Virus record (IMG/VR): IMGVR_UViG_3300030116_005269
Coordinates: 1-64,000 of that record
Direction: 5' to 3' (one strand)
Source of the DNA: an uncultured virus (IMG/VR IMGVR_UViG_3300030116_005269)
Lineage: Duplodnaviria > Heunggongvirae > Uroviricota > Caudoviricetes
Length of the DNA stretch: 64,000 nucleotides
Part shown: one piece after another, positions 1 to 64,000 of the stretch
Position numbering within the stretch: position 1 is the first letter of the stretch
How the letters are laid out: the number at the start of each line of letters is the position of its first letter
Position numbers and translations under genes: made by a program
The notes under the pieces: model-generated
The model's database searches: none
What the model saw: the letters and a program-made list of their open reading frames with translations, nothing else
Told to the model about the DNA's origin: nothing

Positions 1-326
1 CAATTATGAGGAAACCAACTATGGCTATCTATTTGTAGTACATAATCCTCATTTTTATACATACTATCTACGGTAGCTCTAGCTTTACCAACACCTATAT
101 TAAACTTTCTAAAAGGTTGTGTAATGACTCTAAATTGCGCCCCAAAGCTCTCAGCTTCCTTTTTAACGGACATAAAATCCTTTAGGGTGTCCTCGTCTTT
201 ATACATCAAACTAATCCCAAATCTAAGTTTATGTGGCGCTCTTGCTTTTATAACACAATCCATAATTGTAGGTCCAAGCTCCGTGTCGTCTAAAGAGCAG
301 ATTTTAACGAAAATTGTTTGGGACAT
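1..326 (-). CDS. Gnt1/GT60-like GlcNAc-transferase family glycosyltransferase (partial, runs off the window)
   Basis: Manual translation, not in the ORF track: MSQTIFVKICSLDDTELGPTI...LRFGI...GVGKAR...EDYVLQIDSHSWF. The LQIDSH motif is typical of Skp1-GlcNAc-transferase-like enzymes. Confidence 0.75.
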   Translation of the reverse strand, partial: MSQTIFVKICSLDDTELGPTIMDCVIKARAPHKLRFGISLMYKDEDTLKDFMSVKKEAESFGAQFRVITQPFRKFNIGVGKARATVDSMYKNEDYVLQIDSHSWFPHN

Positions 327-1255
327 ATCTATCTATTGTTTCACCTGATAAAATTTTAACTTTTGCATATTCTTGATATTTTATAATTTTATCATAATTA
401 TCTGGATCGTCTAAATAATTAGAAACATTGTCATACTTTTGTTGTTGTAAATCTNNNNNNNNNNCTACCCATATATAAGTGCATAATGGTTGGCTCGTCA
501 AATAAAGGAAAGACAAAGTTAAAACCTGCGTCAAATAAGTTTATAGTCCACGGCATCTCCTCGTCCTCAAATATAACCCACTCAGGTAAATGTTCTACTA
601 AGTTATACCTAGAAAAACTAAAATTACCGGAAAATCTTACATTAGGTACAATTTCGTCGCCATTTGGATTTAGATCTGTCATAACATGAGTTGGTAATCT
701 ATCATGCCAATTAAATCTCATCATTTTTTGGTGTATATCATTTTCGTCGTCAACGACAAAATATTGATAGCGTAGATTAGTCAATTCTTTTCTAAAATGC
801 GGGACTCTATTACCCTCGTCATCAAAATAATACAATCCTGCATAACCGTTAATAATTGGCTTAGTTATTCCTCGATCGTCTGCTATTTTGTGCTTTTCTT
901 TAATTTTAGTGTCCCAACCATTAGCAAACATCATGTGTCCGTCGATAAGCATTTTATACTCTTCGTCTTGACACATAGCATACGATTTTATACGACCTTT
1001 AGCTAGACCAATAACATCTACAATATTATCTTCCGTAATATGCTCGTAATCTACTCTAAACTCATTATCAAATTGACTTATAAAATCTGTAAATGCGTAT
1101 CGTGTATAATTTTTGGTGTATTGAAAATATATTCCAAACACTAAATTTTCAGGTTGATCAGCACTTAAAATACAATTTGATATAGTAGGACATACTTCGC
1201 TGTCATTAAAACAGGCGAAATACACATAAATCTTTTCAGCATTGTCCTCCTTCAC
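304..1255 (-). CDS. Gnt1/GT60-like glycosyltransferase, interrupted by the N gap at 455-464
   Basis: IYVYFACFND, LVFGI, GLAKGR, EEYKMLIDGHMMFANGWD, SGNFSF, EDEE, MHLY. The C-terminus probably continues after the gap in the 304-534 frame. Confidence 0.7.
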
Positions 1256-1373
1256 AGCACGCCACCACCTTTTGATTAAATTGCGGACATTTGTAATTAT
1301 AGCAATATAATCCCGCGTGTCTTTCCATTAATGTATGGTTGCATACAGGACACGGCGGGTCACTCTTCTTCAT
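1236..1373 (-). CDS. 45-aa Cys-rich protein
   Basis: Manual: MKKSDPPCPVCNHTLMERHAGLYCYNYKCPQFNQKVVACCEGGQC; overlaps both neighbours. Confidence 0.6.
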   Translation of the reverse strand: MKKSDPPCPVCNHTLMERHAGLYCYNYKCPQFNQKVVACCEGGQC

Positions 1374-1518
1374 CTTTTTTTTCCGGATTGTCTAAAAATA
1401 TAACTTTTATAGACATACTACAATTACTCGGTGATTGATCACACATCCATTTATTATTTGCTATGTGTTTAAGTGGCGCATTGCACTCAACACATCTATT
1501 GATTCTTTTTCTGCTCAT
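1360..1518 (-). CDS. 52-aa zinc-ribbon-like protein
   Basis: Manual: CVEC...CDQSPSNC; AGGAG upstream. Confidence 0.6.
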   Translation of the reverse strand: MSRKRINRCVECNAPLKHIANNKWMCDQSPSNCSMSIKVIFLDNPEKKDEEE

Positions 1519-1639
1519 CTAAAATCTCCTGTACTACTTCGCCGAAGTATTTAAAAAATCTTGTACCCATAACAGCTAGCCATACTAAAAGACCAATAGA
1601 AGTTATAGATACTGTTAAAACTAAAATTATTTCTGTCAT
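1496..1639 (-). CDS. 47-aa single-TM membrane protein
   Basis: Manual: MTEIILVLTVSITSIGLLVWLAVMG...; GGAG RBS. Confidence 0.6.
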   Translation of the reverse strand: MTEIILVLTVSITSIGLLVWLAVMGTRFFKYFGEVVQEILDEQKKNQ

Positions 1640-1662
1640 TAGAACTCCCTTCTGGGACTAAT

Positions 1663-1857
1663 TTACATAACTGCTTGAACAAGAACTACTAAAGCGGAAA
1701 CTGCTACTAGCCACCCGCTTAATTCAGCTCTTGATATTTTTGAATTTACCTTTTCGTGTAATTGATCGATACGGTCGTTTATTCTTTCCTGCCCATCTAA
1801 TACAAGCATAATCATTTCCTTTTGTGTAAGACCAACAGGATGCTTATGCTCACTCAT
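1663..1857 (-). CDS. small coiled-coil protein with C-terminal TM helix
   Basis: ORF track; hydrophobic C-terminus. Confidence 0.65.
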   Translation of the reverse strand: MSEHKHPVGLTQKEMIMLVLDGQERINDRIDQLHEKVNSKISRAELSGWLVAVSALVVLVQAVM

Positions 1858-2115
1858 TTAAAACTCTTCTTTTTTTCCGCCAAATGCTTCATTTATTTCA
1901 TCAATAGTTAGTTTACCGTCATCGAGAAAACCACGAGCTAGTGCTTCTGTGACTTTGGCGACACCCAAAGACCCGGCCAAAAGCACGGAGCTAAGGGTGT
2001 CAATACCAATAATTGATCCTGCTCCAATGATTGCTAGTCCGTTAGCAACGAATACAGCGACCATACGAGCCATGATCATTTTGATTTTTTGCAATTTGGA
2101 TAAACCGCTAGGCAC
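1858..2115 (-). CDS. small membrane protein (holin-like)
   Basis: Two hydrophobic segments, charged C-tail, GGAGG RBS. Confidence 0.55.
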   Translation of the reverse strand: MPSGLSKLQKIKMIMARMVAVFVANGLAIIGAGSIIGIDTLSSVLLAGSLGVAKVTEALARGFLDDGKLTIDEINEAFGGKKEEF

Positions 2116-2155
2116 TATTTACCTCCGCAGCATCCATTTCCGCAACATTCCATAG

Positions 2156-2461
2156 TTAATCTCGCAATCTAATAGTCACTAACCATATAATTGTAGATAC
2201 GACTATTGCAATACCTACAATATCTTGTGCCGTTCCGGTCAAAGTAAACCAAGCAATAAAAAAACCAAGTAAGGTGAAGATCTGCGCTATTGACTCTTTA
2301 ACAACATCAAATAGCCACTTTGCTATACCTTTTATACTTATTTTCTTTATTTGCTTCCAAGTCCACTTTGTAGAACTTATAAAACTTTTTATGGACAACT
2401 TAACAAATTGATAAGGTAGTCCCAATACATTATTTAAAAATCTAAAAATCTTTTTGATCAT
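2156..2461 (-). CDS. membrane protein with two C-terminal TM helices
   Basis: ORF track; basic amphipathic N-terminus. Confidence 0.65.
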   Translation of the reverse strand: MIKKIFRFLNNVLGLPYQFVKLSIKSFISSTKWTWKQIKKISIKGIAKWLFDVVKESIAQIFTLLGFFIAWFTLTGTAQDIVGIAIVVSTIIWLVTIRLRD

Positions 2462-5215
2462 CTAAAATCTCCTAATTAAAGCACCCGCTTGAGCGATAAT
2501 TTGAGAAGCAATAATAACCGGTACTACTACTTCTTGTGCTTTTTCTTTTTGGTCGCTTGTCATGTCAGCGCCTATCGACCCCAGATCCATCTCTCTAATA
2601 TCTATATTAACACTTGTCAGCTCACCTATTGGATTTTCCAAAAACGCCTCTACTTGTACCTCTGTGACAACATCTGCAAGTGTAAAATTTTCAACATCTT
2701 CGTTAGCAATAGCTCTTTCAACATATTCCTCAACAGCTGTAGCTATGTTTTCTTCTTCGGCTGCTTGTTGTGCAATAATTTCAACATCTTCCGCCGCTGT
2801 TTCTTCTTCAAAACCTAACACTTCACCAACGGCTTGTTTTTCTTCTTCGTCTAATTCAGCTACGGTTTCTACCTTTGTGACTTCTTTAACAACAGCTTTT
2901 ACAACAGCTTTAGTTGTTGTATCAGCATTACCTAAGTTTTGTACGGAAACCTTAGCTACTTCTTTTACGACTTCTACTTTTTCTTCTGTATCAAGTTCGG
3001 CAACAACTTCCGCTACCGCCTCTTCTACCTGTTCTATGTACTCTTCTTGCTCTTCAACCGACAGATCTTCTAACTCTTCTTCCTCGATAATTTCTATTTC
3101 ATTATCCTCAAATACTTCGGTCAACTCCTCTACTTCTACTACTTCTGTAATAGCTTCCTCAGCAGCCTCTACTAAAACTTCTACTTCTTCTTCTGTGAGT
3201 TGTACCTCTTGATCTCCCTCCGTACCAAAAAATGAGTTATCCTCATCTTGTTCAGGTTTATCTGGGATAGTCGTTGTAGTAGTGGTTGTAGTCGTGGTCG
3301 TAGTCGTCGTAGTAGGAGGTACGACAATAACAATCTCTTCCAAGTTAATTTCTGGCGTTGTGTCAACTTTATAATCATCAAAATCCGTATTTTCTTTTAT
3401 TTCAATTATAGTTTCTACTAACTCAATTATGTCTATTGGCTCTCCACCACCACCAAATTGTGATTGGTCATCATCGTCTGTGTCTGTAGTTGTAGTAGGT
3501 AATACAATAGAGTCTTTAATTTCTTGCTCAATACGAGCCTTTTCTTCCGCTAATTCTCTAGCAACTCTTTCCTCGTCTGTTTCGCTATAACCTGTTTCAG
3601 CTTCGTTTTTGTCACGCTGTCTTTGTAATTCTGCCAATCTATCTTGTTCTTCTTGATATTCCCTGTCAGCACGCTCTTGGTTAGTTTCATAATATCCTGT
3701 TTCGGCAAAGTTAGATTGTCTTTCTTGCTCTAAAGCCTCTTCAATAGCTTTTAGACGGGCTTGCTCTTCTTCATACTCTCTTTGCTCACGATCTCTACGC
3801 TCTTGATCTGTTTCGTAATAACCTGTTTCGTTAAAATTTTTATTTTTTTCGTTTTGTATAGCTTGTTGTCTTTTGCGTTCAGCCTCTTCTTCAGCTAAAC
3901 GCTTTTGTTCAGCGTCGTAATCGTCTTGTGCTTTTTGATTAAATACTGTTAGCGTCGGCTCGGTAGAATAACCACTATAAACATTATAAGTAGAGCTATA
4001 AGCTCTAATTGAAAATTCGTAAGTGTTGTTAGTAATTGCACTATAAGGTATAGTGTACTCTGTATTTGTTATGTTATAGACAACAGTTTCGTTTTCTGCG
4101 TCTATTCTGTAATATAAATCATAAGACTCAGCAATTCTAGTTCCTGTGTTAGGCATATCCCATACAACTTTGACACCACTATTGTAAACATTTTCTACTG
4201 TAGGATTCATTGGTGGTCCAACAGTATTATCTACTGTATAAGTCGCCTCAACATCATTACACATCCAATTAGTAGCACAAGTTGATAAACGATAGTAGTA
4301 AGTGCCGTTTAGAGTGTCATATTCTATTGCGTCATTGTTATCTACCCACGGTAAAGTAAATTCCGTAGTATCGGTATCTGTACTTCTATACACCTCAAAC
4401 CAAGTGTTAGCGTTATAGTCTTGATCATAGGTTTCTGCTACTAATATTCTATACCCACCTATTGTGACACCGTTATCGGATGGTGTGTCCCAATCAACTG
4501 TTATACCACTTGAGCTTTCACTAATTGTATAACTAGATATTCCGTTAGGCGCAGGGGGTAAAGTTGTGGTAGTAGTGGTAGTAGTAGTCGTTGTGGTAGT
4601 TGTAGTTGTAGTTGTAGTTGTCGTAGTGCTAGAAGTCGTAGTTGTTGTAGCAAAACTACCTGTAGATATAGCATCGTCGTATTGAAAATACATATCGTCA
4701 AAGCTAGACCAATCGTGTATGTCAATAACAAACTTTGTTATAAATTTATCTGTGTTTTCTGCTACTGCATTGTAATCAGTAAATGATTTATAAAATGTGT
4801 CATACATATCTGCACCATTATTTCCATAAGCCTGTGCAGACTTGTTTTCTGTTTCGGTTGTATCATCCGAATAATAAAAAGTGACTGAGTATGCTTGATT
4901 GACTGCACCTACTTCAAAACCTACTTCATATACATCTATATCACTTGAAAATTCAAAAGTATATTCGTGAGTACAACTACCATGAACTTGATGACATAAA
5001 CTTAGAAATTGTCCCTGCGTTCCGTAATTACTACTTTCTGTCCAAACAGTATTATGTGAATTACTATTTTCTCTTGTAATAGTAAAGTAGCCATCCCAAT
5101 CTTGATCACTAAAACCCTCGTTGACGGTGACTTCTTGTGCTACTGCTAAGGGGAAAGGATATATTAGTAAAGCAACAATTAATAAACGAACTAAGGTATT
5201 GAACTTACGAAGCAC
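2462..5215 (-). CDS. 917-aa secreted/surface protein: signal peptide, FN3-like domains, poly-Thr linkers, charged coiled coil, acidic C-terminal half
   Basis: Signal-like N-terminus (LLIVALL...AVA|QE); ITVDWDTP/VKVVWDMP FN3-like strands; long Thr runs; three ETGYxET repeats. Confidence 0.75.
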   Translation of the reverse strand: MLRKFNTLVRLLIVALLIYPFPLAVAQEVTVNEGFSDQDWDGYFTITRENSNSHNTVWTESSNYGTQGQFLSLCHQVHGSCTHEYTFEFSSDIDVYEVGFEVGAVNQAYSVTFYYSDDTTETENKSAQAYGNNGADMYDTFYKSFTDYNAVAENTDKFITKFVIDIHDWSSFDDMYFQYDDAISTGSFATTTTTSSTTTTTTTTTTTTTTTTTTTTTTLPPAPNGISSYTISESSSGITVDWDTPSDNGVTIGGYRILVAETYDQDYNANTWFEVYRSTDTDTTEFTLPWVDNNDAIEYDTLNGTYYYRLSTCATNWMCNDVEATYTVDNTVGPPMNPTVENVYNSGVKVVWDMPNTGTRIAESYDLYYRIDAENETVVYNITNTEYTIPYSAITNNTYEFSIRAYSSTYNVYSGYSTEPTLTVFNQKAQDDYDAEQKRLAEEEAERKRQQAIQNEKNKNFNETGYYETDQERRDREQREYEEEQARLKAIEEALEQERQSNFAETGYYETNQERADREYQEEQDRLAELQRQRDKNEAETGYSETDEERVARELAEEKARIEQEIKDSIVLPTTTTDTDDDDQSQFGGGGEPIDIIELVETIIEIKENTDFDDYKVDTTPEINLEEIVIVVPPTTTTTTTTTTTTTTTIPDKPEQDEDNSFFGTEGDQEVQLTEEEVEVLVEAAEEAITEVVEVEELTEVFEDNEIEIIEEEELEDLSVEEQEEYIEQVEEAVAEVVAELDTEEKVEVVKEVAKVSVQNLGNADTTTKAVVKAVVKEVTKVETVAELDEEEKQAVGEVLGFEEETAAEDVEIIAQQAAEEENIATAVEEYVERAIANEDVENFTLADVVTEVQVEAFLENPIGELTSVNIDIREMDLGSIGADMTSDQKEKAQEVVVPVIIASQIIAQAGALIRRF

Positions 5216-5229
5216 TCTCTCATCACTTC

Positions 5230-5574
5230 CTACCTCTTCCCGCCATCATATTTTACTGCGTGTCCTTCCTTAACCATTAGTTCGTTTATATTGACCTCAT
5301 TTATGTAGATCTCCCCCAAGACACGGCCATATTTACCTACACCATAAGATTTCATTTCTAATTCGTCCTCGGCGGACTCAAGTTTGTCTATAAGCCAAGA
5401 TTTCGCAGCCAACCCTCGTTTTTTCTCTTCTTTATCTCTTGTTCGTGATTCAGGAGCATTAATACCCACGAGTCGAATACGACATTTATGCCACACATTA
5501 AAACCCAAATCAATTCTGACATCGATCGTATCTCCATCTACTACTCTTAATAACTCTATTTTATAATAATACAT
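5230..5574 (-). CDS. thermonuclease (SNase) family nuclease
   Basis: RVVDGDT, RIRLVGINAPE, GKYGRVLG. The start is placed at ATG 5574 (GAGGA RBS) because the upstream ATG lies inside a hairpin. Confidence 0.9.
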   Translation of the reverse strand: MYYYKIELLRVVDGDTIDVRIDLGFNVWHKCRIRLVGINAPESRTRDKEEKKRGLAAKSWLIDKLESAEDELEMKSYGVGKYGRVLGEIYINEVNINELMVKEGHAVKYDGGKR

Positions 5575-5589
5575 TTGATCCTCTAAACA

Positions 5590-5614
5590 ATAGGAGGACA
5601 TATAGTCCCCCTAT
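5590..5614 (-). terminator. hairpin/terminator after the holin gene
   Basis: Minus strand ATAGGGGGAC-TATAT-GTCCTCCTAT followed by TGTTT. Confidence 0.5.
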
Positions 5615-5633
5615 CGACGCACTTGTAATTAAA

Positions 5634-5858
5634 TTAACCTTTTGGAAAGTTAGACATAAATTTGAACGGTGCTTCCTCAATAACATTTTGTAATGCTGAG
5701 AAAAACGCAGCGCCTGCTGCGACAACTGCACCCTCAAGTACACCCATATCCAACCATCCGGTTTGGGCTGCAACAATTACACCAAAACCTGCTTGAAGTC
5801 CTGTTCTAACTGCTCTTATTAATGACACTTTAAAAGCGTCTGTTAATTCCCAATTCAT
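5634..5858 (-). CDS. holin
   Basis: RAVRTGLQ motif and two TM segments; directly follows the endolysin. Confidence 0.7.
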   Translation of the reverse strand: MNWELTDAFKVSLIRAVRTGLQAGFGVIVAAQTGWLDMGVLEGAVVAAGAAFFSALQNVIEEAPFKFMSNFPKG

Positions 5859-5867
5859 ACGAATCTC

Positions 5868-6662
5868 CTAACTTTCTTTTGCAAAAGAAATGTCCCAAGT
5901 TTGTTTACCTAAGACACCATCTTCTGTCAACCCAAATTCTTTCTGGATTTCCAGAACTTTTCCTTTAGCCTGATTACCAAACCACCCGTCAGCTGTTATG
6001 CCAACTTGCTTTTGCCAATCTTTAAGCTTTTCGTCAAAAATCATTGGCGATTGTTTTTTGTATAATTTATTAGGCCATTTAGGAAAATCTTTAGAAAAAT
6101 CAAATACTTCAGTTTTTTTCTTTTGATCAATAGGACTATAAGAAATTACAGGCTCACTTCCTGATACGGTTTTAAATTCTTGTCCCTCTATGTAGTCAAA
6201 ATCTATATATCTTACTAATACTTTTTCGCCACTAAGTATTGCATCTCTTATAAGCGGGTAAACGGTCTTATACGCATTTACGGAAGATCCCACAAACCCG
6301 TCACTTTGCACAAGATTACTTGTTTGTGAATTTCCTAAAATTAAACAACCGCTGGTCGATTCATCTGTATTCCCCGTGTGCCAAAGTATATACTCGAATC
6401 CCGGGACATTGTTGACATAGATCATGCCACGATGCCAATCAGCACCATACTTGGAGGTATAACGCGAGTGAAAGCCACCTTCGCTACGAAGTGTTAATGT
6501 GTATGTCCCTGCGGGAATACGCGTTTCATGTTTTATTTTTTCGGCTCGAAATTCATCTTCGACGGTGTAGCAAAGAAACTTGCGTTTGTTGTCGGTGACA
6601 TCAAATAAAATACCACTTGTGGAATCTTCTTGTGAGCTGATTCTTAGGACTTCTAATTTCAT
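5868..6662 (-). CDS. putative endolysin (DUF5675-like catalytic domain plus peptidoglycan-binding domain)
   Basis: TRIPAGTY, ILWHTGNT..STSGCLILG; C-terminal ADGWFG...Q...GLTEDGVLG..TW. Confidence 0.75.
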   Translation of the reverse strand: MKLEVLRISSQEDSTSGILFDVTDNKRKFLCYTVEDEFRAEKIKHETRIPAGTYTLTLRSEGGFHSRYTSKYGADWHRGMIYVNNVPGFEYILWHTGNTDESTSGCLILGNSQTSNLVQSDGFVGSSVNAYKTVYPLIRDAILSGEKVLVRYIDFDYIEGQEFKTVSGSEPVISYSPIDQKKKTEVFDFSKDFPKWPNKLYKKQSPMIFDEKLKDWQKQVGITADGWFGNQAKGKVLEIQKEFGLTEDGVLGKQTWDISFAKES

Positions 6663-6702
6663 ACATGACTATATTAAATGACAAGAAGTTGGTTTCAGGT
6701 AT

Positions 6703-7944
6703 TTAAGAGTTGTTTGGAAAAAATATTTGATCTTTTACAAAATAAGTGTCACTTTTAGCACTTATAGTAAAGCAAACTTGTGCAGGTCCCGAATCATCAC
6801 CTGTCATATCCTTAAACCATTTAGAGCCACCGTCCATAGATGGTGCTTGTATAAACCACCTACCACGATTAGGGTGCATAAAGTAATGATGAAAATGACC
6901 CCATACAAGTAGATCTGCGTCTCCTACCGGCGTTCTACCCATAGATTGACCTGCAAACCATTTAATACCTTTATCAAATGCAAACCTACCAGATTTTACT
7001 GAAACTCCGGAACGAAATTGGTGTCCGTGAGCAAATCCCACAATTTTACCTGAAATTTCTACTGTTGCTGACAACTCGTCGTCTGGTATATAAAATTTAA
7101 CATGACCAAATGCTTTAGGGTTTTGTTCAAGTATTTCTTGTACTTGCTCAACAACTGCAACATCGTGATTGTCTGCAAAATCCGTGTAAGTTTTTCCGTT
7201 GTTTCTGTTTTCCCCGTGATTCCCGGCTATTGCACATACAACTACATTTTTAAATAATGGCGACCACTCTGTCAAAGCTTTGACCATTATTCTACGAGCA
7301 ACCTTAACTTGATCACGAAGATTCAGCTCGCCACCCCACTCTTGAGTCGGGTAATGCCCACTACAATTTTCGATAATATCACCTAAAGATAATATGTATA
7401 AGTTTTGGATCTTCCTACCATTTTTGCGTTGTGTTTCTACATAATCAACAAAGTCAGGTATCATTTGATTTAATCTTTCTACAATACCTTTTGTACCATC
7501 TCCATCCGGCTTGCCTAACTGCCAATCACTCCAACAAAAGACAATGCTATCGTCGGTGCTTGTTTGTAGCTTTTTAGGTTTCTTTGCTTTCTTTACTTCT
7601 TTTAGCAAAGCGTCGTAGTCAGGATCGTTAGGGTTTACTTTCCCACGAGATTGTATTCGTGCTTTGTAATAAAATAGTCGTTTCCCACCATCGACCATAG
7701 AATCCCAACTACGAACTTCTACCGGCTCTATAACCTCGTATTTCTTTGGATCAAGCTCAAGTTGTTCTAATATATCGTCAAAGACTTTTATATTACTATC
7801 TTCTTGAGGTTGCGAAGTTATTTCACCCTTACTCCCTTTGAGCCTATAACCCGGCTCAAAACCTTTAGGATGTACATTTTTAGATTTTCTTTTAGCGTTT
7901 GTTAAATCGCTTTTATTTTTATTATATTCGTCAAGACTTGACAT
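6703..7944 (-). CDS. metallophosphoesterase (calcineurin-like), possibly a nuclease
   Basis: SDWQLG, LGD, GNHG, AHGH, GHFHH motifs. Confidence 0.8.
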   Translation of the reverse strand: MSSLDEYNKNKSDLTNAKRKSKNVHPKGFEPGYRLKGSKGEITSQPQEDSNIKVFDDILEQLELDPKKYEVIEPVEVRSWDSMVDGGKRLFYYKARIQSRGKVNPNDPDYDALLKEVKKAKKPKKLQTSTDDSIVFCWSDWQLGKPDGDGTKGIVERLNQMIPDFVDYVETQRKNGRKIQNLYILSLGDIIENCSGHYPTQEWGGELNLRDQVKVARRIMVKALTEWSPLFKNVVVCAIAGNHGENRNNGKTYTDFADNHDVAVVEQVQEILEQNPKAFGHVKFYIPDDELSATVEISGKIVGFAHGHQFRSGVSVKSGRFAFDKGIKWFAGQSMGRTPVGDADLLVWGHFHHYFMHPNRGRWFIQAPSMDGGSKWFKDMTGDDSGPAQVCFTISAKSDTYFVKDQIFFPNNS

Positions 7945-8167
7945 ATTGTTCCATAGTATTTCTCAAAGCTGTTCTAATAGAGTCTATGGACAAAGGACAA
8001 TTTTTCTCTTCAATTAACCATTTTGCTGCTGTTTGTGCGGGTACACCTTTTAATTTCACGCCCTCACAAGCTTCTATCCACGCAGCCCTGTTAGACTCGT
8101 TTTGCTCTCGCCACGCCGTTGATCTTCTTGTGGGTTGAGATGATGCATACTCTTCTAAAGAAGACAA
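7931..8167 (-). CDS. small helical (HTH-like) protein
   Basis: ORF track; overlaps the phosphoesterase start. Confidence 0.55.
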   Translation of the reverse strand: MSSLEEYASSQPTRRSTAWREQNESNRAAWIEACEGVKLKGVPAQTAAKWLIEEKNCPLSIDSIRTALRNTMEQYVKS

Positions 8168-8169
8168 AA

Positions 8170-8403
8170 TTATTCCTCTTCTGCTTGAGTTGGTGCTGTT
8201 TTTTGTGCGCCAATATCATTTAACACTTGATTTAAAGCATTGTTTTGTACTTTTAGCTCACTATTTCTCAACTCAAGATTAGCTATTTTATTAGCAGTAT
8301 CTTGCACTATTTCTTTATATGTTTTGTTTTCTGCTAACAAACGATTAACTAAGTCCGCTGTTTGTTCAGGGGATAGTTCTTGTTGTTGTTCTGGATTAGC
8401 CAT
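8170..8403 (-). CDS. coiled-coil hypothetical protein
   Basis: Heptad pattern; AAGG RBS. Confidence 0.6.
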   Translation of the reverse strand: MANPEQQQELSPEQTADLVNRLLAENKTYKEIVQDTANKIANLELRNSELKVQNNALNQVLNDIGAQKTAPTQAEEE

Positions 8404-8474
8404 ACCTTACCTTTCAACTATTTATACATCAGTATATTCATTATTATATACACTCAAGAAGACATTTTCTTGAT

Positions 8475-8624
8475 TTATGAAGAAGTTTTTTTAGATTCCT
8501 CTTTACCGTAAATTTCGTTAAATGGTTGGTCACTAAGGGGTTGATCTACAATACTTCTTGGTGATCTGTCCGTTATTTTGCTTTTTTTAAGCAAATCATA
8601 TTCTAAGTTGTAGTTATTTACCAT
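8475..8624 (-). CDS. 49-aa hypothetical protein
   Basis: Manual: MVNNYNLEYDLLKKSKITDRSPRS...; fills the gap after the ferredoxin. Confidence 0.5.
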   Translation of the reverse strand: MVNNYNLEYDLLKKSKITDRSPRSIVDQPLSDQPFNEIYGKEESKKTSS

Positions 8625-8630
8625 AATACT

Positions 8631-8894
8631 CTATGGTACTATAAAAATACATTCTCCCGGGCATTCCTCTGCTGCTTCGGTCACTAAATCCTCTTGACCT
8701 TTAGGTACTCGTGCTAACCCCTCTGCGCCCTGATCGTTGTTGTGTATTTCGCTAAAAATTTTTAATTCACCAAAATTACCAACTACTTCTTGAACATAAG
8801 CTAAACCGTCATTTTGCATAACAAAAACATCAGGTGCTATTTCAGCGCAAAGTCCGTCACCTGTGCAAAGATCTTGATCTATCCATACTTTCAT
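8631..8894 (-). CDS. single-cluster ferredoxin (actinobacterial type)
   Basis: IDQDLCTGDGLC..IAPDVF ... AAEECPGECI (CxxDxxC...CP). Confidence 0.9.
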   Translation of the reverse strand: MKVWIDQDLCTGDGLCAEIAPDVFVMQNDGLAYVQEVVGNFGELKIFSEIHNNDQGAEGLARVPKGQEDLVTEAAEECPGECIFIVP

Positions 8895-9637
8895 TGAAAC
8901 CTATTCTTGTTAATCTGTCTGTACCCACCTGTCATTTTACTTCTTAATTTAAAACTTTCGTCCCTTATAGCGTGATCGTGTTTTTCATCCCACTTACTAA
9001 CTACAAGATTCTTTTTTTCTCTTTTAAAAGGTATTACATGTAAAAACGGCATACCTCTTTTAATTAATCTTTCACCCTCACTATGCCATACGCTAGGAAA
9101 ATTTACTTGATGGAAAGTGTCTGTTTCTACAACACCCGGAAACAAAGTAAAATCTTTATTAGGGTGTAGTTGCGGTTGTAAAAATAGTGTTGACCAACCC
9201 GGTGGTGTCCAAAAAAACCACGGGCTAGTAAACTTTACAGCTCTACGATAATCATTTCTTTCAAAAGGATATGTGCTAAATTGTTGCTCGTCATGAAACT
9301 CTAAAGTACTTCCTATGCCATTGTCGTCACTAAAGTTAGTTTCAAAATGGAAAGTTTCACCTACTCTTTGTATTAACATATCACACCAAAAAGGAATAAT
9401 ATAACCTTCTGTGAAGTAATCAACAACAGCAGGACACTTCTTTATTGTATGCAAATTCAAATCTTTTATAAGAGAACTCATAATAGGAAATGGTTTGTGA
9501 TTGTCTTGTTGAAGATCTAAAGGTAGTTTTTTAAACCACTCCGGTATCATTTGACTTGCAGGTACAGGTGGTGCTATGTCGGGTAATGCAGGTATAATAC
9601 TTGCAAACTCTATATTATTTTTTTTTACCCACCTCAT
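8891..9637 (-). CDS. DUF6065-like / dUTPase-fold-like protein (paralog 1)
   Basis: KKCPA..GYIIP.W, KFTSPW..TPPGWS, PGVVETD, RGMP..HVIPFKR. Confidence 0.6.
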   Translation of the reverse strand: MRWVKKNNIEFASIIPALPDIAPPVPASQMIPEWFKKLPLDLQQDNHKPFPIMSSLIKDLNLHTIKKCPAVVDYFTEGYIIPFWCDMLIQRVGETFHFETNFSDDNGIGSTLEFHDEQQFSTYPFERNDYRRAVKFTSPWFFWTPPGWSTLFLQPQLHPNKDFTLFPGVVETDTFHQVNFPSVWHSEGERLIKRGMPFLHVIPFKREKKNLVVSKWDEKHDHAIRDESFKLRSKMTGGYRQINKNRFQ

Positions 9638-10140
9638 TTTTCACCTGTAAAAAACCAATGTTCCGGCTCAACAAAATGAAAAAACGCAGCCCCTACACCA
9701 TTGTTATCTACATTTGGAAAAGGCGGTCGCCAATGTTCTTGTTCTTCACCGTAAAATGCTAAGGCTTGATTTGGTTTCAAAATATATTCTCGACCTTCTA
9801 CAATTAAAGGCCAATCCGTATCACTATACAAATGTAAATCTATTGTATATGTACAAGCATTGTTGTCTTTGTGTTTTACTAATTCAGCAAGCTCGCCCTC
9901 ATAATGACAGGCTAAAGCATAGCTAGGTAATAGGGTAGGGGATTGGAACACATCTCTAGCAACCGCTACTGATCTGTTAAAGTACGGCATAATCGCACGC
10001 CATAAATCACTACTACACCCATACCTACCAAAAAATTCGTTGTATTCAAAGTTTTTGTAATTTCTTTTTACTAGTCCAACAAGACGATTAAAAATATCTT
10101 GTGGGAATAGTTCTTCAATTAGTATTTCTTTTCTTTCCAT
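9634..10140 (-). CDS. 2OG-Fe(II) oxygenase-like protein
   Basis: HKD...HWR triad; C-terminal FFHFV. Confidence 0.7.
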   Translation of the reverse strand: MERKEILIEELFPQDIFNRLVGLVKRNYKNFEYNEFFGRYGCSSDLWRAIMPYFNRSVAVARDVFQSPTLLPSYALACHYEGELAELVKHKDNNACTYTIDLHLYSDTDWPLIVEGREYILKPNQALAFYGEEQEHWRPPFPNVDNNGVGAAFFHFVEPEHWFFTGEK

Positions 10141-10949
10141 AATTTCTGTTTCTTTGGTACTAGTCTTCTTGGTCTTCTACTCAAAGCTTCGGGATATAAT
10201 TGATTAGTATCTCTACGATTAACTGAGGATTGACTAATCAAATTCCATTGTTTACTAAACTCCTCGTTCCACGGTACATATTCTAGTTTTACCGGTTTAG
10301 AGAATAATAAATTAAACATAATTACATCGTGATTTAATAAACACTCTTCACGATCAAGATCAACCCACTCAAAAGCCCAAGATAAACCTCTAGACCAAGA
10401 GTGTATAGGCATAAATCCGGGTATTGTACTAATAGGTAAATCTTTACCCACATTTCTATCACTAGGTAGTACATCCATCCATACTTCCGGATCGTCACAA
10501 AATAACATAACCGGCATAGATATTTGCATAGTAGGTACTCCCGGTCTAGCCCAACCTTCTTTTTCTTCAACAATAAGCTGATTAAAAGGTCCGTGGTGTT
10601 TTACATTACCGTAAAAATGTGCGTTAAAATCAAAACCACCGTATCTATCTACATCGTCAGCCAATTCATTTTTTCTCATTTTGATTTTTACATAACTATA
10701 TGGAAAGTTAACTTCATATAATCTATTTCTCATAAATTGTGTAGATACACAACCATTAGGGGCTTTTACAAACTTTTTAGGTAGTTCATAATTAACTGAG
10801 GGTAAAGCATTACTTTCCTCATTTTCTAATTGACCCCATTGTAAATTAGGTACGGGTACTGTGTATGCAACCCTAGGTGCGCTTCTGCTTATATCTTTCA
10901 TAGGCTTTGACCATATATCAGTAATTCTAGGTATTGGACATTTACTCAT
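10119..10949 (-). CDS. hypothetical protein, distantly similar to the DUF6065-like paralogs
   Basis: IPGFMPIHSWSR.LSWAFEW segment; cluster context. Confidence 0.5.
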   Translation of the reverse strand: MSKCPIPRITDIWSKPMKDISRSAPRVAYTVPVPNLQWGQLENEESNALPSVNYELPKKFVKAPNGCVSTQFMRNRLYEVNFPYSYVKIKMRKNELADDVDRYGGFDFNAHFYGNVKHHGPFNQLIVEEKEGWARPGVPTMQISMPVMLFCDDPEVWMDVLPSDRNVGKDLPISTIPGFMPIHSWSRGLSWAFEWVDLDREECLLNHDVIMFNLLFSKPVKLEYVPWNEEFSKQWNLISQSSVNRRDTNQLYPEALSRRPRRLVPKKQKLWKEKKY

Positions 10950-11760
10950 CTATAACCCCCTCTTCTTTCCATATCTTTTTATTTTGTTGCGTAAGCCAAC
11001 GGTAAAAACCGTTTTGTCTTGTTCTTTCCGCAGACCTGCTTTTTGAGTAATAAAGTTTGTCTAAATCATCCATATCTCTACTTTCGTAGTCTTTTAAATC
11101 AAAACCACTTCTCTTGTAGGGTATTACTTGTATTAGAGGCGTACCCTGTCTAAATGTTTTTTCACCAACTCCGTGATATATAAAAGGTATATTCATTTGA
11201 TGATAAGAGTCAGTTTCTACAAGACTAGGCATAATTTCTATTTCCCAAATACGATGATACCACGGCTGAGTTATGATAACTGACCAACCCGGTGGTGTCA
11301 CTATATCCCACGGATTTGTAAATTTTAATGCTGTGTTAAAACTTGTAGGTTGAAAAGGCATATTACCTATGGACGCGGGATCGTGATATGTAATAGTTTC
11401 ATTGTAAGCGTGCTTGTTGTACCAATTAAATCCTGTTTGCTTATTATGACTAATTTTAAGATCAAGCCATAAAGGTATAATATATCCCGCCGTCATCATA
11501 TCTTTTACAGTAGGACATTTTTTTAAAGAATTATCTTTGTAAGGAACTGTATTCCAACTATCGTCGTCTTCTCTTAACTCTGTCCACTCTCTTTGTAAAT
11601 GTTTGTACCAAGCAGGTATAAACTCTTTAGCAGGACGAGGTGGAGCTAGATCAACATATTCAGGATCACCTGTAAGGAATAGGATTTTATCGTCGCCAAC
11701 TTTATGTTTTTTGACTTCTAAAAATCTACTATATTCTTTTCGTTCCCACCATTTAGCCAT
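10942..11760 (-). CDS. DUF6065-like / dUTPase-fold-like protein (paralog 2)
   Basis: KKCPT..GYIIPLW, KFTNPW..TPPGWS, VETDSY, GTPLIQVIPYKR. Confidence 0.6.
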   Translation of the reverse strand: MAKWWERKEYSRFLEVKKHKVGDDKILFLTGDPEYVDLAPPRPAKEFIPAWYKHLQREWTELREDDDSWNTVPYKDNSLKKCPTVKDMMTAGYIIPLWLDLKISHNKQTGFNWYNKHAYNETITYHDPASIGNMPFQPTSFNTALKFTNPWDIVTPPGWSVIITQPWYHRIWEIEIMPSLVETDSYHQMNIPFIYHGVGEKTFRQGTPLIQVIPYKRSGFDLKDYESRDMDDLDKLYYSKSRSAERTRQNGFYRWLTQQNKKIWKEEGVIDE

Positions 11761-12473
11761 TATTCCATCAACACCATTGCTTGTTCTACTATTTTTAAAT
11801 TGTCGTCTGGAAAATCACCTGTATATTGGTTTCTTAAAGATATAGCATTTGTATCTTTATCCCAATGGATTATTTTATAAGTTGTAAAAGGTTGTGCTTT
11901 CAAATCGTCAATTTTGTCGTCTATATTATCCATAAGATCGGGTGTCCAACTAATAATAACTTTCATATCGGGATTGTCTGCAATAGTATCTACACAACCG
12001 TCAAGAACATCTAGTTCGCTACCATTTGTAGTTATGACTAACAGATCAAGATCTGTTAAATCTAAGCTATCTACTGTAATAACCTCAACTGCTTGTTCAC
12101 CCTCACCAAAATCAACATCTAGTTTTGCACCAGATTTGTTATTGTCAAAGTAGTACATTGTACCGCTACGACTTGTGCTTGCACAAGCTTTGTTTATATT
12201 TGTAGCGCTAGAACAATTTGTTTCTAAATCTGCAAATCTTGAAGTTATTGGCTCAACATTTATTACTTCTTTACCATTTGAAGTAAGCACTTTACTTGCT
12301 ACTCCTACTCCTGCACCAACAAATAATGCTTTGTCAATATTTGTAATGTTTTCATTTACATAAAATTCTAAAGAAGGATCAAGTGTAAGCCTGTTGTTCA
12401 TTAATAGTTGTTCAGCCCTATCACTTGCGTCGTATTCTATTGATTCCCCCACACTTAAATCTATTTCTACCAT
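11760..12473 (-). CDS. FkbM-like methyltransferase (divergent)
   Basis: FVGAGVG, VEP, VITVDSL, DLLVITTNGSELDVLDG. Confidence 0.65.
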   Translation of the reverse strand: MVEIDLSVGESIEYDASDRAEQLLMNNRLTLDPSLEFYVNENITNIDKALFVGAGVGVASKVLTSNGKEVINVEPITSRFADLETNCSSATNINKACASTSRSGTMYYFDNNKSGAKLDVDFGEGEQAVEVITVDSLDLTDLDLLVITTNGSELDVLDGCVDTIADNPDMKVIISWTPDLMDNIDDKIDDLKAQPFTTYKIIHWDKDTNAISLRNQYTGDFPDDNLKIVEQAMVLME

Positions 12474-13034
12474 TTAGTACCAATCTTTCTTAATTTCTGT
12501 ATAGTGACGACCGGACGGAAATACCGGCTCACCACCACTAAATTCACCTAAAACAAAGTGGTAGTTGTCTGGTCGTGCATAATTAAAGTATAGCGCAACA
12601 GTCACTCCTCCCGGATTTTGTAATCGACCGTGATCTGTTTGTTGTCCTTCATAAGCTAAAGCCTCTTCGTCTGCTAATACTATTTCTCTACCATTTACAT
12701 TCATGTTCCAACCGCTCTCGCTGTAGTAGTTGTACATAATTGTAAACTCAACAGGATCTGTATCTTTATGCACAGGATAGTTTGCATTAGTTTCATACCA
12801 ATTTAAAGTAGCAAAGGTAGGAAGTAAATTGGGAACATCAAAGACTTCTCTTGCTTTGTCAATACTAAATATATGGTACATATCGAGTTCGGGACAAGTC
12901 TTTTTCATCATACCTGTTTCGTGTCTTTCCCAAGTTTGATCGTCATAGTAAGGCGACTCATTGTCTAACCAATGTCGCATTTCTTCTACTTGATTTCCCT
13001 TAAATAAATCTGTGATGATTATTGCATCCATTTT
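12474..13034 (-). CDS. 2OG-Fe(II) oxygenase-like protein
   Basis: HKD...HGR; paralog of 9634-10140. Likely start at MKMDAII. Confidence 0.7.
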   Translation of the reverse strand, partial: KMDAIIITDLFKGNQVEEMRHWLDNESPYYDDQTWERHETGMMKKTCPELDMYHIFSIDKAREVFDVPNLLPTFATLNWYETNANYPVHKDTDPVEFTIMYNYYSESGWNMNVNGREIVLADEEALAYEGQQTDHGRLQNPGGVTVALYFNYARPDNYHFVLGEFSGGEPVFPSGRHYTEIKKDWY

Positions 13035-13708
13035 CATCCTCTTGGTAAATAAAAATCTGGTAATCCATCTGTGTCTATTTGATGACCTAACCATGTGACT
13101 ATTGCATACTTAGTACCACTAATTATAGGCATAGCCCTATGGGAATAAGCGTAATTGCTAGGAAACAAAACTAAAGCAGGTTTATCGGGTTTAACATTTT
13201 CGTCAAAGTGTATGAAATATGTACCGCCACCCTCATACTCAGTAGGATTTAAAAGTATTAGCGCACTTAAATATCTAGGCATGTGTGGTGCATAATCACA
13301 ATGAGCTTTATATTCTTGACCGCCCTGATAACGCAATAAAGTATATCCCTCATCAAACATAATTGGAAACTCATACTTTTTAGTGTATTCATTTACATAC
13401 TCACTTAACTTTTGTGTGAGTAAGTCTTGTAAGTTAGCTATATCTCTAAAATACTTGTCATTACCATTTTTAACGGACTCTCTGTATAGTCTTGATTCTT
13501 TAGGTAAAAAGTAATGTTCAGTAATACCAAAAGTCTTATTTGACCTAATATCTCCGCCTTTGTGTCCTTTACCAACGGACGCATCTTTAAAACCTAATTC
13601 AAATGTTTCGTCTTGATCAATATCTTCACATATTTTTATAATTGTTTTAGCTTGATCTTCTGTAATGAAATCCTCATAGATTTCAACACAACCCATAATT
13701 TTTTTCAC
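13034..13708 (-). CDS. prolyl-4-hydroxylase-like 2OG-Fe(II) oxygenase
   Basis: LLRY..GQEYKAHCD, YEGGGTYF, LFPSN, HRAMPIISGTKYAIVTW. Confidence 0.85.
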   Translation of the reverse strand: MKKIMGCVEIYEDFITEDQAKTIIKICEDIDQDETFELGFKDASVGKGHKGGDIRSNKTFGITEHYFLPKESRLYRESVKNGNDKYFRDIANLQDLLTQKLSEYVNEYTKKYEFPIMFDEGYTLLRYQGGQEYKAHCDYAPHMPRYLSALILLNPTEYEGGGTYFIHFDENVKPDKPALVLFPSNYAYSHRAMPIISGTKYAIVTWLGHQIDTDGLPDFYLPRG

Positions 13709-14421
13709 GAAAACTCCCTCATCTTGATTTGGTCTATTGGATTACCATTATTATAGCTATCCATATCAAAATTACTACTAAGTGAAACTAAAAATGCAGA
13801 CTTACGACCGTTCAACAAAGGCGTTGTTGCATGTGAATAAACAAAAGAACTAGGCATGATTACAACCGATCCGGCAGGTGGTTTGTATGGATCAGCCTCC
13901 GGAAAGTATCTAAATTTCAAACTACCACCCATAAAGTTGTCATTGAGATAAGTTAATATAGTTATTCGACGCATATACGGTGCAATGTAATATTGATTTG
14001 TTTTAGGGTTTCTAACTGAGTGATTGTCACTATGATATGTCATGTGTTTTGGCGGACTATAAGTTATGTATTGGTACTTTTCTAACCAATTAACTTCTTT
14101 TTCTACATCTGGGTACAATTCAAAATATTGTGCTGCTTTGTTTAAAGCGTTTGCTTGTACTTGTTTTAAAAATTGATAATGTGTTTTTTTTGTAAATTGA
14201 GCTTCTGGATCAAATCTTATAGGTCCGTTATCGTTATATAAAGATTTTGCTGCTTCGTCTGTTTTAGTAGATTCTAAAGTTTGTTGGGCTTTCCAATTAT
14301 CTACATCTTCGTCCATAGATTCTATTATGCCGTCTGGTACTTCTAAGCAATTTTCCCAAGCGACAACACCTCTAATAACTTCTTTAGGTGTACCACTTAC
14401 CCATAAATTATTCTTCTTCAT
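13705..14421 (-). CDS. prolyl-4-hydroxylase-like 2OG-Fe(II) oxygenase
   Basis: HSD, YLNDNFMGGSLKF, PSSFVYSH..P...GRK. Confidence 0.85.
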   Translation of the reverse strand: MKKNNLWVSGTPKEVIRGVVAWENCLEVPDGIIESMDEDVDNWKAQQTLESTKTDEAAKSLYNDNGPIRFDPEAQFTKKTHYQFLKQVQANALNKAAQYFELYPDVEKEVNWLEKYQYITYSPPKHMTYHSDNHSVRNPKTNQYYIAPYMRRITILTYLNDNFMGGSLKFRYFPEADPYKPPAGSVVIMPSSFVYSHATTPLLNGRKSAFLVSLSSNFDMDSYNNGNPIDQIKMREFS

Positions 14422-14878
14422 CTGCTTTTTCGTATATAGCGATTTCTTTTTTATCTACTTCTTTTTTGTCTTTATAAAAAATTATGTCATACCATCCGGG
14501 TTTAAGAGCAATATGTTCACTATAAAAATATTTTTTATGGTTGTCGTATTGTAGTAAATGAGTATCTATTTTATTTTGTTGCTCACTAGGATTGTCTAAA
14601 TTTTTTGACCAGACCTCCATTGAGTATTGAGGCATATTGTCTTTGTCAATAAATTCGTCAATATATATGTATTGTACAAATTCTGTTGAGGGTGCATTAA
14701 CAGGAACATGAGCTTTTCTATATTCAGGTATTTCAACAAGTTGTGCGACACTAGGGTCTTTTACAAAGTCTTCTATGTTTGGTGATAACCCTGTATGCAC
14801 TTCGGCAACTACTTGTTCCCATTCTTGTTTGTAATCATCAATAGATTCACCTTCGGGTATGTAGTATATTAATCTCAC
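14408..14878 (-). CDS. hypothetical protein
   Basis: ORF track; GGAGG RBS. Confidence 0.65.
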   Translation of the reverse strand: MRLIYYIPEGESIDDYKQEWEQVVAEVHTGLSPNIEDFVKDPSVAQLVEIPEYRKAHVPVNAPSTEFVQYIYIDEFIDKDNMPQYSMEVWSKNLDNPSEQQNKIDTHLLQYDNHKKYFYSEHIALKPGWYDIIFYKDKKEVDKKEIAIYEKADEEE

Positions 14879-14895
14879 AATCCTCCCTTCTTTTA

Positions 14896-15819
14896 TTAGG
14901 CTGTGAGTGTTGCTCGAATATCTAGTTGTGCCTTTAAGTAATCGATTGTTGCACCAAAGCTAACATCTTTTGTAGCTTTATAAGCATCAACATCGGCCAA
15001 GAACGCAGTTTCGTCAAATGCGTCTATATCTTCACCAAGTTTGTAAAGACAGTTAGCAACTGCTTTCTCACAGACTTGTAGGGCATCAGCTTTTTCCGTT
15101 GCTAAGGCATCGGCGCTAATTGATAGATCCATATCTTCTCCTATATTGTAAGTGTTTCCTAGACAGTATAGCATTGAATATTCACGAATATCTTTTATTC
15201 CCGGACTACCCTCGACAGGCCAAACCCAATCGTCAGGTATTTCGACAAAATATGCGTGAGCTTTACTGTAAAATATTTTTATAAACGAATATGACCCCTG
15301 ATCAGTTCCGTCATCTCCGTCATCTGTTGATATTGTATCAAGTTCTTTATCAAAATTGTCTATTGTAGTACAAGTAATATCGGTAGCTAAAACATCTGTA
15401 TAGGTATTATCTGCATAAACATAAGGGCTATCATTTTTTATATAAAAATTTACATTAGGATTTACATTTGTGTCAATATCCCAAACATAACCTACTTCAT
15501 ATTTATATTCGTTTAACAAATCGTCTGTCAATTTAAGTGGTGTATCATATTCACCGTTATAATCTGTTATAAAATCTTTGCGTCTTATATATAAAGAAAA
15601 CCTTTTTGCATTGTTTAACTCAACATCAACATAACCAAGTGTTCCGTCAACTACAAAATTTAATTTTTTTCTTGGACCATAAGGATATACATTATCGATT
15701 AAATCACTAGGAAATAAATTAGGTGCGTCTTGTGGATATAAAGTGCCGGGAAAATAAAATAAATCCCAATTACTATAATCTTGATCTTCTCGTTTGTAAT
15801 AAACTCTAACTGTCGCCAT
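14896..15819 (-). CDS. protein with N-terminal CBM41/pullulanase-associated-like domain
   Basis: VRVYYKREDQDYSNWDLF ... F..DG..GYVDV.L....FSLYIR pattern. Confidence 0.5.
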   Translation of the reverse strand: MATVRVYYKREDQDYSNWDLFYFPGTLYPQDAPNLFPSDLIDNVYPYGPRKKLNFVVDGTLGYVDVELNNAKRFSLYIRRKDFITDYNGEYDTPLKLTDDLLNEYKYEVGYVWDIDTNVNPNVNFYIKNDSPYVYADNTYTDVLATDITCTTIDNFDKELDTISTDDGDDGTDQGSYSFIKIFYSKAHAYFVEIPDDWVWPVEGSPGIKDIREYSMLYCLGNTYNIGEDMDLSISADALATEKADALQVCEKAVANCLYKLGEDIDAFDETAFLADVDAYKATKDVSFGATIDYLKAQLDIRATLTA

Positions 15820-15931
15820 AAATCAACCGCCTATTTTCTTCTAAAGCTTCTAGCCATTCCTCTTCTGGTACATTATGTACGCCTATACAATTACCTATTG
15901 GGCTTCTACCACAAGTACATTTTTTAGCCAT
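15806..15931 (-). CDS. 41-aa CDGSH-like iron-sulfur mini-protein
   Basis: Manual: MAKKCTCGRSPIGNCIGVHNVPEEEW...; CxCxxS...CxGxH. Confidence 0.55.
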   Translation of the reverse strand: MAKKCTCGRSPIGNCIGVHNVPEEEWLEALEENRRLIYGDS

Positions 15932-15933
15932 AA

Positions 15934-16593
15934 TTAGACCTTAAATGTTTTTACATTACCGTCATTGTGTCCTGTGACATCTGTGGCTAGTCCTGTAAGT
16001 GGTATGTCTTGACTAACTATAAAAATTGCACCACCACCGGTAGTAGATTCTCCTGTAGCATATACAGTTCCATAACCACTAATATTTCTTGCACATAAAA
16101 CTACAATTCCACCACCTGCGTTTGTTGTATCTCCTGATCCGCCAACTACAGCTTCGGGTGTTGTTTGACCACCGTGTACAATAACTCCGCTTATAGCTAA
16201 GTCTGGGTGGTTAAAATATTCTATACCTTCGGTAGGCGCTGTAGCACTTGTACCATTTCCCGCACCACCAATACTGTTAGTTGCATTACCTGTAGTACCG
16301 CCTTTTAATGTTCCGTCTGTACTAGCTGCGCCTTTTCTACCTAATGAACAAGTAGCTTGTTCGCTTGGTGTACTAGATAACATTAAAGAGTTTCTAACAA
16401 AAACTCTATATCCTGCTGTGTTTAAATGTATATCGTCATTTATAGTTAAGTTGTTGTAGTGCATATCACGAGTCAATGTTGTATTAGATGATATTGTGAC
16501 ATTACCGTCATTACCAGAGCCATAAATACTGTCTGGTATCACATCAAAAGTTTCAAAGTCGCTTGGTACTACACCTATTTCTTTTATAGCCAT
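15934..16593 (-). CDS. Gly-rich virion/tail-associated protein
   Basis: Paralog of 16595-17923 (YG.G.DGNVTI.SNTTL.RDM.YNNLTIN). Likely start at MAIKEIG. Confidence 0.6.
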   Translation of the reverse strand: MAIKEIGVVPSDFETFDVIPDSIYGSGNDGNVTISSNTTLTRDMHYNNLTINDDIHLNTAGYRVFVRNSLMLSSTPSEQATCSLGRKGAASTDGTLKGGTTGNATNSIGGAGNGTSATAPTEGIEYFNHPDLAISGVIVHGGQTTPEAVVGGSGDTTNAGGGIVVLCARNISGYGTVYATGESTTGGGAIFIVSQDIPLTGLATDVTGHNDGNVKTFKV

Positions 16594-16594
16594 T

Positions 16595-17923
16595 TTACGC
16601 TCCCGGATCTGTGTCGCTAGCAGCAATATTGTAAACGGTTAATACAGTTCCGGCACCTGCTGTTCCTGTACCACTCGTACCTGCGGCTGCTGCTAATGTC
16701 AAACCGCTAGGTAAAGGTTTTGTTCCTGAAATTAAAATTACTGTTCCGCCCCCCGCGTTATACCCGTCTGATGCTGTTCCGCCTGCGCCACCTGCACCGC
16801 CGGGGTGATAAACTGTTGGGTTTGTGGTAGAAGGATTTGTACCGTAGTTGGTAGGGTTGCTTCCATAGTTAGTTGGATTTGACCCGTAGTTTGCGCCATA
16901 ATTAGTATTGTTAGACCCATAGTTTGTTGTAGGGTTATTACTTCCATAGTTTGTGTATGGATGTGAGTGGTTATAGTGATAATGATAATATCCGGATTGA
17001 TAGTTATTAATTGTTGGACCGCCGTGCCAATGATAATGTGTGTGAGGATTTGATCCGCTGTAAGAGTATGGGTTTCCGGGTGATGTGTAGGAATAGTTGT
17101 TCCCCGGATAGCTATATCCGTATGAATAATTATTTCCTGAATAAGAATAGTTATTTCCCGGATGTGTATTTGTATTACCCGGAACTGTGTTTCCCGGTGT
17201 ACTAGCGTCTGGTGCAGGAGCGCCTGTTGTTCCATCCGTTCCAGCAGAAGCGTCATCACCGTCGGCTCTAACTGTACCGTCACCTACTATTGTCTTAGCA
17301 ATAACTAAAACAACTCCACCGCCTACCGCACCTGTACCCGCTGTTGCTGCATTACCGGTTGCACCTTTACCACCCGGCGCACCAACTGTTTGATAGTCAC
17401 TCCAATTTGAGTCACCACCGTCTGCACCTGCTGAGGCGTTTGCTGTAATCGATCCGTCACCCCCACCAGATCCACCTCCTATAAACTTATAAGAGCCAGA
17501 CGCAGGATCAAACTTTGACCCCTGTATAGCTACTGTTAAATTAAAAAATTCGTTTTCCCCACTAAAAAATTTGTTTGCGTTATGTGCTGAGTCTGATTGT
17601 GATCCTGATTTACCGCCTAATGTATCAGTTGCTGCTGTACCTTTAGCAAAGCCACCCTTAAGAGTTCCTACAGTAGTTTTGTTTGTAAATCTACCTATTC
17701 TTGAAGTGCTATTTGTAAATGTAAGTGTTCCTTTGACAAAGATACGATAGCCGTTGCTATCTAATGTACAGTTAGCATTTATTGTTAAATTGTTGTAGTA
17801 CATATCTCTTGATAGTGTGGTATTTGAGGTTATTGTGACATTACCATCTTGTCCAAAACCATATACCTCCTCACCACCAAGTCTGTCTAAAAAGACCGGC
17901 TCGGGTATTTCTATGGAAGGCAT
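16595..17923 (-). CDS. Gly-rich virion/tail-associated protein with an N/Y/H-rich repeat insert
   Basis: GGGVVLVIA Gly-rich motifs; NYSY and TNYGSNP repeats. Confidence 0.65.
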   Translation of the reverse strand: MPSIEIPEPVFLDRLGGEEVYGFGQDGNVTITSNTTLSRDMYYNNLTINANCTLDSNGYRIFVKGTLTFTNSTSRIGRFTNKTTVGTLKGGFAKGTAATDTLGGKSGSQSDSAHNANKFFSGENEFFNLTVAIQGSKFDPASGSYKFIGGGSGGGDGSITANASAGADGGDSNWSDYQTVGAPGGKGATGNAATAGTGAVGGGVVLVIAKTIVGDGTVRADGDDASAGTDGTTGAPAPDASTPGNTVPGNTNTHPGNNYSYSGNNYSYGYSYPGNNYSYTSPGNPYSYSGSNPHTHYHWHGGPTINNYQSGYYHYHYNHSHPYTNYGSNNPTTNYGSNNTNYGANYGSNPTNYGSNPTNYGTNPSTTNPTVYHPGGAGGAGGTASDGYNAGGGTVILISGTKPLPSGLTLAAAAGTSGTGTAGAGTVLTVYNIAASDTDPGA

Positions 17924-18252
17924 TAGCTTACCTCAACACCGGAAACATGTACATTTATAGAACTAGCCGCGCTTGCCTTACCTCTAATAGACGCGTTTGC
18001 TGCAACAACCATAGCCAAGTCAATAACTTGAGTTGTGTTAGCTTGCACAGTTATATCACCAAATATAATGTGACTATCTGCTGTTGATCCACCGTTAGGT
18101 ACAACTTTTATCTGTGCTGTTCTATCAGTAGCTGTGTAATTTGCAAGTATGAGTTGCTTGATAATGATCTTGTTGCTGTTTGTAAATATTTCAGCTTCGG
18201 ATGTACCAAGCGTTTCACTAGCATTTAGTTCTGCTGCTGTATATACTGCCAT
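17923..18252 (-). CDS. small beta-rich tail-associated protein
   Basis: Paralog of 21338-21670. Confidence 0.6.
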   Translation of the reverse strand: MAVYTAAELNASETLGTSEAEIFTNSNKIIIKQLILANYTATDRTAQIKVVPNGGSTADSHIIFGDITVQANTTQVIDLAMVVAANASIRGKASAASSINVHVSGVEVS

Positions 18253-18260
18253 TTATTCTC

Positions 18261-18716
18261 CTATAATCCCAACCACTGTAAAGCTTCAGTAGTATGTAAT
18301 TGTTGTGCTTTCACTTTTACCATTGCACTTGCAGAGTTGTCATAAAGCATAACTAAATCGTTATCTTCATCTACATCAATACTTGTACCGTCGGTAAGTC
18401 TTGTAGCATCTATAACAAGTGTGACCGCCCCACTATCAGCACCACCGTCCAAACCAGAAGTAGCCGCGGTTGTGACACCTGTGACATCTCCTGCTTCTAT
18501 TGACTGCCAACTTGAGCCATTGTACACTTGAAGTCTTGAATCCGTGCTGTTGTATATAATTTCACCGGTTGTAGCCGAACTTATTGCATTTCTTTGCGTT
18601 GTAGTAAAACTAGGTATTAACGGTCCGCCATCGGTTGATCCGGCGACAAATTCACTAAAACCGGTAGTATCACCACTAGTCGTGACTACTCTAATTAAAT
18701 GTTTTCTATTTGCCAT
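18261..18716 (-). CDS. tail fibre-associated protein
   Basis: TTTQRNAI...GEIIYNST..LQVYNGSSW motif. Confidence 0.65.
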   Translation of the reverse strand: MANRKHLIRVVTTSGDTTGFSEFVAGSTDGGPLIPSFTTTQRNAISSATTGEIIYNSTDSRLQVYNGSSWQSIEAGDVTGVTTAATSGLDGGADSGAVTLVIDATRLTDGTSIDVDEDNDLVMLYDNSASAMVKVKAQQLHTTEALQWLGL

Positions 18717-18793
18717 GATTTCCCTTAATTAAGATTCTTTTATAGTTTAGCATTAGATACCTTTCCTATTGGGTTTTAATAGTTTGCATAGTG

Positions 18794-19612
18794 TTATAAA
18801 GTTTCTATTGGGTATATTCCTTTAAAATATCCCTGTAGGTCTGCAATATCTTGTGCTGATATAACTTCATCATATAACATAAAAGCACTGATATACCATT
18901 GTGATGATTGATTAGAATCGTAAGTAAATCCTGAAGAAGCACTACCATCTTGTTCTTGATTTAATATAAATTGCCCACCTGAAATTCTTATATCGTTTTG
19001 CGTACCACCAATATTTTGTGTTGCCTCATTTCTACTTTCATAAAGCTTTGCATTAGTTCCATTGTATGAATACACCAACATTTGATAATAAGTAGTATTT
19101 GTTGTGTTATCTATACCATTTTTCCAAGTTTTCCAATTATTACTACCTGTCATAATATGATTGTTGTCTGTACTATTAGTAGATATAGAAATTCCATATC
19201 TATTGCTACCAAATGGCGCTCTGCAAACAAATACCATAGACCAAGCATTTGCACTAGATAAATTCCTATACCCTGTTCCCATATTTAATCTATTAGAAGT
19301 TTGATTATGAGCAAAATAAAAGCTACCTACAGTTCCACCATAAGTTGTGCTTTGTGAGATTGTCCCATAGAAAGTAGCATCATAACCATTACCTGTTTGA
19401 TCTGTCCAACTAGAGCCACTTGTGTAAAATTGTTTATCCAAATATTGAAGTAAGTTTTCCTGTGGATAATCAAATTGATTTGCTGCTTTTAACATATATG
19501 CTTCTTCGTGAGTTTTAACACCCTGTAGTACTTCAGTAGCTGTTTCTTCAGTACCTTTAGTTCTAGGAGGTCTGCCTTTATATCCCCAATTAGGTAATCT
19601 TCTATTCGACAT
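18794..19612 (-). CDS. tail protein with LamG/concanavalin-like domain (putative receptor-binding protein)
   Basis: WTDQTGNGYDA; C-terminal FMLYDEVIS...F pattern. Confidence 0.55.
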   Translation of the reverse strand: MSNRRLPNWGYKGRPPRTKGTEETATEVLQGVKTHEEAYMLKAANQFDYPQENLLQYLDKQFYTSGSSWTDQTGNGYDATFYGTISQSTTYGGTVGSFYFAHNQTSNRLNMGTGYRNLSSANAWSMVFVCRAPFGSNRYGISISTNSTDNNHIMTGSNNWKTWKNGIDNTTNTTYYQMLVYSYNGTNAKLYESRNEATQNIGGTQNDIRISGGQFILNQEQDGSASSGFTYDSNQSSQWYISAFMLYDEVISAQDIADLQGYFKGIYPIETL

Positions 19613-19823
19613 TCCACTCTCCTGACATTATTTGGTTTACTTGTTCTTCAGTATCTACAACAATTTCTAATAATCCGTGTAAAACAGGTGGTGTGTCTCC
19701 TATCCAACTAACCATAAACATACTTTCATCATCTGTGTATCTTACATTTTGATACAATTCAATAATATTTATATATTGCAAATCTTCTTTTAAAATAAAT
19801 CCATAGCTTATATCTAATGCCAT
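19602..19823 (-). CDS. small tail-fibre accessory protein
   Basis: ORF track; context. Confidence 0.5.
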   Translation of the reverse strand: MALDISYGFILKEDLQYINIIELYQNVRYTDDESMFMVSWIGDTPPVLHGLLEIVVDTEEQVNQIMSGEWNVE

Positions 19824-20584
19824 TATCTAAACCACATTGACTGAATACGCCATATTGAGCCACTACCCTCTCTTAACCAAATATGATAACCACCTTCTAA
19901 GTGATTATTAGGACTACCTGAATTACGCCATTGATCTGTGTTAGATATTCCATTGTGATGTGTTGTCCAGCCACCTGATCCATTTTTAGAATAGTATTGA
20001 ATATCTGTACCTGCGGCAGAGCCACAACGGATTCTTGTTTGCGTCACTTCATTTGTAAAAGGTATTGTATTGTACCAATGAGCCACATTACCACTAGAGC
20101 CAAAAAAAGCTACGAAACCTGTACCTCTGTGATAACCATAACCCGAGTTAGTATTTCCATCGTGCCAATTTGTCCAACCACTATCGTGCCAACCGCCCTG
20201 ATTAATTAATATTCTATTACCATACAAACCTTTAACATTAGAAGTTGTAAAAGCATTATCGCTAGCAAATGATTGATACAAAACCCAATGATTTGAACTG
20301 TCGTCTGTATATGTCCCATCTCCATCTACATAAGCAGTAGTAGCACCATTAGATAAGTTAAAGTAATATGTTCCGTTCTCTACATTGTCTGCGCCGGGTT
20401 GTGACAATTCAGTAAAAGGATTTTCGGCTGACAACCCCCTGCCCGAGTTATTGACTGCTAAAGCGTATGCTTCTTCGTGATTTTGACTACCAACTAATTT
20501 TTCAGTTGCTGTAGATTCTGTTCCGGTAGTTCTAGGATATTTACCCCTATAACCAAATACTCTGGGCAGTCTTCTATTAGTCAT
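19823..20584 (-). CDS. putative receptor-binding/lectin-like tail protein
   Basis: N-terminus shared with 18794-19612; GTYY...YVD...WVL pattern. Confidence 0.5.
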   Translation of the reverse strand: MTNRRLPRVFGYRGKYPRTTGTESTATEKLVGSQNHEEAYALAVNNSGRGLSAENPFTELSQPGADNVENGTYYFNLSNGATTAYVDGDGTYTDDSSNHWVLYQSFASDNAFTTSNVKGLYGNRILINQGGWHDSGWTNWHDGNTNSGYGYHRGTGFVAFFGSSGNVAHWYNTIPFTNEVTQTRIRCGSAAGTDIQYYSKNGSGGWTTHHNGISNTDQWRNSGSPNNHLEGGYHIWLREGSGSIWRIQSMWFR

Positions 20585-21327
20585 TATGAAATACCCACTA
20601 AGTTTTTTATATATGAAACTACTTGATCACGATCACTTGTTCCTAAAGTAGTGTTGTAATACCAAAAACCATAACAAGCCCAATCGCTATCTTCAGCTCT
20701 ATCGCCTGCGTTTAAACACCAATAACTACTATTGCTATTGCTACCACCTGTACCACCATAGCTTGTTCCATTATAATATCCTCTAAAATAGTTATATTGA
20801 TCAACTGTCACAATCCAACTTGTACCTGCTCTGTCGCCTTGATCTGTAAGCCAACCTTCGTGATAGGCTACAGGACAATTACCGCTCCAATGACCTGAAA
20901 GCCAATTACCACTTTTTCCTTCCCAAATTCTTCCTTCAGTTCCATTGTATCTTGTCACAGTAAATCCTGTATATCCAGAACTACAAGTGGTATGACTAAA
21001 CCTTAAACCTGCTGAGGTATTACCCTGTACCCATTCCGTAATATTTGTTGCATTGTTAGATGAACTACCTGTTGTATAAGAAGGACTACCTCTATAACTA
21101 CTAGAATTATTATTACCCATATAGTCTTCCCATACTTTTGTAGTATCGTTAAATGTACTTGGTACATATATGTTTAAAGGATTAGTTGAAATATCAGGAA
21201 TAACATCGGAAGTATTGATGTTAATTTGTTGAGAAGACATTTGTGTATCAAATTTTCCCTCTAGTTGTTTTATTTCATCAAACTCAGGTGATTTACCTAT
21301 GTAGTTAGGGTTGATACTTTTAGGCAT
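20584..21327 (-). CDS. LamG-like tail protein
   Basis: WEDYMGNN, GNWLSGHW, SDW, YYNTTL...Y. Confidence 0.5.
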   Translation of the reverse strand: MPKSINPNYIGKSPEFDEIKQLEGKFDTQMSSQQININTSDVIPDISTNPLNIYVPSTFNDTTKVWEDYMGNNNSSSYRGSPSYTTGSSSNNATNITEWVQGNTSAGLRFSHTTCSSGYTGFTVTRYNGTEGRIWEGKSGNWLSGHWSGNCPVAYHEGWLTDQGDRAGTSWIVTVDQYNYFRGYYNGTSYGGTGGSNSNSSYWCLNAGDRAEDSDWACYGFWYYNTTLGTSDRDQVVSYIKNLVGIS

Positions 21328-21337
21328 ATCAAAACCT

Positions 21338-21670
21338 TTATGTTATTTCTAAGATACTCGCAAAGGCTTCAAGATCTCCCGACGAAGCACCGCCCTGTAA
21401 TTGTATGTAGTCTCCTGCCTCTAAAACAATTTTAGAAGTACCGGCTAATTCAAGTGTCGAGTCGGCGGGAACAGTTATTGTGTAAGCTATTCTAGCGTTT
21501 GCTGATCCACCACTATCAATAACATCTGCTGTAATTGTATCGTCATTTGTACCGTCAATATTTGTAATTCTTAGTGTTAAAACGATTGCTGTTGTTGATG
21601 CCGGACAAGTATATATAGTAGCGGCGGACGATGTAATATCCTGATAAGCATTTTTAAATGTTTCTGCCAT
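21338..21670 (-). CDS. small beta-rich tail-associated protein
   Basis: IYTCP, VPADSTL, KIVLEAGD, ASILEIT. Confidence 0.65.
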   Translation of the reverse strand: MAETFKNAYQDITSSAATIYTCPASTTAIVLTLRITNIDGTNDDTITADVIDSGGSANARIAYTITVPADSTLELAGTSKIVLEAGDYIQLQGGASSGDLEAFASILEIT

Positions 21671-21677
21671 AATTATC

Positions 21678-21923
21678 CTAACTTAGCGCTACAACTAGAC
21701 CTAAACTTGCACCTGCTGATCCTGTAGCTACTGAATCCCAACTGCTACCATTGTACACTTCCATTTTTGAAGTTGTGGTATTCCATATCACTTCCCCGGC
21801 TGATAAAGACGACAAAGCATCTCTTTCCGTGGTTGTGTAAGCTTTTAAACCAACGGGTACTGTAAAATCTACACTTGCACCTGTCGATCTTGGTCTTATC
21901 TCATTTACTTTTAATATTGACAT
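21678..21923 (-). CDS. tail fibre-associated protein
   Basis: YTTTERDAL...GEVIWNTT..MEVYNGSSW. Confidence 0.6.
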   Translation of the reverse strand: MSILKVNEIRPRSTGASVDFTVPVGLKAYTTTERDALSSLSAGEVIWNTTTSKMEVYNGSSWDSVATGSAGASLGLVVALS

Positions 21924-21926
21924 AAT

Positions 21927-22334
21927 TTACTCCTGTACTTCAAGCAGTTCCCAACCTGCTGTAATATCTCTCAAATGTGCATTTTCGTTCCAATAATAAC
22001 CTTTATCGTCGTCTGGGTAGTCAATAGGTGCTTCCCATAACCAAGTTGTTTCGTTAAGTGTCCAACTTGGATAAGGTTGCGGTTGAATAAATACATCGTT
22101 TTGAGCGTCATAGTAAAATCCTTTACCTGCGTAATTACCTCTAAAGGCTGTACCACCTTCTTTATGTTCGTTTCCGTAAGTATTGTATGAAGTCCTCCTA
22201 CAGTTTTGTCCCATTTCATTTGCGTAAAAATTTTCCCAAGAACTAAAACCTGTTGGCAGATCTTCTGTTTCGTCTTTTCCAACTATTACATTTGTCACTA
22301 TTGAGTTGCTGTCTAAAAATGCGTAATGAGCCAT
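21927..22334 (-). CDS. tail-fibre-associated protein (MAHYA family)
   Basis: RTSYN, FRGNYAG, PQPYPSW, WEAP motifs; follows a Gly-rich fibre gene. Confidence 0.65.
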   Translation of the reverse strand: MAHYAFLDSNSIVTNVIVGKDETEDLPTGFSSWENFYANEMGQNCRRTSYNTYGNEHKEGGTAFRGNYAGKGFYYDAQNDVFIQPQPYPSWTLNETTWLWEAPIDYPDDDKGYYWNENAHLRDITAGWELLEVQE

Positions 22335-22342
22335 ATTATCTC

Positions 22343-23443
22343 CTAACTAAAAGTTATTGTTCCTGTTCCTGCTGTAAATGTAGTTATTTTTGTATTTCCT
22401 GATCCATTTGATGTACTAGCAGTCAAACCTGCACTTGCAGTTATAGTAAAGTTATCAGGATAACGAAGTATTACAACACCGCTACCACCTGAGCCTGATG
22501 TCGCTCCACTATGGTAAGTACCTGTTCCCCCACCGCCCCCACCGGTATTAGCTGTACCTGAAGTTGCTGAGAAATTTTCATTTTGTCCACCGGCGTTTCC
22601 TGCACCGTTGCCCCCACCGTCTTGACCTAAACCCCGCCAAGAAAGAGTAGCACCTGTTGTACCTTTATAGATACCTCCACCACCGCCTCCTGCTCTTTCT
22701 ACACTAGCGTCGGTAATAGTTGAGGCTACACCGTCCCCACCATTACCTGCTTTTTGATTTACACCATTCACACCTACTGATCCTGCTCCTCCGCCTCCGC
22801 CGGCAAAGTGATCGCTAACATTTGATCCTGATCCACCTGCGTAGCCCTGATTAGCTGTTCCTGCACCGCCTGCCGCTCCATGCGTAGCTCCGCCCCCGCC
22901 TGAGCCTCCTGCTGTCCCGACATGACCGCTCCATTGTCCGCCAGATCCTCCTCCAATAGAAGTTATTGTATGAAATACTGAATCGCTACCCTCATTACCG
23001 TCACTACCAAATTCCGAAGATCCTCCACCTGCGACACCTGCGCCACCTGCACCAACTGTCACCGTATAAGATGTTCCCGGCACTAAAGATAATTGTGATT
23101 CCGATGATCCTCCGCCACCTGACGCTTCATTATTGTAAGTTGCACGATAGCCTCCGGCACCTCCACCTCCGCCGTGTTGGTGTCCGCCCGCTCCACCACC
23201 TGCTATTACTAAGTAATCGCAAGCAATACTAAAAGTGCTACTTGACATAGCGTTCCAAGATGACCCGTTATATAGTTTTATAGTTCCTAGATCAGAGTCA
23301 TATACTGCGGCACCTGCACTCATACCTGATAGAGCGTTAATCTGCGAGGTTGTAAGAGATTTTAAATTTAGGTTGTGTCCAATATTTACACCACCATTTG
23401 AAGTATTTTCCTCTATATTATCTACTTTTATTTTGCTAGCCAT
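22343..23443 (-). CDS. glycine-rich tail protein
   Basis: YLVIAGGGAGG, YTVTVGAGG, GTANTGGGGGG, GGSGVVILRY. Confidence 0.75.
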   Translation of the reverse strand: MASKIKVDNIEENTSNGGVNIGHNLNLKSLTTSQINALSGMSAGAAVYDSDLGTIKLYNGSSWNAMSSSTFSIACDYLVIAGGGAGGHQHGGGGGAGGYRATYNNEASGGGGSSESQLSLVPGTSYTVTVGAGGAGVAGGGSSEFGSDGNEGSDSVFHTITSIGGGSGGQWSGHVGTAGGSGGGGATHGAAGGAGTANQGYAGGSGSNVSDHFAGGGGGAGSVGVNGVNQKAGNGGDGVASTITDASVERAGGGGGGIYKGTTGATLSWRGLGQDGGGNGAGNAGGQNENFSATSGTANTGGGGGGTGTYHSGATSGSGGSGVVILRYPDNFTITASAGLTASTSNGSGNTKITTFTAGTGTITFS

Positions 23444-23451
23444 TATTTATC

Positions 23452-24006
23452 CTAACTTGCTGTTATGTACCAACCTGAAATTACAATACTGCCTGAACTT
23501 CCATAGCATCGTAATTTACCTTGCCCTGTACCATTTGTTCCATAAAATTGAGTTCCTGCTGTGCTTGTGCTTGACCCTACAGAACAGACTGCATAACCAT
23601 TTGTGTAATCTGTAGCGTTATACCTACCCTGTAAGTTATATCCATAAACCATATTTGCAGTATTGTTCGTTGAAGAAGACGCTTCAGGTAATGAAATATC
23701 ATTAACAATAAAGTCTGCACTTTGCGACATACTTGTTCTATTTATTGTTGGTAGCCAAAAATGTAGTAGTTTACCAACTTTGTAATAGTTCCCTGTAAGA
23801 GTAGTTGTTGAATACCCTGATGTAGCATTTAAATTCGTAGAATAACTTATTGTACTTGACCAAGTTGATTCGCTTACAGCAGGACCTGAAGTAATACCTG
23901 ATACATCTACACCATCAACTTGACCATCTTTAATTAAAACACCGTCAATAGTCACACCATTAGCTGATGTTTGTTCGTTTATTGTATCTACATTAAGTTC
24001 GCTCAT
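23452..24006 (-). CDS. tail fibre-like protein
   Basis: MSELNVDTINE; GNYYKVGKL; C-terminal ISGWY. Confidence 0.6.
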   Translation of the reverse strand: MSELNVDTINEQTSANGVTIDGVLIKDGQVDGVDVSGITSGPAVSESTWSSTISYSTNLNATSGYSTTTLTGNYYKVGKLLHFWLPTINRTSMSQSADFIVNDISLPEASSSTNNTANMVYGYNLQGRYNATDYTNGYAVCSVGSSTSTAGTQFYGTNGTGQGKLRCYGSSGSIVISGWYITAS

Positions 24007-24238
24007 TATGATAATTCCTTCCTTTACCTGCAAAATAGTTTTCAGGATCGTATTTTGAGTCCACCATTTCTTGAAGTGTAGGTCCGCCTACATTATTATA
24101 CTTTACGCCATCGTCGAAATCGCTCCTTTCCAACCTGTTGATCTTTTCTTTTTTATCGTCAATAATAAGACGGACTATAAATCCAAGACCATAGCCAAGA
24201 GCCATAGAGCCTAATATTATAATTATTTGATCTGTCAT
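23993..24238 (-). CDS. small membrane protein
   Basis: N-terminal TM helix; ATGA overlap with the fibre stop. Confidence 0.55.
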   Translation of the reverse strand: MTDQIIIILGSMALGYGLGFIVRLIIDDKKEKINRLERSDFDDGVKYNNVGGPTLQEMVDSKYDPENYFAGKGRNYHNERT

Positions 24239-27200
24239 ACAACCACCAATGTTCCGGCTACATCAACAGTACCCTCTATATCTAATGGTCCTGCTGCTAC
24301 TGTTCCTGTGTTGGCTGATATTGTAAAAGTTTCACCTGACGCCATAGTTGTTCTATGTATAAAGAAACCACCATTTGCTGACATTGTTGCATTATTGTCA
24401 ATTATCATTCTTTCTGTACCGGCGGTATCTATTCTTACTTTGTCCTCGTCGGAGCTTTCCTCTACATGAACTCTTGTGTCACCGTCAGCATCTTCTATAT
24501 TTGTAGGTCTTTGAGGTACAAAGTTNNNNNNNNNNAAACTAAGCTATCTCCTGTAGCTAGTCCTGTAGTATCTGCATTTGATAAATCACCTACTGCTGTA
24601 CTACCGGTTGCAACTGTACCCCAAGATATGTTGCCCGATCCGTCAGTCACTAGAGCTTGACCGTTAGTACCTGCGCTACTGTTTATCTTTAGCTTTGCAG
24701 ATTTAAGATCAAATACACCATCCGACTCAATCCTAACTCTTTCAGTACCTGCGGTAGATATTCTTATATCATCAGCGTCGGTTGTTGCTTCTACTTGTAT
24801 TTTCGTATCGTTGTCATTATCTCTAAATGCTGTTGCACTAGCACTTGTAGAAGTAATTTGTATTGGGTCGGTTGTACCGTCTGTAAGTGTGACATCAATA
24901 TCCGTACCTGTGCTACCAAGATTTAAAAATTCAATAGGGTCACTAGAACTATCGGCTAGTGTTAATGGTGCTTCACCTGTTAGAGAAGATCCTGATCCTG
25001 ATACAAGATTACTCTTTGTGATCTTCTTATAACTAGTTGTACTTGTATCATATACAAGTAGTACATCGTCGTCGGCCACGCTTGCACTTGTTAGTGCTGA
25101 CTTACCTGTTAAGAAAGTAGTTGTAAGTCCTGTAGCATTACCTTCAAAAGTACCTGCCACAAAAGTTTCACTACCTACTGTCCATTTATCATTTGTTTCG
25201 TCCCAAACTAATGTTTTATTTGTAGCAGAGCCTCTTTCTATTTCTATACCACCGTCTTGTGATGGTGATCCTGTTTCGTCGCTATTAAGAGTTATGATGC
25301 TATCACCAATGTTTACTGTATTAGAGTTAACTGTTGTAGTTGTACCTGATACGGTAAGGTTTCCTGTAATAGTTGCATCTCCGCCAACTGATATGTCATT
25401 TGTGACTGTTAAATCATTTCCAATAGTTGTATCACTAGGAAGTCCAATAGTTATTGTTCCTGAACTTTCAGCAACCTCTACTTCATTAGAAGTTCCTGAA
25501 AATGTAATAGTTCCACCCAAAGCGGTAGCTGTTGAGTTTGATCCGTCGGTGACTGTTATAGAACTATTAGCTAACTTTGAATTAGGTATGCTTGCGGTAC
25601 TTAACTCACCTGTTGTTGAATTGTATGATAAACCTGATCCTGACGCTGCGGATATTGCACCCCTAGCTCTTGCATTAGTGAAATATAGATTTGTACTACC
25701 TTCACTTGTATTGTCAGTTGTAAGACCTACATTTACCCAAGCACTACCGTTGTATCTTAATACTTCGTTAGTAGCTAAAGATGTAAGTGTGACATCGCTA
25801 AGTTGTGATATAGCTGAACTTGCGTCACCCGGAATCCAATTAGACCCAGACCATTTTAACGCTTGACCAGAGCTTGGAGCTGATGTGGCCGTATCAACAT
25901 CACTTAAATCATTTATAGAAACTGTACCAAAATCAATATCTACTTCATTATTAGAAGTATCGTCCGTAATAGTTATTTTTGAAGATCCTGCATTAAGTTT
26001 CTTAAACTGTAGATCTTCACCAACTTTACCATCAAATAAGCCTACACCTGCTGTTCCAATGTTAGACGCTGTGTTAGTTTCACCAGACCCAGACAAACCA
26101 GATACGGAAACAAGTGCAAAACTACCGGCAGAGTTATCCCACGATACAACTTTTTGATTTTCGCTTGAGCCGGGTGCGGAAAAACCTACATTAGCTAAGT
26201 CTTGTAAATTTGTTAGAGCTATTCTCGCGTCAGCTCTTGCATTTGTATAGTAGAGATTTGACCCTTCGGCTAAATCGCTTGTAGTGTTATTTGAAAGATC
26301 ATCTTCGGTGTCTGTTGATGCAATAGTTAAAGTATTTGCTGCGTCGTCATAAGTTAGGGATATATTACTACCTGCTGTTAGTAAAGTATTTACACGATCA
26401 TCTACTCTTTCGTCGGTAAAGTATTTGTTGGTAGTACCTTCACTTAAATCGTCGGTATCGTTATTAGATAAATCATCTTCTGTATCTGTTGAGGCGATTG
26501 TAAGTGTATTAGCATTATCGTCATAGGTAAGTGTAATATTTGACCCTGCTGTTAATAAGGCGTTTACTCTATCGTCAACCCTTTCGTCTGTAAAGTATTT
26601 ATTTGTACCCTCTGTCAAATCGCTAGTAGATTTACCGCTAAATGCTGTGTTAAATCTTGTTGATGTGTAATAAAGGTTTGTGCTACCCTCACTTAAATCG
26701 TCTGTATCTTTAGCTGTAAATGCACTATCAAATCTAGCTTGTGTGTAATAAAGATTACTTGATCCTTCACTCAAACTATCTGTGTCGTGATTTGCTATTG
26801 AGGAAACTGTACCTGTGACATTACCTGTTAAGTTTCCTGTAAATGTAGAGTGAATACTTCCTGCGTCAAACCTCTCGCTACCAACAGTCCACTTATCGTC
26901 GGTTTCGTTCCATATTAAAGTTTTATTTGTAGAACTACCGCGCTCAACTTCTATACCTGCATTTTCACTAGGCGTTCCTGTGACATTATTGTTTAATACA
27001 ATTATGTTGTCATCAACTGTCAATGTTTCGGTATTCAAAGTTGTAGTAGTACCACTTACTGTTAGATCTCCTGAAACTACTAAATCGTTAAATGTGACAT
27101 CGCTAGTTGTTGAAACAGCCTGCGGTATAGAAATTTGACCACCAGATAGTGTTATACCTGTACCTGCTGAAAAATGTGACCTTACCTCTGTTGCACTTGG

Positions 27201-29934
27201 TCCTGTATATGTTATGACACCCGTTGATGAATTGTAAGCTAATGACCCGTCGCCACCGCTATCTGTGACGGAAATAGCACTACGAGCTCTAGCGTTAGTA
27301 AAGTAAAGATTTGATGTTCCCTCGCTTAAATCATCTGTATCACTTGCACTTAAAGAAGTTCCCTGTACTGATACAACAGCGTCCCCACCCATACCTGAGT
27401 GATGTTGACAGTAATAGTAAAGAGTGTCTGCGGTTGCTGCGTCAACAACTATTTGTGTATAAGCACCCGAGCTACCCGGCGTTCCGTTGTAGCTTACACC
27501 GGTAGTGTATTCTGATCCTGATCCGTGTGTACCATTTTTAGTTGTAGAAAATTTAAGTGGGTGTCCTGAGTTAGAGCTATCACTAGTATCAAACCTATAA
27601 GTTATACCCGGAAGTAATTGAATACTTGCTGTTGTTTCGCCGTCTAGGTGATATTTGTTTCCGCTTACATTTGCAACCGTGACATCAAACTCAATAATTG
27701 CTGTGTTGTTTTCAAAGTTTATTGTCTTGTTGGTTAGTGTATCTGTAGAGCTTTCGGTCACTACAGTACTATCTATTGCTATTGTGCCAGACGAATAATC
27801 TATACCCGTACCACCTGATAAGTGACTATCAACTCTTGCAGTTGTAAAGTATTGATTTGACCCCTCACCAATATCATCTGTGTCTAAAGTTAAAGTACCA
27901 CCTAAAGCAAGTGAGTTTGAATTTATTGTGACAGAGCTATTAGCAAGATTGGAATTTGGAATAGCAGATAAGTTAAATACACCTGTTGAAGAGTTATATG
28001 TCAAACCAGAACTAGCTGTAGCACTAACCGAAGCTCTAGCTCTTGCGTCTGTGTAATAAAGATTTGAAGATCCTTCTGTTAAATTGTCTGTATCTTTTGT
28101 TGCTAATCTTGTGTCAAACCTAGTGTCTGTATAATAAAGATTTGTTCCTTCACTTAAATCACTAGTTGACTTGCCTGAAAACGCAGAGTCAAACCTAGCG
28201 GTTGTGTAATATAAATTAGAAGATCCCTCACTTAAACTATCAGTATCATGGTTAGCAATACTTGAAACTGTACCCGTCACATTACCGGTGACATTACCGG
28301 TCAAATTACCCTCAAATGTAGAGGCTACAAATGTTTCAGTTCCTATTGTCCACTTGTCTGTAGTTTCGTTCCAAACAAGAGTTTTATTAGTTCCGTCACC
28401 TCTCTCAATTTCAATACCACCGTTTTCCGTTGGCGATCCGGTTGCATTGGAATTAAGAACAATAACATTGTCTGCTAAATTTATAGTTTCAGTATTTACG
28501 GTAGTTGTTGTACCGGAAACAGTTAAGTCACCTGAAACAACTAAGTCGTTAAAAGTCACATCACTTGTAGTACCAACTGCCTGACCAATACTTATTTGAC
28601 CTGAAGATACTGTGACACCTGTACCTGCGCTAAAGTGCGCTCTTACTTCAGCGGCGCTTGGACCGGTATAAGTAAACACACCTGTAGAATTGTCGTAAGC
28701 TAAACTACCATCTCCACCTGAATCTGTGACTGATACTGAAGTTCTAGCTCTAGCATTTGTAAAGTATAAGTTAGAAGATCCCTCGCTTAAGTTATCGGTA
28801 TCTTTACTAGCAAGTCGTGTATCAAATCTTGTATCGGTGTAATAAAGGTTTGAAGATCCTTCACTTAAGTTATCTGTGCTAAAAGGTGATAAAGATACAG
28901 TTGCGTCTATTGCACCATCATTTGCATCGTCATAAGCAAAAGATATACCTGTATGCGATCCGTTTGTGACAAACTGCGCACCTACTATATCTTGTGCCTC
29001 TTCTGTACCAACGGCAGCCGATATTGTTAATGTACCTGCACCATCTACATAACTAAGAGTTATATTGTCACCGGCTTGTAAAAGCGTAGCAACTTGATCG
29101 TCAACTCTTTCTGTAAGGTCTGCTGTTATTTCACTAAGGTCAGTTGTAAATGTTAATGTACCCGAGCTTTCGGTTATATCAACACCCGCACCGCCTGTAA
29201 ATGTGACTGTACCACCTAAGCTTACTGCTGAGGAGTTTGATCCGTCACTAAAAGTCAAACTTGAATTACTAAATGCAGAGTTAGGTAGATTAGTAAATGT
29301 GTTTGACCCACCGTCTAAGGTTTTACCTGTTAGTGTATCAGNNNNNNNNNNCAGTAGAAGTTTGTGTAAGTATTTCGTCATAAGTACCACCTTCGCCCAA
29401 TACCCAACGATTAGTAGATACATCATAAAAAAGTCTTGCGTCGTCTGTGTCGCTTGTGTCAACAATAATACCTGCGTCAGCTTCGCTATTACCTGTATTT
29501 AATTTAACAAAAGCGTCGTCAACAGTAATAACTGTAGAGGTTGTACTAGTAAGTTCACCCTGAACATCTAAATTACCCTGAATTGTTGCTGATCCTGAAA
29601 GTGTTAATCCTGTAAATGTTGGTGAGTCGCCCGTACCTACACCTAAACTTGTTCTTGCAGTTGCACCACTTTCTACCTGCCACGCTGTACCTGTCGATAC
29701 GATAAACGCACCATCCGAGTGAACAAGATTTGATATTGTAGTTAAATCGGCGTCATAAGCTTGTACATTCGATCCTATTTGTAAACCTAGACCAATTCTT
29801 AAATCTGCTAAAGAAGAATACGATCCACCTGTACCACCATCGTCTAGTCCTACATAATCCGCGCTTTGAAATTCAGCAAAACCGTCAGGATTACTCCCGT
29901 CATAATTCAGCCTTATTGGATTCTTTTCTGCCAT
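24235..29934 (-). CDS. very large repetitive tail fibre (~1900 aa), broken by two N gaps
   Basis: MAEKNPIR (29934) joins ...ILTQTST[gap]DTLTGK...GDSLV[gap]NFVPQRP...GTLVVV* (TGA 24235-24237). Many TDxLSEGxxNLYYT repeats. Confidence 0.75.
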
Positions 29935-31115
29935 TATTCACCCATATTTATATTTTCAGTTTGCGTACTACCGTTTGCTAAGGTACTTGTAAAAACTAGG
30001 GACTTACCGTCACTTGTGGGTGGCATAATTATTCTGGACAATGTACTGCCATCCGACTGCAAAACTTCAATAGCTCTTGTACTCATAGCTACCGTACTTC
30101 CACCACCATTGACGGTCGCACTAGTTGTCACCGGAATAAAGTGATTTTTAAGCGGTACACCACTTGCACCACCGCTTTTCAACGATAAAGGCATTTTACC
30201 ACTATGACTATGAGTTATAGGTATCTTGGCTTTGAGCGTGACAGTTTTTGCAGAAGTATCTGTCAAAATGTCTAACGATCCGTCCCTAGTCACAACTCCT
30301 GTCGGGTCTGTGGAAGTTTCTAAATTTAATGTATCACTAGTTGATCCTGCACTAATTGTTGATTGATTTGGTGCGCCAACGCTAGCAAATATATTTTGGC
30401 TACCACCACTACCACCTGCACTAGATATAGTAATTTTATCATTGTTAGTATCGGTGGTAAGAGTTATCCCTGAGCCTGCAACAAATGTCAATGTGTCTGT
30501 TTCGCTATCAGCCTCAACATTTGATCCACTAGCAGATCCAGATCCTGCTTGTACACCAAATTGAGAAAAAGCATTTGCTGCGGTATTTGTGTTAGATATA
30601 GTTATTTTTTTAGGACTTGCGGAGGTATTAGTTGTTAAAGATATACCCGATCCTGCTTCAAACTCTACATTTTCGCTAGTTGATGTGGCTGATATAGTTG
30701 TCTGTCCATTTACTTGTAATCCTGCAAAAGCGTATTGTGCCGTTGCGGGTGAAGTCCAAGATATATTACCTAAACCGTCTGTTGTTAAAACTTGTCCACT
30801 ATCACCGTCGTCACCATTGATAAGCAACTTACCTGATTTTATATTTATTCTACCGGTGGAGTCTATTCTTAGTGCTTCTGTAGAAGCTGTACCAAAAGCT
30901 ATATGTGTACCTGTTGAAGTTGTAGCAATAGATAGATTGCTATCAGATACGACGGATTGTCCATCTAAATATAAATTAGCAGCTGCGGAAATAATTTGTA
31001 CAGTTGCATTTGATAGTGTAAATCCCTCACCAGAAGAGGATGTGTCAAAAAAGTTATCTTGTGAGCTTAAATTGTTTATAGATAATGAACTTCTACTATG
31101 AGTTGTTAACGACAC
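29934..31115 (-). CDS. tail fibre/minor tail protein
   Basis: GQVLTTDGLGNISW; DTLTFVAGSGITLTT repeats. Confidence 0.7.
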   Translation of the reverse strand: MSLTTHSRSSLSINNLSSQDNFFDTSSSGEGFTLSNATVQIISAAANLYLDGQSVVSDSNLSIATTSTGTHIAFGTASTEALRIDSTGRINIKSGKLLINGDDGDSGQVLTTDGLGNISWTSPATAQYAFAGLQVNGQTTISATSTSENVEFEAGSGISLTTNTSASPKKITISNTNTAANAFSQFGVQAGSGSASGSNVEADSETDTLTFVAGSGITLTTDTNNDKITISSAGGSGGSQNIFASVGAPNQSTISAGSTSDTLNLETSTDPTGVVTRDGSLDILTDTSAKTVTLKAKIPITHSHSGKMPLSLKSGGASGVPLKNHFIPVTTSATVNGGGSTVAMSTRAIEVLQSDGSTLSRIIMPPTSDGKSLVFTSTLANGSTQTENINMGE

Positions 31116-31353
31116 CTTTTATCTCCTGTCTATCGTAAGTGCCACCTAGATCTTCATACTTTTTGTACAGAACTTCTAAGTTTTTTCTATGCTCTTTGTA
31201 TTCATACTCCCACTCAACATAATCAGGGTGATTCTCTGGTAGTTTCACAATTTCTAAATCCAAAACTGCTACTTCTGTTGCAAGTATTTTTTGTAATGTA
31301 TATCTTCTTTTGAATATATCGTCAATTACTTTAAATTCGTGTGATTCAGCCAT
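31096..31353 (-). CDS. small helical hypothetical protein
   Basis: ORF track; GGAG RBS. Confidence 0.6.
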   Translation of the reverse strand: MAESHEFKVIDDIFKRRYTLQKILATEVAVLDLEIVKLPENHPDYVEWEYEYKEHRKNLEVLYKKYEDLGGTYDRQEIKGVVNNS

Positions 31354-31410
31354 AGACTCCCTAGTAATACTTATATATTACTTAGTGAAATTTTGATTTA
31401 AGGTTTTTGG

Positions 31411-31605
31411 TTAAGCTTGAAGTTCAAATAATTTTGCTTTTAATTTAGTGATACTGTTATTAACAGTAGTAATGTCTGCTTGAATACCTACATCTTCTTG
31501 ATCAGCAAGCTCAAGTTCAAACATACGCTCTTCTTCTTTTTTGAGTCTTGCTTGTACATAAGCTATTTGTTCTTCATTTGTTAAATATTCGTAAGTGTGT
31601 GGCAT
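31411..31605 (-). CDS. small coiled-coil protein
   Basis: ORF track. Confidence 0.6.
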   Translation of the reverse strand: MPHTYEYLTNEEQIAYVQARLKKEEERMFELELADQEDVGIQADITTVNNSITKLKAKLFELQA

Positions 31606-31614
31606 AATTAAATA

Positions 31615-32379
31615 CTACCTATCTTTTTTAAATCTTTGAGTAATTGCTCTATACGAGTTTTTAAATTTAGAATTAAGTTCACTTTTCTCAACTCTATCTA
31701 AATCTATATCTTTTTGTGTCATTTGATCAACCTTAAAATCCCAATCATCTCTTTTAAAAGGTATGACTTGTATAAAAGGCGTTCCTCTGTCTATGACTAC
31801 ATCTTTTGTTGAGTGCCATATTGTAGGAAAGTTTATGTGGTGATAGTGATCTGTTTCTACTATTCCGGGTAATACGGTAAATCTTTTTTCAAATTGATAT
31901 ACAGGTTGCATAAACAATACTGAATATCCGGGTGGTGTATATATACGCCACGGGTTGTTAAATTTTACACCCTCTTTAAAATCAGTTTTCTTTAAAGGCC
32001 AATTATATATTTGTTGGGTAGAGTGAAAATCTATTCCGTATTGTGCCATACCTTTGTTATCCCACTCTAAAGTTTCCATATCTCTTTGAACTAAAAAGTC
32101 AGCCCACATTGGAATAATAAAACCCTGAGTTATTAGATCGACAATAGCAGGACATCTTTTGACCGTACCACCACTCCACTTAATAGCCGTTTCTTTTGAC
32201 TTTCCAAAGTAATTTGGTTTACCTTTTTCGTGGACAGCGTCTTGAGTTATGTATTCGTCCATATCTCTAAACCATTTTGGTAAGAAAAATTTAGATGGTT
32301 TTATACGCGCATATTGTTCAAGACCGGCTACATCCGTCTTAAATTCTATAAACTTGTTTCCCCCCAGATCAAATTTCAA
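31615..32379 (-). CDS. DUF6065-like / dUTPase-fold-like protein (paralog 3)
   Basis: KRCPA..GFIIPMW, KFNNPW..TPPGYS, LPGIVETD, RGTPFIQVIPFKR. Confidence 0.6.
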   Translation of the reverse strand: MKFDLGGNKFIEFKTDVAGLEQYARIKPSKFFLPKWFRDMDEYITQDAVHEKGKPNYFGKSKETAIKWSGGTVKRCPAIVDLITQGFIIPMWADFLVQRDMETLEWDNKGMAQYGIDFHSTQQIYNWPLKKTDFKEGVKFNNPWRIYTPPGYSVLFMQPVYQFEKRFTVLPGIVETDHYHHINFPTIWHSTKDVVIDRGTPFIQVIPFKRDDWDFKVDQMTQKDIDLDRVEKSELNSKFKNSYRAITQRFKKDR

Positions 32380-32558
32380 TCGAATGTACCTCCCGCGTCT
32401 ATAAACGATTGCTTTAAAGTTTCTAGTTTAGTTTCTAAGTCAGTTGTATCTTCTCCACTTTCTACTGCTAATCTATGTGCCTCTTCATACATAAAGATTT
32501 GACCTTTATAATACTCAGAGTCTTTAGACTCTTCTTCTAAATTATATTCGTATGACAT
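32376..32558 (-). CDS. small acidic protein
   Basis: ORF track; TAATG overlap. Confidence 0.55.
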   Translation of the reverse strand: MSYEYNLEEESKDSEYYKGQIFMYEEAHRLAVESGEDTTDLETKLETLKQSFIDAGGTFD

Positions 32559-35500
32559 TAGCCCTCTAACTCATCTACTCTTGCTTGTAATACTTCTATC
32601 TTAGCTGATAATTGTTGTACTGATTTAACTAAAGGTCCAATAAATTGTTGCAAGTCTAATGTTTGTATATCTTCAAATAAGTCATTATCAGTTGCATCTT
32701 TATATCCTAAACCACCAAAAGCATTGTTTGAACTATGATTTGCAAGAGTAGTAGCTCTTACTTCTTGTGCTATAAATCCATGTTTAGTTTTTAAATATTT
32801 ATCTTTATTTGGATCATCATCTTCAAATAAATTATCTGCTGAGGCATTTGTATATTGAAAATCTACAGGTCTTAAAGCATTAATATAATCAAGACCAAAT
32901 GTAGTTTCTGTAATATTTTCTTTTAACCTTTCATCCGAGCCACCATGATAAAGATTCAAGTGAGCAAAAAAATCAGCGTTATTAGCTTTATTACCTAAAC
33001 CGTGTGCATTGTTGCTACCTGTGTGTGAGTTTATACCGTGTGCGTTATTGCTATTTGCGTGAGTTCCGGGCGTTGCAGTTCCTGAATTATTACCTAAAAC
33101 TAAATTAGAAAATCCATAGTTTTGGTTATGAGCGCTGTTATCGTGACTATTTGGATTCATAGTATTACCGTGTTGATGGTTTGAATTTGTTAAATAATTA
33201 TTAGGTATGCTTGTTAAAAAACCTGAGTGGCTGTGATTATTGTTTGACAAAACTGTACCAGAGTTTGGAAAACTTAAATTACCGTGACTATGACCTGAAG
33301 TACTTTGCCATGCTAATCCTGTAGCTGTTTTTGTTATAACATCACCTGTACTTCCTGATGTACTACTAAATTGTAGATCGGATGTATGAGGAATATTTAT
33401 AGTAGGCGCAAATGTTCCAGATGCCTGTCCCATAAACTCTATTTCATTTGCGTTAAGTGTTAGTTTTGCTTGTGCGCCAGAACTACCGGCTCTAAGTATT
33501 AAATTATCGTTAGAAGCAACTGACTCAACTAGAAAGTCATTATTAGCAGCGTTTATTTTACCTGTAGTTGAGCTACCATAAACAAAAAACAAAGTAGGAC
33601 CACCAAGTCCACCAAATTCTACTCTATCATTTCCAGAGCTAGACTTGAACTCTCCTGTAGCACCTGCAACTAAACTTGTATCAACTGTTCCACTAATAGT
33701 TCCTCTAGCTGTCACATCATTAAAAAAAGCATCACCATCTGATTCAATTCTAAAACCTGCACTAGAACTATAATTTGTAGTTCTTATATTGTCACTATCA
33801 ATAGTTATTCCACCTAAACTTCCACTATCAATAGCTTCCCCATCTGTGTATGGTGTAAAATTAAGTTGACCTGTTGTTATTGTAGAAGCAGCTATTTGAC
33901 TTGCGGTGATAGAGTTAGCTGTAATTTTACCGCCGTCAATAGTCGTAGAGTTTGAGTTAACATCACTAGCTGCACCACCAACATTTAACTTACCTGATAG
34001 GTCAAGTCTTGCTGCGTCAATAGTACCCGCGTCTATATCTGCGGCGTGCAAACTTCCTCTAATAGTTGCATTTTGAAATTCTGCACTTCCATCCGAATTA
34101 ATTTTCCAACCGGCTGATCCTGTTGAGTAGTTAGAAGATCTAATACTAGAATCATTGCCTGTGTCACCACTTACATTTAAAATTATTTCTTGACCGGATA
34201 TTGTACCTGCTGTTATTTTGTCTGCTGATAAATCGGCCACTTTAGCATTAGTAATAGCAGCATTAGCTATCAAAGCATTTGTCACGGCTAAGTTAGATAT
34301 ATGAGATGTTTGTATTAATTCTGCACTACCACTTTGTTCGTCACTAGGCTCACTTTCATTACCTGAAGTATCAACAGCTGTGACTCTAAAGTAATGAGTA
34401 TCTGCATTGTCTAAATCTATATAACCAACAGCAGCTATACCATTTCTTATATGAGCTGAAGTAGCCACTAATTCACCTATTTTAAAACTAGAGTTTGTGA
34501 CTTTTTTAGTAGTTGAGTTGTAATTTAAGTTAAAACCTGAAGTTGTAGATGCATATATGTTTAAGTGATCAATATCTTTTGCTAGTGTGAAATTAACAAC
34601 AGGGCTAACTGCATTTCCATCACTATCTTTAGCTTGACCAAGATTATGTATAAATTGGACTCTTAATGGATTAGAAGCTATTGTCGCAAATCCGTCTGGT
34701 TTATTAGGTGCGCCTGCGTCAGCCGGTGTTTGTACAGAAGTTATAGTTGCAAAAGAACTATCAAATCCTGTAAGGTCAACGGCTTGAACACCTGCCTCGT
34801 AAAATGTATTTGGTGATAAATCGTAAATAATAAATTCAGTAGTAGAAAAATCAACTGTTGAATATATATATTCCGTGACTTGAGTATCGTTTTCGTCAAG
34901 AATATTATTACCGTCAGTATCTTGTATTACTCGCCATCTAACTCTATAAAATGATCCGTCGGTAATTGTTGACCCGTCACTATTTGTAGGTTGTGTCCAA
35001 TTTAATTTTAAAAATGCTTTTGATACACCATTACCATCCGAATAAGTACCCGCTACTTCTGTAAGACCTGAAGGTTGATTTGGTACTGATTTATCAGGTG
35101 AGCCAACAGCGTCTAAAGTATAGCCACTCATACTTAAGCTTTCACCCATAGTAGGTGCGACATCTCCAACTTCTAGTTGTACATCTCCGTCCTCAAAAAT
35201 ACAATAGTCAGTAAGTTCTGTATAGTTTCCGTCTTTATCTCTATAAAAAATTCCGTAGCCCTGTTTAATAGGCCAAGTAATACCTAATATACGAATCTTT
35301 GTAGGATTAATTACTTGTCCCTGATATACGGTTTCAAATAAAGCAGATCTTCCGTCCGCTACTCTATCTACTTCGTTGTCAATAAATCCTATGTCCGGAT
35401 CAAAAATAAATATTTTGTCGCCAACTACAAAGTCGCCCGATATGTCATATTCCTCTAACGATACATTTAAAGTTTTCTTTAATGTATTTAGTTCATTTAG

Positions 35501-36358
35501 ATATGAAGTAGCCCTATCGGTTTTACTACTACCCTGTGTTTGAGGGTCGCTTATGTATTGAACTCTTGATAAAGCACCACCAAATAAATCTTTATACGGA
35601 TTACTACTTACACTAGCACTACCAATATTTGCTTCTGCACCATACTTACTAGCTACTAGTTCTACGGTATCAACAAATTCGCTTGCGTCATATTGAGCAA
35701 CTAAAGAAGTTGTTGCAATACCAGATATATTAGGATCTTCACCACTAGCACCTCTAAATATTATTGCAGTTGGATCAGCACTATGACCACTAAATAGTGA
35801 GCTTGTAGGTCCGGCATCTAAAAAACCTTTTTGATTAACTTTAAATTCTACACCCAAATCTTGACATACATACTTTATAGCTTTTAGTGCGGACTCGGTA
35901 TAGTGCTTACCTGTGTATGTACCACTTGGCTCAGTAATTGTTCCCTTTCTAATAGGACCTTGATTACCACTTTCATCTCTAAGAAGTCCTTTTGGTGAGC
36001 CGGTATGGTCTAAAACATTTTCTAAAGTTGAAGCGTTATAAGACCTAACGCCACTAGGACCACCGGTTTGTGCAATAGGCATACCTGTTGTATCGCTAGT
36101 ACCTAAATAAGCTATAAGACCCTGTCCATTTATTGATACAATTTCGTCGTCACCAAGTTCTAAAGAATATACTATACCTGTATATTTTGAGGCATCTAAT
36201 AAAGTGGAGTCACTAAATTCATTAACATTAAGATCTCCGGGAACAATAACTATATGACCCCAAGCATCAATTTTATTAATAACTGTATTTGGTGTTGTGT
36301 TCTTGTTTAGTTGTAAGTTAAATGACCCTGCAGCCATTAACTTCTCGGTCACGCTCAT
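32558..36358 (-). CDS. central tail/tail-tip protein with FN3 domains and C-terminal S74 intramolecular chaperone
   Basis: YFRVTAVDTSGNES; ITNAKVADLSADKITAGTI; SDERLKENI...LRPV..HGFIAQEV...LVKSVQQL. Confidence 0.85.
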   Translation of the reverse strand: MSVTEKLMAAGSFNLQLNKNTTPNTVINKIDAWGHIVIVPGDLNVNEFSDSTLLDASKYTGIVYSLELGDDEIVSINGQGLIAYLGTSDTTGMPIAQTGGPSGVRSYNASTLENVLDHTGSPKGLLRDESGNQGPIRKGTITEPSGTYTGKHYTESALKAIKYVCQDLGVEFKVNQKGFLDAGPTSSLFSGHSADPTAIIFRGASGEDPNISGIATTSLVAQYDASEFVDTVELVASKYGAEANIGSASVSSNPYKDLFGGALSRVQYISDPQTQGSSKTDRATSYLNELNTLKKTLNVSLEEYDISGDFVVGDKIFIFDPDIGFIDNEVDRVADGRSALFETVYQGQVINPTKIRILGITWPIKQGYGIFYRDKDGNYTELTDYCIFEDGDVQLEVGDVAPTMGESLSMSGYTLDAVGSPDKSVPNQPSGLTEVAGTYSDGNGVSKAFLKLNWTQPTNSDGSTITDGSFYRVRWRVIQDTDGNNILDENDTQVTEYIYSTVDFSTTEFIIYDLSPNTFYEAGVQAVDLTGFDSSFATITSVQTPADAGAPNKPDGFATIASNPLRVQFIHNLGQAKDSDGNAVSPVVNFTLAKDIDHLNIYASTTSGFNLNYNSTTKKVTNSSFKIGELVATSAHIRNGIAAVGYIDLDNADTHYFRVTAVDTSGNESEPSDEQSGSAELIQTSHISNLAVTNALIANAAITNAKVADLSADKITAGTISGQEIILNVSGDTGNDSSIRSSNYSTGSAGWKINSDGSAEFQNATIRGSLHAADIDAGTIDAARLDLSGKLNVGGAASDVNSNSTTIDGGKITANSITASQIAASTITTGQLNFTPYTDGEAIDSGSLGGITIDSDNIRTTNYSSSAGFRIESDGDAFFNDVTARGTISGTVDTSLVAGATGEFKSSSGNDRVEFGGLGGPTLFFVYGSSTTGKINAANNDFLVESVASNDNLILRAGSSGAQAKLTLNANEIEFMGQASGTFAPTINIPHTSDLQFSSTSGSTGDVITKTATGLAWQSTSGHSHGNLSFPNSGTVLSNNNHSHSGFLTSIPNNYLTNSNHQHGNTMNPNSHDNSAHNQNYGFSNLVLGNNSGTATPGTHANSNNAHGINSHTGSNNAHGLGNKANNADFFAHLNLYHGGSDERLKENITETTFGLDYINALRPVDFQYTNASADNLFEDDDPNKDKYLKTKHGFIAQEVRATTLANHSSNNAFGGLGYKDATDNDLFEDIQTLDLQQFIGPLVKSVQQLSAKIEVLQARVDELEG

Positions 36359-37590
36359 GTCTTTACTAACCTCACAACTTCATATACATTGTCAAGATAT
36401 TGATCTCTAATCTTGTCTGCTGTATCGATAGATGTGGCGTTAGTTCCCCCAAACTCATAACCTATAAATGCTTTTAATGTAGCTGTGCTTGAGGTGGAAT
36501 TAATACCACCATTTGTAGTATCGACATCAAAATTTTGTGGTGAGCCTAAAACAATTCTATTACCTTCGCTGTCATTATTTGTTTCGGTGGCATAGCTAGT
36601 ATTGTCTGTATAGCCAACAGTACTAGTAGGTTTAATATTAAATTGTGCTGACGACCATTGAGTTGCGACAATGCTAAAGTGTCTTGCACCTCTCTTAAGT
36701 GTCACATCTAAGGTAAGTCTTTGATCTTTATTAGTTGCGTCATAATAACTTGTTAATCTTACTGTTGCGCACTCCGGCTCATTTTTCAATATTTGTACTG
36801 ATCTCCACCCCTGCCATTCTGTTTCGCTAACTCCTCTTGATATAGCAAATGTTTCGTTTGATTTATAACCGTCTGTGTCATAACAAAATATATTGAATCT
36901 TGATTGGGTAGTAGTGTTGTCAAATGTCATTTTGACTAATCCATTTTGTAATATTGTCGAGGCTGCTGAGTGATTGGGTGATTCTAAACCGCACCTTAAT
37001 CTACTTACATCGTCAACCCCGTCGGTAAATACTTCACAAGCATTTTTGTAAAAATCGGCAGGATCAACTAAATATTTTGCATTATAAGACCTAATGTCAC
37101 TTGCATATCTAACTATGGTTGTTCCGTTTGCACCGACTCTTTCAAAATTGCTTGGGGTATTACTATGGCTATGAGCGTAAGAATCTACAGGTCCCGCATA
37201 AAATTGAGTTGTGCTTGAAGTTATAGAGTGGTCGTTTTCTATAATTCCACCACTAAATTGGCTTTCAAATTCTAGTTCACCCATATTACCTAACCAAAGC
37301 ATATCTATTGAATACTCGTAGCCACCAACAGTCACTCTACTTGTTTCTACACCCGCACCGTTGACTTTGACATATCCAGACATAGAGCTGTCACCTTCCC
37401 AAGTAAATGGAACTGTATAGTAGCCATTTGCACAAGCAAGTAATTCATCTCTTAAATACTTAATTTCATCAACAGTATTTGGTACAAATGTGCCGTTAAT
37501 TGATAAAGTATGATCAGATCCTGATCTGTTGTCACTTAAAGTAGCAGGTGAGGTAAAAGTTAATCTACCTATTGTTATTGTATTAGCCAT
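36355..37590 (-). CDS. minor tail protein (distal-tail position)
   Basis: Position after the tape measure; beta-rich. Confidence 0.6.
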   Translation of the reverse strand: MANTITIGRLTFTSPATLSDNRSGSDHTLSINGTFVPNTVDEIKYLRDELLACANGYYTVPFTWEGDSSMSGYVKVNGAGVETSRVTVGGYEYSIDMLWLGNMGELEFESQFSGGIIENDHSITSSTTQFYAGPVDSYAHSHSNTPSNFERVGANGTTIVRYASDIRSYNAKYLVDPADFYKNACEVFTDGVDDVSRLRCGLESPNHSAASTILQNGLVKMTFDNTTTQSRFNIFCYDTDGYKSNETFAISRGVSETEWQGWRSVQILKNEPECATVRLTSYYDATNKDQRLTLDVTLKRGARHFSIVATQWSSAQFNIKPTSTVGYTDNTSYATETNNDSEGNRIVLGSPQNFDVDTTNGGINSTSSTATLKAFIGYEFGGTNATSIDTADKIRDQYLDNVYEVVRLVKT

Positions 37591-37702
37591 TTCTTAACCT
37601 ACACTTTGGACACACTTGATGACTACCCATTTGATAAAAGTAGTCACTACAACCTTCATTTTGACAATATACCATTTTTTCTACTTGTTTATTGTCAAGC
37701 AT
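37583..37702 (-). CDS. 39-aa zinc-finger-like protein
   Basis: Manual: MLDNKQVEKMVYCQNEGCSDYFYQMGSHQVCPKCRLRNG; TAATG coupling to the tape measure stop. Confidence 0.55.
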   Translation of the reverse strand: MLDNKQVEKMVYCQNEGCSDYFYQMGSHQVCPKCRLRNG

Positions 37703-40700
37703 TATCGACCTCTAATACCTGTACCTACTAGTCCTTCTTTGTCTAGTTTGACTAGTGCTTTTCTAATTTCTATTGCTGCTTTTCTTGCTTGCATAGGATC
37801 GCTTGGTACACCGGTCACATTAACATTTAAGTTTTGCACAACTAGACTACTACCTCTTGTATCGCCTAATGGCGTTATGTCAACACCACCGCCCGGTATA
37901 GCTCTAATTAATTCTGGTCCATACTCACCAACAAGACCCATACCACTTCCTAAAATTCCGCCTTTGTAATAACCTTTGATTCTTCCACCTGCTGCACCAT
38001 TTGGTAATCCTGCAAACCCCGGTGCTTCTCCAAATAGTTGTGCGTTAAACTTTATACCTTTTGATGCATTTGATCGCACACTATCTATACCTGCGTTAGC
38101 TGCATTTATTACAGCCATAACATTGCTACCGTCAGCGTTTATTGTGATAGTTTCCTGTTCAATAGCTAAGTTTGTGTCAAAGAATTTTTGTGCAATCTTA
38201 TCAACCTCGCCACCAAACTTCATACCTAATGTTTGTGCTAACTCGTCAGTTTTATTTGTTATGTTATTTATGATCTCCTCGTCAACACCTAGAGCTGATC
38301 CAAGCTCTTTAAATATTGTTATAGCCTCCGGTCCTGCTTGTAGCAACTGAAAGGCTTGCATACCCATATTGAATTGATTTTCGGCTGCTCTAATGTTTGC
38401 GTCTTGTATCTGTTCGTCAAGAGTTTGCAATCTATCGGCTCTAGCGTTTTCAGCTTTAGATAATTGTTCTTCAGCTAATTGATATTCCGCTAAAGATATA
38501 GTCCCCTCTTCGTAAGCAAGTTTTAAGAAATCTCTTTTTGCTGTAGCCTCTTCAATATCTTTTGTCATTGCGGCAGTATTACCTTTTAATAACTTACCTC
38601 TTTCTTCAAGAAGATCATTTAATTTTTGTTCTTCTCTTAATGCACTTCTTTGTGCGCCGAACATACTAAATTGACTACCAAAGGCAGAACTCATAGCGCC
38701 CATTGCTTCACTTACAGATTGTTTCATAACATCTAATAGGTCGATCATTTTACCTTTGAAAGACATTTCAAGTTCTGGATATGAACTCTCAATACCCTCT
38801 GCAAAACCAAGCATTAAGAACTCACCCATTTCTTTTGTAATTCTTGATGGTGAGCCAAAACCACCGGCTTCGTAAGCAGCGTCAAGAATACCCTGCATTA
38901 CTTTTTTAACAGCCTCATAAGACTCGGGGGCTTCATCATTAAGACCATTGATAAACCCTCTTACATAATCTTGTCCCATTTCGTAAGTTTTATCTTGTGC
39001 TTCTTGACTTAGATCTCCTGTTTTTTCAAACAATGCGTCTTTAAGTTCATTTGATTCACTAAGACCTAATGACTCAAGCATCATTTCTCTAGCATTTAAT
39101 TGATCGGTGTTAGCAATAAGATTTGCTAATACTCCTGCAAACTCTGGTCCTAATTGTGAAAATTCTAAAGCTACATCGTCAAACCCACGATCTTTTAAGA
39201 ATTGTATTTGTTTTTCAAAGACTTCTCTTAATTGTATTTTTTCCGCCAAAGCTCTATTTACATCTTCGGCTGAAGTGGTTGCTAAGTCACCTAATTGGTC
39301 AAGAGCGCTAAATAGTTGTTCACCACCACTTTTAACATTTGCAGCAATTCTTTGGAATATATCTTCGGTTTCTTCTATTTGTTCAGTAGTACCGTCAAGT
39401 GCATTAGCTCTTTCTTTTTCGGCTTCAATAGCAGCCATAGTTTGTTCAAGCATAACTCTTTGAAAATCGTGTTCTATTTCATAAATACCTAAACGACGCA
39501 TAGCTTCTGCTTCAAGAGCTTTGGTTTTTCTTTCCTCTAAGTACTCCATACCCGGAAGTAATCTCTTAGCTAATTGTTCTTGGGCTAATAAAAATTCTAG
39601 ATCTGCATCAATTATGTCACTTTGATTTCTCATATAAATTTCAAAGTTTCCATTAACAATAGCGTTGTATAATGGGTGTGCTTCTTCAGGTGATAAAATT
39701 ACTCCAGATTGTGATCTAACAATTTCTATAATTTTTTGTATTGCTTCGTCGCCACTTATGACACCATCCGCAATTTCTCTTAATTGTCTTTGATATTCAC
39801 CCGCCATCGCGTGTGGATCAATATTGTTAAATACTTGTTTCATTAATTGGGCTTGTTCAATAGTTTCTTCTAAATCACCAATGAATTGTTTTCTTTCAAA
39901 ACTATTTCCCATTAATCCTTCGACAATAGTATCTTCAAGCCTTAGTTGTTGTCCAAAATCCATGCCCTCAATAACTTTTTGAAAGTCTTGATTTGCTTTT
40001 ATTACAGCTCTCAATGTAGATTCTGTGACCTCACCATTTTCGCCAAAGTACTCAAGTTGTCTGTTAAGTTGTTCTTGCGCACCGGCTGCGGCTGCTGTTT
40101 TAGTTCCTAATACACCCATAAGAACACCGATAGCTGTGAGAGTTGCTCTTATAGGACCACCAACAAAGAATAATAATGCTTTCTGTAATCTTGCAATTTG
40201 TGTAATTGCAAAACCTATAACGGTAGCAAAGCTAACCATAGCCATTTCAAGAGTTTGTAGAGCTTGCTCGGAAGCAGTAAGACCTAAAATAAATTTTTGT
40301 ATAAAGTTGTTTACATCTTGAACTTGAGGTAATAATTGCTCACCAATTTGGTTTTGTAATTCCATAAAAGCATTTTTAGTGACCTGTACCTGTGACTCTA
40401 AAGTTTTATATCTTTTAATAGACTCTTCGGTTAATGCAATGTTCTCTTCAAAAGCTTTGTTGGCCGTTTCTCTTGTATCGTTTAATAAACCTTCTGCTTC
40501 TGCTAAACCTAAAATAGCAAGCATTGTTCTTCTTTGTGCTAGACCTAACTTGTCTAACATACTAATTACATCTTGTCCTGACTCGTTTAACTTACCAAGT
40601 CCCTCTATAAAAGCTTGAGCACCAAGAGCAGGATCATCTTGAAAAAATTGTTTAAATGCTTCTTCGGTAGTCCTACCAGACGCTTCTGCTATTTTTCCAA

Positions 40701-41454
40701 ATAATTCTAAATTTTCCCCACCCTGTATTACAGCCTGATTAATAGATTGGAATACACGAGCTACCGCAGTACCACCTGCTTGTGCAGGTACACCAATAGC
40801 CTGTAAGGCCGTAGCAAAAGCTAAAGCATCTTGTGTTGTAGCGCCTACTTGTGCAGCAGCCTGTTGAATACGCAAAACGGTAGTCATGATTTCGCTTTCA
40901 GTTGCAGCAAAGTTGTTTCCAAGTTCAACTATTGTTGCACCTATATTTGCAAAAGTTTCTTGATTAGTTCCCGCAATAGCGTCAAGCCTAGCAAGACCTA
41001 GTGCAGCACCATCTACAGTTAAGTTTGTAGATATGGCTAGATCAGCAATAGTTCTAATAAAAGATGGTAAGTTTTCAGCAAGAATACCTAACTGACCACC
41101 AAGCTCACCAATTCTTGATAACTCGGTAGTATCAATAGGTGCTACCGTACTCATCCTTAAAATAGATTGTGCTAATTCCTCAAATTGTTCTTCGGTAGCG
41201 TCAACTGTTTTTCTAATACCCGCAAAAGCAGATTCAAAAACCATTGCTGCTTGCACAGCTTTAAATAATTCAAATGTGATACCGGCTAAGCCAATCATTG
41301 ACGCAGAAGCCATTGCGTTAATTCTTTGCATTGATAATAAGGCGGGTTTAGCGGCGTCCTCTGCTGCGTCGGTTGCAGTCTTTATGGTTTTTTGAACACC
41401 ACCGTTTTCAGCAAAAACATTTACGGTAATATTCGCGGCGTTAGCTCTACTCAT
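37702..41454 (-). CDS. tail tape measure protein (TP901-like core)
   Basis: FESAFAGIRKTVDAT, GQLGI, LGNNFAATESEI, AGGTA; 1250 aa, helical; VGEYGPEL. Confidence 0.92.
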   Translation of the reverse strand: MSRANAANITVNVFAENGGVQKTIKTATDAAEDAAKPALLSMQRINAMASASMIGLAGITFELFKAVQAAMVFESAFAGIRKTVDATEEQFEELAQSILRMSTVAPIDTTELSRIGELGGQLGILAENLPSFIRTIADLAISTNLTVDGAALGLARLDAIAGTNQETFANIGATIVELGNNFAATESEIMTTVLRIQQAAAQVGATTQDALAFATALQAIGVPAQAGGTAVARVFQSINQAVIQGGENLELFGKIAEASGRTTEEAFKQFFQDDPALGAQAFIEGLGKLNESGQDVISMLDKLGLAQRRTMLAILGLAEAEGLLNDTRETANKAFEENIALTEESIKRYKTLESQVQVTKNAFMELQNQIGEQLLPQVQDVNNFIQKFILGLTASEQALQTLEMAMVSFATVIGFAITQIARLQKALLFFVGGPIRATLTAIGVLMGVLGTKTAAAAGAQEQLNRQLEYFGENGEVTESTLRAVIKANQDFQKVIEGMDFGQQLRLEDTIVEGLMGNSFERKQFIGDLEETIEQAQLMKQVFNNIDPHAMAGEYQRQLREIADGVISGDEAIQKIIEIVRSQSGVILSPEEAHPLYNAIVNGNFEIYMRNQSDIIDADLEFLLAQEQLAKRLLPGMEYLEERKTKALEAEAMRRLGIYEIEHDFQRVMLEQTMAAIEAEKERANALDGTTEQIEETEDIFQRIAANVKSGGEQLFSALDQLGDLATTSAEDVNRALAEKIQLREVFEKQIQFLKDRGFDDVALEFSQLGPEFAGVLANLIANTDQLNAREMMLESLGLSESNELKDALFEKTGDLSQEAQDKTYEMGQDYVRGFINGLNDEAPESYEAVKKVMQGILDAAYEAGGFGSPSRITKEMGEFLMLGFAEGIESSYPELEMSFKGKMIDLLDVMKQSVSEAMGAMSSAFGSQFSMFGAQRSALREEQKLNDLLEERGKLLKGNTAAMTKDIEEATAKRDFLKLAYEEGTISLAEYQLAEEQLSKAENARADRLQTLDEQIQDANIRAAENQFNMGMQAFQLLQAGPEAITIFKELGSALGVDEEIINNITNKTDELAQTLGMKFGGEVDKIAQKFFDTNLAIEQETITINADGSNVMAVINAANAGIDSVRSNASKGIKFNAQLFGEAPGFAGLPNGAAGGRIKGYYKGGILGSGMGLVGEYGPELIRAIPGGGVDITPLGDTRGSSLVVQNLNVNVTGVPSDPMQARKAAIEIRKALVKLDKEGLVGTGIRGR

Positions 41455-41785
41455 CTTTCGCTATCCTGTCTTTTTGATCTTGAATCATACTGTCTATTGA
41501 AGTAGCCACTCTTTCTTTATTGGATCTACCTCTGCGTTTATCAAGCTCTTCTTTCCACCAACCTTCTGGTGGCTCATCAGGATTGTTTGGATCTCCACCT
41601 TCCTGTATAGCCAAGTATTGAGGTGCAAAGAATAGTGATTGTTCTAATGGCATTGTACCAAGTAATCTATAAAATTTACGCCATTCCAAATCCAACGGAT
41701 CAGCTATATTATATATTTTGTTGAAGTCACTTTCTACATCAGCCCATCTGTCAACTATATCAATGGGCTTGAAAGTTATTTTGGG
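41447..41785 (-). CDS. tail assembly chaperone, -1 frameshift extension (gpGT-like)
   Basis: The -1 frame is open from the slippery site: KITFKPIDIVDRWADVESDFNKIY...LEWRKFYRLL. Confidence 0.8.
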   Translation of the reverse strand, partial: PKITFKPIDIVDRWADVESDFNKIYNIADPLDLEWRKFYRLLGTMPLEQSLFFAPQYLAIQEGGDPNNPDEPPEGWWKEELDKRRGRSNKERVATSIDSMIQDQKDRIAKDE

Positions 41786-42123
41786 CTATCACCCGATTCT
41801 TCGGTTTCTTTAGGGGCAGTAAGATCTCCACCCAAACCGTATTGTTCTAAAAGAAAAGATGATATTTCTTGTAGGGTTTCAAAATCAACTTTGGAACTAA
41901 TTTTGTCTAAGTTTTCTTGACCGAAAACTGATTTAAACCAAAGTGGCAAATTTGACGCCGAAAGCGAGCCATCCTCTTCTAGCCAAGTCATTTGATTTAA
42001 AACAACTTGTGCTGTTAAGAACGGGGGAAATTCTATTTCTTCCCCACCGACTTTCACAATAATTGGATCGTCGTTTCTCGCTTCCTTAGCGGCATCAAAA
42101 TCTTTATAACGCTTTGTACTCAT
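41776..42123 (-). CDS. tail assembly chaperone (gpG-like)
   Basis: Lies between the tail tube and the tape measure; ends in C CCA AAA TAA. Confidence 0.8.
   Translation of the reverse strand: MSTKRYKDFDAAKEARNDDPIIVKVGGEEIEFPPFLTAQVVLNQMTWLEEDGSLSASNLPLWFKSVFGQENLDKISSKVDFETLQEISSFLLEQYGLGGDLTAPKETEESGDSPK
41779..41785 (-). other. programmed -1 frameshift slippery heptamer CCCAAAA
   Basis: X XXY YYZ pattern immediately before the stop codon. Confidence 0.8.
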
Positions 42124-42150
42124 ATTCCTCCCATCCGTTAAGCATTACTA

Positions 42151-42807
42151 TTAGTTAACACTTCCTTCTGTTGAAGCGTTAGTGTTATCAACTATTCTAA
42201 ATAGATTCTCTTTTCCATTAGTTGTACCAACTGATGTTGAAGATGCATCTGGAACTAGAATTTTAAATTCAACGGCAACAAGCACCTTTTGAGGAGCTTT
42301 TTGATGAGCCATTGAGAAAGCACCGACATTAACTGCTCTAGGTATATGAAAATGTCTAATCGCACCGCCCGGACCTTCTGTCACTAAAACTAGTGATTTT
42401 TCAGTAAAGTCGTCAGTTGATGGTGGGACTAATGTATCAAATCCTGAAGCAAAGTTAGTTGTGTCGTCTTCGGTAATTGTTCCACCACCGAAAGCTTCTT
42501 TAAGACTAGCCAAACTTGCTTGTGCAAGTGTACCGGTAAGTCTTATTTCTTGTGCGGTTTTAACAGATTTAATTGGATCAATTTCTTCCGCGACCATAAT
42601 GTCCTCGAAAGTCTTATCATATTCCAATGTCCATCCGTCCTCCGAATAGCCAACATCAGTCCAACCTGTTGCTAGGTCAGCCCATGCTGTTGCTGTTCCT
42701 GAGTCTTGTGCAGGAAAGGCTAAGCCTTTTGCACCGACATAGAGGACACCTGTTCCAATTAGAACATCCGATATTGTACCTGAAGTATTATAACTTGTAG
42801 TAGCCAT
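42151..42807 (-). CDS. major tail tube protein
   Basis: GTGVLY, WTDVGYSEDG, LAQ pattern; position. Confidence 0.8.
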   Translation of the reverse strand: MATTSYNTSGTISDVLIGTGVLYVGAKGLAFPAQDSGTATAWADLATGWTDVGYSEDGWTLEYDKTFEDIMVAEEIDPIKSVKTAQEIRLTGTLAQASLASLKEAFGGGTITEDDTTNFASGFDTLVPPSTDDFTEKSLVLVTEGPGGAIRHFHIPRAVNVGAFSMAHQKAPQKVLVAVEFKILVPDASSTSVGTTNGKENLFRIVDNTNASTEGSVN

Positions 42808-42859
42808 ACAGATTTCTCCTAACTTATACTTTTACTTTTAATATGTTTGCAAACATATC

Positions 42860-43162
42860 TTATTCTTCCTCCGAGCCGTACCACTCTTCGGTTTCGTCTT
42901 CTACCTCATCCTCAATAAATGAAGTGTTGTCCACTAAATTTATGACTTCGTCAACCGGTTTGACTTCCCAATCCTCGCCTTCTGCAATAAGTCTAGGTAT
43001 GCTCAAATCATTCCATAGACGACCTTTGGATTCTTTTAGTCTTTTCCAGTCTCCGCCATTTACTTCCGTCCACTCATCTTTGGTAAATGTTAAACCAGAT
43101 ACTTCGTCACCGATTGAATCGGCGGGATATATTGGGTTAACCTTAACTTTTACTTTTGCCAT
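42860..43162 (-). CDS. hypothetical neck/tail-region protein
   Basis: ORF track; GAGG RBS. Confidence 0.6.
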   Translation of the reverse strand: MAKVKVKVNPIYPADSIGDEVSGLTFTKDEWTEVNGGDWKRLKESKGRLWNDLSIPRLIAEGEDWEVKPVDEVINLVDNTSFIEDEVEDETEEWYGSEEE

Positions 43163-43208
43163 ATTTACCTCTCAAGTAATATTAGAGGATTTTTTTTGAG
43201 TTTAAGGT

Positions 43209-43685
43209 TTATGCAGTATAACGATATGTCATATTGGCTGTGATTTGAAACTCTGCTATTTGTCGTTCTCTATTTTCTATTCTTACGGGTGCTACTGCTA
43301 TTTCAAAACCATAAATTACCGCGTTTACACCGCCATTTGATAAAACTTCTACACGACTTTCAGTAAATAATTCTTTATATATTATTTGTGCAATATTGCT
43401 TGCTGTTGAATAGTCTGGCTCTGGTTTTGTCCCGTCACCACCCCAACGACCTGCATAAACATAAATAGCTAAAGTAGCGATATTGATCGGTGCTTGTGAC
43501 GCAGGATCGCTCAACAAATTACCCTGATTTTCTATAACTACAAAAGGTAGGGTAGGGTTTTGTGGTAGCTTAGTAGCTACTCTTTGTGATATTTCATTTG
43601 TTATTGTACTTTTACTTAGCAACCATGTTCTTAAAACTATTTCAGGATCAGGTGGCATACTTGTAGCACTATCAACTCCGGGCAT
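43209..43685 (-). CDS. tail terminator/completion protein
   Basis: PDPE..LR.WL, RVATKLP..LPFVVI; position. Confidence 0.7.
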   Translation of the reverse strand: MPGVDSATSMPPDPEIVLRTWLLSKSTITNEISQRVATKLPQNPTLPFVVIENQGNLLSDPASQAPINIATLAIYVYAGRWGGDGTKPEPDYSTASNIAQIIYKELFTESRVEVLSNGGVNAVIYGFEIAVAPVRIENRERQIAEFQITANMTYRYTA

Positions 43686-43687
43686 AA

Positions 43688-44662
43688 TTAATCCTCATCT
43701 CCTAACAAGAAGTCTAATAGACCAGACGGGTCTTTTATTTGATTTTCATAACTGATTTCATAATCGTCTTTTTTAGGCGGGTCAGGTTGGTAAGCATAAA
43801 AGTTTCCTTTATCTTGTCTAGTTTTTCCATTTACTTTTAGTTCATAACCCATATCTGGAAAGTAAGCTGTTAATGCACCTTTTATACCTTTACCTAACCA
43901 AGCTCTATTTTTTGGTGGGGTAAAAAATGTATTGTTTGGTGTGTAATAACCGCCATAAACTGTTTTCCACCAATAAGGTGCTTGATCAGCCTCTCCACTT
44001 CTATTAGCGGCGCTTGACCCGACAGTTATTTTACCTGACGCTACACCTCTTTTAGGTGAGTAGTTTATACCTCTAAATCTAATTGAGTTTCTTAGGTTTC
44101 CTGTTTTAATTGGTGCGCCGGGGGTTTCACCGCCTGATATTCCTAATAAGTTGTATTGAATATCTTGCATAAGCTCGGGTAATGAAAACTCTTCTATATT
44201 GATCTTCTTTTTAGCCATATCTTTTAAAGCTTTTTGATACTCTCGCTCTAATCTTCCACCCTGACTTTTAGATAACTCTTGTTTCATATACTCTGTCATA
44301 ACTCTACCGTTAAATTCAATATCAACTCCAATTTTATAGTTGTAATGGTTTTGAACTTTCATAGTCGCAAACTTTCCATACATACGGTTAGCAATACGAG
44401 TAATAGGTCCCATACTTTGTGGTATTAAAGTTTGACCAAGACGACCTGCAATACGACCCGCAACACGCCTTTGAATACGCATCATAGGTCCTTGCCCTCT
44501 TGGTGTTAAAGATTTAAAGTCAGCATTTATACGAGCAAATTGTAAAGCACTACTTCTAATTGGTCTTAGAGGTTGTTGTAAAACATCTAAAGATATTATG
44601 TCACCTGCGCCGAGAGAGGTTTTGTAGAATATATCTCTAAACTGCTTGTCATATCTAGCCAT
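43688..44662 (-). CDS. HK97 gp10-like neck protein (extended)
   Basis: APIKTGNLRNSI, APYW...G. Confidence 0.6.
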   Translation of the reverse strand: MARYDKQFRDIFYKTSLGAGDIISLDVLQQPLRPIRSSALQFARINADFKSLTPRGQGPMMRIQRRVAGRIAGRLGQTLIPQSMGPITRIANRMYGKFATMKVQNHYNYKIGVDIEFNGRVMTEYMKQELSKSQGGRLEREYQKALKDMAKKKINIEEFSLPELMQDIQYNLLGISGGETPGAPIKTGNLRNSIRFRGINYSPKRGVASGKITVGSSAANRSGEADQAPYWWKTVYGGYYTPNNTFFTPPKNRAWLGKGIKGALTAYFPDMGYELKVNGKTRQDKGNFYAYQPDPPKKDDYEISYENQIKDPSGLLDFLLGDED

Positions 44663-44997
44663 TATCTACTCTTTCGCACGGTAAGAACTTTTATTAAAGA
44701 TTTACCGTACCTATTTTTTTTAGTTTCAATTCCTAAAATGTCGTAATATTGTGAGCTTATGTTTACTCTATTATCACTTGTGACTGTGACGCTTGCGGGA
44801 ATAAACAACTCAAATTGATCCATTAATAATTCTGTTTGATCTTCGTCTTCAGCGCTATTAATTAAAACTAATCTACCTTTAGTTGTACTTGCGCTAGCCC
44901 AAGACGAACTTTGTAGCCCTCTATCGTCAACAGTATTTGATGATATAGACTCAATAGTTATATCTTCTTTTAAAAGGTTGTTGTAATTGTAAGACAT
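44662..44997 (-). CDS. head closure/head-tail joining protein
   Basis: DDRG...W, NRVNI...YDI; size and position. Confidence 0.7.
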   Translation of the reverse strand: MSYNYNNLLKEDITIESISSNTVDDRGLQSSSWASASTTKGRLVLINSAEDEDQTELLMDQFELFIPASVTVTSDNRVNISSQYYDILGIETKKNRYGKSLIKVLTVRKSR

Positions 44998-45011
44998 ACA
45001 ATCACTTTAGT

Positions 45012-45554
45012 TTATATGTCTTGGTTTTTAAGTTTTTCCCTTAAGGCGTCCATAGCCTCTTTTTGCATTTGTATTTTTAAAATTCTATCACTTGGTTGTC
45101 TTTTGCATAATTTACAAATTTTTTGTCTTCCGTCTTTATATTTTTGTGATCGGGAAAAAGATTTTATGTCAAGTGTTTCACCACATTTTCTACATTGCTT
45201 AGTATCAGGATTCCACTCTTTATCTTTTGCATATTTTTGTGCTTCTAAAACACCTAACCAAATAGCCGGATCTTCTTTCATCCAAGTCATAAATTTTTCT
45301 AAACCTATTGGTAGATCTTCATACAAAGCTCTTACGGTAAGTTTGTATTTACCATCTCTTATGCGATCAATTATTGTAATAGCTACTTTATGATCGATTG
45401 CAGAGATAGGCTCAAATCCTGCTTGTTCTCTTAATTGTCTAACTCTTTCGTGTGAACACTCCCACTCTCTAGCCCAATCACTCAAAGGCTTGTGAGGGTC
45501 AGCTTTAAATAATTCATAAGCTTTTTCTACATTAGGTACTTTTCTACTTGGCAT
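45012..45554 (-). CDS. HTH plus zinc-ribbon DNA-binding protein
   Basis: LSDWAREWECSHERVRQL; CRKC...F...DG...CKLC. Confidence 0.65.
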   Translation of the reverse strand: MPSRKVPNVEKAYELFKADPHKPLSDWAREWECSHERVRQLREQAGFEPISAIDHKVAITIIDRIRDGKYKLTVRALYEDLPIGLEKFMTWMKEDPAIWLGVLEAQKYAKDKEWNPDTKQCRKCGETLDIKSFSRSQKYKDGRQKICKLCKRQPSDRILKIQMQKEAMDALREKLKNQDI

Positions 45555-45834
45555 CTTTTCTCTTTCTCGTAAGCCCTCTTTCTTTTCTTATTTTTCGACG
45601 CTCACGCTCTGATAGTCCTCCCCATATACCAAACTTTTCATTGTTAACTATTGAATATTCTAAACAATGTTCTTGTGCTTTACAGGAATTACATAATTCT
45701 TTTGCTTTTCGAGTGCTAGCACCCCTGTCTGGAAAAAATAGATCAGGATCTTCGCCTATGCAATTTGCATCTACCTGCCACCATAATTCTTGTAGTCTTA
45801 GTAGATTGCCTAGAGCTTCCTGTTTATAGTCCAC
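45544..45834 (-). CDS. whiB: WhiB family transcriptional regulator
   Basis: ANC..DPDLFFP.RG...AK..C..C....CL...GIWGGLSERERR. Confidence 0.95.
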   Translation of the reverse strand: MDYKQEALGNLLRLQELWWQVDANCIGEDPDLFFPDRGASTRKAKELCNSCKAQEHCLEYSIVNNEKFGIWGGLSERERRKIRKERGLTRKRKDAK

Positions 45835-45983
45835 TTCTCACCTCTAACGATTTCGTTGAATTGTTGATTTATGAACACTTCTTGCTCAACATTCTTTCTC
45901 GTGTATTCGTTAAGGTGTGCATGAAGCAAACCGTGATAATTTAGAAATCCAATAATCCAAGTGTAAGTTGCTAAATCTAGCAC
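45810..45983 (-). CDS. 57-aa hypothetical protein
   Basis: Manual; GTG overlaps the connector stop; fills the gap before whiB. Confidence 0.5.
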   Translation of the reverse strand: MLDLATYTWIIGFLNYHGLLHAHLNEYTRKNVEQEVFINQQFNEIVRGEKWTINRKL

Positions 45984-46621
45984 TAAACAAACACCTGTTT
46001 TTTATAAGGGGCTATAAGTAAACGATCGCTATCTTTCAGTAATGGACCGTCAAAATAGGCTAAAGGGTCATTGTATTGGACTTGCAAATCACCTATGCGT
46101 TCTTCAACTACTGTACTCATACTCGCCCCGTTCGTCGAGTCGCTCAAGTGAGTATCTACTGTACCGGTGTCGGCGTTTGAACTCACATTTAAACTCGACA
46201 TCAGTATTCTTGCAGAAATTCTTGCGCTTGTAAACTTTATATCGTCGGGAATTGTTGAATAACCTGCATTGTAAACAACTGTTATATTTTTAGGTTTTGC
46301 ACCTGACCAACGACCAAGTACTCTTTCTACCCTACCGTTAGAGTGAAATACAAAATCACTTTCATTACCTTCGGTTAAAGAATTACCATCTTCTGTAATG
46401 GAGGTTATAGAATTTACAGGAATATGTTTTAAATTTATTTCTCTATTGTTATCACCAAACAATACTTCAGTTTGATTAGACGCTTCTATATCATAACCTA
46501 GATATGTTTTGATAATTTGATCAGCAAAAGGTATTAAAGAGTTTGTGACTGTACTTTCAAGCGTAGTGCTTAAATCTACCCCTATGATACTTTCGACATC
46601 ACTAACTGTGCAAAGAGCCAT
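45983..46621 (-). CDS. head-tail connector/adaptor
   Basis: CTVSDVE, IKTYLG, VVYNAGYSTIPDDI, ERIGD. Confidence 0.8.
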   Translation of the reverse strand: MALCTVSDVESIIGVDLSTTLESTVTNSLIPFADQIIKTYLGYDIEASNQTEVLFGDNNREINLKHIPVNSITSITEDGNSLTEGNESDFVFHSNGRVERVLGRWSGAKPKNITVVYNAGYSTIPDDIKFTSARISARILMSSLNVSSNADTGTVDTHLSDSTNGASMSTVVEERIGDLQVQYNDPLAYFDGPLLKDSDRLLIAPYKKQVFV

Positions 46622-46631
46622 TTAGATCTCC

Positions 46632-46871
46632 TTACTTGCTAGATTTGTTCTCTTTAGGTTTTACTGCTTTTGTTTCTACTTCTTTTTTGGAACTTTTCTT
46701 AGCAGGTTTTTTCCAACCAATTTCTTTTAAATAGCTTTCAGGATAAGTTTTTCCTGCGCCACCAACTTTAGAAGCGTTAGATTTTGGAAGTTCAGCTTTA
46801 GGTCCTTCAAAGATTGACCCGTCGCCTAATACCCATAAGTCTTTTTCCAATTTAATGAATTTTTCTGCCAT
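46632..46871 (-). CDS. small capsid-adjacent protein
   Basis: Lys-rich C-tail ending KPKENK. Confidence 0.6.
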   Translation of the reverse strand: MAEKFIKLEKDLWVLGDGSIFEGPKAELPKSNASKVGGAGKTYPESYLKEIGWKKPAKKSSKKEVETKAVKPKENKSSK

Positions 46872-46891
46872 AATAAATCAATTCTACTTTC

Positions 46892-46963
46892 TTATTTCTT
46901 TTTTTTAGGTCTTTTACCGTATGGTTTCTTTTTTGGTTTTCCTCCGCCATAATGTCTTGGCAT
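46892..46963 (-). CDS. 23-aa highly basic peptide
   Basis: Manual: AGGAG-N6-ATG, MPRHYGGGKPKKKPYGKRPKKKK*. Confidence 0.6.
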   Translation of the reverse strand: MPRHYGGGKPKKKPYGKRPKKKK

Positions 46964-46983
46964 AATTTTCTCCTATCTTATAA

Positions 46984-47010
46984 AATATGGGGGCGCGTAG
47001 CCCCCATATT
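46984..47010 (-). terminator. terminator after the major capsid gene
   Basis: 11-bp stem AATATGGGGGC/GCCCCCATATT. Confidence 0.75.
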
Positions 47011-47027
47011 CTAAATACTAAACGCTA

Positions 47028-48269
47028 TTAAGCGCTTGTGATCTTATGGAAAGCGGCTTGTCTGTAAACAGGGAAACCAACTCTCATAGTAGCTCTAATC
47101 ACCATGATGTTCTTTGTAAAGTTCTCACCGTGACTATCGCTGACTGCGATGTCAATTCCTTGCCTCATTACGACATGTGCTGCTTCTCCACCGCCGAACT
47201 TACCAACTAGGATTGTTCCTTCGCTTATTGCGGTTGTAGGAACAACTTTTAATCCCCAAAGTTGGTTAGCAACGCCACCTGCATATCCACCGGCTTGGGT
47301 GAATACAGGAGCTTTAGCTGCATATCCTGCGGATGAAGTACCCGCAAAGTCCTCGTCTAATTGGAGCACAATTTGTGACCAATCGTTAGGGTGGATTACG
47401 ATAGCATCTGGCTCTGTGAAAGCATTTACTCTAATATCGGTAATTGCTCCATAGACTGCACCAATTCTACCAAGACCTCCTGCGTAAGAGCCATAAGCTG
47501 TTGAGCCTACGGATGACTTACCGGCATCTAAGATACCTTCGAGGTTTGGTGATGTACCGTCACCAGCTAATAGCTGACTGTCTAGTCTTAATCTCATCAT
47601 TGTTTGTAGTCTTGAGTTCAAATATCCCTCTAAACCAGAAACATCTTGCATTAACTCATCTGTGACAGGTATGTTAACACCTAGTTTTGAGATTGTTGCT
47701 GTTCTCTCGGTGAATGCTAATGCTGCTTCGCCAACTGCTGCAGCTTCTGCTGCTTCTGCGGCGTTATTTGTAAAGGTTGTTTCTTCCAAATATACAAACG
47801 CATTTTGGTCTGTTTGTATTTGGTCAAATAACCCAATAACTGCATTAGGATCACGAAGAGCTGTTTCTAAAATACCCGGTTGTCTTAATGACTCTGGTGG
47901 GTAGCCTGTTGTAGTCAAGTTTGTTTTGACTTCAAAAGGAACTGTGCTTTGAATATTCTTAGCACCATTTTCAACATAGCCTTTATAAGCTGCTGATTTT
48001 AGAACTTCTGCACCAAAAGATGAGCCTGTTGACTCTTCGGATGGTGTAGGTACGCTTGCTACTGCTTCGCCTGAAATGTCTAATTTAGACTTTGCTTCTG
48101 CAACTTTAAGATCATCTCTTAAACTTGCTAATGCTTCATTTCTTTCAATGACTGCATTTTTTTGTTCAGGGGTAGAAGGTCCCTCTTGAGCTTCGATTGT
48201 ATCGAAAAGCCCTTTAAGTTCAGCAGACTCTTTAGCTATATCTTCACGAATTTTATTCACTTCGCTCAT
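47028..48269 (-). CDS. major capsid protein (HK97 fold)
   Basis: IPVTDELMQD, LLAGDGT, VIHPNDW, LWGLKVV, FTKNIMVIRATMRVG. Confidence 0.95.
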   Translation of the reverse strand: MSEVNKIREDIAKESAELKGLFDTIEAQEGPSTPEQKNAVIERNEALASLRDDLKVAEAKSKLDISGEAVASVPTPSEESTGSSFGAEVLKSAAYKGYVENGAKNIQSTVPFEVKTNLTTTGYPPESLRQPGILETALRDPNAVIGLFDQIQTDQNAFVYLEETTFTNNAAEAAEAAAVGEAALAFTERTATISKLGVNIPVTDELMQDVSGLEGYLNSRLQTMMRLRLDSQLLAGDGTSPNLEGILDAGKSSVGSTAYGSYAGGLGRIGAVYGAITDIRVNAFTEPDAIVIHPNDWSQIVLQLDEDFAGTSSAGYAAKAPVFTQAGGYAGGVANQLWGLKVVPTTAISEGTILVGKFGGGEAAHVVMRQGIDIAVSDSHGENFTKNIMVIRATMRVGFPVYRQAAFHKITSA

Positions 48270-48279
48270 TTTTTTACTC

Positions 48280-49707
48280 CTAAATGTCTTCTGTAGTTTC
48301 TTCTATTTCAATATCGGTTAATATTGTTTCGGTTGCGATTCTTTGACTTTCTAGCCAAAGATCGTCTAACTCATTGTCTAATACTTCTTCAGTTGGTAAT
48401 TCCGCTTCGTCAACAGGATCTTCCTCTTGTCTTTCCTCGTCGGTATCAACTTCTGGTTCTTCCGCAGGCTCTTCCTCGGGTTTAACCTCGGTTTCCTCTA
48501 CGATTTCCTCAGCTTCTGCTACCGGCTCGTTAGATTCGATTACTTCCTCTTGTTGTACTTCGTCAACAACTTCTGTTGTGTCTTCCAATGCACCCTCCGT
48601 TCCAAATTCATCTACGAATTTGTCTATTTCATCAAAAGCGTCTTGTACGCTTTCTTGAACTGTCCTGAGAGCTTCAGTCGCCGAAACCCCCAACTTCCTA
48701 CCATTCTTTGCTCTAAGTTCCCCAATGGATTGAACTCGAGCTACGAGATTATTTAATGCAGCAAGCACATCTTTCACCTCATCCGAAAATCGCTTACCTT
48801 GCACGCTGGCACGATCATCGAAAACTTCACTATCCGCATTTGAAACATTATTAATTTTTTCACTAATGTCTTTTAAAGTTTCCATAGAAACTTCGTCTGT
48901 TGGGATAGATTTTAAAATTTCTTTCATATTGTTAGCTATTTCATTGAGATAACTAATTGATGTATTATGTTTTTTCAAAAGAGCTTCATAATCTTCGTGA
49001 GTTTTACACGGCATGTAATATGTTGCACCGTCCATCTCGTGAGTATGCGATCCCTCACAACCCATTTGTTTGGCTCTATTTTCTGCCTCTTCTGGCGTAA
49101 AGAAAAGATCTCCTGATAGAGCTTCTTTCTTTTCGTCGTCGGCGACAACTTCTTCTTTAGGCTCTTCTTGTTGTATGCTGTCGTGTGACAATACACCTTT
49201 TTCGTCTGTTTGATCCTTTTGACTTTTTATAGCCATAGTAAATGTTTCTTGGTTTGCACCTACCAAAACCGGACTAACTTCATACACAGATAAATCTTTA
49301 AGATAACGAACTTCCGCTTCGTCTTGATTGTCTTTTTTAAATTTTCCATACTCACTATCATTTACTCTAAAACCAAAAGACCATTGTTGCAAGTTTCCCA
49401 TGTTCTTTACAAGTTTGTAAGCTTCAGCACCTGACTCGGTGTCCATAAAAAATTCGCCGTCAAACACAGCTTTTTCTTCGTCTTTAACAATTCGACCTTT
49501 TCCAATAGGTTTATCCCATTGGTGCGCCCATACCATAGGTACGGTTTCGCTTTCTTGATCAAATCCTGATTTAATAGCTTGAGGTAATACAACATCACCA
49601 TCGCTATCAATATCATTGAATAAAGAGAAAACAGCTTTGACTTGCCCTTTTTGATCTTCCCCTTCTTTAAACTCTACTTGTATTTTTTTATACTCATCAT
49701 TTTTCAT
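48280..49707 (-). CDS. HK97-type prohead protease with insertion and acidic scaffold-like tail
   Basis: DSDGDVV, WAHQW..PIG, WSFGF, YEVSPVLVGAN. Confidence 0.9.
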   Translation of the reverse strand: MKNDEYKKIQVEFKEGEDQKGQVKAVFSLFNDIDSDGDVVLPQAIKSGFDQESETVPMVWAHQWDKPIGKGRIVKDEEKAVFDGEFFMDTESGAEAYKLVKNMGNLQQWSFGFRVNDSEYGKFKKDNQDEAEVRYLKDLSVYEVSPVLVGANQETFTMAIKSQKDQTDEKGVLSHDSIQQEEPKEEVVADDEKKEALSGDLFFTPEEAENRAKQMGCEGSHTHEMDGATYYMPCKTHEDYEALLKKHNTSISYLNEIANNMKEILKSIPTDEVSMETLKDISEKINNVSNADSEVFDDRASVQGKRFSDEVKDVLAALNNLVARVQSIGELRAKNGRKLGVSATEALRTVQESVQDAFDEIDKFVDEFGTEGALEDTTEVVDEVQQEEVIESNEPVAEAEEIVEETEVKPEEEPAEEPEVDTDEERQEEDPVDEAELPTEEVLDNELDDLWLESQRIATETILTDIEIEETTEDI

Positions 49708-49819
49708 GAAAAATTTCTCCTGTGTAAACCAAGTGCGCTATTACAAATATTAACTAATAATTTTTAAAGTTTGCGTATTTAGGGTAGCCCATGACAAAAA
49801 CTCAAATTTTGCATATCTC

Positions 49820-49828
49820 TGGTATAAT
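49820..49828 (+). promoter_or_regulatory. extended -10 promoter, leaderless
   Basis: TGGTATAAT, 6 nt before ATG 49835. Confidence 0.6.
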
Positions 49829-49834
49829 TTAAGT

Positions 49835-50068
49835 ATGAAAGTAGATGTCCTTTTGATTTCGACTTTACATACAAGTTCCGGTAGCTTTCAGCTGACTATC
49901 TTGTCGGATGGCACAGGTACGGCAGAAATCTTCGGTGAAACCGTGCAATTAAAACGCAACGGTAATAAAATAGATATATCAGGTAAATTCAACGCACGCG
50001 ACTTTAAGCGTGGCGCTGAGGAAAGAGATGAAATAGTATCATGGCTGAAAGAGGAAATGAAGCTATAA
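49835..50068 (+). CDS. hypothetical protein, antisense to the head module
   Basis: ORF track; own promoter. Confidence 0.55.
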   Translation: MKVDVLLISTLHTSSGSFQLTILSDGTGTAEIFGETVQLKRNGNKIDISGKFNARDFKRGAEERDEIVSWLKEEMKL

Positions 50069-50268
50069 AAACTGTAAGAGCGGACAAAGAATTTCAAAAA
50101 TTCATGGATGTTGTTGCAGTTAGTGACAAAACAAATAGAAATAAAATTATCACCGATTGGCTAGCATTGTTGTCTAGCGAAGAGCAAATTAGGTTAGTTA
50201 ATAAACTTAAAGAGCGTGGTGTAGATTATATACCTAACGAAAATACTAGATTTTTTGAAACTTCTTAA
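50041..50268 (+). CDS. hypothetical protein
   Basis: ORF track; overlaps the previous ORF and converges on the portal stop. Confidence 0.5.
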   Translation: MAERGNEAIKTVRADKEFQKFMDVVAVSDKTNRNKIITDWLALLSSEEQIRLVNKLKERGVDYIPNENTRFFETS

Positions 50269-52889
50269 TTTCTAAAATCTTTTATTTTTCTTAATTTTGA
50301 TATTGGTTGTGTGACAGACCTGTCTGTTTTCTTATGCGACCCATCTTCCATAATCGCCCAAACAACCATTGTTGCTTCTTGATCGGTATTGTTTACTGAA
50401 CTTACTACACCGTGAACAGTTGACGGTGGATCTGGATCTTTATTTATTGACCAAGACACAGTATCTCCAACTTTGACAGACTCTGCTTTTTCACTTCTAG
50501 CTGAGTTCATCTCAACTTCTGCTAAAGCCTCTGCCTCTTCGGTAGATACATTAATTTCCTCAATAATAAGGCTTGCATTTTTCTTTGAACTTAATGGGTG
50601 ATTGCTTGGTAGTAAATCTGTGTCATAAGGTTTTCTTTTAAATTTACCTGTTCTTAAAGCTCTTAATAGTCCATTCACTCTGGCCATTGCCCACTGCTGA
50701 GGTCCTGCAACATTACCTCTTACTGACCCCGGATTGTTTTGATATGCAGCTAAACCTCTATTGTAAGACGCTGTTAGCATTCTTAATGTAGCTCTATACT
50801 TAGGATTTTTTGAATTATGATCTTCAACTTTTTTCCTTAAACTAGCTTTTACTTTTTCACTAAGCGCTTTTTCTTCTATTTCTAGTAATAAAGCTTCTTG
50901 TATTTTTCTTCTTTCACGAATTACTTTTTTGTATTCATTTACAATTTTTTTCATAGAACTAACACCAGATTTAGTGACGCCACCCCATTTCATTACTGCG
51001 ATAGTACCGTTTAATCTTGTATTGCCTTTGTGACGATTCATAAATCTTTCTCTACGCTTTACCCAACTTAAAACAGATCCTGATCTATCACCGGAACGAT
51101 ATTTACCCCAACGATTAAATGCGTCATTACCTGTAAATGAAGTTGGTGGATTACCACCTGTACCGGCTCTACGCCAAATTTCAGGCCAATCCTCTTTTAG
51201 ATTTTTTACATAGTTGTAATCAGGAAATTGTTTATGTTGTGAATTAGAAATTGAAATTGTTTGATTATCACCTGATCTTGGAAAGTTAGTTATCTTAGGT
51301 GCTTTCTCATCTTTTTTCATACGAGATAATGCTTCATTGGCCTGTGTTTCACTTTCATAACATTTTATAACTTCGTTAGTATCGTGATCTAAAATACACC
51401 AAGCACCGTTAGGCATTTCGGCTACATACTTTTCTTCGGTCAAACGAGTCGGTGTAGGTTTTAAGATACCTGACCTTTGACTATCTACTTGTGCGCCACC
51501 GGTTGTTAAAACTTTATCAATAAGTTGTTTAGCAATTTCTACAACAGGATCTTCTTTTGGCTCTTCTTCTTTAGGTGGATCTTCTTGTACGGGTCTTTCG
51601 CCGTTAGCACTAACCTCAACCATATTTAGTGGTCTTAAATATACATCGTGTGTTTCGTCAGTTGAAAGTCCTGCTTGTTTTCTTGCTTCACCTATTGTCA
51701 CCCAACCACCGCTAACAGCAGTATTCATTCTTTTATAAACATCATCTTTATCTTGTGATAAAGCTCTTACATCGTCTAAGTTGTATTTTATGTGAAGCTC
51801 TTGTGCGCTGAAATCTTTTCTTAATAATTGATGTGTTAGCTCGGATGCAACTGATTTCCATAGCGGTACTAATTTTTGTTCGGTAAAAAACTCTCTAAGT
51901 TCACGAGTATTGTTATATGTAGCTGCGTCCAAACCTGCACCTAGTCCGGCCAATATTGCAGGTACACCTAAAACTGCGGAAACTCTTTCTTCAGGGATCT
52001 TCCTTAGTTCAGCTAAATTCATTTGATCTGGTGAGAAAGATACGACTTCTACATTCATTGATCCCGATAAGACCATAGGTGCGCCACGATTTTTTCCGCC
52101 GAACTTTTGTTTATACATAGCGGATATTGCTTCTGCCTCTTCTTTCGAAGGACCGCCCATTGAGTCATCTTTGGGTGAGAGGATGACACCGGGTACAGCC
52201 ATGTTATGTAAGAGTGCTGCTGCATACTGTCCTGCCGCTTCATCACCCAAGATTTCTCTTAATACAGATTTTAATGGGGCGAATCCGCGCCTATGGTTAT
52301 TAGGGTCAATACCATTTCGTATATGCACAATATCATTGGTTGGAACGACTATACTATTACCCCCAAGACCACCATAAGGGCTGTACTTAAAATGTGTTAT
52401 CAATGTATCTTCATCACCTTTTGGCTCTACTAAGTTTGGCATCAAAGGAACGAGCTGTACCACACTTCCGTCAGTATTTCGGTTTTTATATAAATAAGCG
52501 TCACCATAAGCAGATAATGAAACGACAATATAGTGAGCAAGTAAAGTTCCGGAAGTAAAAGGATTAGGTCTTTCTAAAAGTTTTATAATAGGATGATCTT
52601 TTACAAATTCAAAATCGCCGGCGTCCGTATCTTTATAAACTAAAGGTCTTGGCTCAGCAAAAGAAGTTGCTAAAACATTTAAACAAGCGACTACTGCTGA
52701 GTTGTTAGATCCATCTCCAATATCATCTAACGAGGTTGTAGGCCAATATCCTGAATCTGTGTTATAGCCGTAAACAGCTCTATCTAAAGCTGTTTGTTGA
52801 TTGTATCTATTGTATTTTTGTTCTTGTCTTTTAGTTGGTGCGTTTAAAAATTCTATTGCTCTTTGCACCCGTGATTTGTTTTCTGCCAT
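50265..52889 (-). CDS. portal protein (HK97-like) with long multi-domain C-terminal extension
   Basis: LLERPNP, GDAY, IVHIR, GFAPL, PGVIL, GVPAILAG, TIGEARK. Confidence 0.92.
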   Translation of the reverse strand: MAENKSRVQRAIEFLNAPTKRQEQKYNRYNQQTALDRAVYGYNTDSGYWPTTSLDDIGDGSNNSAVVACLNVLATSFAEPRPLVYKDTDAGDFEFVKDHPIIKLLERPNPFTSGTLLAHYIVVSLSAYGDAYLYKNRNTDGSVVQLVPLMPNLVEPKGDEDTLITHFKYSPYGGLGGNSIVVPTNDIVHIRNGIDPNNHRRGFAPLKSVLREILGDEAAGQYAAALLHNMAVPGVILSPKDDSMGGPSKEEAEAISAMYKQKFGGKNRGAPMVLSGSMNVEVVSFSPDQMNLAELRKIPEERVSAVLGVPAILAGLGAGLDAATYNNTRELREFFTEQKLVPLWKSVASELTHQLLRKDFSAQELHIKYNLDDVRALSQDKDDVYKRMNTAVSGGWVTIGEARKQAGLSTDETHDVYLRPLNMVEVSANGERPVQEDPPKEEEPKEDPVVEIAKQLIDKVLTTGGAQVDSQRSGILKPTPTRLTEEKYVAEMPNGAWCILDHDTNEVIKCYESETQANEALSRMKKDEKAPKITNFPRSGDNQTISISNSQHKQFPDYNYVKNLKEDWPEIWRRAGTGGNPPTSFTGNDAFNRWGKYRSGDRSGSVLSWVKRRERFMNRHKGNTRLNGTIAVMKWGGVTKSGVSSMKKIVNEYKKVIRERRKIQEALLLEIEEKALSEKVKASLRKKVEDHNSKNPKYRATLRMLTASYNRGLAAYQNNPGSVRGNVAGPQQWAMARVNGLLRALRTGKFKRKPYDTDLLPSNHPLSSKKNASLIIEEINVSTEEAEALAEVEMNSARSEKAESVKVGDTVSWSINKDPDPPSTVHGVVSSVNNTDQEATMVVWAIMEDGSHKKTDRSVTQPISKLRKIKDFRN

Positions 52890-54131
52890 TTAATATGCCG
52901 TCCATTCCCGTTTGGCCTGTGCGCTTAAAACTCCATAACCGATTGCGTCCACTATGTCATCATGATGACCTACCGGAAAACTCATTAATTCTCTTTCCAC
53001 TTCGGGCAACCACATAGCGCCCTGTCTTAAATACAGATCTCCGCTTTCCATTCTTGCGGCTAAAGGTAAAGCTCTTGAAACTTTATCTTTGTCAGCACGC
53101 AACTCTTTAACAGCAAGACCATCCCTTTTCGCAAATTGGATAAGCGAAAGCTGGAAACCTGCTCGTTCCATTCCTACCCATTGTAAATCATATTCCGCCA
53201 TTTTTTGTCTTATTCGGGGTATTATGTCCGGCGCTTCCATCCTTTGTCGATCAACATCAAGTAGCAATATTTTACCCATTGGCGTCACGGCAAAACTAGC
53301 TATTACTGTATAGTCAGCACCCTCTTGTATTGAAGTAGCTAAGTCAACAGTACAAAACCTAGAACAATCATATAATTCTACGGTTTCACCACTAGCAAAA
53401 AATCTACCATTTTTTTCCTTAAAATATCTAAGCCAATCAGGTTGCAACATACCCTGTCCCGCTTCTACAAATTCAGCTAAATACTCTTGAGCGTAAACTA
53501 TTGACCCTACTTCATCTTTTGCTTTTTCTACTTCTTCTCGATCAATAAAAGGGTTGTCAAATGTAGCAAATTGGAATTTTTCCCAATCGTCTTTTTTATC
53601 AGCAAATTCCCATAATTCATAAAACCAATTATTCATACCCATAGGTGTTGAGATAAATAAAGCACCACCTTTTCTTTCAGTAAGAGTAGGTCTTAATACT
53701 TGATGCCACACATCAGGTTTTACGAACGCGGCTTCGTCCATTACTAAGAAATCCAAACCCTCACCACGAAGTCTATGTGGCGTATCGGCTGATCTAACTG
53801 CAATAGATCCACCTCCGGGAAACTTTACTTCCATATTGACCAATGATATTTCAGGCTCTATTGCTTCTGGAAATGATCTGGCTGACTCTAAAATGTCACG
53901 CCAACCAACTCTTGCTATTGTGTAGGTAGGTGCTACCCACCAAGCTCTTTTACCTGCTAAAGCAGTTTGTAAACATAATTGAACGCCTAGTCTTGATTTA
54001 CCAAATCGCCGTCCTGCACATAATATTTTCCAACGAGCGTCGCTTTCAGCAACTTTTAATTGTGCTTCGTGTAATTCAGGAAATTCTGCAATTACTGTGC
54101 GACCGGCTTTATTATTTACTTGAACATCCAT
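52890..54131 (-). CDS. terL: terminase large subunit
   Basis: AGRRFGKS, LRGEG..LVMDEAAF, ISTP, VDLA, HDDIVDA. Confidence 0.95.
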   Translation of the reverse strand: MDVQVNNKAGRTVIAEFPELHEAQLKVAESDARWKILCAGRRFGKSRLGVQLCLQTALAGKRAWWVAPTYTIARVGWRDILESARSFPEAIEPEISLVNMEVKFPGGGSIAVRSADTPHRLRGEGLDFLVMDEAAFVKPDVWHQVLRPTLTERKGGALFISTPMGMNNWFYELWEFADKKDDWEKFQFATFDNPFIDREEVEKAKDEVGSIVYAQEYLAEFVEAGQGMLQPDWLRYFKEKNGRFFASGETVELYDCSRFCTVDLATSIQEGADYTVIASFAVTPMGKILLLDVDRQRMEAPDIIPRIRQKMAEYDLQWVGMERAGFQLSLIQFAKRDGLAVKELRADKDKVSRALPLAARMESGDLYLRQGAMWLPEVERELMSFPVGHHDDIVDAIGYGVLSAQAKREWTAY

Positions 54132-54148
54132 CAAGTAAAGTTTAGCAA

Positions 54149-55219
54149 CTAATTATCGTGAACTTTGTTTAATACGATTATATAAGCTGTTGTGTCAACA
54201 AGACTTTTTTGCTGTATAGCGGTAAGCTCGCTGTCTTTTGTGACTAGATATTTAGATTTAGCAGTAATTACTTGTTCAAGATCAAAATTCATAGTGTTCT
54301 CTACAAGTCTAAATAAATCTTGTAAATTGAAATCAGGATAGTTTCTTGTAATTATTGCTACTTTAGAATTTAAAGAACAACTTGTGCTTAGACTTAGTAT
54401 TGTTCTAGCTAAATAATTTTCAATATCTACTCTACCCATATTGTACTCTGCGTCCAAAGAATTAAATATAATAAAGTCTGCTTCGCCCATGCTTGCAGGG
54501 AATCTATCGTTTATAAAATCAAATTTTTCTACTTTCTTAGCGCTTGGGATCGGATCAAGATCATAAGACTTACAATCAAAACCCATAGCTGTTGCAACAT
54601 CTTTTGTGACTTGGAACTTATCACTCATATCAATAAGTTTTGTTTCGCTAGGAACTCCACCATAAAAATAAAGTAAATTACCTATAAGTTGTGGGTGTGT
54701 TTTGTTTTCCTCGTCATATCCATACAATTCATTTTTTTTACCAAAAGACCAAAATGTTGTTGGCTTGTAATTTAAACCTAGATCTTCTAAATCAACATTG
54801 TCGCTTTCTATAATTGTTTCTAAAACTTTTTGTTTTTTAATTATTGACCTTAGTGCTTTTACAGACAAGCCCTCGTCAAGAGCTTTATCTAAATATTCTT
54901 TTTGCAATCCTGCGTCTAATGATGCAACCTCCGAGTGATGTGTCCAAGACAATTCGGGATTTCGTCTTTCTAAAGGTACTTTATTTGCAACATAAGAAGC
55001 CTTACTAAAAGTATTGTAAGGTATTTCCATATTCAAAGCTTGTGCTGCGAGTTCACCATATTTGCGATCGCCAAAGTTCCACCAATCACCAAGCCACCAC
55101 ATAATATTTTGAGTTGCTTGCATTAGGTTTTGTCCTATTTCCAACCATTGCTCATAAGTAAGATCTTCTGCAAATTGGTAATAGTTGCTATCACGCTTAG
55201 TTTCTACTATCTCTCCCAT
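54149..55219 (-). CDS. LmbU-like N-terminal DNA-binding domain fused to a degenerate MTase-like domain
   Basis: WWLGDW...LSWTHHSEVA; C-terminal PQLIGNLL, LID, YDL, FIIFN. Confidence 0.5.
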   Translation of the reverse strand: MGEIVETKRDSNYYQFAEDLTYEQWLEIGQNLMQATQNIMWWLGDWWNFGDRKYGELAAQALNMEIPYNTFSKASYVANKVPLERRNPELSWTHHSEVASLDAGLQKEYLDKALDEGLSVKALRSIIKKQKVLETIIESDNVDLEDLGLNYKPTTFWSFGKKNELYGYDEENKTHPQLIGNLLYFYGGVPSETKLIDMSDKFQVTKDVATAMGFDCKSYDLDPIPSAKKVEKFDFINDRFPASMGEADFIIFNSLDAEYNMGRVDIENYLARTILSLSTSCSLNSKVAIITRNYPDFNLQDLFRLVENTMNFDLEQVITAKSKYLVTKDSELTAIQQKSLVDTTAYIIVLNKVHDN

Positions 55220-55254
55220 AACTTTATTTTACTATATTAAATGTTTAGTGTGAC

Positions 55255-55314
55255 AAAAAAAGAAAATTCCGGTTGCTCTAGGGGAAACAATTATAAAAAC
55301 CTAGAGCTACCAGA
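55255..55314 (-). terminator. long-stem terminator-like hairpin after thioredoxin
   Basis: 15-bp stem (one mismatch), 17-nt loop, followed by ATTTTCTTTTTTT. Confidence 0.6.
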
Positions 55315-55318
55315 TATA

Positions 55319-55639
55319 TCAAGTAATATGCTTTGCAAAAGAATCTTTTACATTTCCAATATTTACATTGGAACGAACTTCAGCAACAGGCAATCCTTTG
55401 TTAAACGCTATAAAGGTTGGCACACTATAAATACTATAATGTTGAGCAATCTTTGGTGCTTGGTCAATATCAAGTGCGACAAATTCGCAATCTTGATCTT
55501 CCCAAGACTTAGCAAGATTTTCTACTGCCGGTGTTATCTGCTTACATGGTTGACACCAATCAGCTTCAAATTTTACGATAGTAGTAGTATCTCTAAGTAC
55601 TGTGTCTGTGAAGTCCTCTTGATTTATTTTGCGTATCAT
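55319..55639 (-). CDS. thioredoxin
   Basis: FEADWCQPCK, SVPT. ATG 55639 lies 6 nt after TATAGT. Confidence 0.92.
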   Translation of the reverse strand: MIRKINQEDFTDTVLRDTTTIVKFEADWCQPCKQITPAVENLAKSWEDQDCEFVALDIDQAPKIAQHYSIYSVPTFIAFNKGLPVAEVRSNVNIGNVKDSFAKHIT

Positions 55640-55688
55640 AGTTTTACTATAATAACACAACTGAAATCATAGTTGGTAAAATAAATAT

Positions 55689-55832
55689 ATGAAAAAAATT
55701 AAAACTGTAAAAAAAGAACACGCTCCAACAATGAATAGAAAAGCTCGTCGTCAACTTGCAAAAAAAATTAGAAAAGATTTGGGCAAGGCTGTACCGTTAG
55801 ATACAGCCGATGATGGGAGGAAGTCGGTTTAG
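55689..55832 (+). CDS. 47-aa basic protein
   Basis: Manual: MKKIKTVKKEHAPTMNRKARRQLAKK...; TGGTAAAAT 6 nt upstream. Confidence 0.6.
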   Translation: MKKIKTVKKEHAPTMNRKARRQLAKKIRKDLGKAVPLDTADDGRKSV

Positions 55833-55880
55833 TAGCCGACCTAACTATCATAGACTATTTGATTTTAGTTTCAGGTAAAT

Positions 55881-55908
55881 AAAAAGAGTCGGTTGCCCGA
55901 CTCTCTTT
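55881..55908. terminator. bidirectional terminator
   Basis: AAAAAGAGTCGG-TTGC-CCGACTCTCTTT between convergent genes. Confidence 0.75.
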
Positions 55909-55982
55909 ACCGTATCAACAAAGGGCTGCTTTATTGAAATCTATTCTTACTATGGACTACCATAGACGATTACAATACTATT

Positions 55983-56180
55983 CTACTTCTCGTCAAATTT
56001 TTTGCAAATACCTAAGTATAAATTTACAAGATCGTCTGCGTCTTGTACTAAGTTAATACCTTTTATTCTCATATAATTAAATTGTTTTAAAACAATTTCT
56101 TTAAGATCACCATCGCTAATAAGTTCGTCAATAGCGTCTTCTCTTTTTGTTCCCGGAGGAAAATTTGGTATCTCAGCCAT
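55983..56180 (-). CDS. hypothetical protein
   Basis: ORF track; TAATG coupling. Confidence 0.65.
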   Translation of the reverse strand: MAEIPNFPPGTKREDAIDELISDGDLKEIVLKQFNYMRIKGINLVQDADDLVNLYLGICKKFDEK

Positions 56181-56365
56181 TAAATTGTCCCTTCTGCTTT
56201 TATTCCCGTCAAAGCTTCGTATTCGTCATTTTCTACAGGTGAGATAGTTGGCGGTATATAATCTTTTTCAGTTAAAAACATATCCCACAACTTTTGCAAA
56301 GCGTCATCCGAGTTCTTCGCTGTGACTTGAAAAGTTATTTTATAGTCAATTAACGGCTCACTCAT
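56180..56365 (-). CDS. hypothetical protein
   Basis: ORF track; V.A...DA pattern shared with the next gene. Confidence 0.6.
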   Translation of the reverse strand: MSEPLIDYKITFQVTAKNSDDALQKLWDMFLTEKDYIPPTISPVENDEYEALTGIKAEGTI

Positions 56366-56555
56366 TTGTACCTTCTATCTCTGTGTACTTCTTAACAATA
56401 TCACATTGATAGTTAATTTTAGCCTGCCACAACAAATCTTTTTGAGAACTTTGTTTAAAATCAAATATTTCTTGTACTTTTTTTATTGCTTCCGTTTCAT
56501 TATCAGCTTCAAGTATGTAGTCCTCTGTCGTTTCAAAGCTAACCATTATTTTCAT
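56358..56555 (-). CDS. hypothetical protein
   Basis: ORF track; GGGAGG RBS. Confidence 0.6.
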   Translation of the reverse strand: MKIMVSFETTEDYILEADNETEAIKKVQEIFDFKQSSQKDLLWQAKINYQCDIVKKYTEIEGTNE

Positions 56556-56570
56556 TTACTGCCTCCCTGA

Positions 56571-56668
56571 TTCTATTCTACTCTATTCTATTATACTCTA
56601 TTCTACTCTTATCTACTCTACTCTAGCGCGTTATTGTCACAAATTGTCACGATTTGTCACATGTGACA
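56571..56668. repeat. pentamer array plus three phased TTGTCAC repeats (origin-like)
   Basis: About 11 (C/T)TCTA-like units; TTGTCAC at 56634, 56644 and 56654; palindrome TGTCACATGTGACA. Confidence 0.75.
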
Positions 56669-56787
56669 TACAAAAATAAATAGTCAATATTTATGGGATT
56701 TTAAAAGATTGTAGTCGGCGACAAGTTTACAAAATGTTAACAATTAAAGGCTGTTAATGTTTTGCAAAACTGCTATATTTGTTAGCT

Positions 56788-56931
56788 ATGGATTATTTTT
56801 TAGGATTTATATTTGGTTTCTTTGTTAAAGAAACATTAGCGTATCTCAAGCAACTAAGCGATTGGGATTACGATAACCGCCGTGGTTATGAATTTGATTT
56901 AGATCCTCTTACTGAGGACGATTTACCTTAG
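56788..56931 (+). CDS. 47-aa small membrane protein
   Basis: Manual: MDYFLGFIFGFFVKETL...; TGCTATATT upstream. Confidence 0.55.
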   Translation: MDYFLGFIFGFFVKETLAYLKQLSDWDYDNRRGYEFDLDPLTEDDLP

Positions 56932-58516
56932 TAATCTCAGGGTCAAAGATCAAAGTATCTTCTATCAATGACCTTATAATTAAACGACCCGTCAATTCCA
57001 TAAACTGTGGAACTACACCATTACCTAAAGCTTTAAGTCTATCAATGTCGTTGTCTTGTCTTTCAGCAACTCTGTTTATTTGATCTTCCCAAGAATTATC
57101 AACACCCCAAGAGTTTATTTGTCCAAGTTCAGCCAACCATCTGGAAATCCCATGAGTCTGGTCACCCATTCCGGATTCAGCCTTTGACCAATCAATTCTG
57201 GATTCCGTTCCCCAACATCCATCTCTAAAGTAGAGCCATGCGACCCACTCGCTACTGACGGAGCTTTCTTGTTCACGGGCTTGCTTGCTTGACTTGCCCT
57301 CGGTGTTGAAAACCTTTCCCTCACTTGTACTTTGTCCGCTAGATTGAGGGATCGATCCTCGCCCCCGTTCTTTGCTATCCGGCGTCCCTTCTCGTTCAGT
57401 TTGAGATTGAGATGTTCGTTGTCCTGTGTCGAGGGTGTCGGCCACATTTCCACTTCCTCTTTGGTTTTCCACTCTATCACTTCTATCGTCGTCAATTCTT
57501 TGTCGAACTTCACTTCCGTCAAGTGTGGCTTGATCTTGCTCCAATCCTCTATGCTCGGGTAATTGAATCCTTTGTCGTCCTTCCTGTACCAATGATCGAC
57601 CGTCGTTTTCTTTATTCCGGTTTTCTTGGCTAGTTCCGTCGCCCCTATTTGACTCCTTATGTATTCCGTCCACTCCTTTTGTGTTGGTAGTAGTGGTCTT
57701 TCCACCATCTCGTGATCTTGGTAATACTCCATCAAGCTCGGGTCTTTCTCTATCATTTCCATCCAAACTTGATCGCTCAATGTTCTTTGTACTCTGTGTC
57801 CCGACGATCTCCTCGTTTTCCCCTGCATAAGTTTCGTTGCGTGTTTCAACGAGTCGTCTTTGTTGTCCATTGTTGTAGGAGTCAACCAAATCTTTGGATT
57901 TTCTCGTAAGTTCCCAGTGCCTTTTCTTTTGCTCTTCCTCTCGGGATCTCCACGATACAACGCTCTCTCCAAAGCGTCCCCTGACCTCGGCTCTAAGTAA
58001 TCCATAGTGTTTGGGGTCTCCCACGATTCCAACTCCCACCCATCTTTGTCTTTTGTGTCTTGCTCCAACGAATTTTGCTGATATAAGTTGCCATTCAAAT
58101 CGATAATACCGCATTTCGGCCACACCTTTGATGACACGGTTAATGGCTTCTCCGTTGCTTGCTCGGAGGATGTTTGGGACATTTTCCAAGATAAAGATTG
58201 GTGGTCGTATCTCATCAATAAATCTTTCGACTTCATCCCATAACCATCTTTCATCTTTTACTCCTTTTTGATTTCCTGCAACGCTTACCGGTTGACACGG
58301 AAACCCTGCTGTCAAAATATCTACTTTTGATAGATACTTTGTATTTACTTTTTCTATATCTTTATTTAAAACTAAAGTATTTGGAAAGTTCTTTTCTAGT
58401 ATTTTACAACAAAAATCGTCATTTTCTACCGCCCAAGCAACTTCATCAATAAGACCTGATCGTAGTAAACCAAGCTCTATACCACCAATACCTGAAAATA
58501 AACTACCTAGTTTCAA
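56909..58516 (-). CDS. DNA (cytosine-5) methyltransferase, alpha chain
   Basis: LFSGIGG, GFPCQ, ENV, HKRQR, RLKALGNGVVPQ; no recognisable motif IX. Confidence 0.9.
   Translation of the reverse strand: MKLGSLFSGIGGIELGLLRSGLIDEVAWAVENDDFCCKILEKNFPNTLVLNKDIEKVNTKYLSKVDILTAGFPCQPVSVAGNQKGVKDERWLWDEVERFIDEIRPPIFILENVPNILRASNGEAINRVIKGVAEMRYYRFEWQLISAKFVGARHKRQRWVGVGIVGDPKHYGLLRAEVRGRFGESVVSWRSREEEQKKRHWELTRKSKDLVDSYNNGQQRRLVETRNETYAGENEEIVGTQSTKNIERSSLDGNDRERPELDGVLPRSRDGGKTTTTNTKGVDGIHKESNRGDGTSQENRNKENDGRSLVQEGRQRIQLPEHRGLEQDQATLDGSEVRQRIDDDRSDRVENQRGSGNVADTLDTGQRTSQSQTEREGTPDSKERGRGSIPQSSGQSTSEGKVFNTEGKSSKQAREQESSVSSEWVAWLYFRDGCWGTESRIDWSKAESGMGDQTHGISRWLAELGQINSWGVDNSWEDQINRVAERQDNDIDRLKALGNGVVPQFMELTGRLIIRSLIEDTLIFDPEITKVNRPQ
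57115..58254 (-). CDS. nested out-of-frame C5-MTase beta chain
   Basis: 379-aa ORF with W.TP repeats and terminal RLNPEWVTRLMGFPDGW (motif IX). Confidence 0.8.
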   Translation of the reverse strand: MKDGYGMKSKDLLMRYDHQSLSWKMSQTSSEQATEKPLTVSSKVWPKCGIIDLNGNLYQQNSLEQDTKDKDGWELESWETPNTMDYLEPRSGDALERALYRGDPERKSKRKGTGNLRENPKIWLTPTTMDNKDDSLKHATKLMQGKTRRSSGHRVQRTLSDQVWMEMIEKDPSLMEYYQDHEMVERPLLPTQKEWTEYIRSQIGATELAKKTGIKKTTVDHWYRKDDKGFNYPSIEDWSKIKPHLTEVKFDKELTTIEVIEWKTKEEVEMWPTPSTQDNEHLNLKLNEKGRRIAKNGGEDRSLNLADKVQVRERFSTPRASQASKPVNKKAPSVASGSHGSTLEMDVGERNPELIGQRLNPEWVTRLMGFPDGWLNLDK

Positions 58517-59570
58517 TACTTTCCCAACTCATTTCAGGATTTGAATAATGTGATAATTCTATTTGTGAATAGTCTTGATTGTATAAATCTAATCTTTCAA
58601 TAATACCTCTTGGTGTCATATCAAATTTGCTAACAAAATCCTCTAATACTTTTTGACTCACATGAAGTTGATCAAACCCACCTACCTGTATTTCAAGTGG
58701 TTTATCTAAGCCAATACCATAAGCTAATCGAACATAGCATTTATCAGCCAAACCATTGGCTACTACATTTTTAGCTAAGTGTCGTGCAGCATAAGCACCT
58801 GATCGGTCAACTTTACTAGGGTCTTTTCCTGAGTATGCGCCTCCGCCTACGGCTACGCTTGGACCATAGGCGTCAGCGACAATCTTGCGACCTGTCAAAC
58901 CGGTATCGGCTGACGGTCCGCCTTTCGTGAATGAGCCACTTGGATTAAGATATAAAACATTTAAGTTAGTTTGCAATGTGTTTTCTACTATGGTGTGTAT
59001 TAAAGAATATATAGACTCTTTATCCCATTGCTTATCATGTTGCACCGAAACAATAACTTGGTAAGTGTTTCCAAGATTAGTCACTTGTACTTTTCCGTCT
59101 AGATCAAGATCATCTCTATATTTTTGTAAAGCATATACTTGTTCAGCAATCTTTAGAGTTTTGTAAAAATTATTAGGTAAATATAAATCATTTGTATTTT
59201 CTGCATACCCAATCATTATTCCCTGATCTCCTGCACCAAAATCTTTTTTGCTAACAACCGCTTTATTTATCTCGTTTGATTGTTTTGTAATTACATTTTG
59301 TATTTCTGCTTTTTTTACATCAAACTCGTCATTGTTTGTTTTTATATATTTAGATAAAACTTCTCTTACAGTAGATACAACTTTTGATGGCATCATTGAC
59401 ATTTCACCACCAACTACTACAAGCCCTTTATCTTTAGTTCCGGTTATAAAAGTTTCTACGGCTACTTTTGTTTCTTTGTTTTCTTTTAACGCAATGTTGA
59501 GTAAAGCGTCGCTAATTTTATCGGCGATCTTATCGGGGTGTCCCGGAGTCACCATTTCATCAGTCATCAT
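58503..59570 (-). CDS. metK: S-adenosylmethionine synthetase
   Basis: GHPDK, GAGDQG, DTGLTGRKI, GGGAYSGKDPSKVDRS. Confidence 0.95.
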   Translation of the reverse strand: MMTDEMVTPGHPDKIADKISDALLNIALKENKETKVAVETFITGTKDKGLVVVGGEMSMMPSKVVSTVREVLSKYIKTNNDEFDVKKAEIQNVITKQSNEINKAVVSKKDFGAGDQGIMIGYAENTNDLYLPNNFYKTLKIAEQVYALQKYRDDLDLDGKVQVTNLGNTYQVIVSVQHDKQWDKESIYSLIHTIVENTLQTNLNVLYLNPSGSFTKGGPSADTGLTGRKIVADAYGPSVAVGGGAYSGKDPSKVDRSGAYAARHLAKNVVANGLADKCYVRLAYGIGLDKPLEIQVGGFDQLHVSQKVLEDFVSKFDMTPRGIIERLDLYNQDYSQIELSHYSNPEMSWESIETR

Positions 59571-60297
59571 ATTCAATTCGCTCCTTTGCAATATGAAAAT
59601 ATTTCAATTCTTTTTCGATACCTATAAATTTCCTACCGGTATTGACACAAGCAACTCCCGTTGATCCTGATCCCATTGTGAAATCAAGTACCGTGTCCCC
59701 TTCAAGCGTATAGGTTTCTATAAGATATTCTAACAAAAGTACAGGTTTTTGTGTTGGGTGATAAGATTTTTGATTTTTCTTTTGATTATCCCTAGCAAAA
59801 TAAAGCATATTTGTTTTAGTTTTGTGTGTGTAAGTCACATATTTGCGATTACCTTTATTGTCTAAGTTATTTCTAGCTGTTGCAAAGCTTTCACCACCAG
59901 ATATAGTGCGTACCCTAGTTATAGGTTTTGGTAGTTTTTCACCCTGCCAATCATATTCGGGTTGATCTTTATAAAAAATAGATATGTTTTCATTTTTTCT
60001 TAATGGTTGTTTTTTACTAAAGGCTTGTCCTGTTCCTTTGTCTTTTTCCCATATCCAATCGTATCTATATTCGTCTATGTTGGATAATCGTAAAAAACTA
60101 CTAAAAGGCTCTAAACCAAATAAAGCTATTGGTGTATTGTCTTTTCTTATTCTTTTTAGTTGTTCCCACATTATTTCTTTAGGAACTTGATTATCCCAAT
60201 TATATTCTGTAGTCCCGTATGGAAGATCTGTTAAAACTAAATCAATAGATTCGTCATCAATTTGTTGCATTATCTCAATGCAGTCGCCTAGATACAA
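59560..60297 (-). CDS. N4/N6 DNA methyltransferase (beta class)
   Basis: TDLPYG, HPTQKP, LDFTMGSGSTG. Confidence 0.92.
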   Translation of the reverse strand: MYLGDCIEIMQQIDDESIDLVLTDLPYGTTEYNWDNQVPKEIMWEQLKRIRKDNTPIALFGLEPFSSFLRLSNIDEYRYDWIWEKDKGTGQAFSKKQPLRKNENISIFYKDQPEYDWQGEKLPKPITRVRTISGGESFATARNNLDNKGNRKYVTYTHKTKTNMLYFARDNQKKNQKSYHPTQKPVLLLEYLIETYTLEGDTVLDFTMGSGSTGVACVNTGRKFIGIEKELKYFHIAKERIEYDD

Positions 60298-60305
60298 TTT
60301 AGTAT

Positions 60306-60836
60306 CTATTTCACTAACCTTTCCATAATGATCTGTTTCGGCAGGAAATCTCTACAATAATAAGAACTAGAAAAAGTAGGACTTCCCATACCTTTACCGT
60401 CTTTTATGTATTCAATTCGCTTATCAAACATTAAAAGCTCTAAATCTATGTTCTCGAACAAATGTTTGGGTGCTGCGTCATTTAGCCAAGTGTTTGACAT
60501 AAGTAATGCAAAAGGTTTGTTAAAACTTAAAGCTCTTTCAAAAATTTGTCTTTTTCCGGTAAAAGGTGGATTAGATACAATAATATCCCACCTATCCGGC
60601 TCGTATTCATAAAAGTCTTGATCTTGCGATATGTGTGAACTAACAACTTCATTTTGCTGTCCTATAAGTTTTACAAACCAACTATGTGATAAATCAAAAG
60701 GACACCAAACTGTAGCGTCTTTTGGAATATATTTTAAAATTGGCCTTACACCATATTCCGGTGTGTAGCATTCGTCGTTCTTACCTTTAGAGTAGAGAAC
60801 TTTATTACTATCGATTCCCCAAGTGCTATTCGTCAA
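60306..60836 (-). CDS. N6-adenine methyltransferase (NPPF type)
   Basis: DECYTP, WCPFD, SNPPF. Probable TTG start at 60836. Confidence 0.8.
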   Translation of the reverse strand: MTNSTWGIDSNKVLYSKGKNDECYTPEYGVRPILKYIPKDATVWCPFDLSHSWFVKLIGQQNEVVSSHISQDQDFYEYEPDRWDIIVSNPPFTGKRQIFERALSFNKPFALLMSNTWLNDAAPKHLFENIDLELLMFDKRIEYIKDGKGMGSPTFSSSYYCRDFLPKQIIMERLVK

Positions 60837-61362
60837 AACTATAATTCCTACATTCAAATAATTCGATACCCGGCTTGTCTTTTTCAAAAATTACAAAAAT
60901 ACACGGAAACCCAAACCACTCCGGAACAAAGAAGTACGCTATACCGGTAAGGCCAAAGTTTGCTTCTTTCACCATTTGCATACGCTTTCTAGTTATATTG
61001 TGTCCTGCCATTATGTAAGCAAAGCCTTTTTGGGACACTTCAATCGATTTTTCAAAAACTCTATTTAATTTAGAAAATGGTGGATTTGAAACACACCAAT
61101 CAACTTCTTGATCATAAGTAAAAAAATTAGTTTCGTATGGTGGGCGGATCTCCGTAAAGTCTTTGTCAACAAAATCAGGGTAATTATCATACCAAACGCC
61201 TTTTCCATAAAAAGGGTCTAAAACTTTGTCGCCGGCGACAAAAGGTACACTATTGATACAATTTATTGCTAATTGCTTTGGCGTGTAAATAATATCATTT
61301 TTTCGTTCTTTAGAGCTTTGATAACTCTTGGCGACTACACCTCGTTCCCCCATACATCCCAT
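60826..61362 (-). CDS. N6-adenine methyltransferase (NPPF type)
   Basis: YTP, VLDPFYGKG, SNPPFS. Confidence 0.8.
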   Translation of the reverse strand: MGCMGERGVVAKSYQSSKERKNDIIYTPKQLAINCINSVPFVAGDKVLDPFYGKGVWYDNYPDFVDKDFTEIRPPYETNFFTYDQEVDWCVSNPPFSKLNRVFEKSIEVSQKGFAYIMAGHNITRKRMQMVKEANFGLTGIAYFFVPEWFGFPCIFVIFEKDKPGIELFECRNYSFDE

Positions 61363-61871
61363 CCTTCCGTTTTTTCTCGTGCGAACAATTCAATTCTAGG
61401 AAGATCACCACATAAGTCAACGATATGGGATTTAATAATATCGGGCTTTTTACTATGTCGTTCTCTTGGTGCAACTACTAATTCTCTTACACCTTTGGAA
61501 ACTCGACTAGGTTTTCCTTTTGTTGCTAATAAACACAATTCGGGATTACCGCGTGTCCAATAACCAAGCCCTGTAAAAAATCCCTCGCTTTTCATATTTT
61601 CCTTAGCCCAAACAAAACCCATTGTTTTATAAGTAAAACCCCAACTCTCGATAACTTCAAACGCTATTGGTAAAGAGTGATTCACTACCCATAGAAATAG
61701 AACACAATGAGTATCTGCAATATCGTTTACCTTTAATGATTTTATCCAATCAATACTTTGAGTTTCATAATGTTGGTTTGGATTTCGTCCCTCTCCCTTT
61801 TTGCTGAAGTTTTTAAAGCTCCATGGAGGATCGGCATAGATAATATTATATTTCTTATCGGGGAACTCCAT
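61335..61871 (-). CDS. MT-A70 family adenine methyltransferase
   Basis: IIYADPPW, LFLW, HSKKP, RIELFAR, WGNE. Confidence 0.93.
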   Translation of the reverse strand: MEFPDKKYNIIYADPPWSFKNFSKKGEGRNPNQHYETQSIDWIKSLKVNDIADTHCVLFLWVVNHSLPIAFEVIESWGFTYKTMGFVWAKENMKSEGFFTGLGYWTRGNPELCLLATKGKPSRVSKGVRELVVAPRERHSKKPDIIKSHIVDLCGDLPRIELFAREKTEGWDVWGNEV

Positions 61872-61921
61872 AAAATAAGTATAAATAAATTTGTTTATAA
61901 TTCAATTCATGCTACATTTAA

Positions 61922-62026
61922 TAATGTTCATTGAAGGACAGATCAGGCTTTCTAGCCTAGTCCTGTTTCCTTTCTATGTTCGATACTTAACATTAAGCCA
62001 GCTACCAAGATAGTTGGCTTTTTGTT
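61922..62026 (+). ncRNA. candidate small RNA (or 29-aa leaderless peptide)
   Basis: TGCTACATT promoter, 5-prime hairpin, UUUCCUUUC stretch, plus-strand terminator at 61995-62026. Confidence 0.4.
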
Positions 62027-62027
62027 T

Positions 62028-62678
62028 TTAGCTCGAATATTTTATTTGGAAAACTATTGGTTTGTCGTCATCCGACTTTTCGCTATGTTCTCGTTTAGAC
62101 CATTCTTTAGGATTTGATCGTTCAAGAAACCATGCACTAGCTTGCCATATACCATTTGAGGCAGCATCCGTGATTACAGCTAGGTGTGAGATCTCCCCAT
62201 CTACCTTTGCTTTTTTTATAGACTCCCAAAATTCCCATAATTCCAGATCTTCAACATTTTTTATGTTATCTGGATTACCAGAACACGCTTCATCTATCTT
62301 TGTTGCTTCTTGTTGCCAACGATAAAAGGTTGTAGAACTTATACCTGCAAAGGTTGCAGCCTTATTATTCGACAATCCAAGCTTTAGAGCCTTTACTAAG
62401 TCCGTAAGCGTTTCTGTGGTCAATTTACTAGGTCTCCCTACTTCGTGTCCTACAATCTCAACCTCGACGGCGTCGTGATCAACTATATCGGTTTCCGGAA
62501 GATCTACCTCTAGTTCATCAAATCCAATATCGTCGTCAATTACAACTTCGCTATCGGTTAGATCGGCCACTTCCTTACCGGAATAATCATTATCATTATT
62601 ATCATTATTAGATAATCCTTCTACAACATCTCGTCTTTGATCAGGATCTTTGAACATATCTCTTATGTCATTATTCAT
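62028..62678 (-). CDS. terminase small subunit-like protein
   Basis: GRPSKLT, HTH (GISSTTFYRW), WQASAWFLER. Confidence 0.7.
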   Translation of the reverse strand: MNNDIRDMFKDPDQRRDVVEGLSNNDNNDNDYSGKEVADLTDSEVVIDDDIGFDELEVDLPETDIVDHDAVEVEIVGHEVGRPSKLTTETLTDLVKALKLGLSNNKAATFAGISSTTFYRWQQEATKIDEACSGNPDNIKNVEDLELWEFWESIKKAKVDGEISHLAVITDAASNGIWQASAWFLERSNPKEWSKREHSEKSDDDKPIVFQIKYSS

Positions 62679-62835
62679 ATAGTTAATAATACATTTATAC
62701 TTGGATATTTAGTGCATATCTGCCGTTAGTCATAAAACCATTATTAATGTCGCGCGCTGCATAGAAAATTGGGGCAAAAAAATTTTTTTTGGTAAATATT
62801 GGGCTATATGAGGGGAATAATGGGGGCTAGTAAGG

Positions 62836-62930
62836 AAAAAATCACAAGCCGGCTCGATTGTGAAAGGGGTGGCTAGAGTTAAGGTAAAGGAGGCCAAACC
62901 CTCAACCCTAGCCAATATTGGTCGCAAGAT
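62836..62930 (-). ncRNA. candidate small RNA with an anti-SD loop
   Basis: TAGAAT -10; 15-bp stem with loop containing CCUCCUUU; terminator hairpin plus U6. Confidence 0.5.
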
Positions 62931-63285
62931 GATCCTATTCTACTAGCTAGTAAGTGGGGTTATGGTATAGAAAAGGGGGTGTGTCCATGTACCCCCTCTT
63001 CATAACTTCCGTGACTGAAAGTTGATTCAATTATAAGATCAAAAAGCAAAAACAACAACAACTAAAGCATTTTTTATATGCGCATTTGCCGTTGCACTCA
63101 ATTTTCATTAAAAATTCTCGAGGGGTTATTTTAGATCACTATCGATTTCGGTAGCGATTTTTTAATGTACCCCCCCTATACCATAGGGGCTACGCCAAAG
63201 AATAAAAAAAAATATTATTATAAATTTTGTTTTATTGCGTATATGTGATATGCTTTTAGCAAGTATCGTAATTTGAAAGGAAATT

Positions 63286-63558
63286 ATGAAAGTAAGCAAA
63301 GGTCGGGGGCGACCTAAAAAATACCCTAATAAATTTATTTGGGTAATAGCCCCAAATAATGTGCTAACTCTAAAAATGGTGCGTTGGAACTCTTTTCGTA
63401 AAGCGTTTGTCGAAGTTTCCATTTTAGAAAATGGGGCGACCTATTTTGGAAAGCAAAAGCCAAAAGGCGTTGTTGTCTTTGAAAGTGTTGAACAAGCATT
63501 AGCTAATCAACCACGAGTAGAAGTTAATACGGAATATGTGCAAGTGGTGGGGCTATGA
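63286..63558 (+). CDS. hypothetical protein (N-terminal GRGRPKK)
   Basis: ORF track; AAAGGA RBS. Confidence 0.6.
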   Translation: MKVSKGRGRPKKYPNKFIWVIAPNNVLTLKMVRWNSFRKAFVEVSILENGATYFGKQKPKGVVVFESVEQALANQPRVEVNTEYVQVVGL

Positions 63559-64000
63559 GTTCCACCACCCGCAAAGCTCATAAGAGTAATAAAAAGCTCA
63601 AAGCATATATTCCCGAGCTACGCCAACAATTCTACAATGTGGAACAATTCAAAGACCATAAACCACATATAGCAAATGAGGAATTTTTTAGAAATATGAA
63701 AAGTTCTAAAGTCCGTACTTTGTCTATGCAAAGGGTGGGGCTTATGGGTTGTGCTATTAAGGTGACATATTTTGGTTATATAAATGTTAAAGGGGAACAA
63801 ACAACCCCCGATAGCGTTTATATGTACGAAGTCCCTACTTTATCCGTTTGGGTTGATATTAGAAAAGCAATCTTGAACGGCTCTAGTATCGGGACAACAC
63901 TTGGGCGACACTTAACAAATATGAGAGAGATTGAAAGAAACGGGGAAATAATAAAAGAATATCCTTTTAAATATTCCAAGTTCAACAATGAAACTCAATC
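63555..64000 (+). CDS. KTSC-like domain protein (partial)
   Basis: Manual: open from an ATGA overlap to the window end; SSKV...VYMYEVP..VW...SIG. Confidence 0.45.
   Translation, partial: MSSTTRKAHKSNKKLKAYIPELRQQFYNVEQFKDHKPHIANEEFFRNMKSSKVRTLSMQRVGLMGCAIKVTYFGYINVKGEQTTPDSVYMYEVPTLSVWVDIRKAILNGSSIGTTLGRHLTNMREIERNGEIIKEYPFKYSKFNNETQ

Follow-up and report, generated by a model that had tools for sequence, protein, structure and literature searches.

A 134-residue segment of P0001, a protein from the tail module of a marine phage that has not been cultured, probably folds as an out-and-back projection with paired arms and a histidine-bearing tip; we place the probability of this reading at about 0.6. 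The gene lies in a 64,000-nucleotide stretch of DNA (the window) from an 85,160-bp virus record that CheckV rates as complete, and the public sequencing runs containing this stretch are marine metagenomes. Tape-measure, major capsid protein, portal, and fibre-like genes are found on one strand of the window, and the tape-measure gene points to a siphovirus-like phage. The phage collection held no match to P0001 or to its adjacent paralog P0002, and nothing above ∼31% identity to the major capsid protein, i.e., no close cultured relative. In the arrangement that we propose, the projection would be inserted between two rungs of a small Gly-rich, β-solenoid-like base (Table 1). The chain would leave this base, run 53 residues outward to a conserved tip (a P-x-P-P-I-N-N loop preceded by a block of four alternating histidines and followed by another block of four), and return over another 53 residues.

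Table 1. Features of the P0001 gene and the adjoining paralog gene, in window coordinates.
Feature	Position	Strand	Basis or remark
Whole gene, P0001, 442 aa	16595..17923	-	ORF and translation; Gly-rich, β-solenoid-like base bearing the insert
Insert, 134 aa, residues 241-374 of P0001	16802..17203	-	Mechanical parse
Outgoing arm, residues 241-293, 53 aa, STPGN/TVPGN/TNTHPGN/NYSYSGN/NYSYGYSYPGN/NYSYTSPGN/PYSYSGSNP	17045..17203	-	Split after GN
His block 1, residues 294-300, HTHYHWH (HxHxHxH)	17024..17044	-	H294, H296, H298, and H300 invariant
Distal loop, residues 301-313, GGPTINNYQSGYY	16985..17023	-	Relatives retain a core P-x-P-P-I-N-N-[YF]-x-x-G
His block 2, residues 314-321, HYHYNHSH (HxHxxHxH)	16961..16984	-	H314, H316, H319, and H321 invariant
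Returning arm, residues 322-374, 53 aa, PYTNYGSNN/PTTNYGSNN/TNYGANYGSNP/TNYGSNP/TNYGTNP/STTNP/TVYHP	16802..16960	-	Split after [ST]N[NP]
Paralog without insert, P0002, 230 aa, TTG start overlapping the end of the P0001 gene	15934..16626	-	BLASTP

The boundaries of the insert and its division into repeat units, first proposed in a sequence-only reading of this DNA, were reproduced exactly by two mechanical cutting rules, one splitting the first arm after each GN and the other splitting the second arm after each [ST]N[NP]. The resulting unit lengths of 5,5,7,7,11,9,9 and 9,9,11,7,7,5,5 confirm the mirrored arms of P0001; all of them are odd, and the mirror is 1 of the 630 distinct orders available to that multiset of lengths. 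Between the arms lies a 28-residue centre, HTHYHWH-GGPTINNYQSGY-YHYHYNHSH. The insert is composed of 21% Asn, 18% Tyr, 13% each of Ser, Thr, and Gly, 11% Pro, and 7.5% His, and Asp, Glu, Lys, Arg, Cys, Phe, Leu, and Met are all absent. The adjacent paralog had been described as lacking this segment, and BLASTP agreed: P0002 shares its N-terminal ∼75 residues with P0001 (52% identity over residues 18-91) and has no insert.

We identified 218 metagenomic homologues of P0001 (90% clusters); at E up to 0.001 there were 1021 matching representatives, most with only the N-terminal ∼100 residues in common. Three fixed anchors served to parse the homologous inserts, namely RAD[GA][DK] together with a leader of 17 residues, the outermost HxH motifs, and GGxGG. 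The arms were exactly equal in 40 of 45 distinct inserts from database proteins and in all 27 parsable inserts from 76 scanned IMG/VR loci; when pooled, 61 of 66 distinct inserts had equal arms, and these covered 14 different arm lengths (42-58 aa). Fitch parsimony on a base-domain tree (quick FastTree, 65 sequences, midpoint root) assigned at least 29 arm-length changes to the 60 equal-arm taxa, each matched in the opposite arm, a count that recombination could alter but not in its order of magnitude. The same mirroring of unit lengths was found in other architectures, namely those of P0009 (5,5,7,15,7,7,9), P0010 (5,5,7,11,15,9), and P0011 (5,3,9,7,15,7,7). The length of the projection thus appears to have been tuned in evolution through gain or loss of matching pieces in both arms, and in this evolutionary sense the earlier description of the needle as extensible holds. 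Longer proteins (775-2210 aa) were also searched for the insert, without a match, a result that the search tool itself rates as weak evidence.

Five inserts departed from equality. The sequences of P0005, P0049, and P0008 are each from one short contig and contain fewer whole repeat units than the near-identical, equal-armed P0260, P0261, and P0004; these look like cases of repeat collapse. The mismatch in P0018 was an artefact of the anchors and disappeared once an 18-residue leader was allowed. P0021, with arms of 21 and 69 residues, is the one exception for which we found no explanation; its cluster mate P0262 has arms of 52 and 54 residues, so that slight but genuine mismatches may occur. 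Divergence is faster in the arms than in the base and proceeds in parallel in the two arms, such that a base identity of 0.95 was accompanied by arm identities of 0.65 and 0.69, and a base identity of 0.70 by arm identities of 0.28 and 0.24. In a distant subfamily a quite different insert of ∼200 aa is found at the same site, and its arm lengths are also correlated (r = 0.98, 13 sequences, crude anchors), which argues that the fold-back projection is a trait of the family and is not tied to one set of repeat words.

The possibility that the mirror arose by chance, by mis-assembly of repeats, or from an inverted repeat in the DNA was considered, given that tandem repeats tend to collapse in short-read assemblies and that the three unequal-arm sequences described above resemble such collapses. 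However, a repeat scan of positions 16700-17300 detected 0 inverted repeats, and the direct DNA repeats of the insert region are just 68-76% alike; the mirror thus belongs to the protein and not to the DNA. The full insert was spanned with 0 gaps by contigs from other public marine runs, studies, and years (X11 record 9, X10 record 1, and X7 record 25, the last of which is possibly the source). Together with the equality of the arms at many lengths in independent assemblies, these results refute such an origin, to which we assign a negligible probability.

The direction of pairing was assessed from covariation between the arms. Mutual information amounted to 0.21-0.87 bits with arm 2 reversed (i.e., antiparallel) versus 0.11-0.18 bits for the parallel comparison, and parallel in-register pairing of the arms, for which there was no signal, was rejected. 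This distinction also bears on the kinked, aromatic-rich stretches of low complexity known as LARKS, some of which, short runs of Tyr, Gly, Ser, and Asn like SYSGYS, are similar to the NYSYGYSY words of P0001 and form kinked β pairings; LARKS stack in parallel between molecules, whereas the P0001 signal is intramolecular or confined to one fibre, antiparallel, and length-matched. At the end-to-end register, Tyr was opposed to Tyr in 0 of 1964 pairs. With pair scores trained on one subfamily, 479 of 628 nine-residue windows from the other (76%) favored shift 0 among 13 possible shifts, as did 874 of 1164 such windows (75%) in the reverse test; the register holds locally and not just in total length. 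The maxima of mutual information were located at shifts of -3 and -1 rather than at 0.

The arms are written in two types of repeat word, a YSY type (NYSYPGN with four-residue extensions YSYG) and an NYG type (TNYGSNP with four-residue extensions NYGA). Both types are present in both arms in 29 of 60 sequences, and at mirrored positions we counted 331 YSY:NYG residue pairs versus 2 of the same type. When arm 2 was swapped among sequences of equal length, the number of same-type oppositions averaged 86 and never fell below 35 (500 shuffles). We regard the behavior of the two word types as the most telling single indication that the arms pair along their whole length: word types appear to have been exchanged between arms with complementarity kept, and the complementary words would hold the arms antiparallel and in register from end to end, with the tyrosines of one arm opposite Gly, Asn, or Ser of the other. 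Considered together, the compensated lengths, the word complementarity, the antiparallel-only signal, and the invariant tip histidines make an antiparallel, register-matched fold-back strongly supported at the level of sequence comparison. The sequence-only reading had proposed just such pairing between arms of different wording, and the joint changes of the arms among homologues bear it out.

Equal arm length taken alone counts less for a fold-back, as it would also be expected if both ends of the insert were merely clamped. The insert might accordingly be a flexible low-complexity tether, or a substrate of neighboring hydroxylases and a glycosyltransferase, in which the arms are not stably paired and owe their equal lengths to clamping at base and tip. 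Most of the insert receives low pLDDT values (see below), its composition is of the low-complexity type with no charged or aliphatic residues, and X-Pro-Gly, which we take to be the consensus of prolyl 4-hydroxylase (P4H), recurs in the arms of a protein whose gene lies just upstream of two conserved genes for P4H-like 2-oxoglutarate (2OG) oxygenases. Disorder, however, needs neither the position-wise complementarity of the words nor a conserved local register, and the unit-by-unit mirrored indels of P0009, P0010, and P0011 would be of no consequence to a disordered loop; moreover, modification and pairing are compatible with each other. We therefore consider an unpaired tether improbable and favor the paired projection.

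Structure prediction was informative for the base and for the foot of each arm. In the AF2 monomer of P0001 (47 sequences) the base had pLDDT values of ∼85-96 and residues 251-363 had values of 29-47; in a monomer run on a 201-aa construct (59 sequences) the values fell below 50 at positions 59-99 and 122-159. Within the insert, both runs resolved paired ladders only over some 12 residues at the foot of each arm; these were short, with pLDDT of 55-83 (E240-242/E371-373 in the 47-sequence run; 42-44/173-175, 48-49/168-169, and 53/164 in the 201-aa construct). The ladder register was the same in both runs, i + j = 613 in P0001 numbering, which is two residues off the end-to-end register. Of the long β-hairpin predicted in the sequence-only reading, AlphaFold thus modeled only these ladders at the bases of the arms with some confidence; over most of the insert confidence was low. 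The prolines of arm 1 are located at indices of both parities, so that an uninterrupted regular two-stranded ribbon is impossible and kinks must be assumed. Short ladders parted by kinks at P-G-N and S-N-P would fit better, and the projection is most likely a two-stranded β ribbon split in this manner, which would be roughly 15-20 nm long if extended.

Comparison of the modeled base with known structures by VIA-align yielded β-helices, including 2iou_H (an entry for a pertactin complex; Z 7.8), IcsA (3ml3; Z 7.5), and bactofilin (6ria; Z 7.5, rmsd 2.2 over 82 residues), along with many more at Z 5-7; all of these matches are weak, lying below the caution line of the tool at Z 8. Foldseek against the PDB gave no match at E up to 0.001, and sequence searches of the PDB with the insert (E up to 10) and with the family profile (E up to 1) identified no relative of solved structure. 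In a search of structure collections whole P0001 matched only unnamed viral clusters, and the insert alone had no usable match. Neither Pfam (E 0.01) nor PHROG contained a family for P0001. The best matches in BFVD were collagen-like viral proteins, with weak TM scores of 0.2-0.34. P0001 itself has only three consecutive G-x-y triplets before the insert (GTDGTTGAP), short of the long runs that define collagen-like proteins; distant homologues possess 10-11 uninterrupted G-x-y triplets flanking the insert on both sides.

These Gly-rich features raise the alternative that the arms are left-handed extended helices, packed in a polyglycine-II or collagen-like bundle as in S16 gp38 and Pam3 gp24, instead of β strands. 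The protein around the insert is Gly-rich, a neighboring gene (22343-23443) matches Pfam Gly_rich_2, and, according to the available text of PMC9608196, antiparallel polyglycine-II strands likewise need matched lengths. Pam3 gp24 and S16 gp38, as described there, resemble P0001 in being Gly-rich tail-tip proteins with antiparallel extended strands whose distal ends point toward the host (PMC9608196). They are compact lattices of Gly-rich motifs, however, whereas the P0001 arms are rich in Tyr, Asn, and Pro; the arms contain about one Gly per 7 residues (∼13%) and repeat with a period of 7 and increments of +2 and +4, not with a period of 3. P0001 has no Pfam Gly_rich match, and the alternating Y-x-Y pattern would fit β strands. 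We judge a polyglycine-II bundle to be very unlikely and retain the β ribbon as the preferred form of the projection.

Conservation was greatest at the tip. The eight tip histidines, N306, and H373 were invariant in 59 aligned sequences, and N307 and G311 were at least 90% conserved in the aligned relatives. Among 66 sequences the lengths of the two His blocks were ordered 7+8 in 40 and 8+7 in 26, and never 7+7 or 8+8; i.e., one HxHxHxH block is always partnered with one HxHxxHxH block, and the blocks swap sides as a pair. Centres of 36 aa carry three extra residues on either side of the loop. Each chain thus presents four invariant HxH pairs. In the T4 gp37 needle, as portrayed in the accessible part of PMC6957217, HxH histidines hold the iron atoms and are themselves needed for function, and the portion available of PMC11705849 considers HxH motifs as sites for iron in marine phage fibres. 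By analogy, metal binding by the tip His blocks of P0001 is plausible, and the blocks would probably clasp the distal end of the projection in this way.

The combination of variable arms with a constant tip suits a structural metal clasp or recognition of a conserved ligand better than it suits a hypervariable receptor site. The projection probably serves as a thin host-surface probe or as a spacer of the tail tip; counting against the role of probe, receptor-binding tips usually show the reverse of this pattern of a conserved tip on variable arms.

The gp37 needle (domains D10-D11 at the tip of the T4 long tail fibre) appears to be the closest described system, alike in its out-and-back course and HxH motifs and not in sequence or repeats. 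Such a course is indicated for the P0001 chain by the compensated arm lengths and the antiparallel complementarity. Like the gp37 needle, the P0001 projection would be a thin, elongated element from a tail-fibre module, and in gp37 the His-x-His motifs bind iron and are essential, as stated in the accessible text (PMC6957217); for the HxH pairs of the P0001 insert a bound metal is conjectural. The differences are also clear: gp37 is a proven trimer that lacks low-complexity repeats, has its histidines distributed along the shaft, and is joined to a collar, whereas P0001 has arms of two complementary repeat words with paired indels, histidines in two tip blocks, and a solenoid-like domain as its base. 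Searches of Pfam, PHROG, and the PDB provided no sequence relation of P0001 to the C-terminal regions of gp37 or gp12. The Rad50 zinc hook, in which the arms are α-helical coiled coils of a DNA-repair ATPase and a CxxC zinc site is shared by two molecules, offers a working analogy only, in that matched arms fold back and a metal motif is located at the apex; there is no relation in sequence or fold.

The likeness to gp37 raises the further alternative of a trimeric needle, in which three out-and-back chains would bundle into six strands, trios of HxH pairs would form axial octahedral metal sites (up to four per trimer), and the matching of the arms would reflect packing between chains as well as within them. 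Phage fibres are usually trimers, and the four invariant HxH pairs per chain, the G-x-y runs that distant homologues have before and after the insert, and the collagen-like character of the best BFVD matches, despite their low TM scores, all lend this arrangement some support. According to the same text (PMC6957217), seven irons are bound along the out-and-back needle of gp37 by histidines that three chains contribute. Against a trimer, the searches mentioned above showed no sequence relation to gp37 or to any fibre family, and AF2 modeled the base confidently as a single-chain solenoid. The G-x-y runs can equally be read as polyglycine-II strands of a monomeric Gly-rich domain, compare Pam3 gp24 (PMC9608196, in part), and the Tyr-rich arms would presumably be bulky for a six-stranded core. 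A trimer of this kind is, on balance, the less probable arrangement, though one to be taken seriously, and we continue to favor paired arms within one chain.

A more elaborate version of the single-chain projection is a pairing code, which we offer as tentative: two low-complexity alphabets would zip the ribbon together much like an RNA stem, a His-metal clasp would close it, and the X-Pro-Gly prolines would be hydroxylated, and perhaps glycosylated, with the hydroxylation carried out by the P4H-like enzymes of the phage. Under such a code, a unit could be gained, lost, or moved to the other strand only along with its matching partner. If true, this would make the projection a nanofibre that is modular, programmable in length, and chemically decorated, for which no protein precedent has been described. 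Our literature search found no description of such arms or of the motif words HTHYHWH, NYSYPGN, TNYGSNP, YHYHYNH, and NYSYGYSY in the sources it covered (subscription journals and supplements lay outside it). The joint lengthening and shortening of both arms among relatives points to an undescribed way of making a fibre adjustable in length by matched fold-back arms. A candidate from that search, the Tentaclins (PMC10743442), was set aside, as these are unrelated C-type-lectin proteins in the text available.

Thin fibres determine the host range of phages, yet only for a few cultured phages has their architecture been worked out, and the P0001 family comprises hundreds of metagenomic members with no annotation. 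The evolutionary evidence is unusually clean, comparable to the compensatory changes in RNA helices, and speaks for a fold-back fibre with a length tunable unit by unit. If the fold were confirmed, it would supply a simple rule by which long β ribbons of two strands could be designed, an insert on which structure predictors fail and could be tested, and a concrete candidate for the metal-bearing marine phage fibres of the iron "Trojan horse" idea, as outlined in the accessible portion of PMC11705849.

By its genomic neighborhood, the P0001 gene belongs to the tail module, where it follows the tape-measure and fibre genes. BLASTP between P0001 and the neighboring Gly_rich_2 protein showed nothing, and kinship of the two was rejected. 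The two P4H-like 2OG oxygenase genes just downstream (13034-13708 and 13705-14421) are conserved, and the insert is the obvious candidate substrate for these adjoining hydroxylases; the neighboring genes may form a cluster for the tailoring of fibres. The paralog gene adjoined the P0001 gene in 12 of 12 related loci examined, and in the same 12 the P0001 gene had the paralog on one side and small, conserved genes of the tail module on the other. Besides one truncated locus, there were 9 related loci with enough downstream DNA, and synteny was kept in all 9.

Bacterial prolyl 4-hydroxylases (3itq, 5iax, and 5hv0; E 9e-6) were the closest solved relatives of one of the two PF13640 oxygenases encoded near the needle gene. 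Both oxygenase genes were retained in each of the related needle loci whose sequence reached far enough downstream (9 of 9), and plain common descent may account for their retention beside the needle. The insert of the needle gene product (P0001) has arms with abundant X-Pro-Gly, the collagen P4H consensus; given this composition, the needle might undergo hydroxylation and possibly also glycosylation. A "GlcNAc" glycosyltransferase of PF11397, the Skp1 hydroxyproline GlcNAc-transferase family, is also encoded downstream of the oxygenase pair. The DUF6065 matches of two further downstream genes were weak.

The 307-aa protein kept its syntenic position in every related needle-type locus that extended far enough downstream (9/9), and its similarity to the pullulanase-associated domain (PUD) was sub-threshold (24.7 bits versus a cut-off of 25). 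It might be a tail protein that binds carbohydrates. The domains of the gene with a DUF5675 match indicate that it likely encodes an endolysin.

Features of the needle gene and its downstream neighborhood
Feature	Window	Strand	Remarks
N-terminal ~100-residue module of P0001	17594-17890		residues 12-110
181-aa ORF	16738-17283	(-)	other frame than needle gene; overlaps insert
307-aa protein	14896-15819		next after paralog
Two 2OG-Fe(II) oxygenases (PF13640)	13034-14421		two genes; directly downstream of needle-paralog pair
FkbM methyltransferase	11760-12473		beyond oxygenases
DUF6065	10942-11760		beyond oxygenases
DUF6065	8891-9637		beyond oxygenases
Putative endolysin	5868-6662		DUF5675 + peptidoglycan-binding domain PG_binding_1
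PF11397 glycosyltransferase	431-1255		beyond oxygenases

Distant relatives (P0060-P0077 and P0126, with loci L022 and L039), sharing 35-44% identity in the base (the protein outside the insert), carried at the same site a Phe/Tyr/Asn/Pro-rich insert of ~200 residues that was quite unlike the needle insert. This insert encloses the conserved motif G-P-x-x-V-R and has 10-11 uninterrupted G-x-y triplets on either side, and the lengths of its arms covaried (r = 0.98, 13 sequences). A separate subfamily of 540-554 aa (P0017, P0019, P0020, P0036, P0044, and others) possessed an additional ~105-residue domain after base residue ~105. Its motifs (YTF...H..KFS...LYYYC..H...GG.I.V) resemble a cupredoxin copper site; the Cys and His were missing in some members, and a Pfam scan of four members (P0020, P0036, P0044, and P0048) gave no matches.

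The N-terminal module was very widespread (1021 representatives at E values up to 0.001) and was also contained in far larger proteins, such as P0134 (1764 aa), which bears a type IV pilin-like N-methylation motif. The 181-aa overlapping ORF appears to be a side effect of the repeat composition rather than a gene. Fragments translated in the frame of this ORF, the wrong one for the insert, occur in public protein sets (P0159 and P0208).

Follow-up and report, generated by a model that had tools for sequence, protein, structure and literature searches.

One stretch of DNA within the 64,000-nucleotide sequence analyzed here (the window) is read in two frames of the same strand and very probably specifies an orphan phage heterodimeric C5 DNA methyltransferase resembling M.EcoHK31I. 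A two-chain enzyme of this type had been proposed in a preliminary description of the window, and sequence comparison together with structure modeling speaks in its favor: the two genes are nested in all 43 related loci counted, the inner ATG is preceded by an AAGGAG element, the inner frame evolves under purifying selection, the outer frame is kept open by selection, and the two chains are predicted to bind each other.

Organization of the Locus

The outer gene (alpha) encodes 535 aa and entirely surrounds the inner gene (beta), which encodes 379 aa in the +1 frame relative to alpha, resulting in a same-strand overlap of 1,140 nt or 379 codons. The source of the locus is a marine phage. The features are as follows, all on the minus strand:

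56909..58516, minus: alpha gene, 535 aa, TTG start, from the ORF list; catalytic large domain of a C5 DNA methyltransferase
58481-58498, minus: motif I of alpha, FSGIGG
58292-58306, minus: motif IV of alpha, GFPCQ (PCQ with the catalytic Cys)
58261..58266, minus: AAGGAG, Shine-Dalgarno-like site in the window sequence, 6 nt before the beta ATG
58258-58260, minus: TAA in the beta frame, upstream of the ATG
57115..58254, minus: beta gene, 379 aa, ATG start, +1 frame relative to alpha, wholly inside alpha
58024..58254, minus: Overlap I, in which beta aa 1-77 coincide with alpha aa 88-165 (motifs VI-VIII), amino-acid constraint in both frames
58172-58186, minus: motif VI of alpha, ENVPN
58043-58060, minus: motif VIII of alpha, RHKRQR
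57170..58021, minus: alpha tether, aa 166-449 (about 284 aa), beta coding sequence read in the alpha frame, stop-free
57889..58023, minus: beta module 1, aa 78-122, WETPNTMD to GNLRENPKI
57445..57888, minus: beta module 2, aa 123-270, beginning WLTPTTMD and carrying the putative HTH insert
57478-57696, minus: putative Xre/Cro-like HTH insert, beta aa 187-259 (approximate), with the HTH-like string at aa 205-222
57313..57444, minus: beta module 3, aa 271-314, WPTPSTQD to LADKVQVRER; its start is read as VADT in the alpha frame
57118..57312, minus: beta module 4 (FSTPRASQ, aa 315) and motif IX
57133-57183, minus: motif IX of beta, aa 358-374, RLNPEWVTRLMGFPDGW
56912..57114, minus: alpha-only C-terminus with motif X, codon periodicity again of the alpha frame (0.32/0.17/0.47)
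57005-57028, minus: motif X of alpha, LGNGVVPQ

What had been read from the letters of this locus was confirmed. Motifs I, IV, VI, VIII and X, previously described for the 535-aa frame, were all located in alpha, which matches PF00145 (E 2.2e-47, 162.5 bits, cut-off 22) as well as TIGR00675 (dcm; 138 bits, cut-off 100.65). The nested ORF with its C-terminal motif IX was likewise confirmed (57115-58254 within 56909-58516), its four repeats start at beta aa 78, 123, 271 and 315, and the overlap is indeed richer in GC (44-53% over 57100-58200) than its flanks (30-35%). A further same-strand nested ORF pair is present elsewhere in the window (16738-17283 inside 16595-17923), for neither member of which a Pfam match was found.

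The catalytic motifs of alpha are invariant in alignment A2, and so are G498, N499, V501, V502 and P503 of motif X. In a C5 methyltransferase, the variable region and motif IX are expected in the same chain as motifs VIII and X; here, both are encoded in beta's +1 frame. The segment that alpha carries between motifs VIII and X instead is composed of 20% hydrophobic, 36% charged and 43% polar, Gly or Pro residues, aligns poorly in A2 and shows no conservation as a protein. This tether is hydrophilic and probably disordered.

Selection in the Two Frames

Alpha contains no internal stop, while the third reading frame on this strand is interrupted by 51 stops. Across beta, the zero stops observed in the alpha frame compare with a mean of 18.6 and a minimum of 7 in synonymous shuffles of beta's own codons, none out of 20,000 of which reached zero; with the codon usage of neighboring genes, 5,000 draws gave a mean of 40.9 and a minimum of 24. 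At the nucleotide level, T is never found at the third position of a beta codon that precedes AA, AG or GA (0/143), as opposed to 54/235 elsewhere. The absence of stops in the alpha frame across beta is not due to chance.

The preliminary description had envisaged dual coding over about 1.1 kb and suggested measuring dN/dS in both frames. This picture holds for the first 234 nt or so of the overlap (its 5' end), but not for the other roughly 900 nt, in which alpha is merely stop-free. In Overlap I, diversity at the three codon positions is reduced to 0.07/0.00/0.09 from 0.19/0.06/0.41 upstream, dS drops about 7-fold from 1.35 to 0.15-0.20, and dN/dS amounts to 0.13 in frame A and 0.26 in frame B (0.13 in the alpha-only N-terminus). 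The remaining part of about 900 nt (Overlap II) displays a dN/dS of 0.13 in the beta frame at a dS of 0.98, and an apparent dN/dS of 2.2 in the alpha frame. Beta is thus under purifying selection in most of the overlap. Codon periodicity changes from alpha to beta and back to alpha along the locus, with the alpha type resuming past beta's stop. Dual coding is therefore asymmetric, the middle of alpha being a hitch-hiking, unconstrained tether.

The putative start signal of beta recurs in the relatives. A 5-nt Shine-Dalgarno-like core is situated at -18 to -4 of the beta ATG in 42/43 related loci, and a stop in the beta frame lies at most three codons upstream of this ATG in 34 of the 43. Conservation of the core is in part forced by alpha, since the site overlaps alpha's conserved K-G codons.

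Conservation and Natural Controls

Related viral loci were collected with beta identities of 42-100%; 46 were fetched, of which three incomplete ones were left out. Each of the 43 counted loci has an alpha ORF (motifs I, IV, VI and X) around a +1 ORF that ends in motif IX, although these loci are not independent, as they fall into some four sequence groups and many hardly differ from one another. Of the 38 loci retrieved by means of a distant homologue, 21 have this layout as well. A profile scan of genome contigs with beta yielded 14 loci, mostly matched around motif IX only, and 11 of these 14 bacterial or archaeal contigs have the nested arrangement. Beta-like sequences amount to 2,769 cluster representatives; of 16 that were sampled, 14 had no Pfam family.

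Two sets of relatives serve as natural controls. In 16 loci, homologous HTH and TP modules are encoded in alpha's own frame outside the overlap, and the -1 frame of these in-alpha modules has 23-41 stops per 653-791 nt. The idea that a stop-free alpha is simply a by-product of module composition was ruled out on these grounds. The other set consists of the M.AquI-like relatives L052, L054 and L055, which carry motif X in beta's frame. Their alpha ends about 350 nt into beta, after which its frame accumulates 42-44 stops; T before AA, AG or GA occurs at 41-43 of 116-127 positions past alpha's stop, compared with 1 of 27-28 inside the overlap. Taken together, both controls show that selection keeps the frame open only if alpha has to extend as far as motif X.

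Some relatives depart from the split. One protein (P0129) is a single chain of 1214 aa with motifs I, IV, VI, VIII, 16 xxTP modules, IX and X in one frame. Three database proteins (P0036, P0037 and P0048) join alpha-frame and beta-frame segments at other junctions, which means that indel variants or assembly errors exist in this family.

The Beta Chain and Its Modules

At E<=1e-3, beta has 141 homologues, and it matches PHROG 1008, labeled DNA methyltransferase, at E 3.8e-9. Comparison with phage records gave 11 matches at E<=1e-5, among which yong1 is the sole Bacillus phage. The NCBIfam search returned no family for beta, and a beta profile had no match in PDB sequences at E<=1.

The four modules differ in how they are distributed over the 19 rows of alignment A1. 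Module 1 is found in all of them (19/19) and module 4 in 18, the corresponding segment (A1 columns 367-406) being gapped in L038. Module 2 shows a cassette-like pattern of presence and absence, and a copy of it also occurs in a Staphylococcus phage N6/N4 methylase. Module 3 is missing from L007, L008 and L010 and precedes module 1 in L038. The motif IX columns are invariant, and the extreme C-terminus of beta varies among WLD, WLN, WLS, WLNLD, WLNLE, WLDLD and WLNLDK.

When beta was folded alone by AF2 with a 78-row alignment, the model was mostly of low confidence (mean pLDDT 55), and values of 70-91 were reached only over approximately aa 130-260, i.e. the HTH-bearing module. For this reason, the modules cannot be compared with solved target-recognition domains (TRDs), and the fold search is informative for aa 187-259 only. 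The matches for this segment are mostly Xre, Cro or C-protein HTH chains at no more than Z 4.2-6.1, led by 7t5u_A (Z 6.1, rmsd 2.3, 59 aligned residues). In Pfam, the insert resembles two families without reaching their cut-off, HTH_26 at E 0.19 and, at E 0.069, Xre-MbcA-ParS_M. A link of the WxTPxxxD modules to characterized TRDs was seen neither in sequence (phage records, PDB) nor in fold comparison.

Predicted Complex and Alternative Readings

The preliminary description had also suggested co-folding the two chains, and the outcome supports binding at the level of a model: the pair scored 0.86, while the best of three controls scored 0.00. Of 157 solved complexes, 116 attained the mark applied to this score, as did 2 of 215 mismatched pairs; these counts are valid only approximately, since own alignments were used. 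The runs share at least 36% of their contacts, with a partner pLDDT of at least 58. Contacts are predicted between alpha 10-15, 38-43, 117-155 and 458-504 and beta 16-71 and 313-377. Within these, beta 16-71 would lie against alpha 117-155, and beta 313-377 would pack on alpha 458-504 and motif I. Modules 1-3 of beta gave no confident contact with alpha. The favorable score may stem from likeness to solved single-chain C5 methylases, in which the packing of IX on X is intramolecular.

The same locus could in principle yield a single polypeptide through two programmed frameshifts, +1 into beta after motif VIII and -1 back after motif IX. Such a chain would likewise generate the alpha, beta, alpha order of codon periodicity, and it finds parallels in the canonical order of P0129 and in the frame-fused P0036, P0037 and P0048. 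Yet, it has no need of an open alpha frame over about 900 nt, which is nevertheless open in 43/43 loci, and stops are abundant in the control loci wherever read-through is not needed. Moreover, the first 77 codons of beta, upstream of any shift site, are constrained in the beta frame and are predicted to touch alpha, beta has its own Shine-Dalgarno-like site and ATG, and, given the variable C-terminus of beta, its stop is not preceded by a conserved slippery site. This reading is hence very improbable. A negligible probability is assigned to a sequencing or assembly artefact in which two compensating errors, named as a possible refutation in the preliminary description, broke a single-frame gene. 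Metagenome assemblies generally carry indel errors and odd frame fusions do exist among the related database proteins, but the same frames recur in the independent assemblies, made from other samples, L001 (99%), L002 (95%) and L005 (100% beta identity) as well as in 40 more diverged loci, and errors would not clear the alpha frame of every stop; on this basis, compensating frameshifts were excluded. Conceivably, motif X could also reside on a small, separately initiated peptide downstream of beta, making a three-piece enzyme with an incidentally open alpha. This would agree with the AquI-like relatives insofar as alpha can end there soon past motif VIII. In these, however, X is fused to beta rather than free and the alpha frame fills with stops at once, whereas the X-bearing frame is continuous with alpha here and in 43/43 loci, which leaves this proposal a slim chance at best.

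A different question is raised by a reading that retains two chains while denying that the WxTPxxxD modules are separate specificity units. They could form one surface, a non-specific DNA-gripping array or a docking element, leaving the enzyme with a single target or relaxed specificity. The near-constant presence of modules 1 (19/19) and 4 (18/19) would fit a structural role, as would the predicted contact of module 4 with alpha (beta 313-327); furthermore, similarity to characterized TRDs was not found, and the relative with 16 modules would otherwise have implausibly many targets. On the other hand, modules 2 and 3 are gained and lost as clean cassettes among close relatives, with a changed order in L038, the module spacing of 38-79 aa resembles the TRD size of multispecific Bacillus phage methylases, and modules 1-3 lack a confident alpha contact. 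We regard this reading as a serious though doubtful possibility, and the heterodimer with specificity-determining modules is the one developed below.

Proposed Function and Significance

In the proposed heterodimer, alpha would provide the catalytic large domain, with motifs I-VIII in its N-terminal part, motif X at the C-terminus and the alpha-frame reading of beta's gene as a tether between them. Beta would be translated separately from the internal AAGGAG-N6-ATG and would represent the entire small target-recognition domain. Its N-terminal region may dock on the alpha strand between motifs VI and VIII, followed by the WxTPxxxD modules in tandem, each of about 44 aa and one enlarged by the Xre-like HTH insert, and by motif IX, which could pack on motifs X and I of alpha. 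Jointly, the two chains would restore the canonical order of motifs I-VIII, variable region, IX and X. Both chains would be needed for activity, and the modules may act as specificity units.

The locus is part of a methylation island, which also comprises a phage SAM synthetase and four or more further methylase genes. A restriction endonuclease family was not detected in the 12 neighboring ORFs scanned (47028-62678), several of which had no family match. Given this island and the lack of a visible endonuclease family, the most likely role of the enzyme is to methylate the DNA of the phage itself as protection from host restriction.

Beyond this locus, there might be a large and mostly unannotated class in which the many "short" phage and prophage C5 methylases without an apparent variable region and motif IX are two-chain enzymes, their whole DNA-reading domain being hidden in the +1 frame, with the beta of the marine branch as a cassette rack; we consider this generalization quite possible, if somewhat short of probable. 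It is supported by the nested layouts in 43/43 and 21/38 viral loci and in 11/14 bacterial or archaeal contigs, by the beta ORFs lacking annotation in five named Paenibacillus phages, and by the 2,769 beta-like representatives with the Pfam result given above. If the generalization held, TRD-like modules of about 44 aa and the HTH, which is also present in an N6/N4 methylase, would be inserted, lost, reordered and moved between the beta and alpha frames, and stops in the alpha frame would be purged after each insertion into beta. Methylation specificities could thereby be changed or multiplied in a plug-in manner, leaving the catalytic chain untouched. At 1,140 nt, the overlap would also be among the longest that are well supported for two genes on one strand of a prokaryotic virus.

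With its 379 codons, the overlap offers a remarkably clear case in nature of a long same-strand arrangement, and its built-in controls tell apart true dual coding, a frame that is only open, and single coding. It seems that a C5 methyltransferase can be divided at the domain boundary into two chains, one for catalysis and one for reading DNA. Engineering of split or retargetable methylases, for which M.EcoHK31I has already been used according to the accessible part of one report (PMC2836561), could profit from this. There is also an annotation gap: a number of deposited phage genomes lack an entry for their beta-type ORF, for which no Pfam model exists, and phage methylases annotated as short Dcm may be misjudged as being without a recognition domain. 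If the cassettes do set specificity, this family would be a novel means for phages to diversify their methylation against restriction.

Comparison with Known Systems

The closest parallel is M.EcoHK31I from E. coli, a two-polypeptide C5 methyltransferase for YGGCCR. In the accessible portions of the reports on this enzyme, both chains are described as required, beta is encoded wholly within alpha in another frame, alpha holds motifs I-VIII plus X, beta holds motif IX, and N-terminal deletions of beta weaken association (PMC2836561, PMC3404938). The nested beta and the division of motifs into I-VIII plus X and IX are shared with the present locus, as judged by the published description. The N-terminal region of beta, which matters for association there, lies in the predicted interface here. 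In contrast, the published description assigns the TRD of M.EcoHK31I to alpha, whereas here the variable-region modules are in beta and the middle of alpha is unconstrained; from motif VIII to motif IX, it is the beta frame and not the alpha frame that is under purifying selection. By description only, the beta of M.EcoHK31I is also small compared with the 379 aa found here. M.EcoHK31I furthermore belongs to a restriction-modification system, while no endonuclease family was seen among the 12 neighboring ORFs scanned here.

M.AquI is a C5 methylase made of two chains, the division lying within the variable region, with motifs I-VIII in alpha and the distal variable region and IX-X in beta, as outlined in the accessible text of one report (PMC3404938). 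Relatives L052-L056 have exactly this layout, with an alpha/beta overlap of about 350 nt. At the window locus, the second chain has IX but not X, which lies in the frame of alpha, so that alpha has to extend through the whole of beta.

Among phages, nested ORFs are already annotated in the Paenibacillus larvae phages Lily (gp62/gp63) and Tadhana (gp54/gp55), under the GenBank/RefSeq label "g62 internal gene". These beta-like ORFs are nested in the +1 position like the present beta, whose N-terminal region and motif IX they share along with a TP module, but they are shorter (163-234 aa by CDS spans; 170 aa for the Lilo ORF), contain one module or two, and lack the HTH insert. The ORF is unannotated in Lilo, Paisley, Harrison, Dash and Callan, and a tblastn search with Lilo beta returned 65 phage records. 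The accessible portions of the Paenibacillus phage gene listings do not discuss the nesting (PMC6070908, PMC5056774). In the literature searched (main texts), no account of nested beta genes in C5 methylases of phages came up.

Tandem recognition units are known from the multispecific C5 methyltransferases of the Bacillus phages SPR, phi3T and rho11s, in which motifs VIII and IX are separated by several units, each measuring about 40-50 aa. They are orphan phage methylases that protect against many host restriction systems. The tandem units of the mid-region are as in the present enzyme, but the Bacillus phage enzymes are single chains, and no sequence similarity to beta was found in the comparison with phage records. 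Seen here are four tandem WxTPxxxD modules with cassette-like gain and loss, lacking similarity to known TRDs.

A nested out-of-frame ORF read through by the host frame of a phage methylase gene is further represented by the ShiLan insertion in actinophage DNA methylases, where the accessible text describes a hidden HNH endonuclease and a stop-free host frame presumed to form a loop (PMC11855218). As described there, ShiLan is a selfish homing endonuclease of patchy distribution, whereas the nested ORF here looks essential. A selfish insertion of this kind was ruled out for beta, as motif IX is part of it and no relative lacks it. The nested layout itself is thus already known, from M.EcoHK31I and from the "internal gene" of Lily, and the present locus is a new and much larger variant of it.

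Nested reading frames of the methylase locus

The C5 DNA methyltransferase gene of the window (alpha) encloses a second gene (beta):

56909-58516, minus strand: alpha, ORF of 535 aa
57115-58254, minus strand: beta, 379 aa, +1 frame, wholly within alpha

Alpha matches PF00145 (E 2.2e-47) as well as TIGR00675 and bears motifs I, IV, VI, VIII and X, while beta contains four WxTPxxxD-type starts (modules 1-4), an HTH-like string and, at its C-terminal end, motif IX. The GC content is 44-53% within the overlap vs 30-35% outside. The preliminary description had proposed this pair of frames with its division of motifs, the four repeats with an HTH-like insert and a GC-richer overlap, all of which were recovered. 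It had also read the middle of alpha as low in information. The composition of aa 166-449 (20% hydrophobic, 36% charged, 43% polar/Gly/Pro) would be expected of a disordered tether. Two compensating sequencing frameshifts, named there as a possible refutation, are ruled out by the independent assemblies L001, L002 and L005, which share the frames at 99%, 95% and 100% identity, respectively.

A scan of viral contigs with beta provided 46 loci of 42-100% identity, which are not independent and form about four sequence groups. In all 43 complete loci (the region is truncated in L005, L045 and L046), a +1 ORF that ends in motif IX is enclosed by one bearing motifs I, IV, VI and X. The beta start of the window consists of AAGGAG, six bases and ATG. 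An AAAGGAG-like sequence precedes the beta ATG in 42 of the 43 loci, and 34 of the 43 have an in-frame stop at most three codons upstream of it. The conservation of this SD-like site is partly forced by the conserved Lys-Gly codons of alpha.

Selection in the two frames

Average pairwise diversity by alpha codon position (1/2/3; 10 representatives from an alignment of the window with 17 close relatives)
Alpha-only N-terminus: 0.19/0.06/0.41; ordinary alpha-frame pattern
First 234 nt of the overlap: 0.07/0.00/0.09; constraint at all positions
Remaining ~900 nt of the overlap: 0.35/0.14/0.09; beta pattern (beta position 3 = alpha position 1)
Past the beta stop: 0.32/0.17/0.47; alpha-frame pattern resumes

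Nei-Gojobori estimates (8 pairs) agree with these values. The alpha-only N-terminus has a dN/dS of 0.13 (dS 1.35). In the first part of the overlap, dN/dS is 0.13 for alpha and 0.26 for beta with a dS of merely 0.15-0.20, while in the second part beta is at 0.13 (dS 0.98) and alpha at an apparent 2.2. The value of 0.37 for the alpha-only C-terminus is noisy, as some pairs are saturated and one pairwise ratio is negative. Hence, the dual coding previously suggested for the entire overlap holds for its first part, in which alpha motifs VI-VIII and the first ~77 residues of beta are truly dual coding; in the remainder, constraint is seen for beta only. There, beta is the constrained protein, and the alpha residues drift with the frame held open. 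Taken together, diversity and dN/dS by region delineate three layers of constraint.

Why the alpha frame stays open

Over beta, the alpha frame contains no stop, compared with 51 in the third frame. Among 20,000 synonymous-codon shuffles of beta, none reached zero alpha-frame stops (mean 18.6, minimum 7), and codons drawn from neighbouring genes instead gave a mean of 40.9. An alpha stop requires T at beta codon position 3 ahead of a codon beginning with AA, AG or GA. This combination occurs in 0 of 143 cases in the window beta vs 54 of 235 in other contexts; pooled over the 43 complete loci, the counts are 0/3,859 vs 1,851/7,220, the first of which is another expression of alpha being open in every one of these loci.

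It is conceivable that stop freedom is a mere by-product of the module sequence. This explanation is ruled out by 16 loci (L020, L023, L025, L027-L030, L032, L034-L041) with a short beta of 184-188 aa, where the homologous WRTPTTMD/HTH module and further TP modules follow downstream, encoded in the frame of alpha itself. In these loci, 23-41 stops per 653-791 nt occur in the frame that corresponds to alpha over beta, and thus the absence of stops is not inherent to the modules. A second control came from 38 further loci reached via the more distant homologue P0045. The layout is nested or co-extensive in 21 of these, with the beta stop 4 nt past that of alpha in six, and AquI-like in five complete loci (L052-L056); the others are truncated or unresolved by motif patterns. 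In the AquI-like loci, alpha (motifs I-VIII) stops ~350 nt into beta, which encodes the modules as well as motifs IX and X in a single frame. The three analysed (L052, L054, L055) have 42-44 alpha-frame stops over the rest of beta, with T before AA/AG/GA in 41-43 of 116-127 cases vs 1 of 27-28 within the short overlap. Stops therefore appear where motif X sits in beta and are absent where it sits in alpha, i.e. openness of the alpha frame follows the placement of motif X. Nothing else argues as strongly for the need of a continuous alpha chain.

Putative recognition modules

In the 19-row beta alignment, a constant core is made up of the N-terminal region, modules 1 and 4 and motif IX, and variable cassettes are gained or lost with clean edges. 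Module 4 is found in 18 of the 19 rows, the exception being L038. Module 3 is missing from L007, L008 and L010 and lies ahead of module 1 in L038, while another module replaces the HTH module in L019. The HTH module resides in beta in the group of the window and in alpha in 16 other loci. It is also present in an N6/N4-type methylase from Twort-like Staphylococcus phages: the N6/N4-type (SPPY) methyltransferase of Staphylococcus phage Alsa_2 (OR354821.1; L048:1422-2564) carries the ~70-aa HTH module (..IKKSTIDHWFRRDKGGFSYP..) of beta module 2, which indicates that the module moves between unrelated methylase classes.

We infer that the cassettes are target-recognition units. A plausible alternative is that the modules together make up one composite surface for recognition, or an array that grips DNA non-specifically. 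An extreme modular relative is P0129, a single-chain metagenome C5 methylase of 1214 aa with motifs I, IV, VI and VIII (aa 157), then 16 xxTP modules spaced by 38-79 aa, then motifs IX (aa 1115) and X. It displays the canonical order that alpha and beta together rebuild.

Predicted assembly

Co-folding of both chains, as recommended in the preliminary description, used custom 19-row alignments and scored 0.86 vs 0.00 for the best of three controls. Of 157 solved complexes, 116 attain this mark, as do 2 of 215 mismatched pairs; the calibration is approximate here due to the custom alignments. Contact agreement between runs was at least 36%, and the partner pLDDT at least 58. On the alpha side, confident contacts involve residues 10-15 (motif I), 38-43, 117-155 and, near motif X, 458-504; on the beta side, they involve 16-71 together with 313-377, the latter in module 4 and motif IX. 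Examples are alpha 497-beta 364 and alpha 141-beta 50. Modules 1-3 made no confident contact with alpha in the co-fold. Folded alone, beta is poorly defined apart from ~aa 130-260; residues 187-259 resemble Xre/Cro/C-protein HTH domains in a fold search, with a modest Z of 4.2-6.1. The predicted contacts fit the textbook plan of a large domain (I-VIII together with X) and a small one (variable region and IX), as outlined in PMC3404938. Since solved single-chain enzymes show this packing within one molecule, the co-fold result may reflect likeness to these rather than independent evidence of binding.

Initiation at alpha's TTG would yield the catalytic chain; to get to motif X, ribosomes would translate the beta gene in the alpha frame, giving a soluble tether. 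Initiation at the internal AAGGAG-ATG would afford a separate beta chain, whose N-terminal region and motif IX could clamp alpha and thereby position the array of modules above the major groove of the DNA.

Genomic setting

The window derives from an 85,160-base IMG/VR virus record rated complete. Its minus strand encodes an HK97-type capsid, prohead protease, portal, large terminase and a tape-measure-like protein, a structural gene set that looks like that of a tailed phage. Alpha/beta lies in a methylation island flanked by the terminase genes (context 52890-62678):

52890-54134: large terminase
58503-59591: phage SAM synthetase MetK, sharing 14 nt with the start of alpha
59560-60297: N6_N4 (N6/N4) methylase
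60306-60887: methylase-like ORF, PHROG 799
60826-61362: methylase-like ORF, PHROG 799
61335-61871: MT-A70 methylase
62028-62678: small-terminase-like gene, PHROG 4102

Sharing 62 nt and aligning to the same stretch of PHROG 799, the two methylase-like ORFs could represent tandem paralogues or one split gene. Next to the terminase lies a 356-aa ORF (54149-55219) with no Pfam or PHROG match, followed, ahead of the methylase, by a phage thioredoxin (55319-55660; PF00085, E 8e-20). No endonuclease family was found among the 12 neighbouring ORFs scanned, several of which gave no family match; shielding of the phage's own DNA from host restriction would fit as the role of alpha/beta. The window contains a second same-strand +1 nested pair, a 442-aa ORF (16595-17923) containing a 181-aa ORF (16738-17283), neither with a Pfam match.

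Breadth of the family

In cultured phages, tblastn with beta matched methylase genes of Paenibacillus and Bacillus phages in the region of motif IX. In Paenibacillus phage Lilo (OP503991.1; L049:1192-1704), the annotated CDS of a 260-aa DNA cytosine methyltransferase contains, in its +1 frame where the match falls, a beta-like ORF of 170 aa. Such an ORF is unannotated in the records of Lilo, Paisley, Harrison, Dash and Callan, annotated as 'g62 internal gene' in Lily and as a second methylase in Tadhana. The Lilo beta retrieved 65 phage records, 54 from Paenibacillus phages and others from Lacticaseibacillus/Lactobacillus, Porphyromonas and further hosts. Beta is covered by PHROG 1008 ('DNA methyltransferase'). 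A profile search of 1.84 billion cluster representatives gave 2,769 beta-like proteins at E<=1e-3 (228 at E<=1e-10), and 14 of 16 sampled ones lack a Pfam family. In 11 of 14 profile-matched bacterial/archaeal genome contigs, an ORF bearing motifs I and X has motif IX in its +1 frame, although long open frames by themselves mean little in the high-GC actinomycete contigs among them.

A related nested locus on an uncultured Rickettsiales MAG contig (L091; CAYLHV010000017.1, 2122-3021), with a beta N-terminus of 38% identity, might represent a prophage or point to the lineage of the host. At aa 152-206, the beta-like metagenome protein P0236 (528 aa) matches a LAGLIDADG homing endonuclease (PF00961, E 1.2e-5), possibly a mobile element within the beta gene. 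In the database proteins P0036, P0037, P0048 and P0101, alpha-frame and beta-frame segments are joined at differing junctions. P0101 exemplifies the L028-type layout, where the modules are read in the frame of alpha, and in P0048 an alpha-frame 'VADT...' reading continues directly into beta-frame modules; the odd fusions (P0036, P0037, P0048) could be real indel variants or assembly errors.

Comparison with known systems

The nested two-chain kind is already known from M.EcoHK31I and from the annotated internal gene of some Paenibacillus phages. As published, beta of M.EcoHK31I is nested in another frame of alpha, alpha bears motifs I-VIII as well as X, beta bears motif IX, and both chains are required (PMC2836561, PMC3404938). 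A search of a limited literature collection returned no analysis of nested beta genes in phage C5 methylases. A loose parallel to alpha reading through beta is the ShiLan element, described as a hidden out-of-frame HNH endonuclease through which a phage methylase reads (PMC11855218). In its published layout, M.EcoHK31I shares with the window locus the nesting of beta in alpha and the motif split. The window locus differs in the size of its overlap (1,140 nt) and, unlike M.EcoHK31I, has a cassette-like, HTH-bearing beta and a conserved variable region in this chain, so that the split follows the boundary between large and small domain. Here, comparative data moreover separate the layers of constraint.
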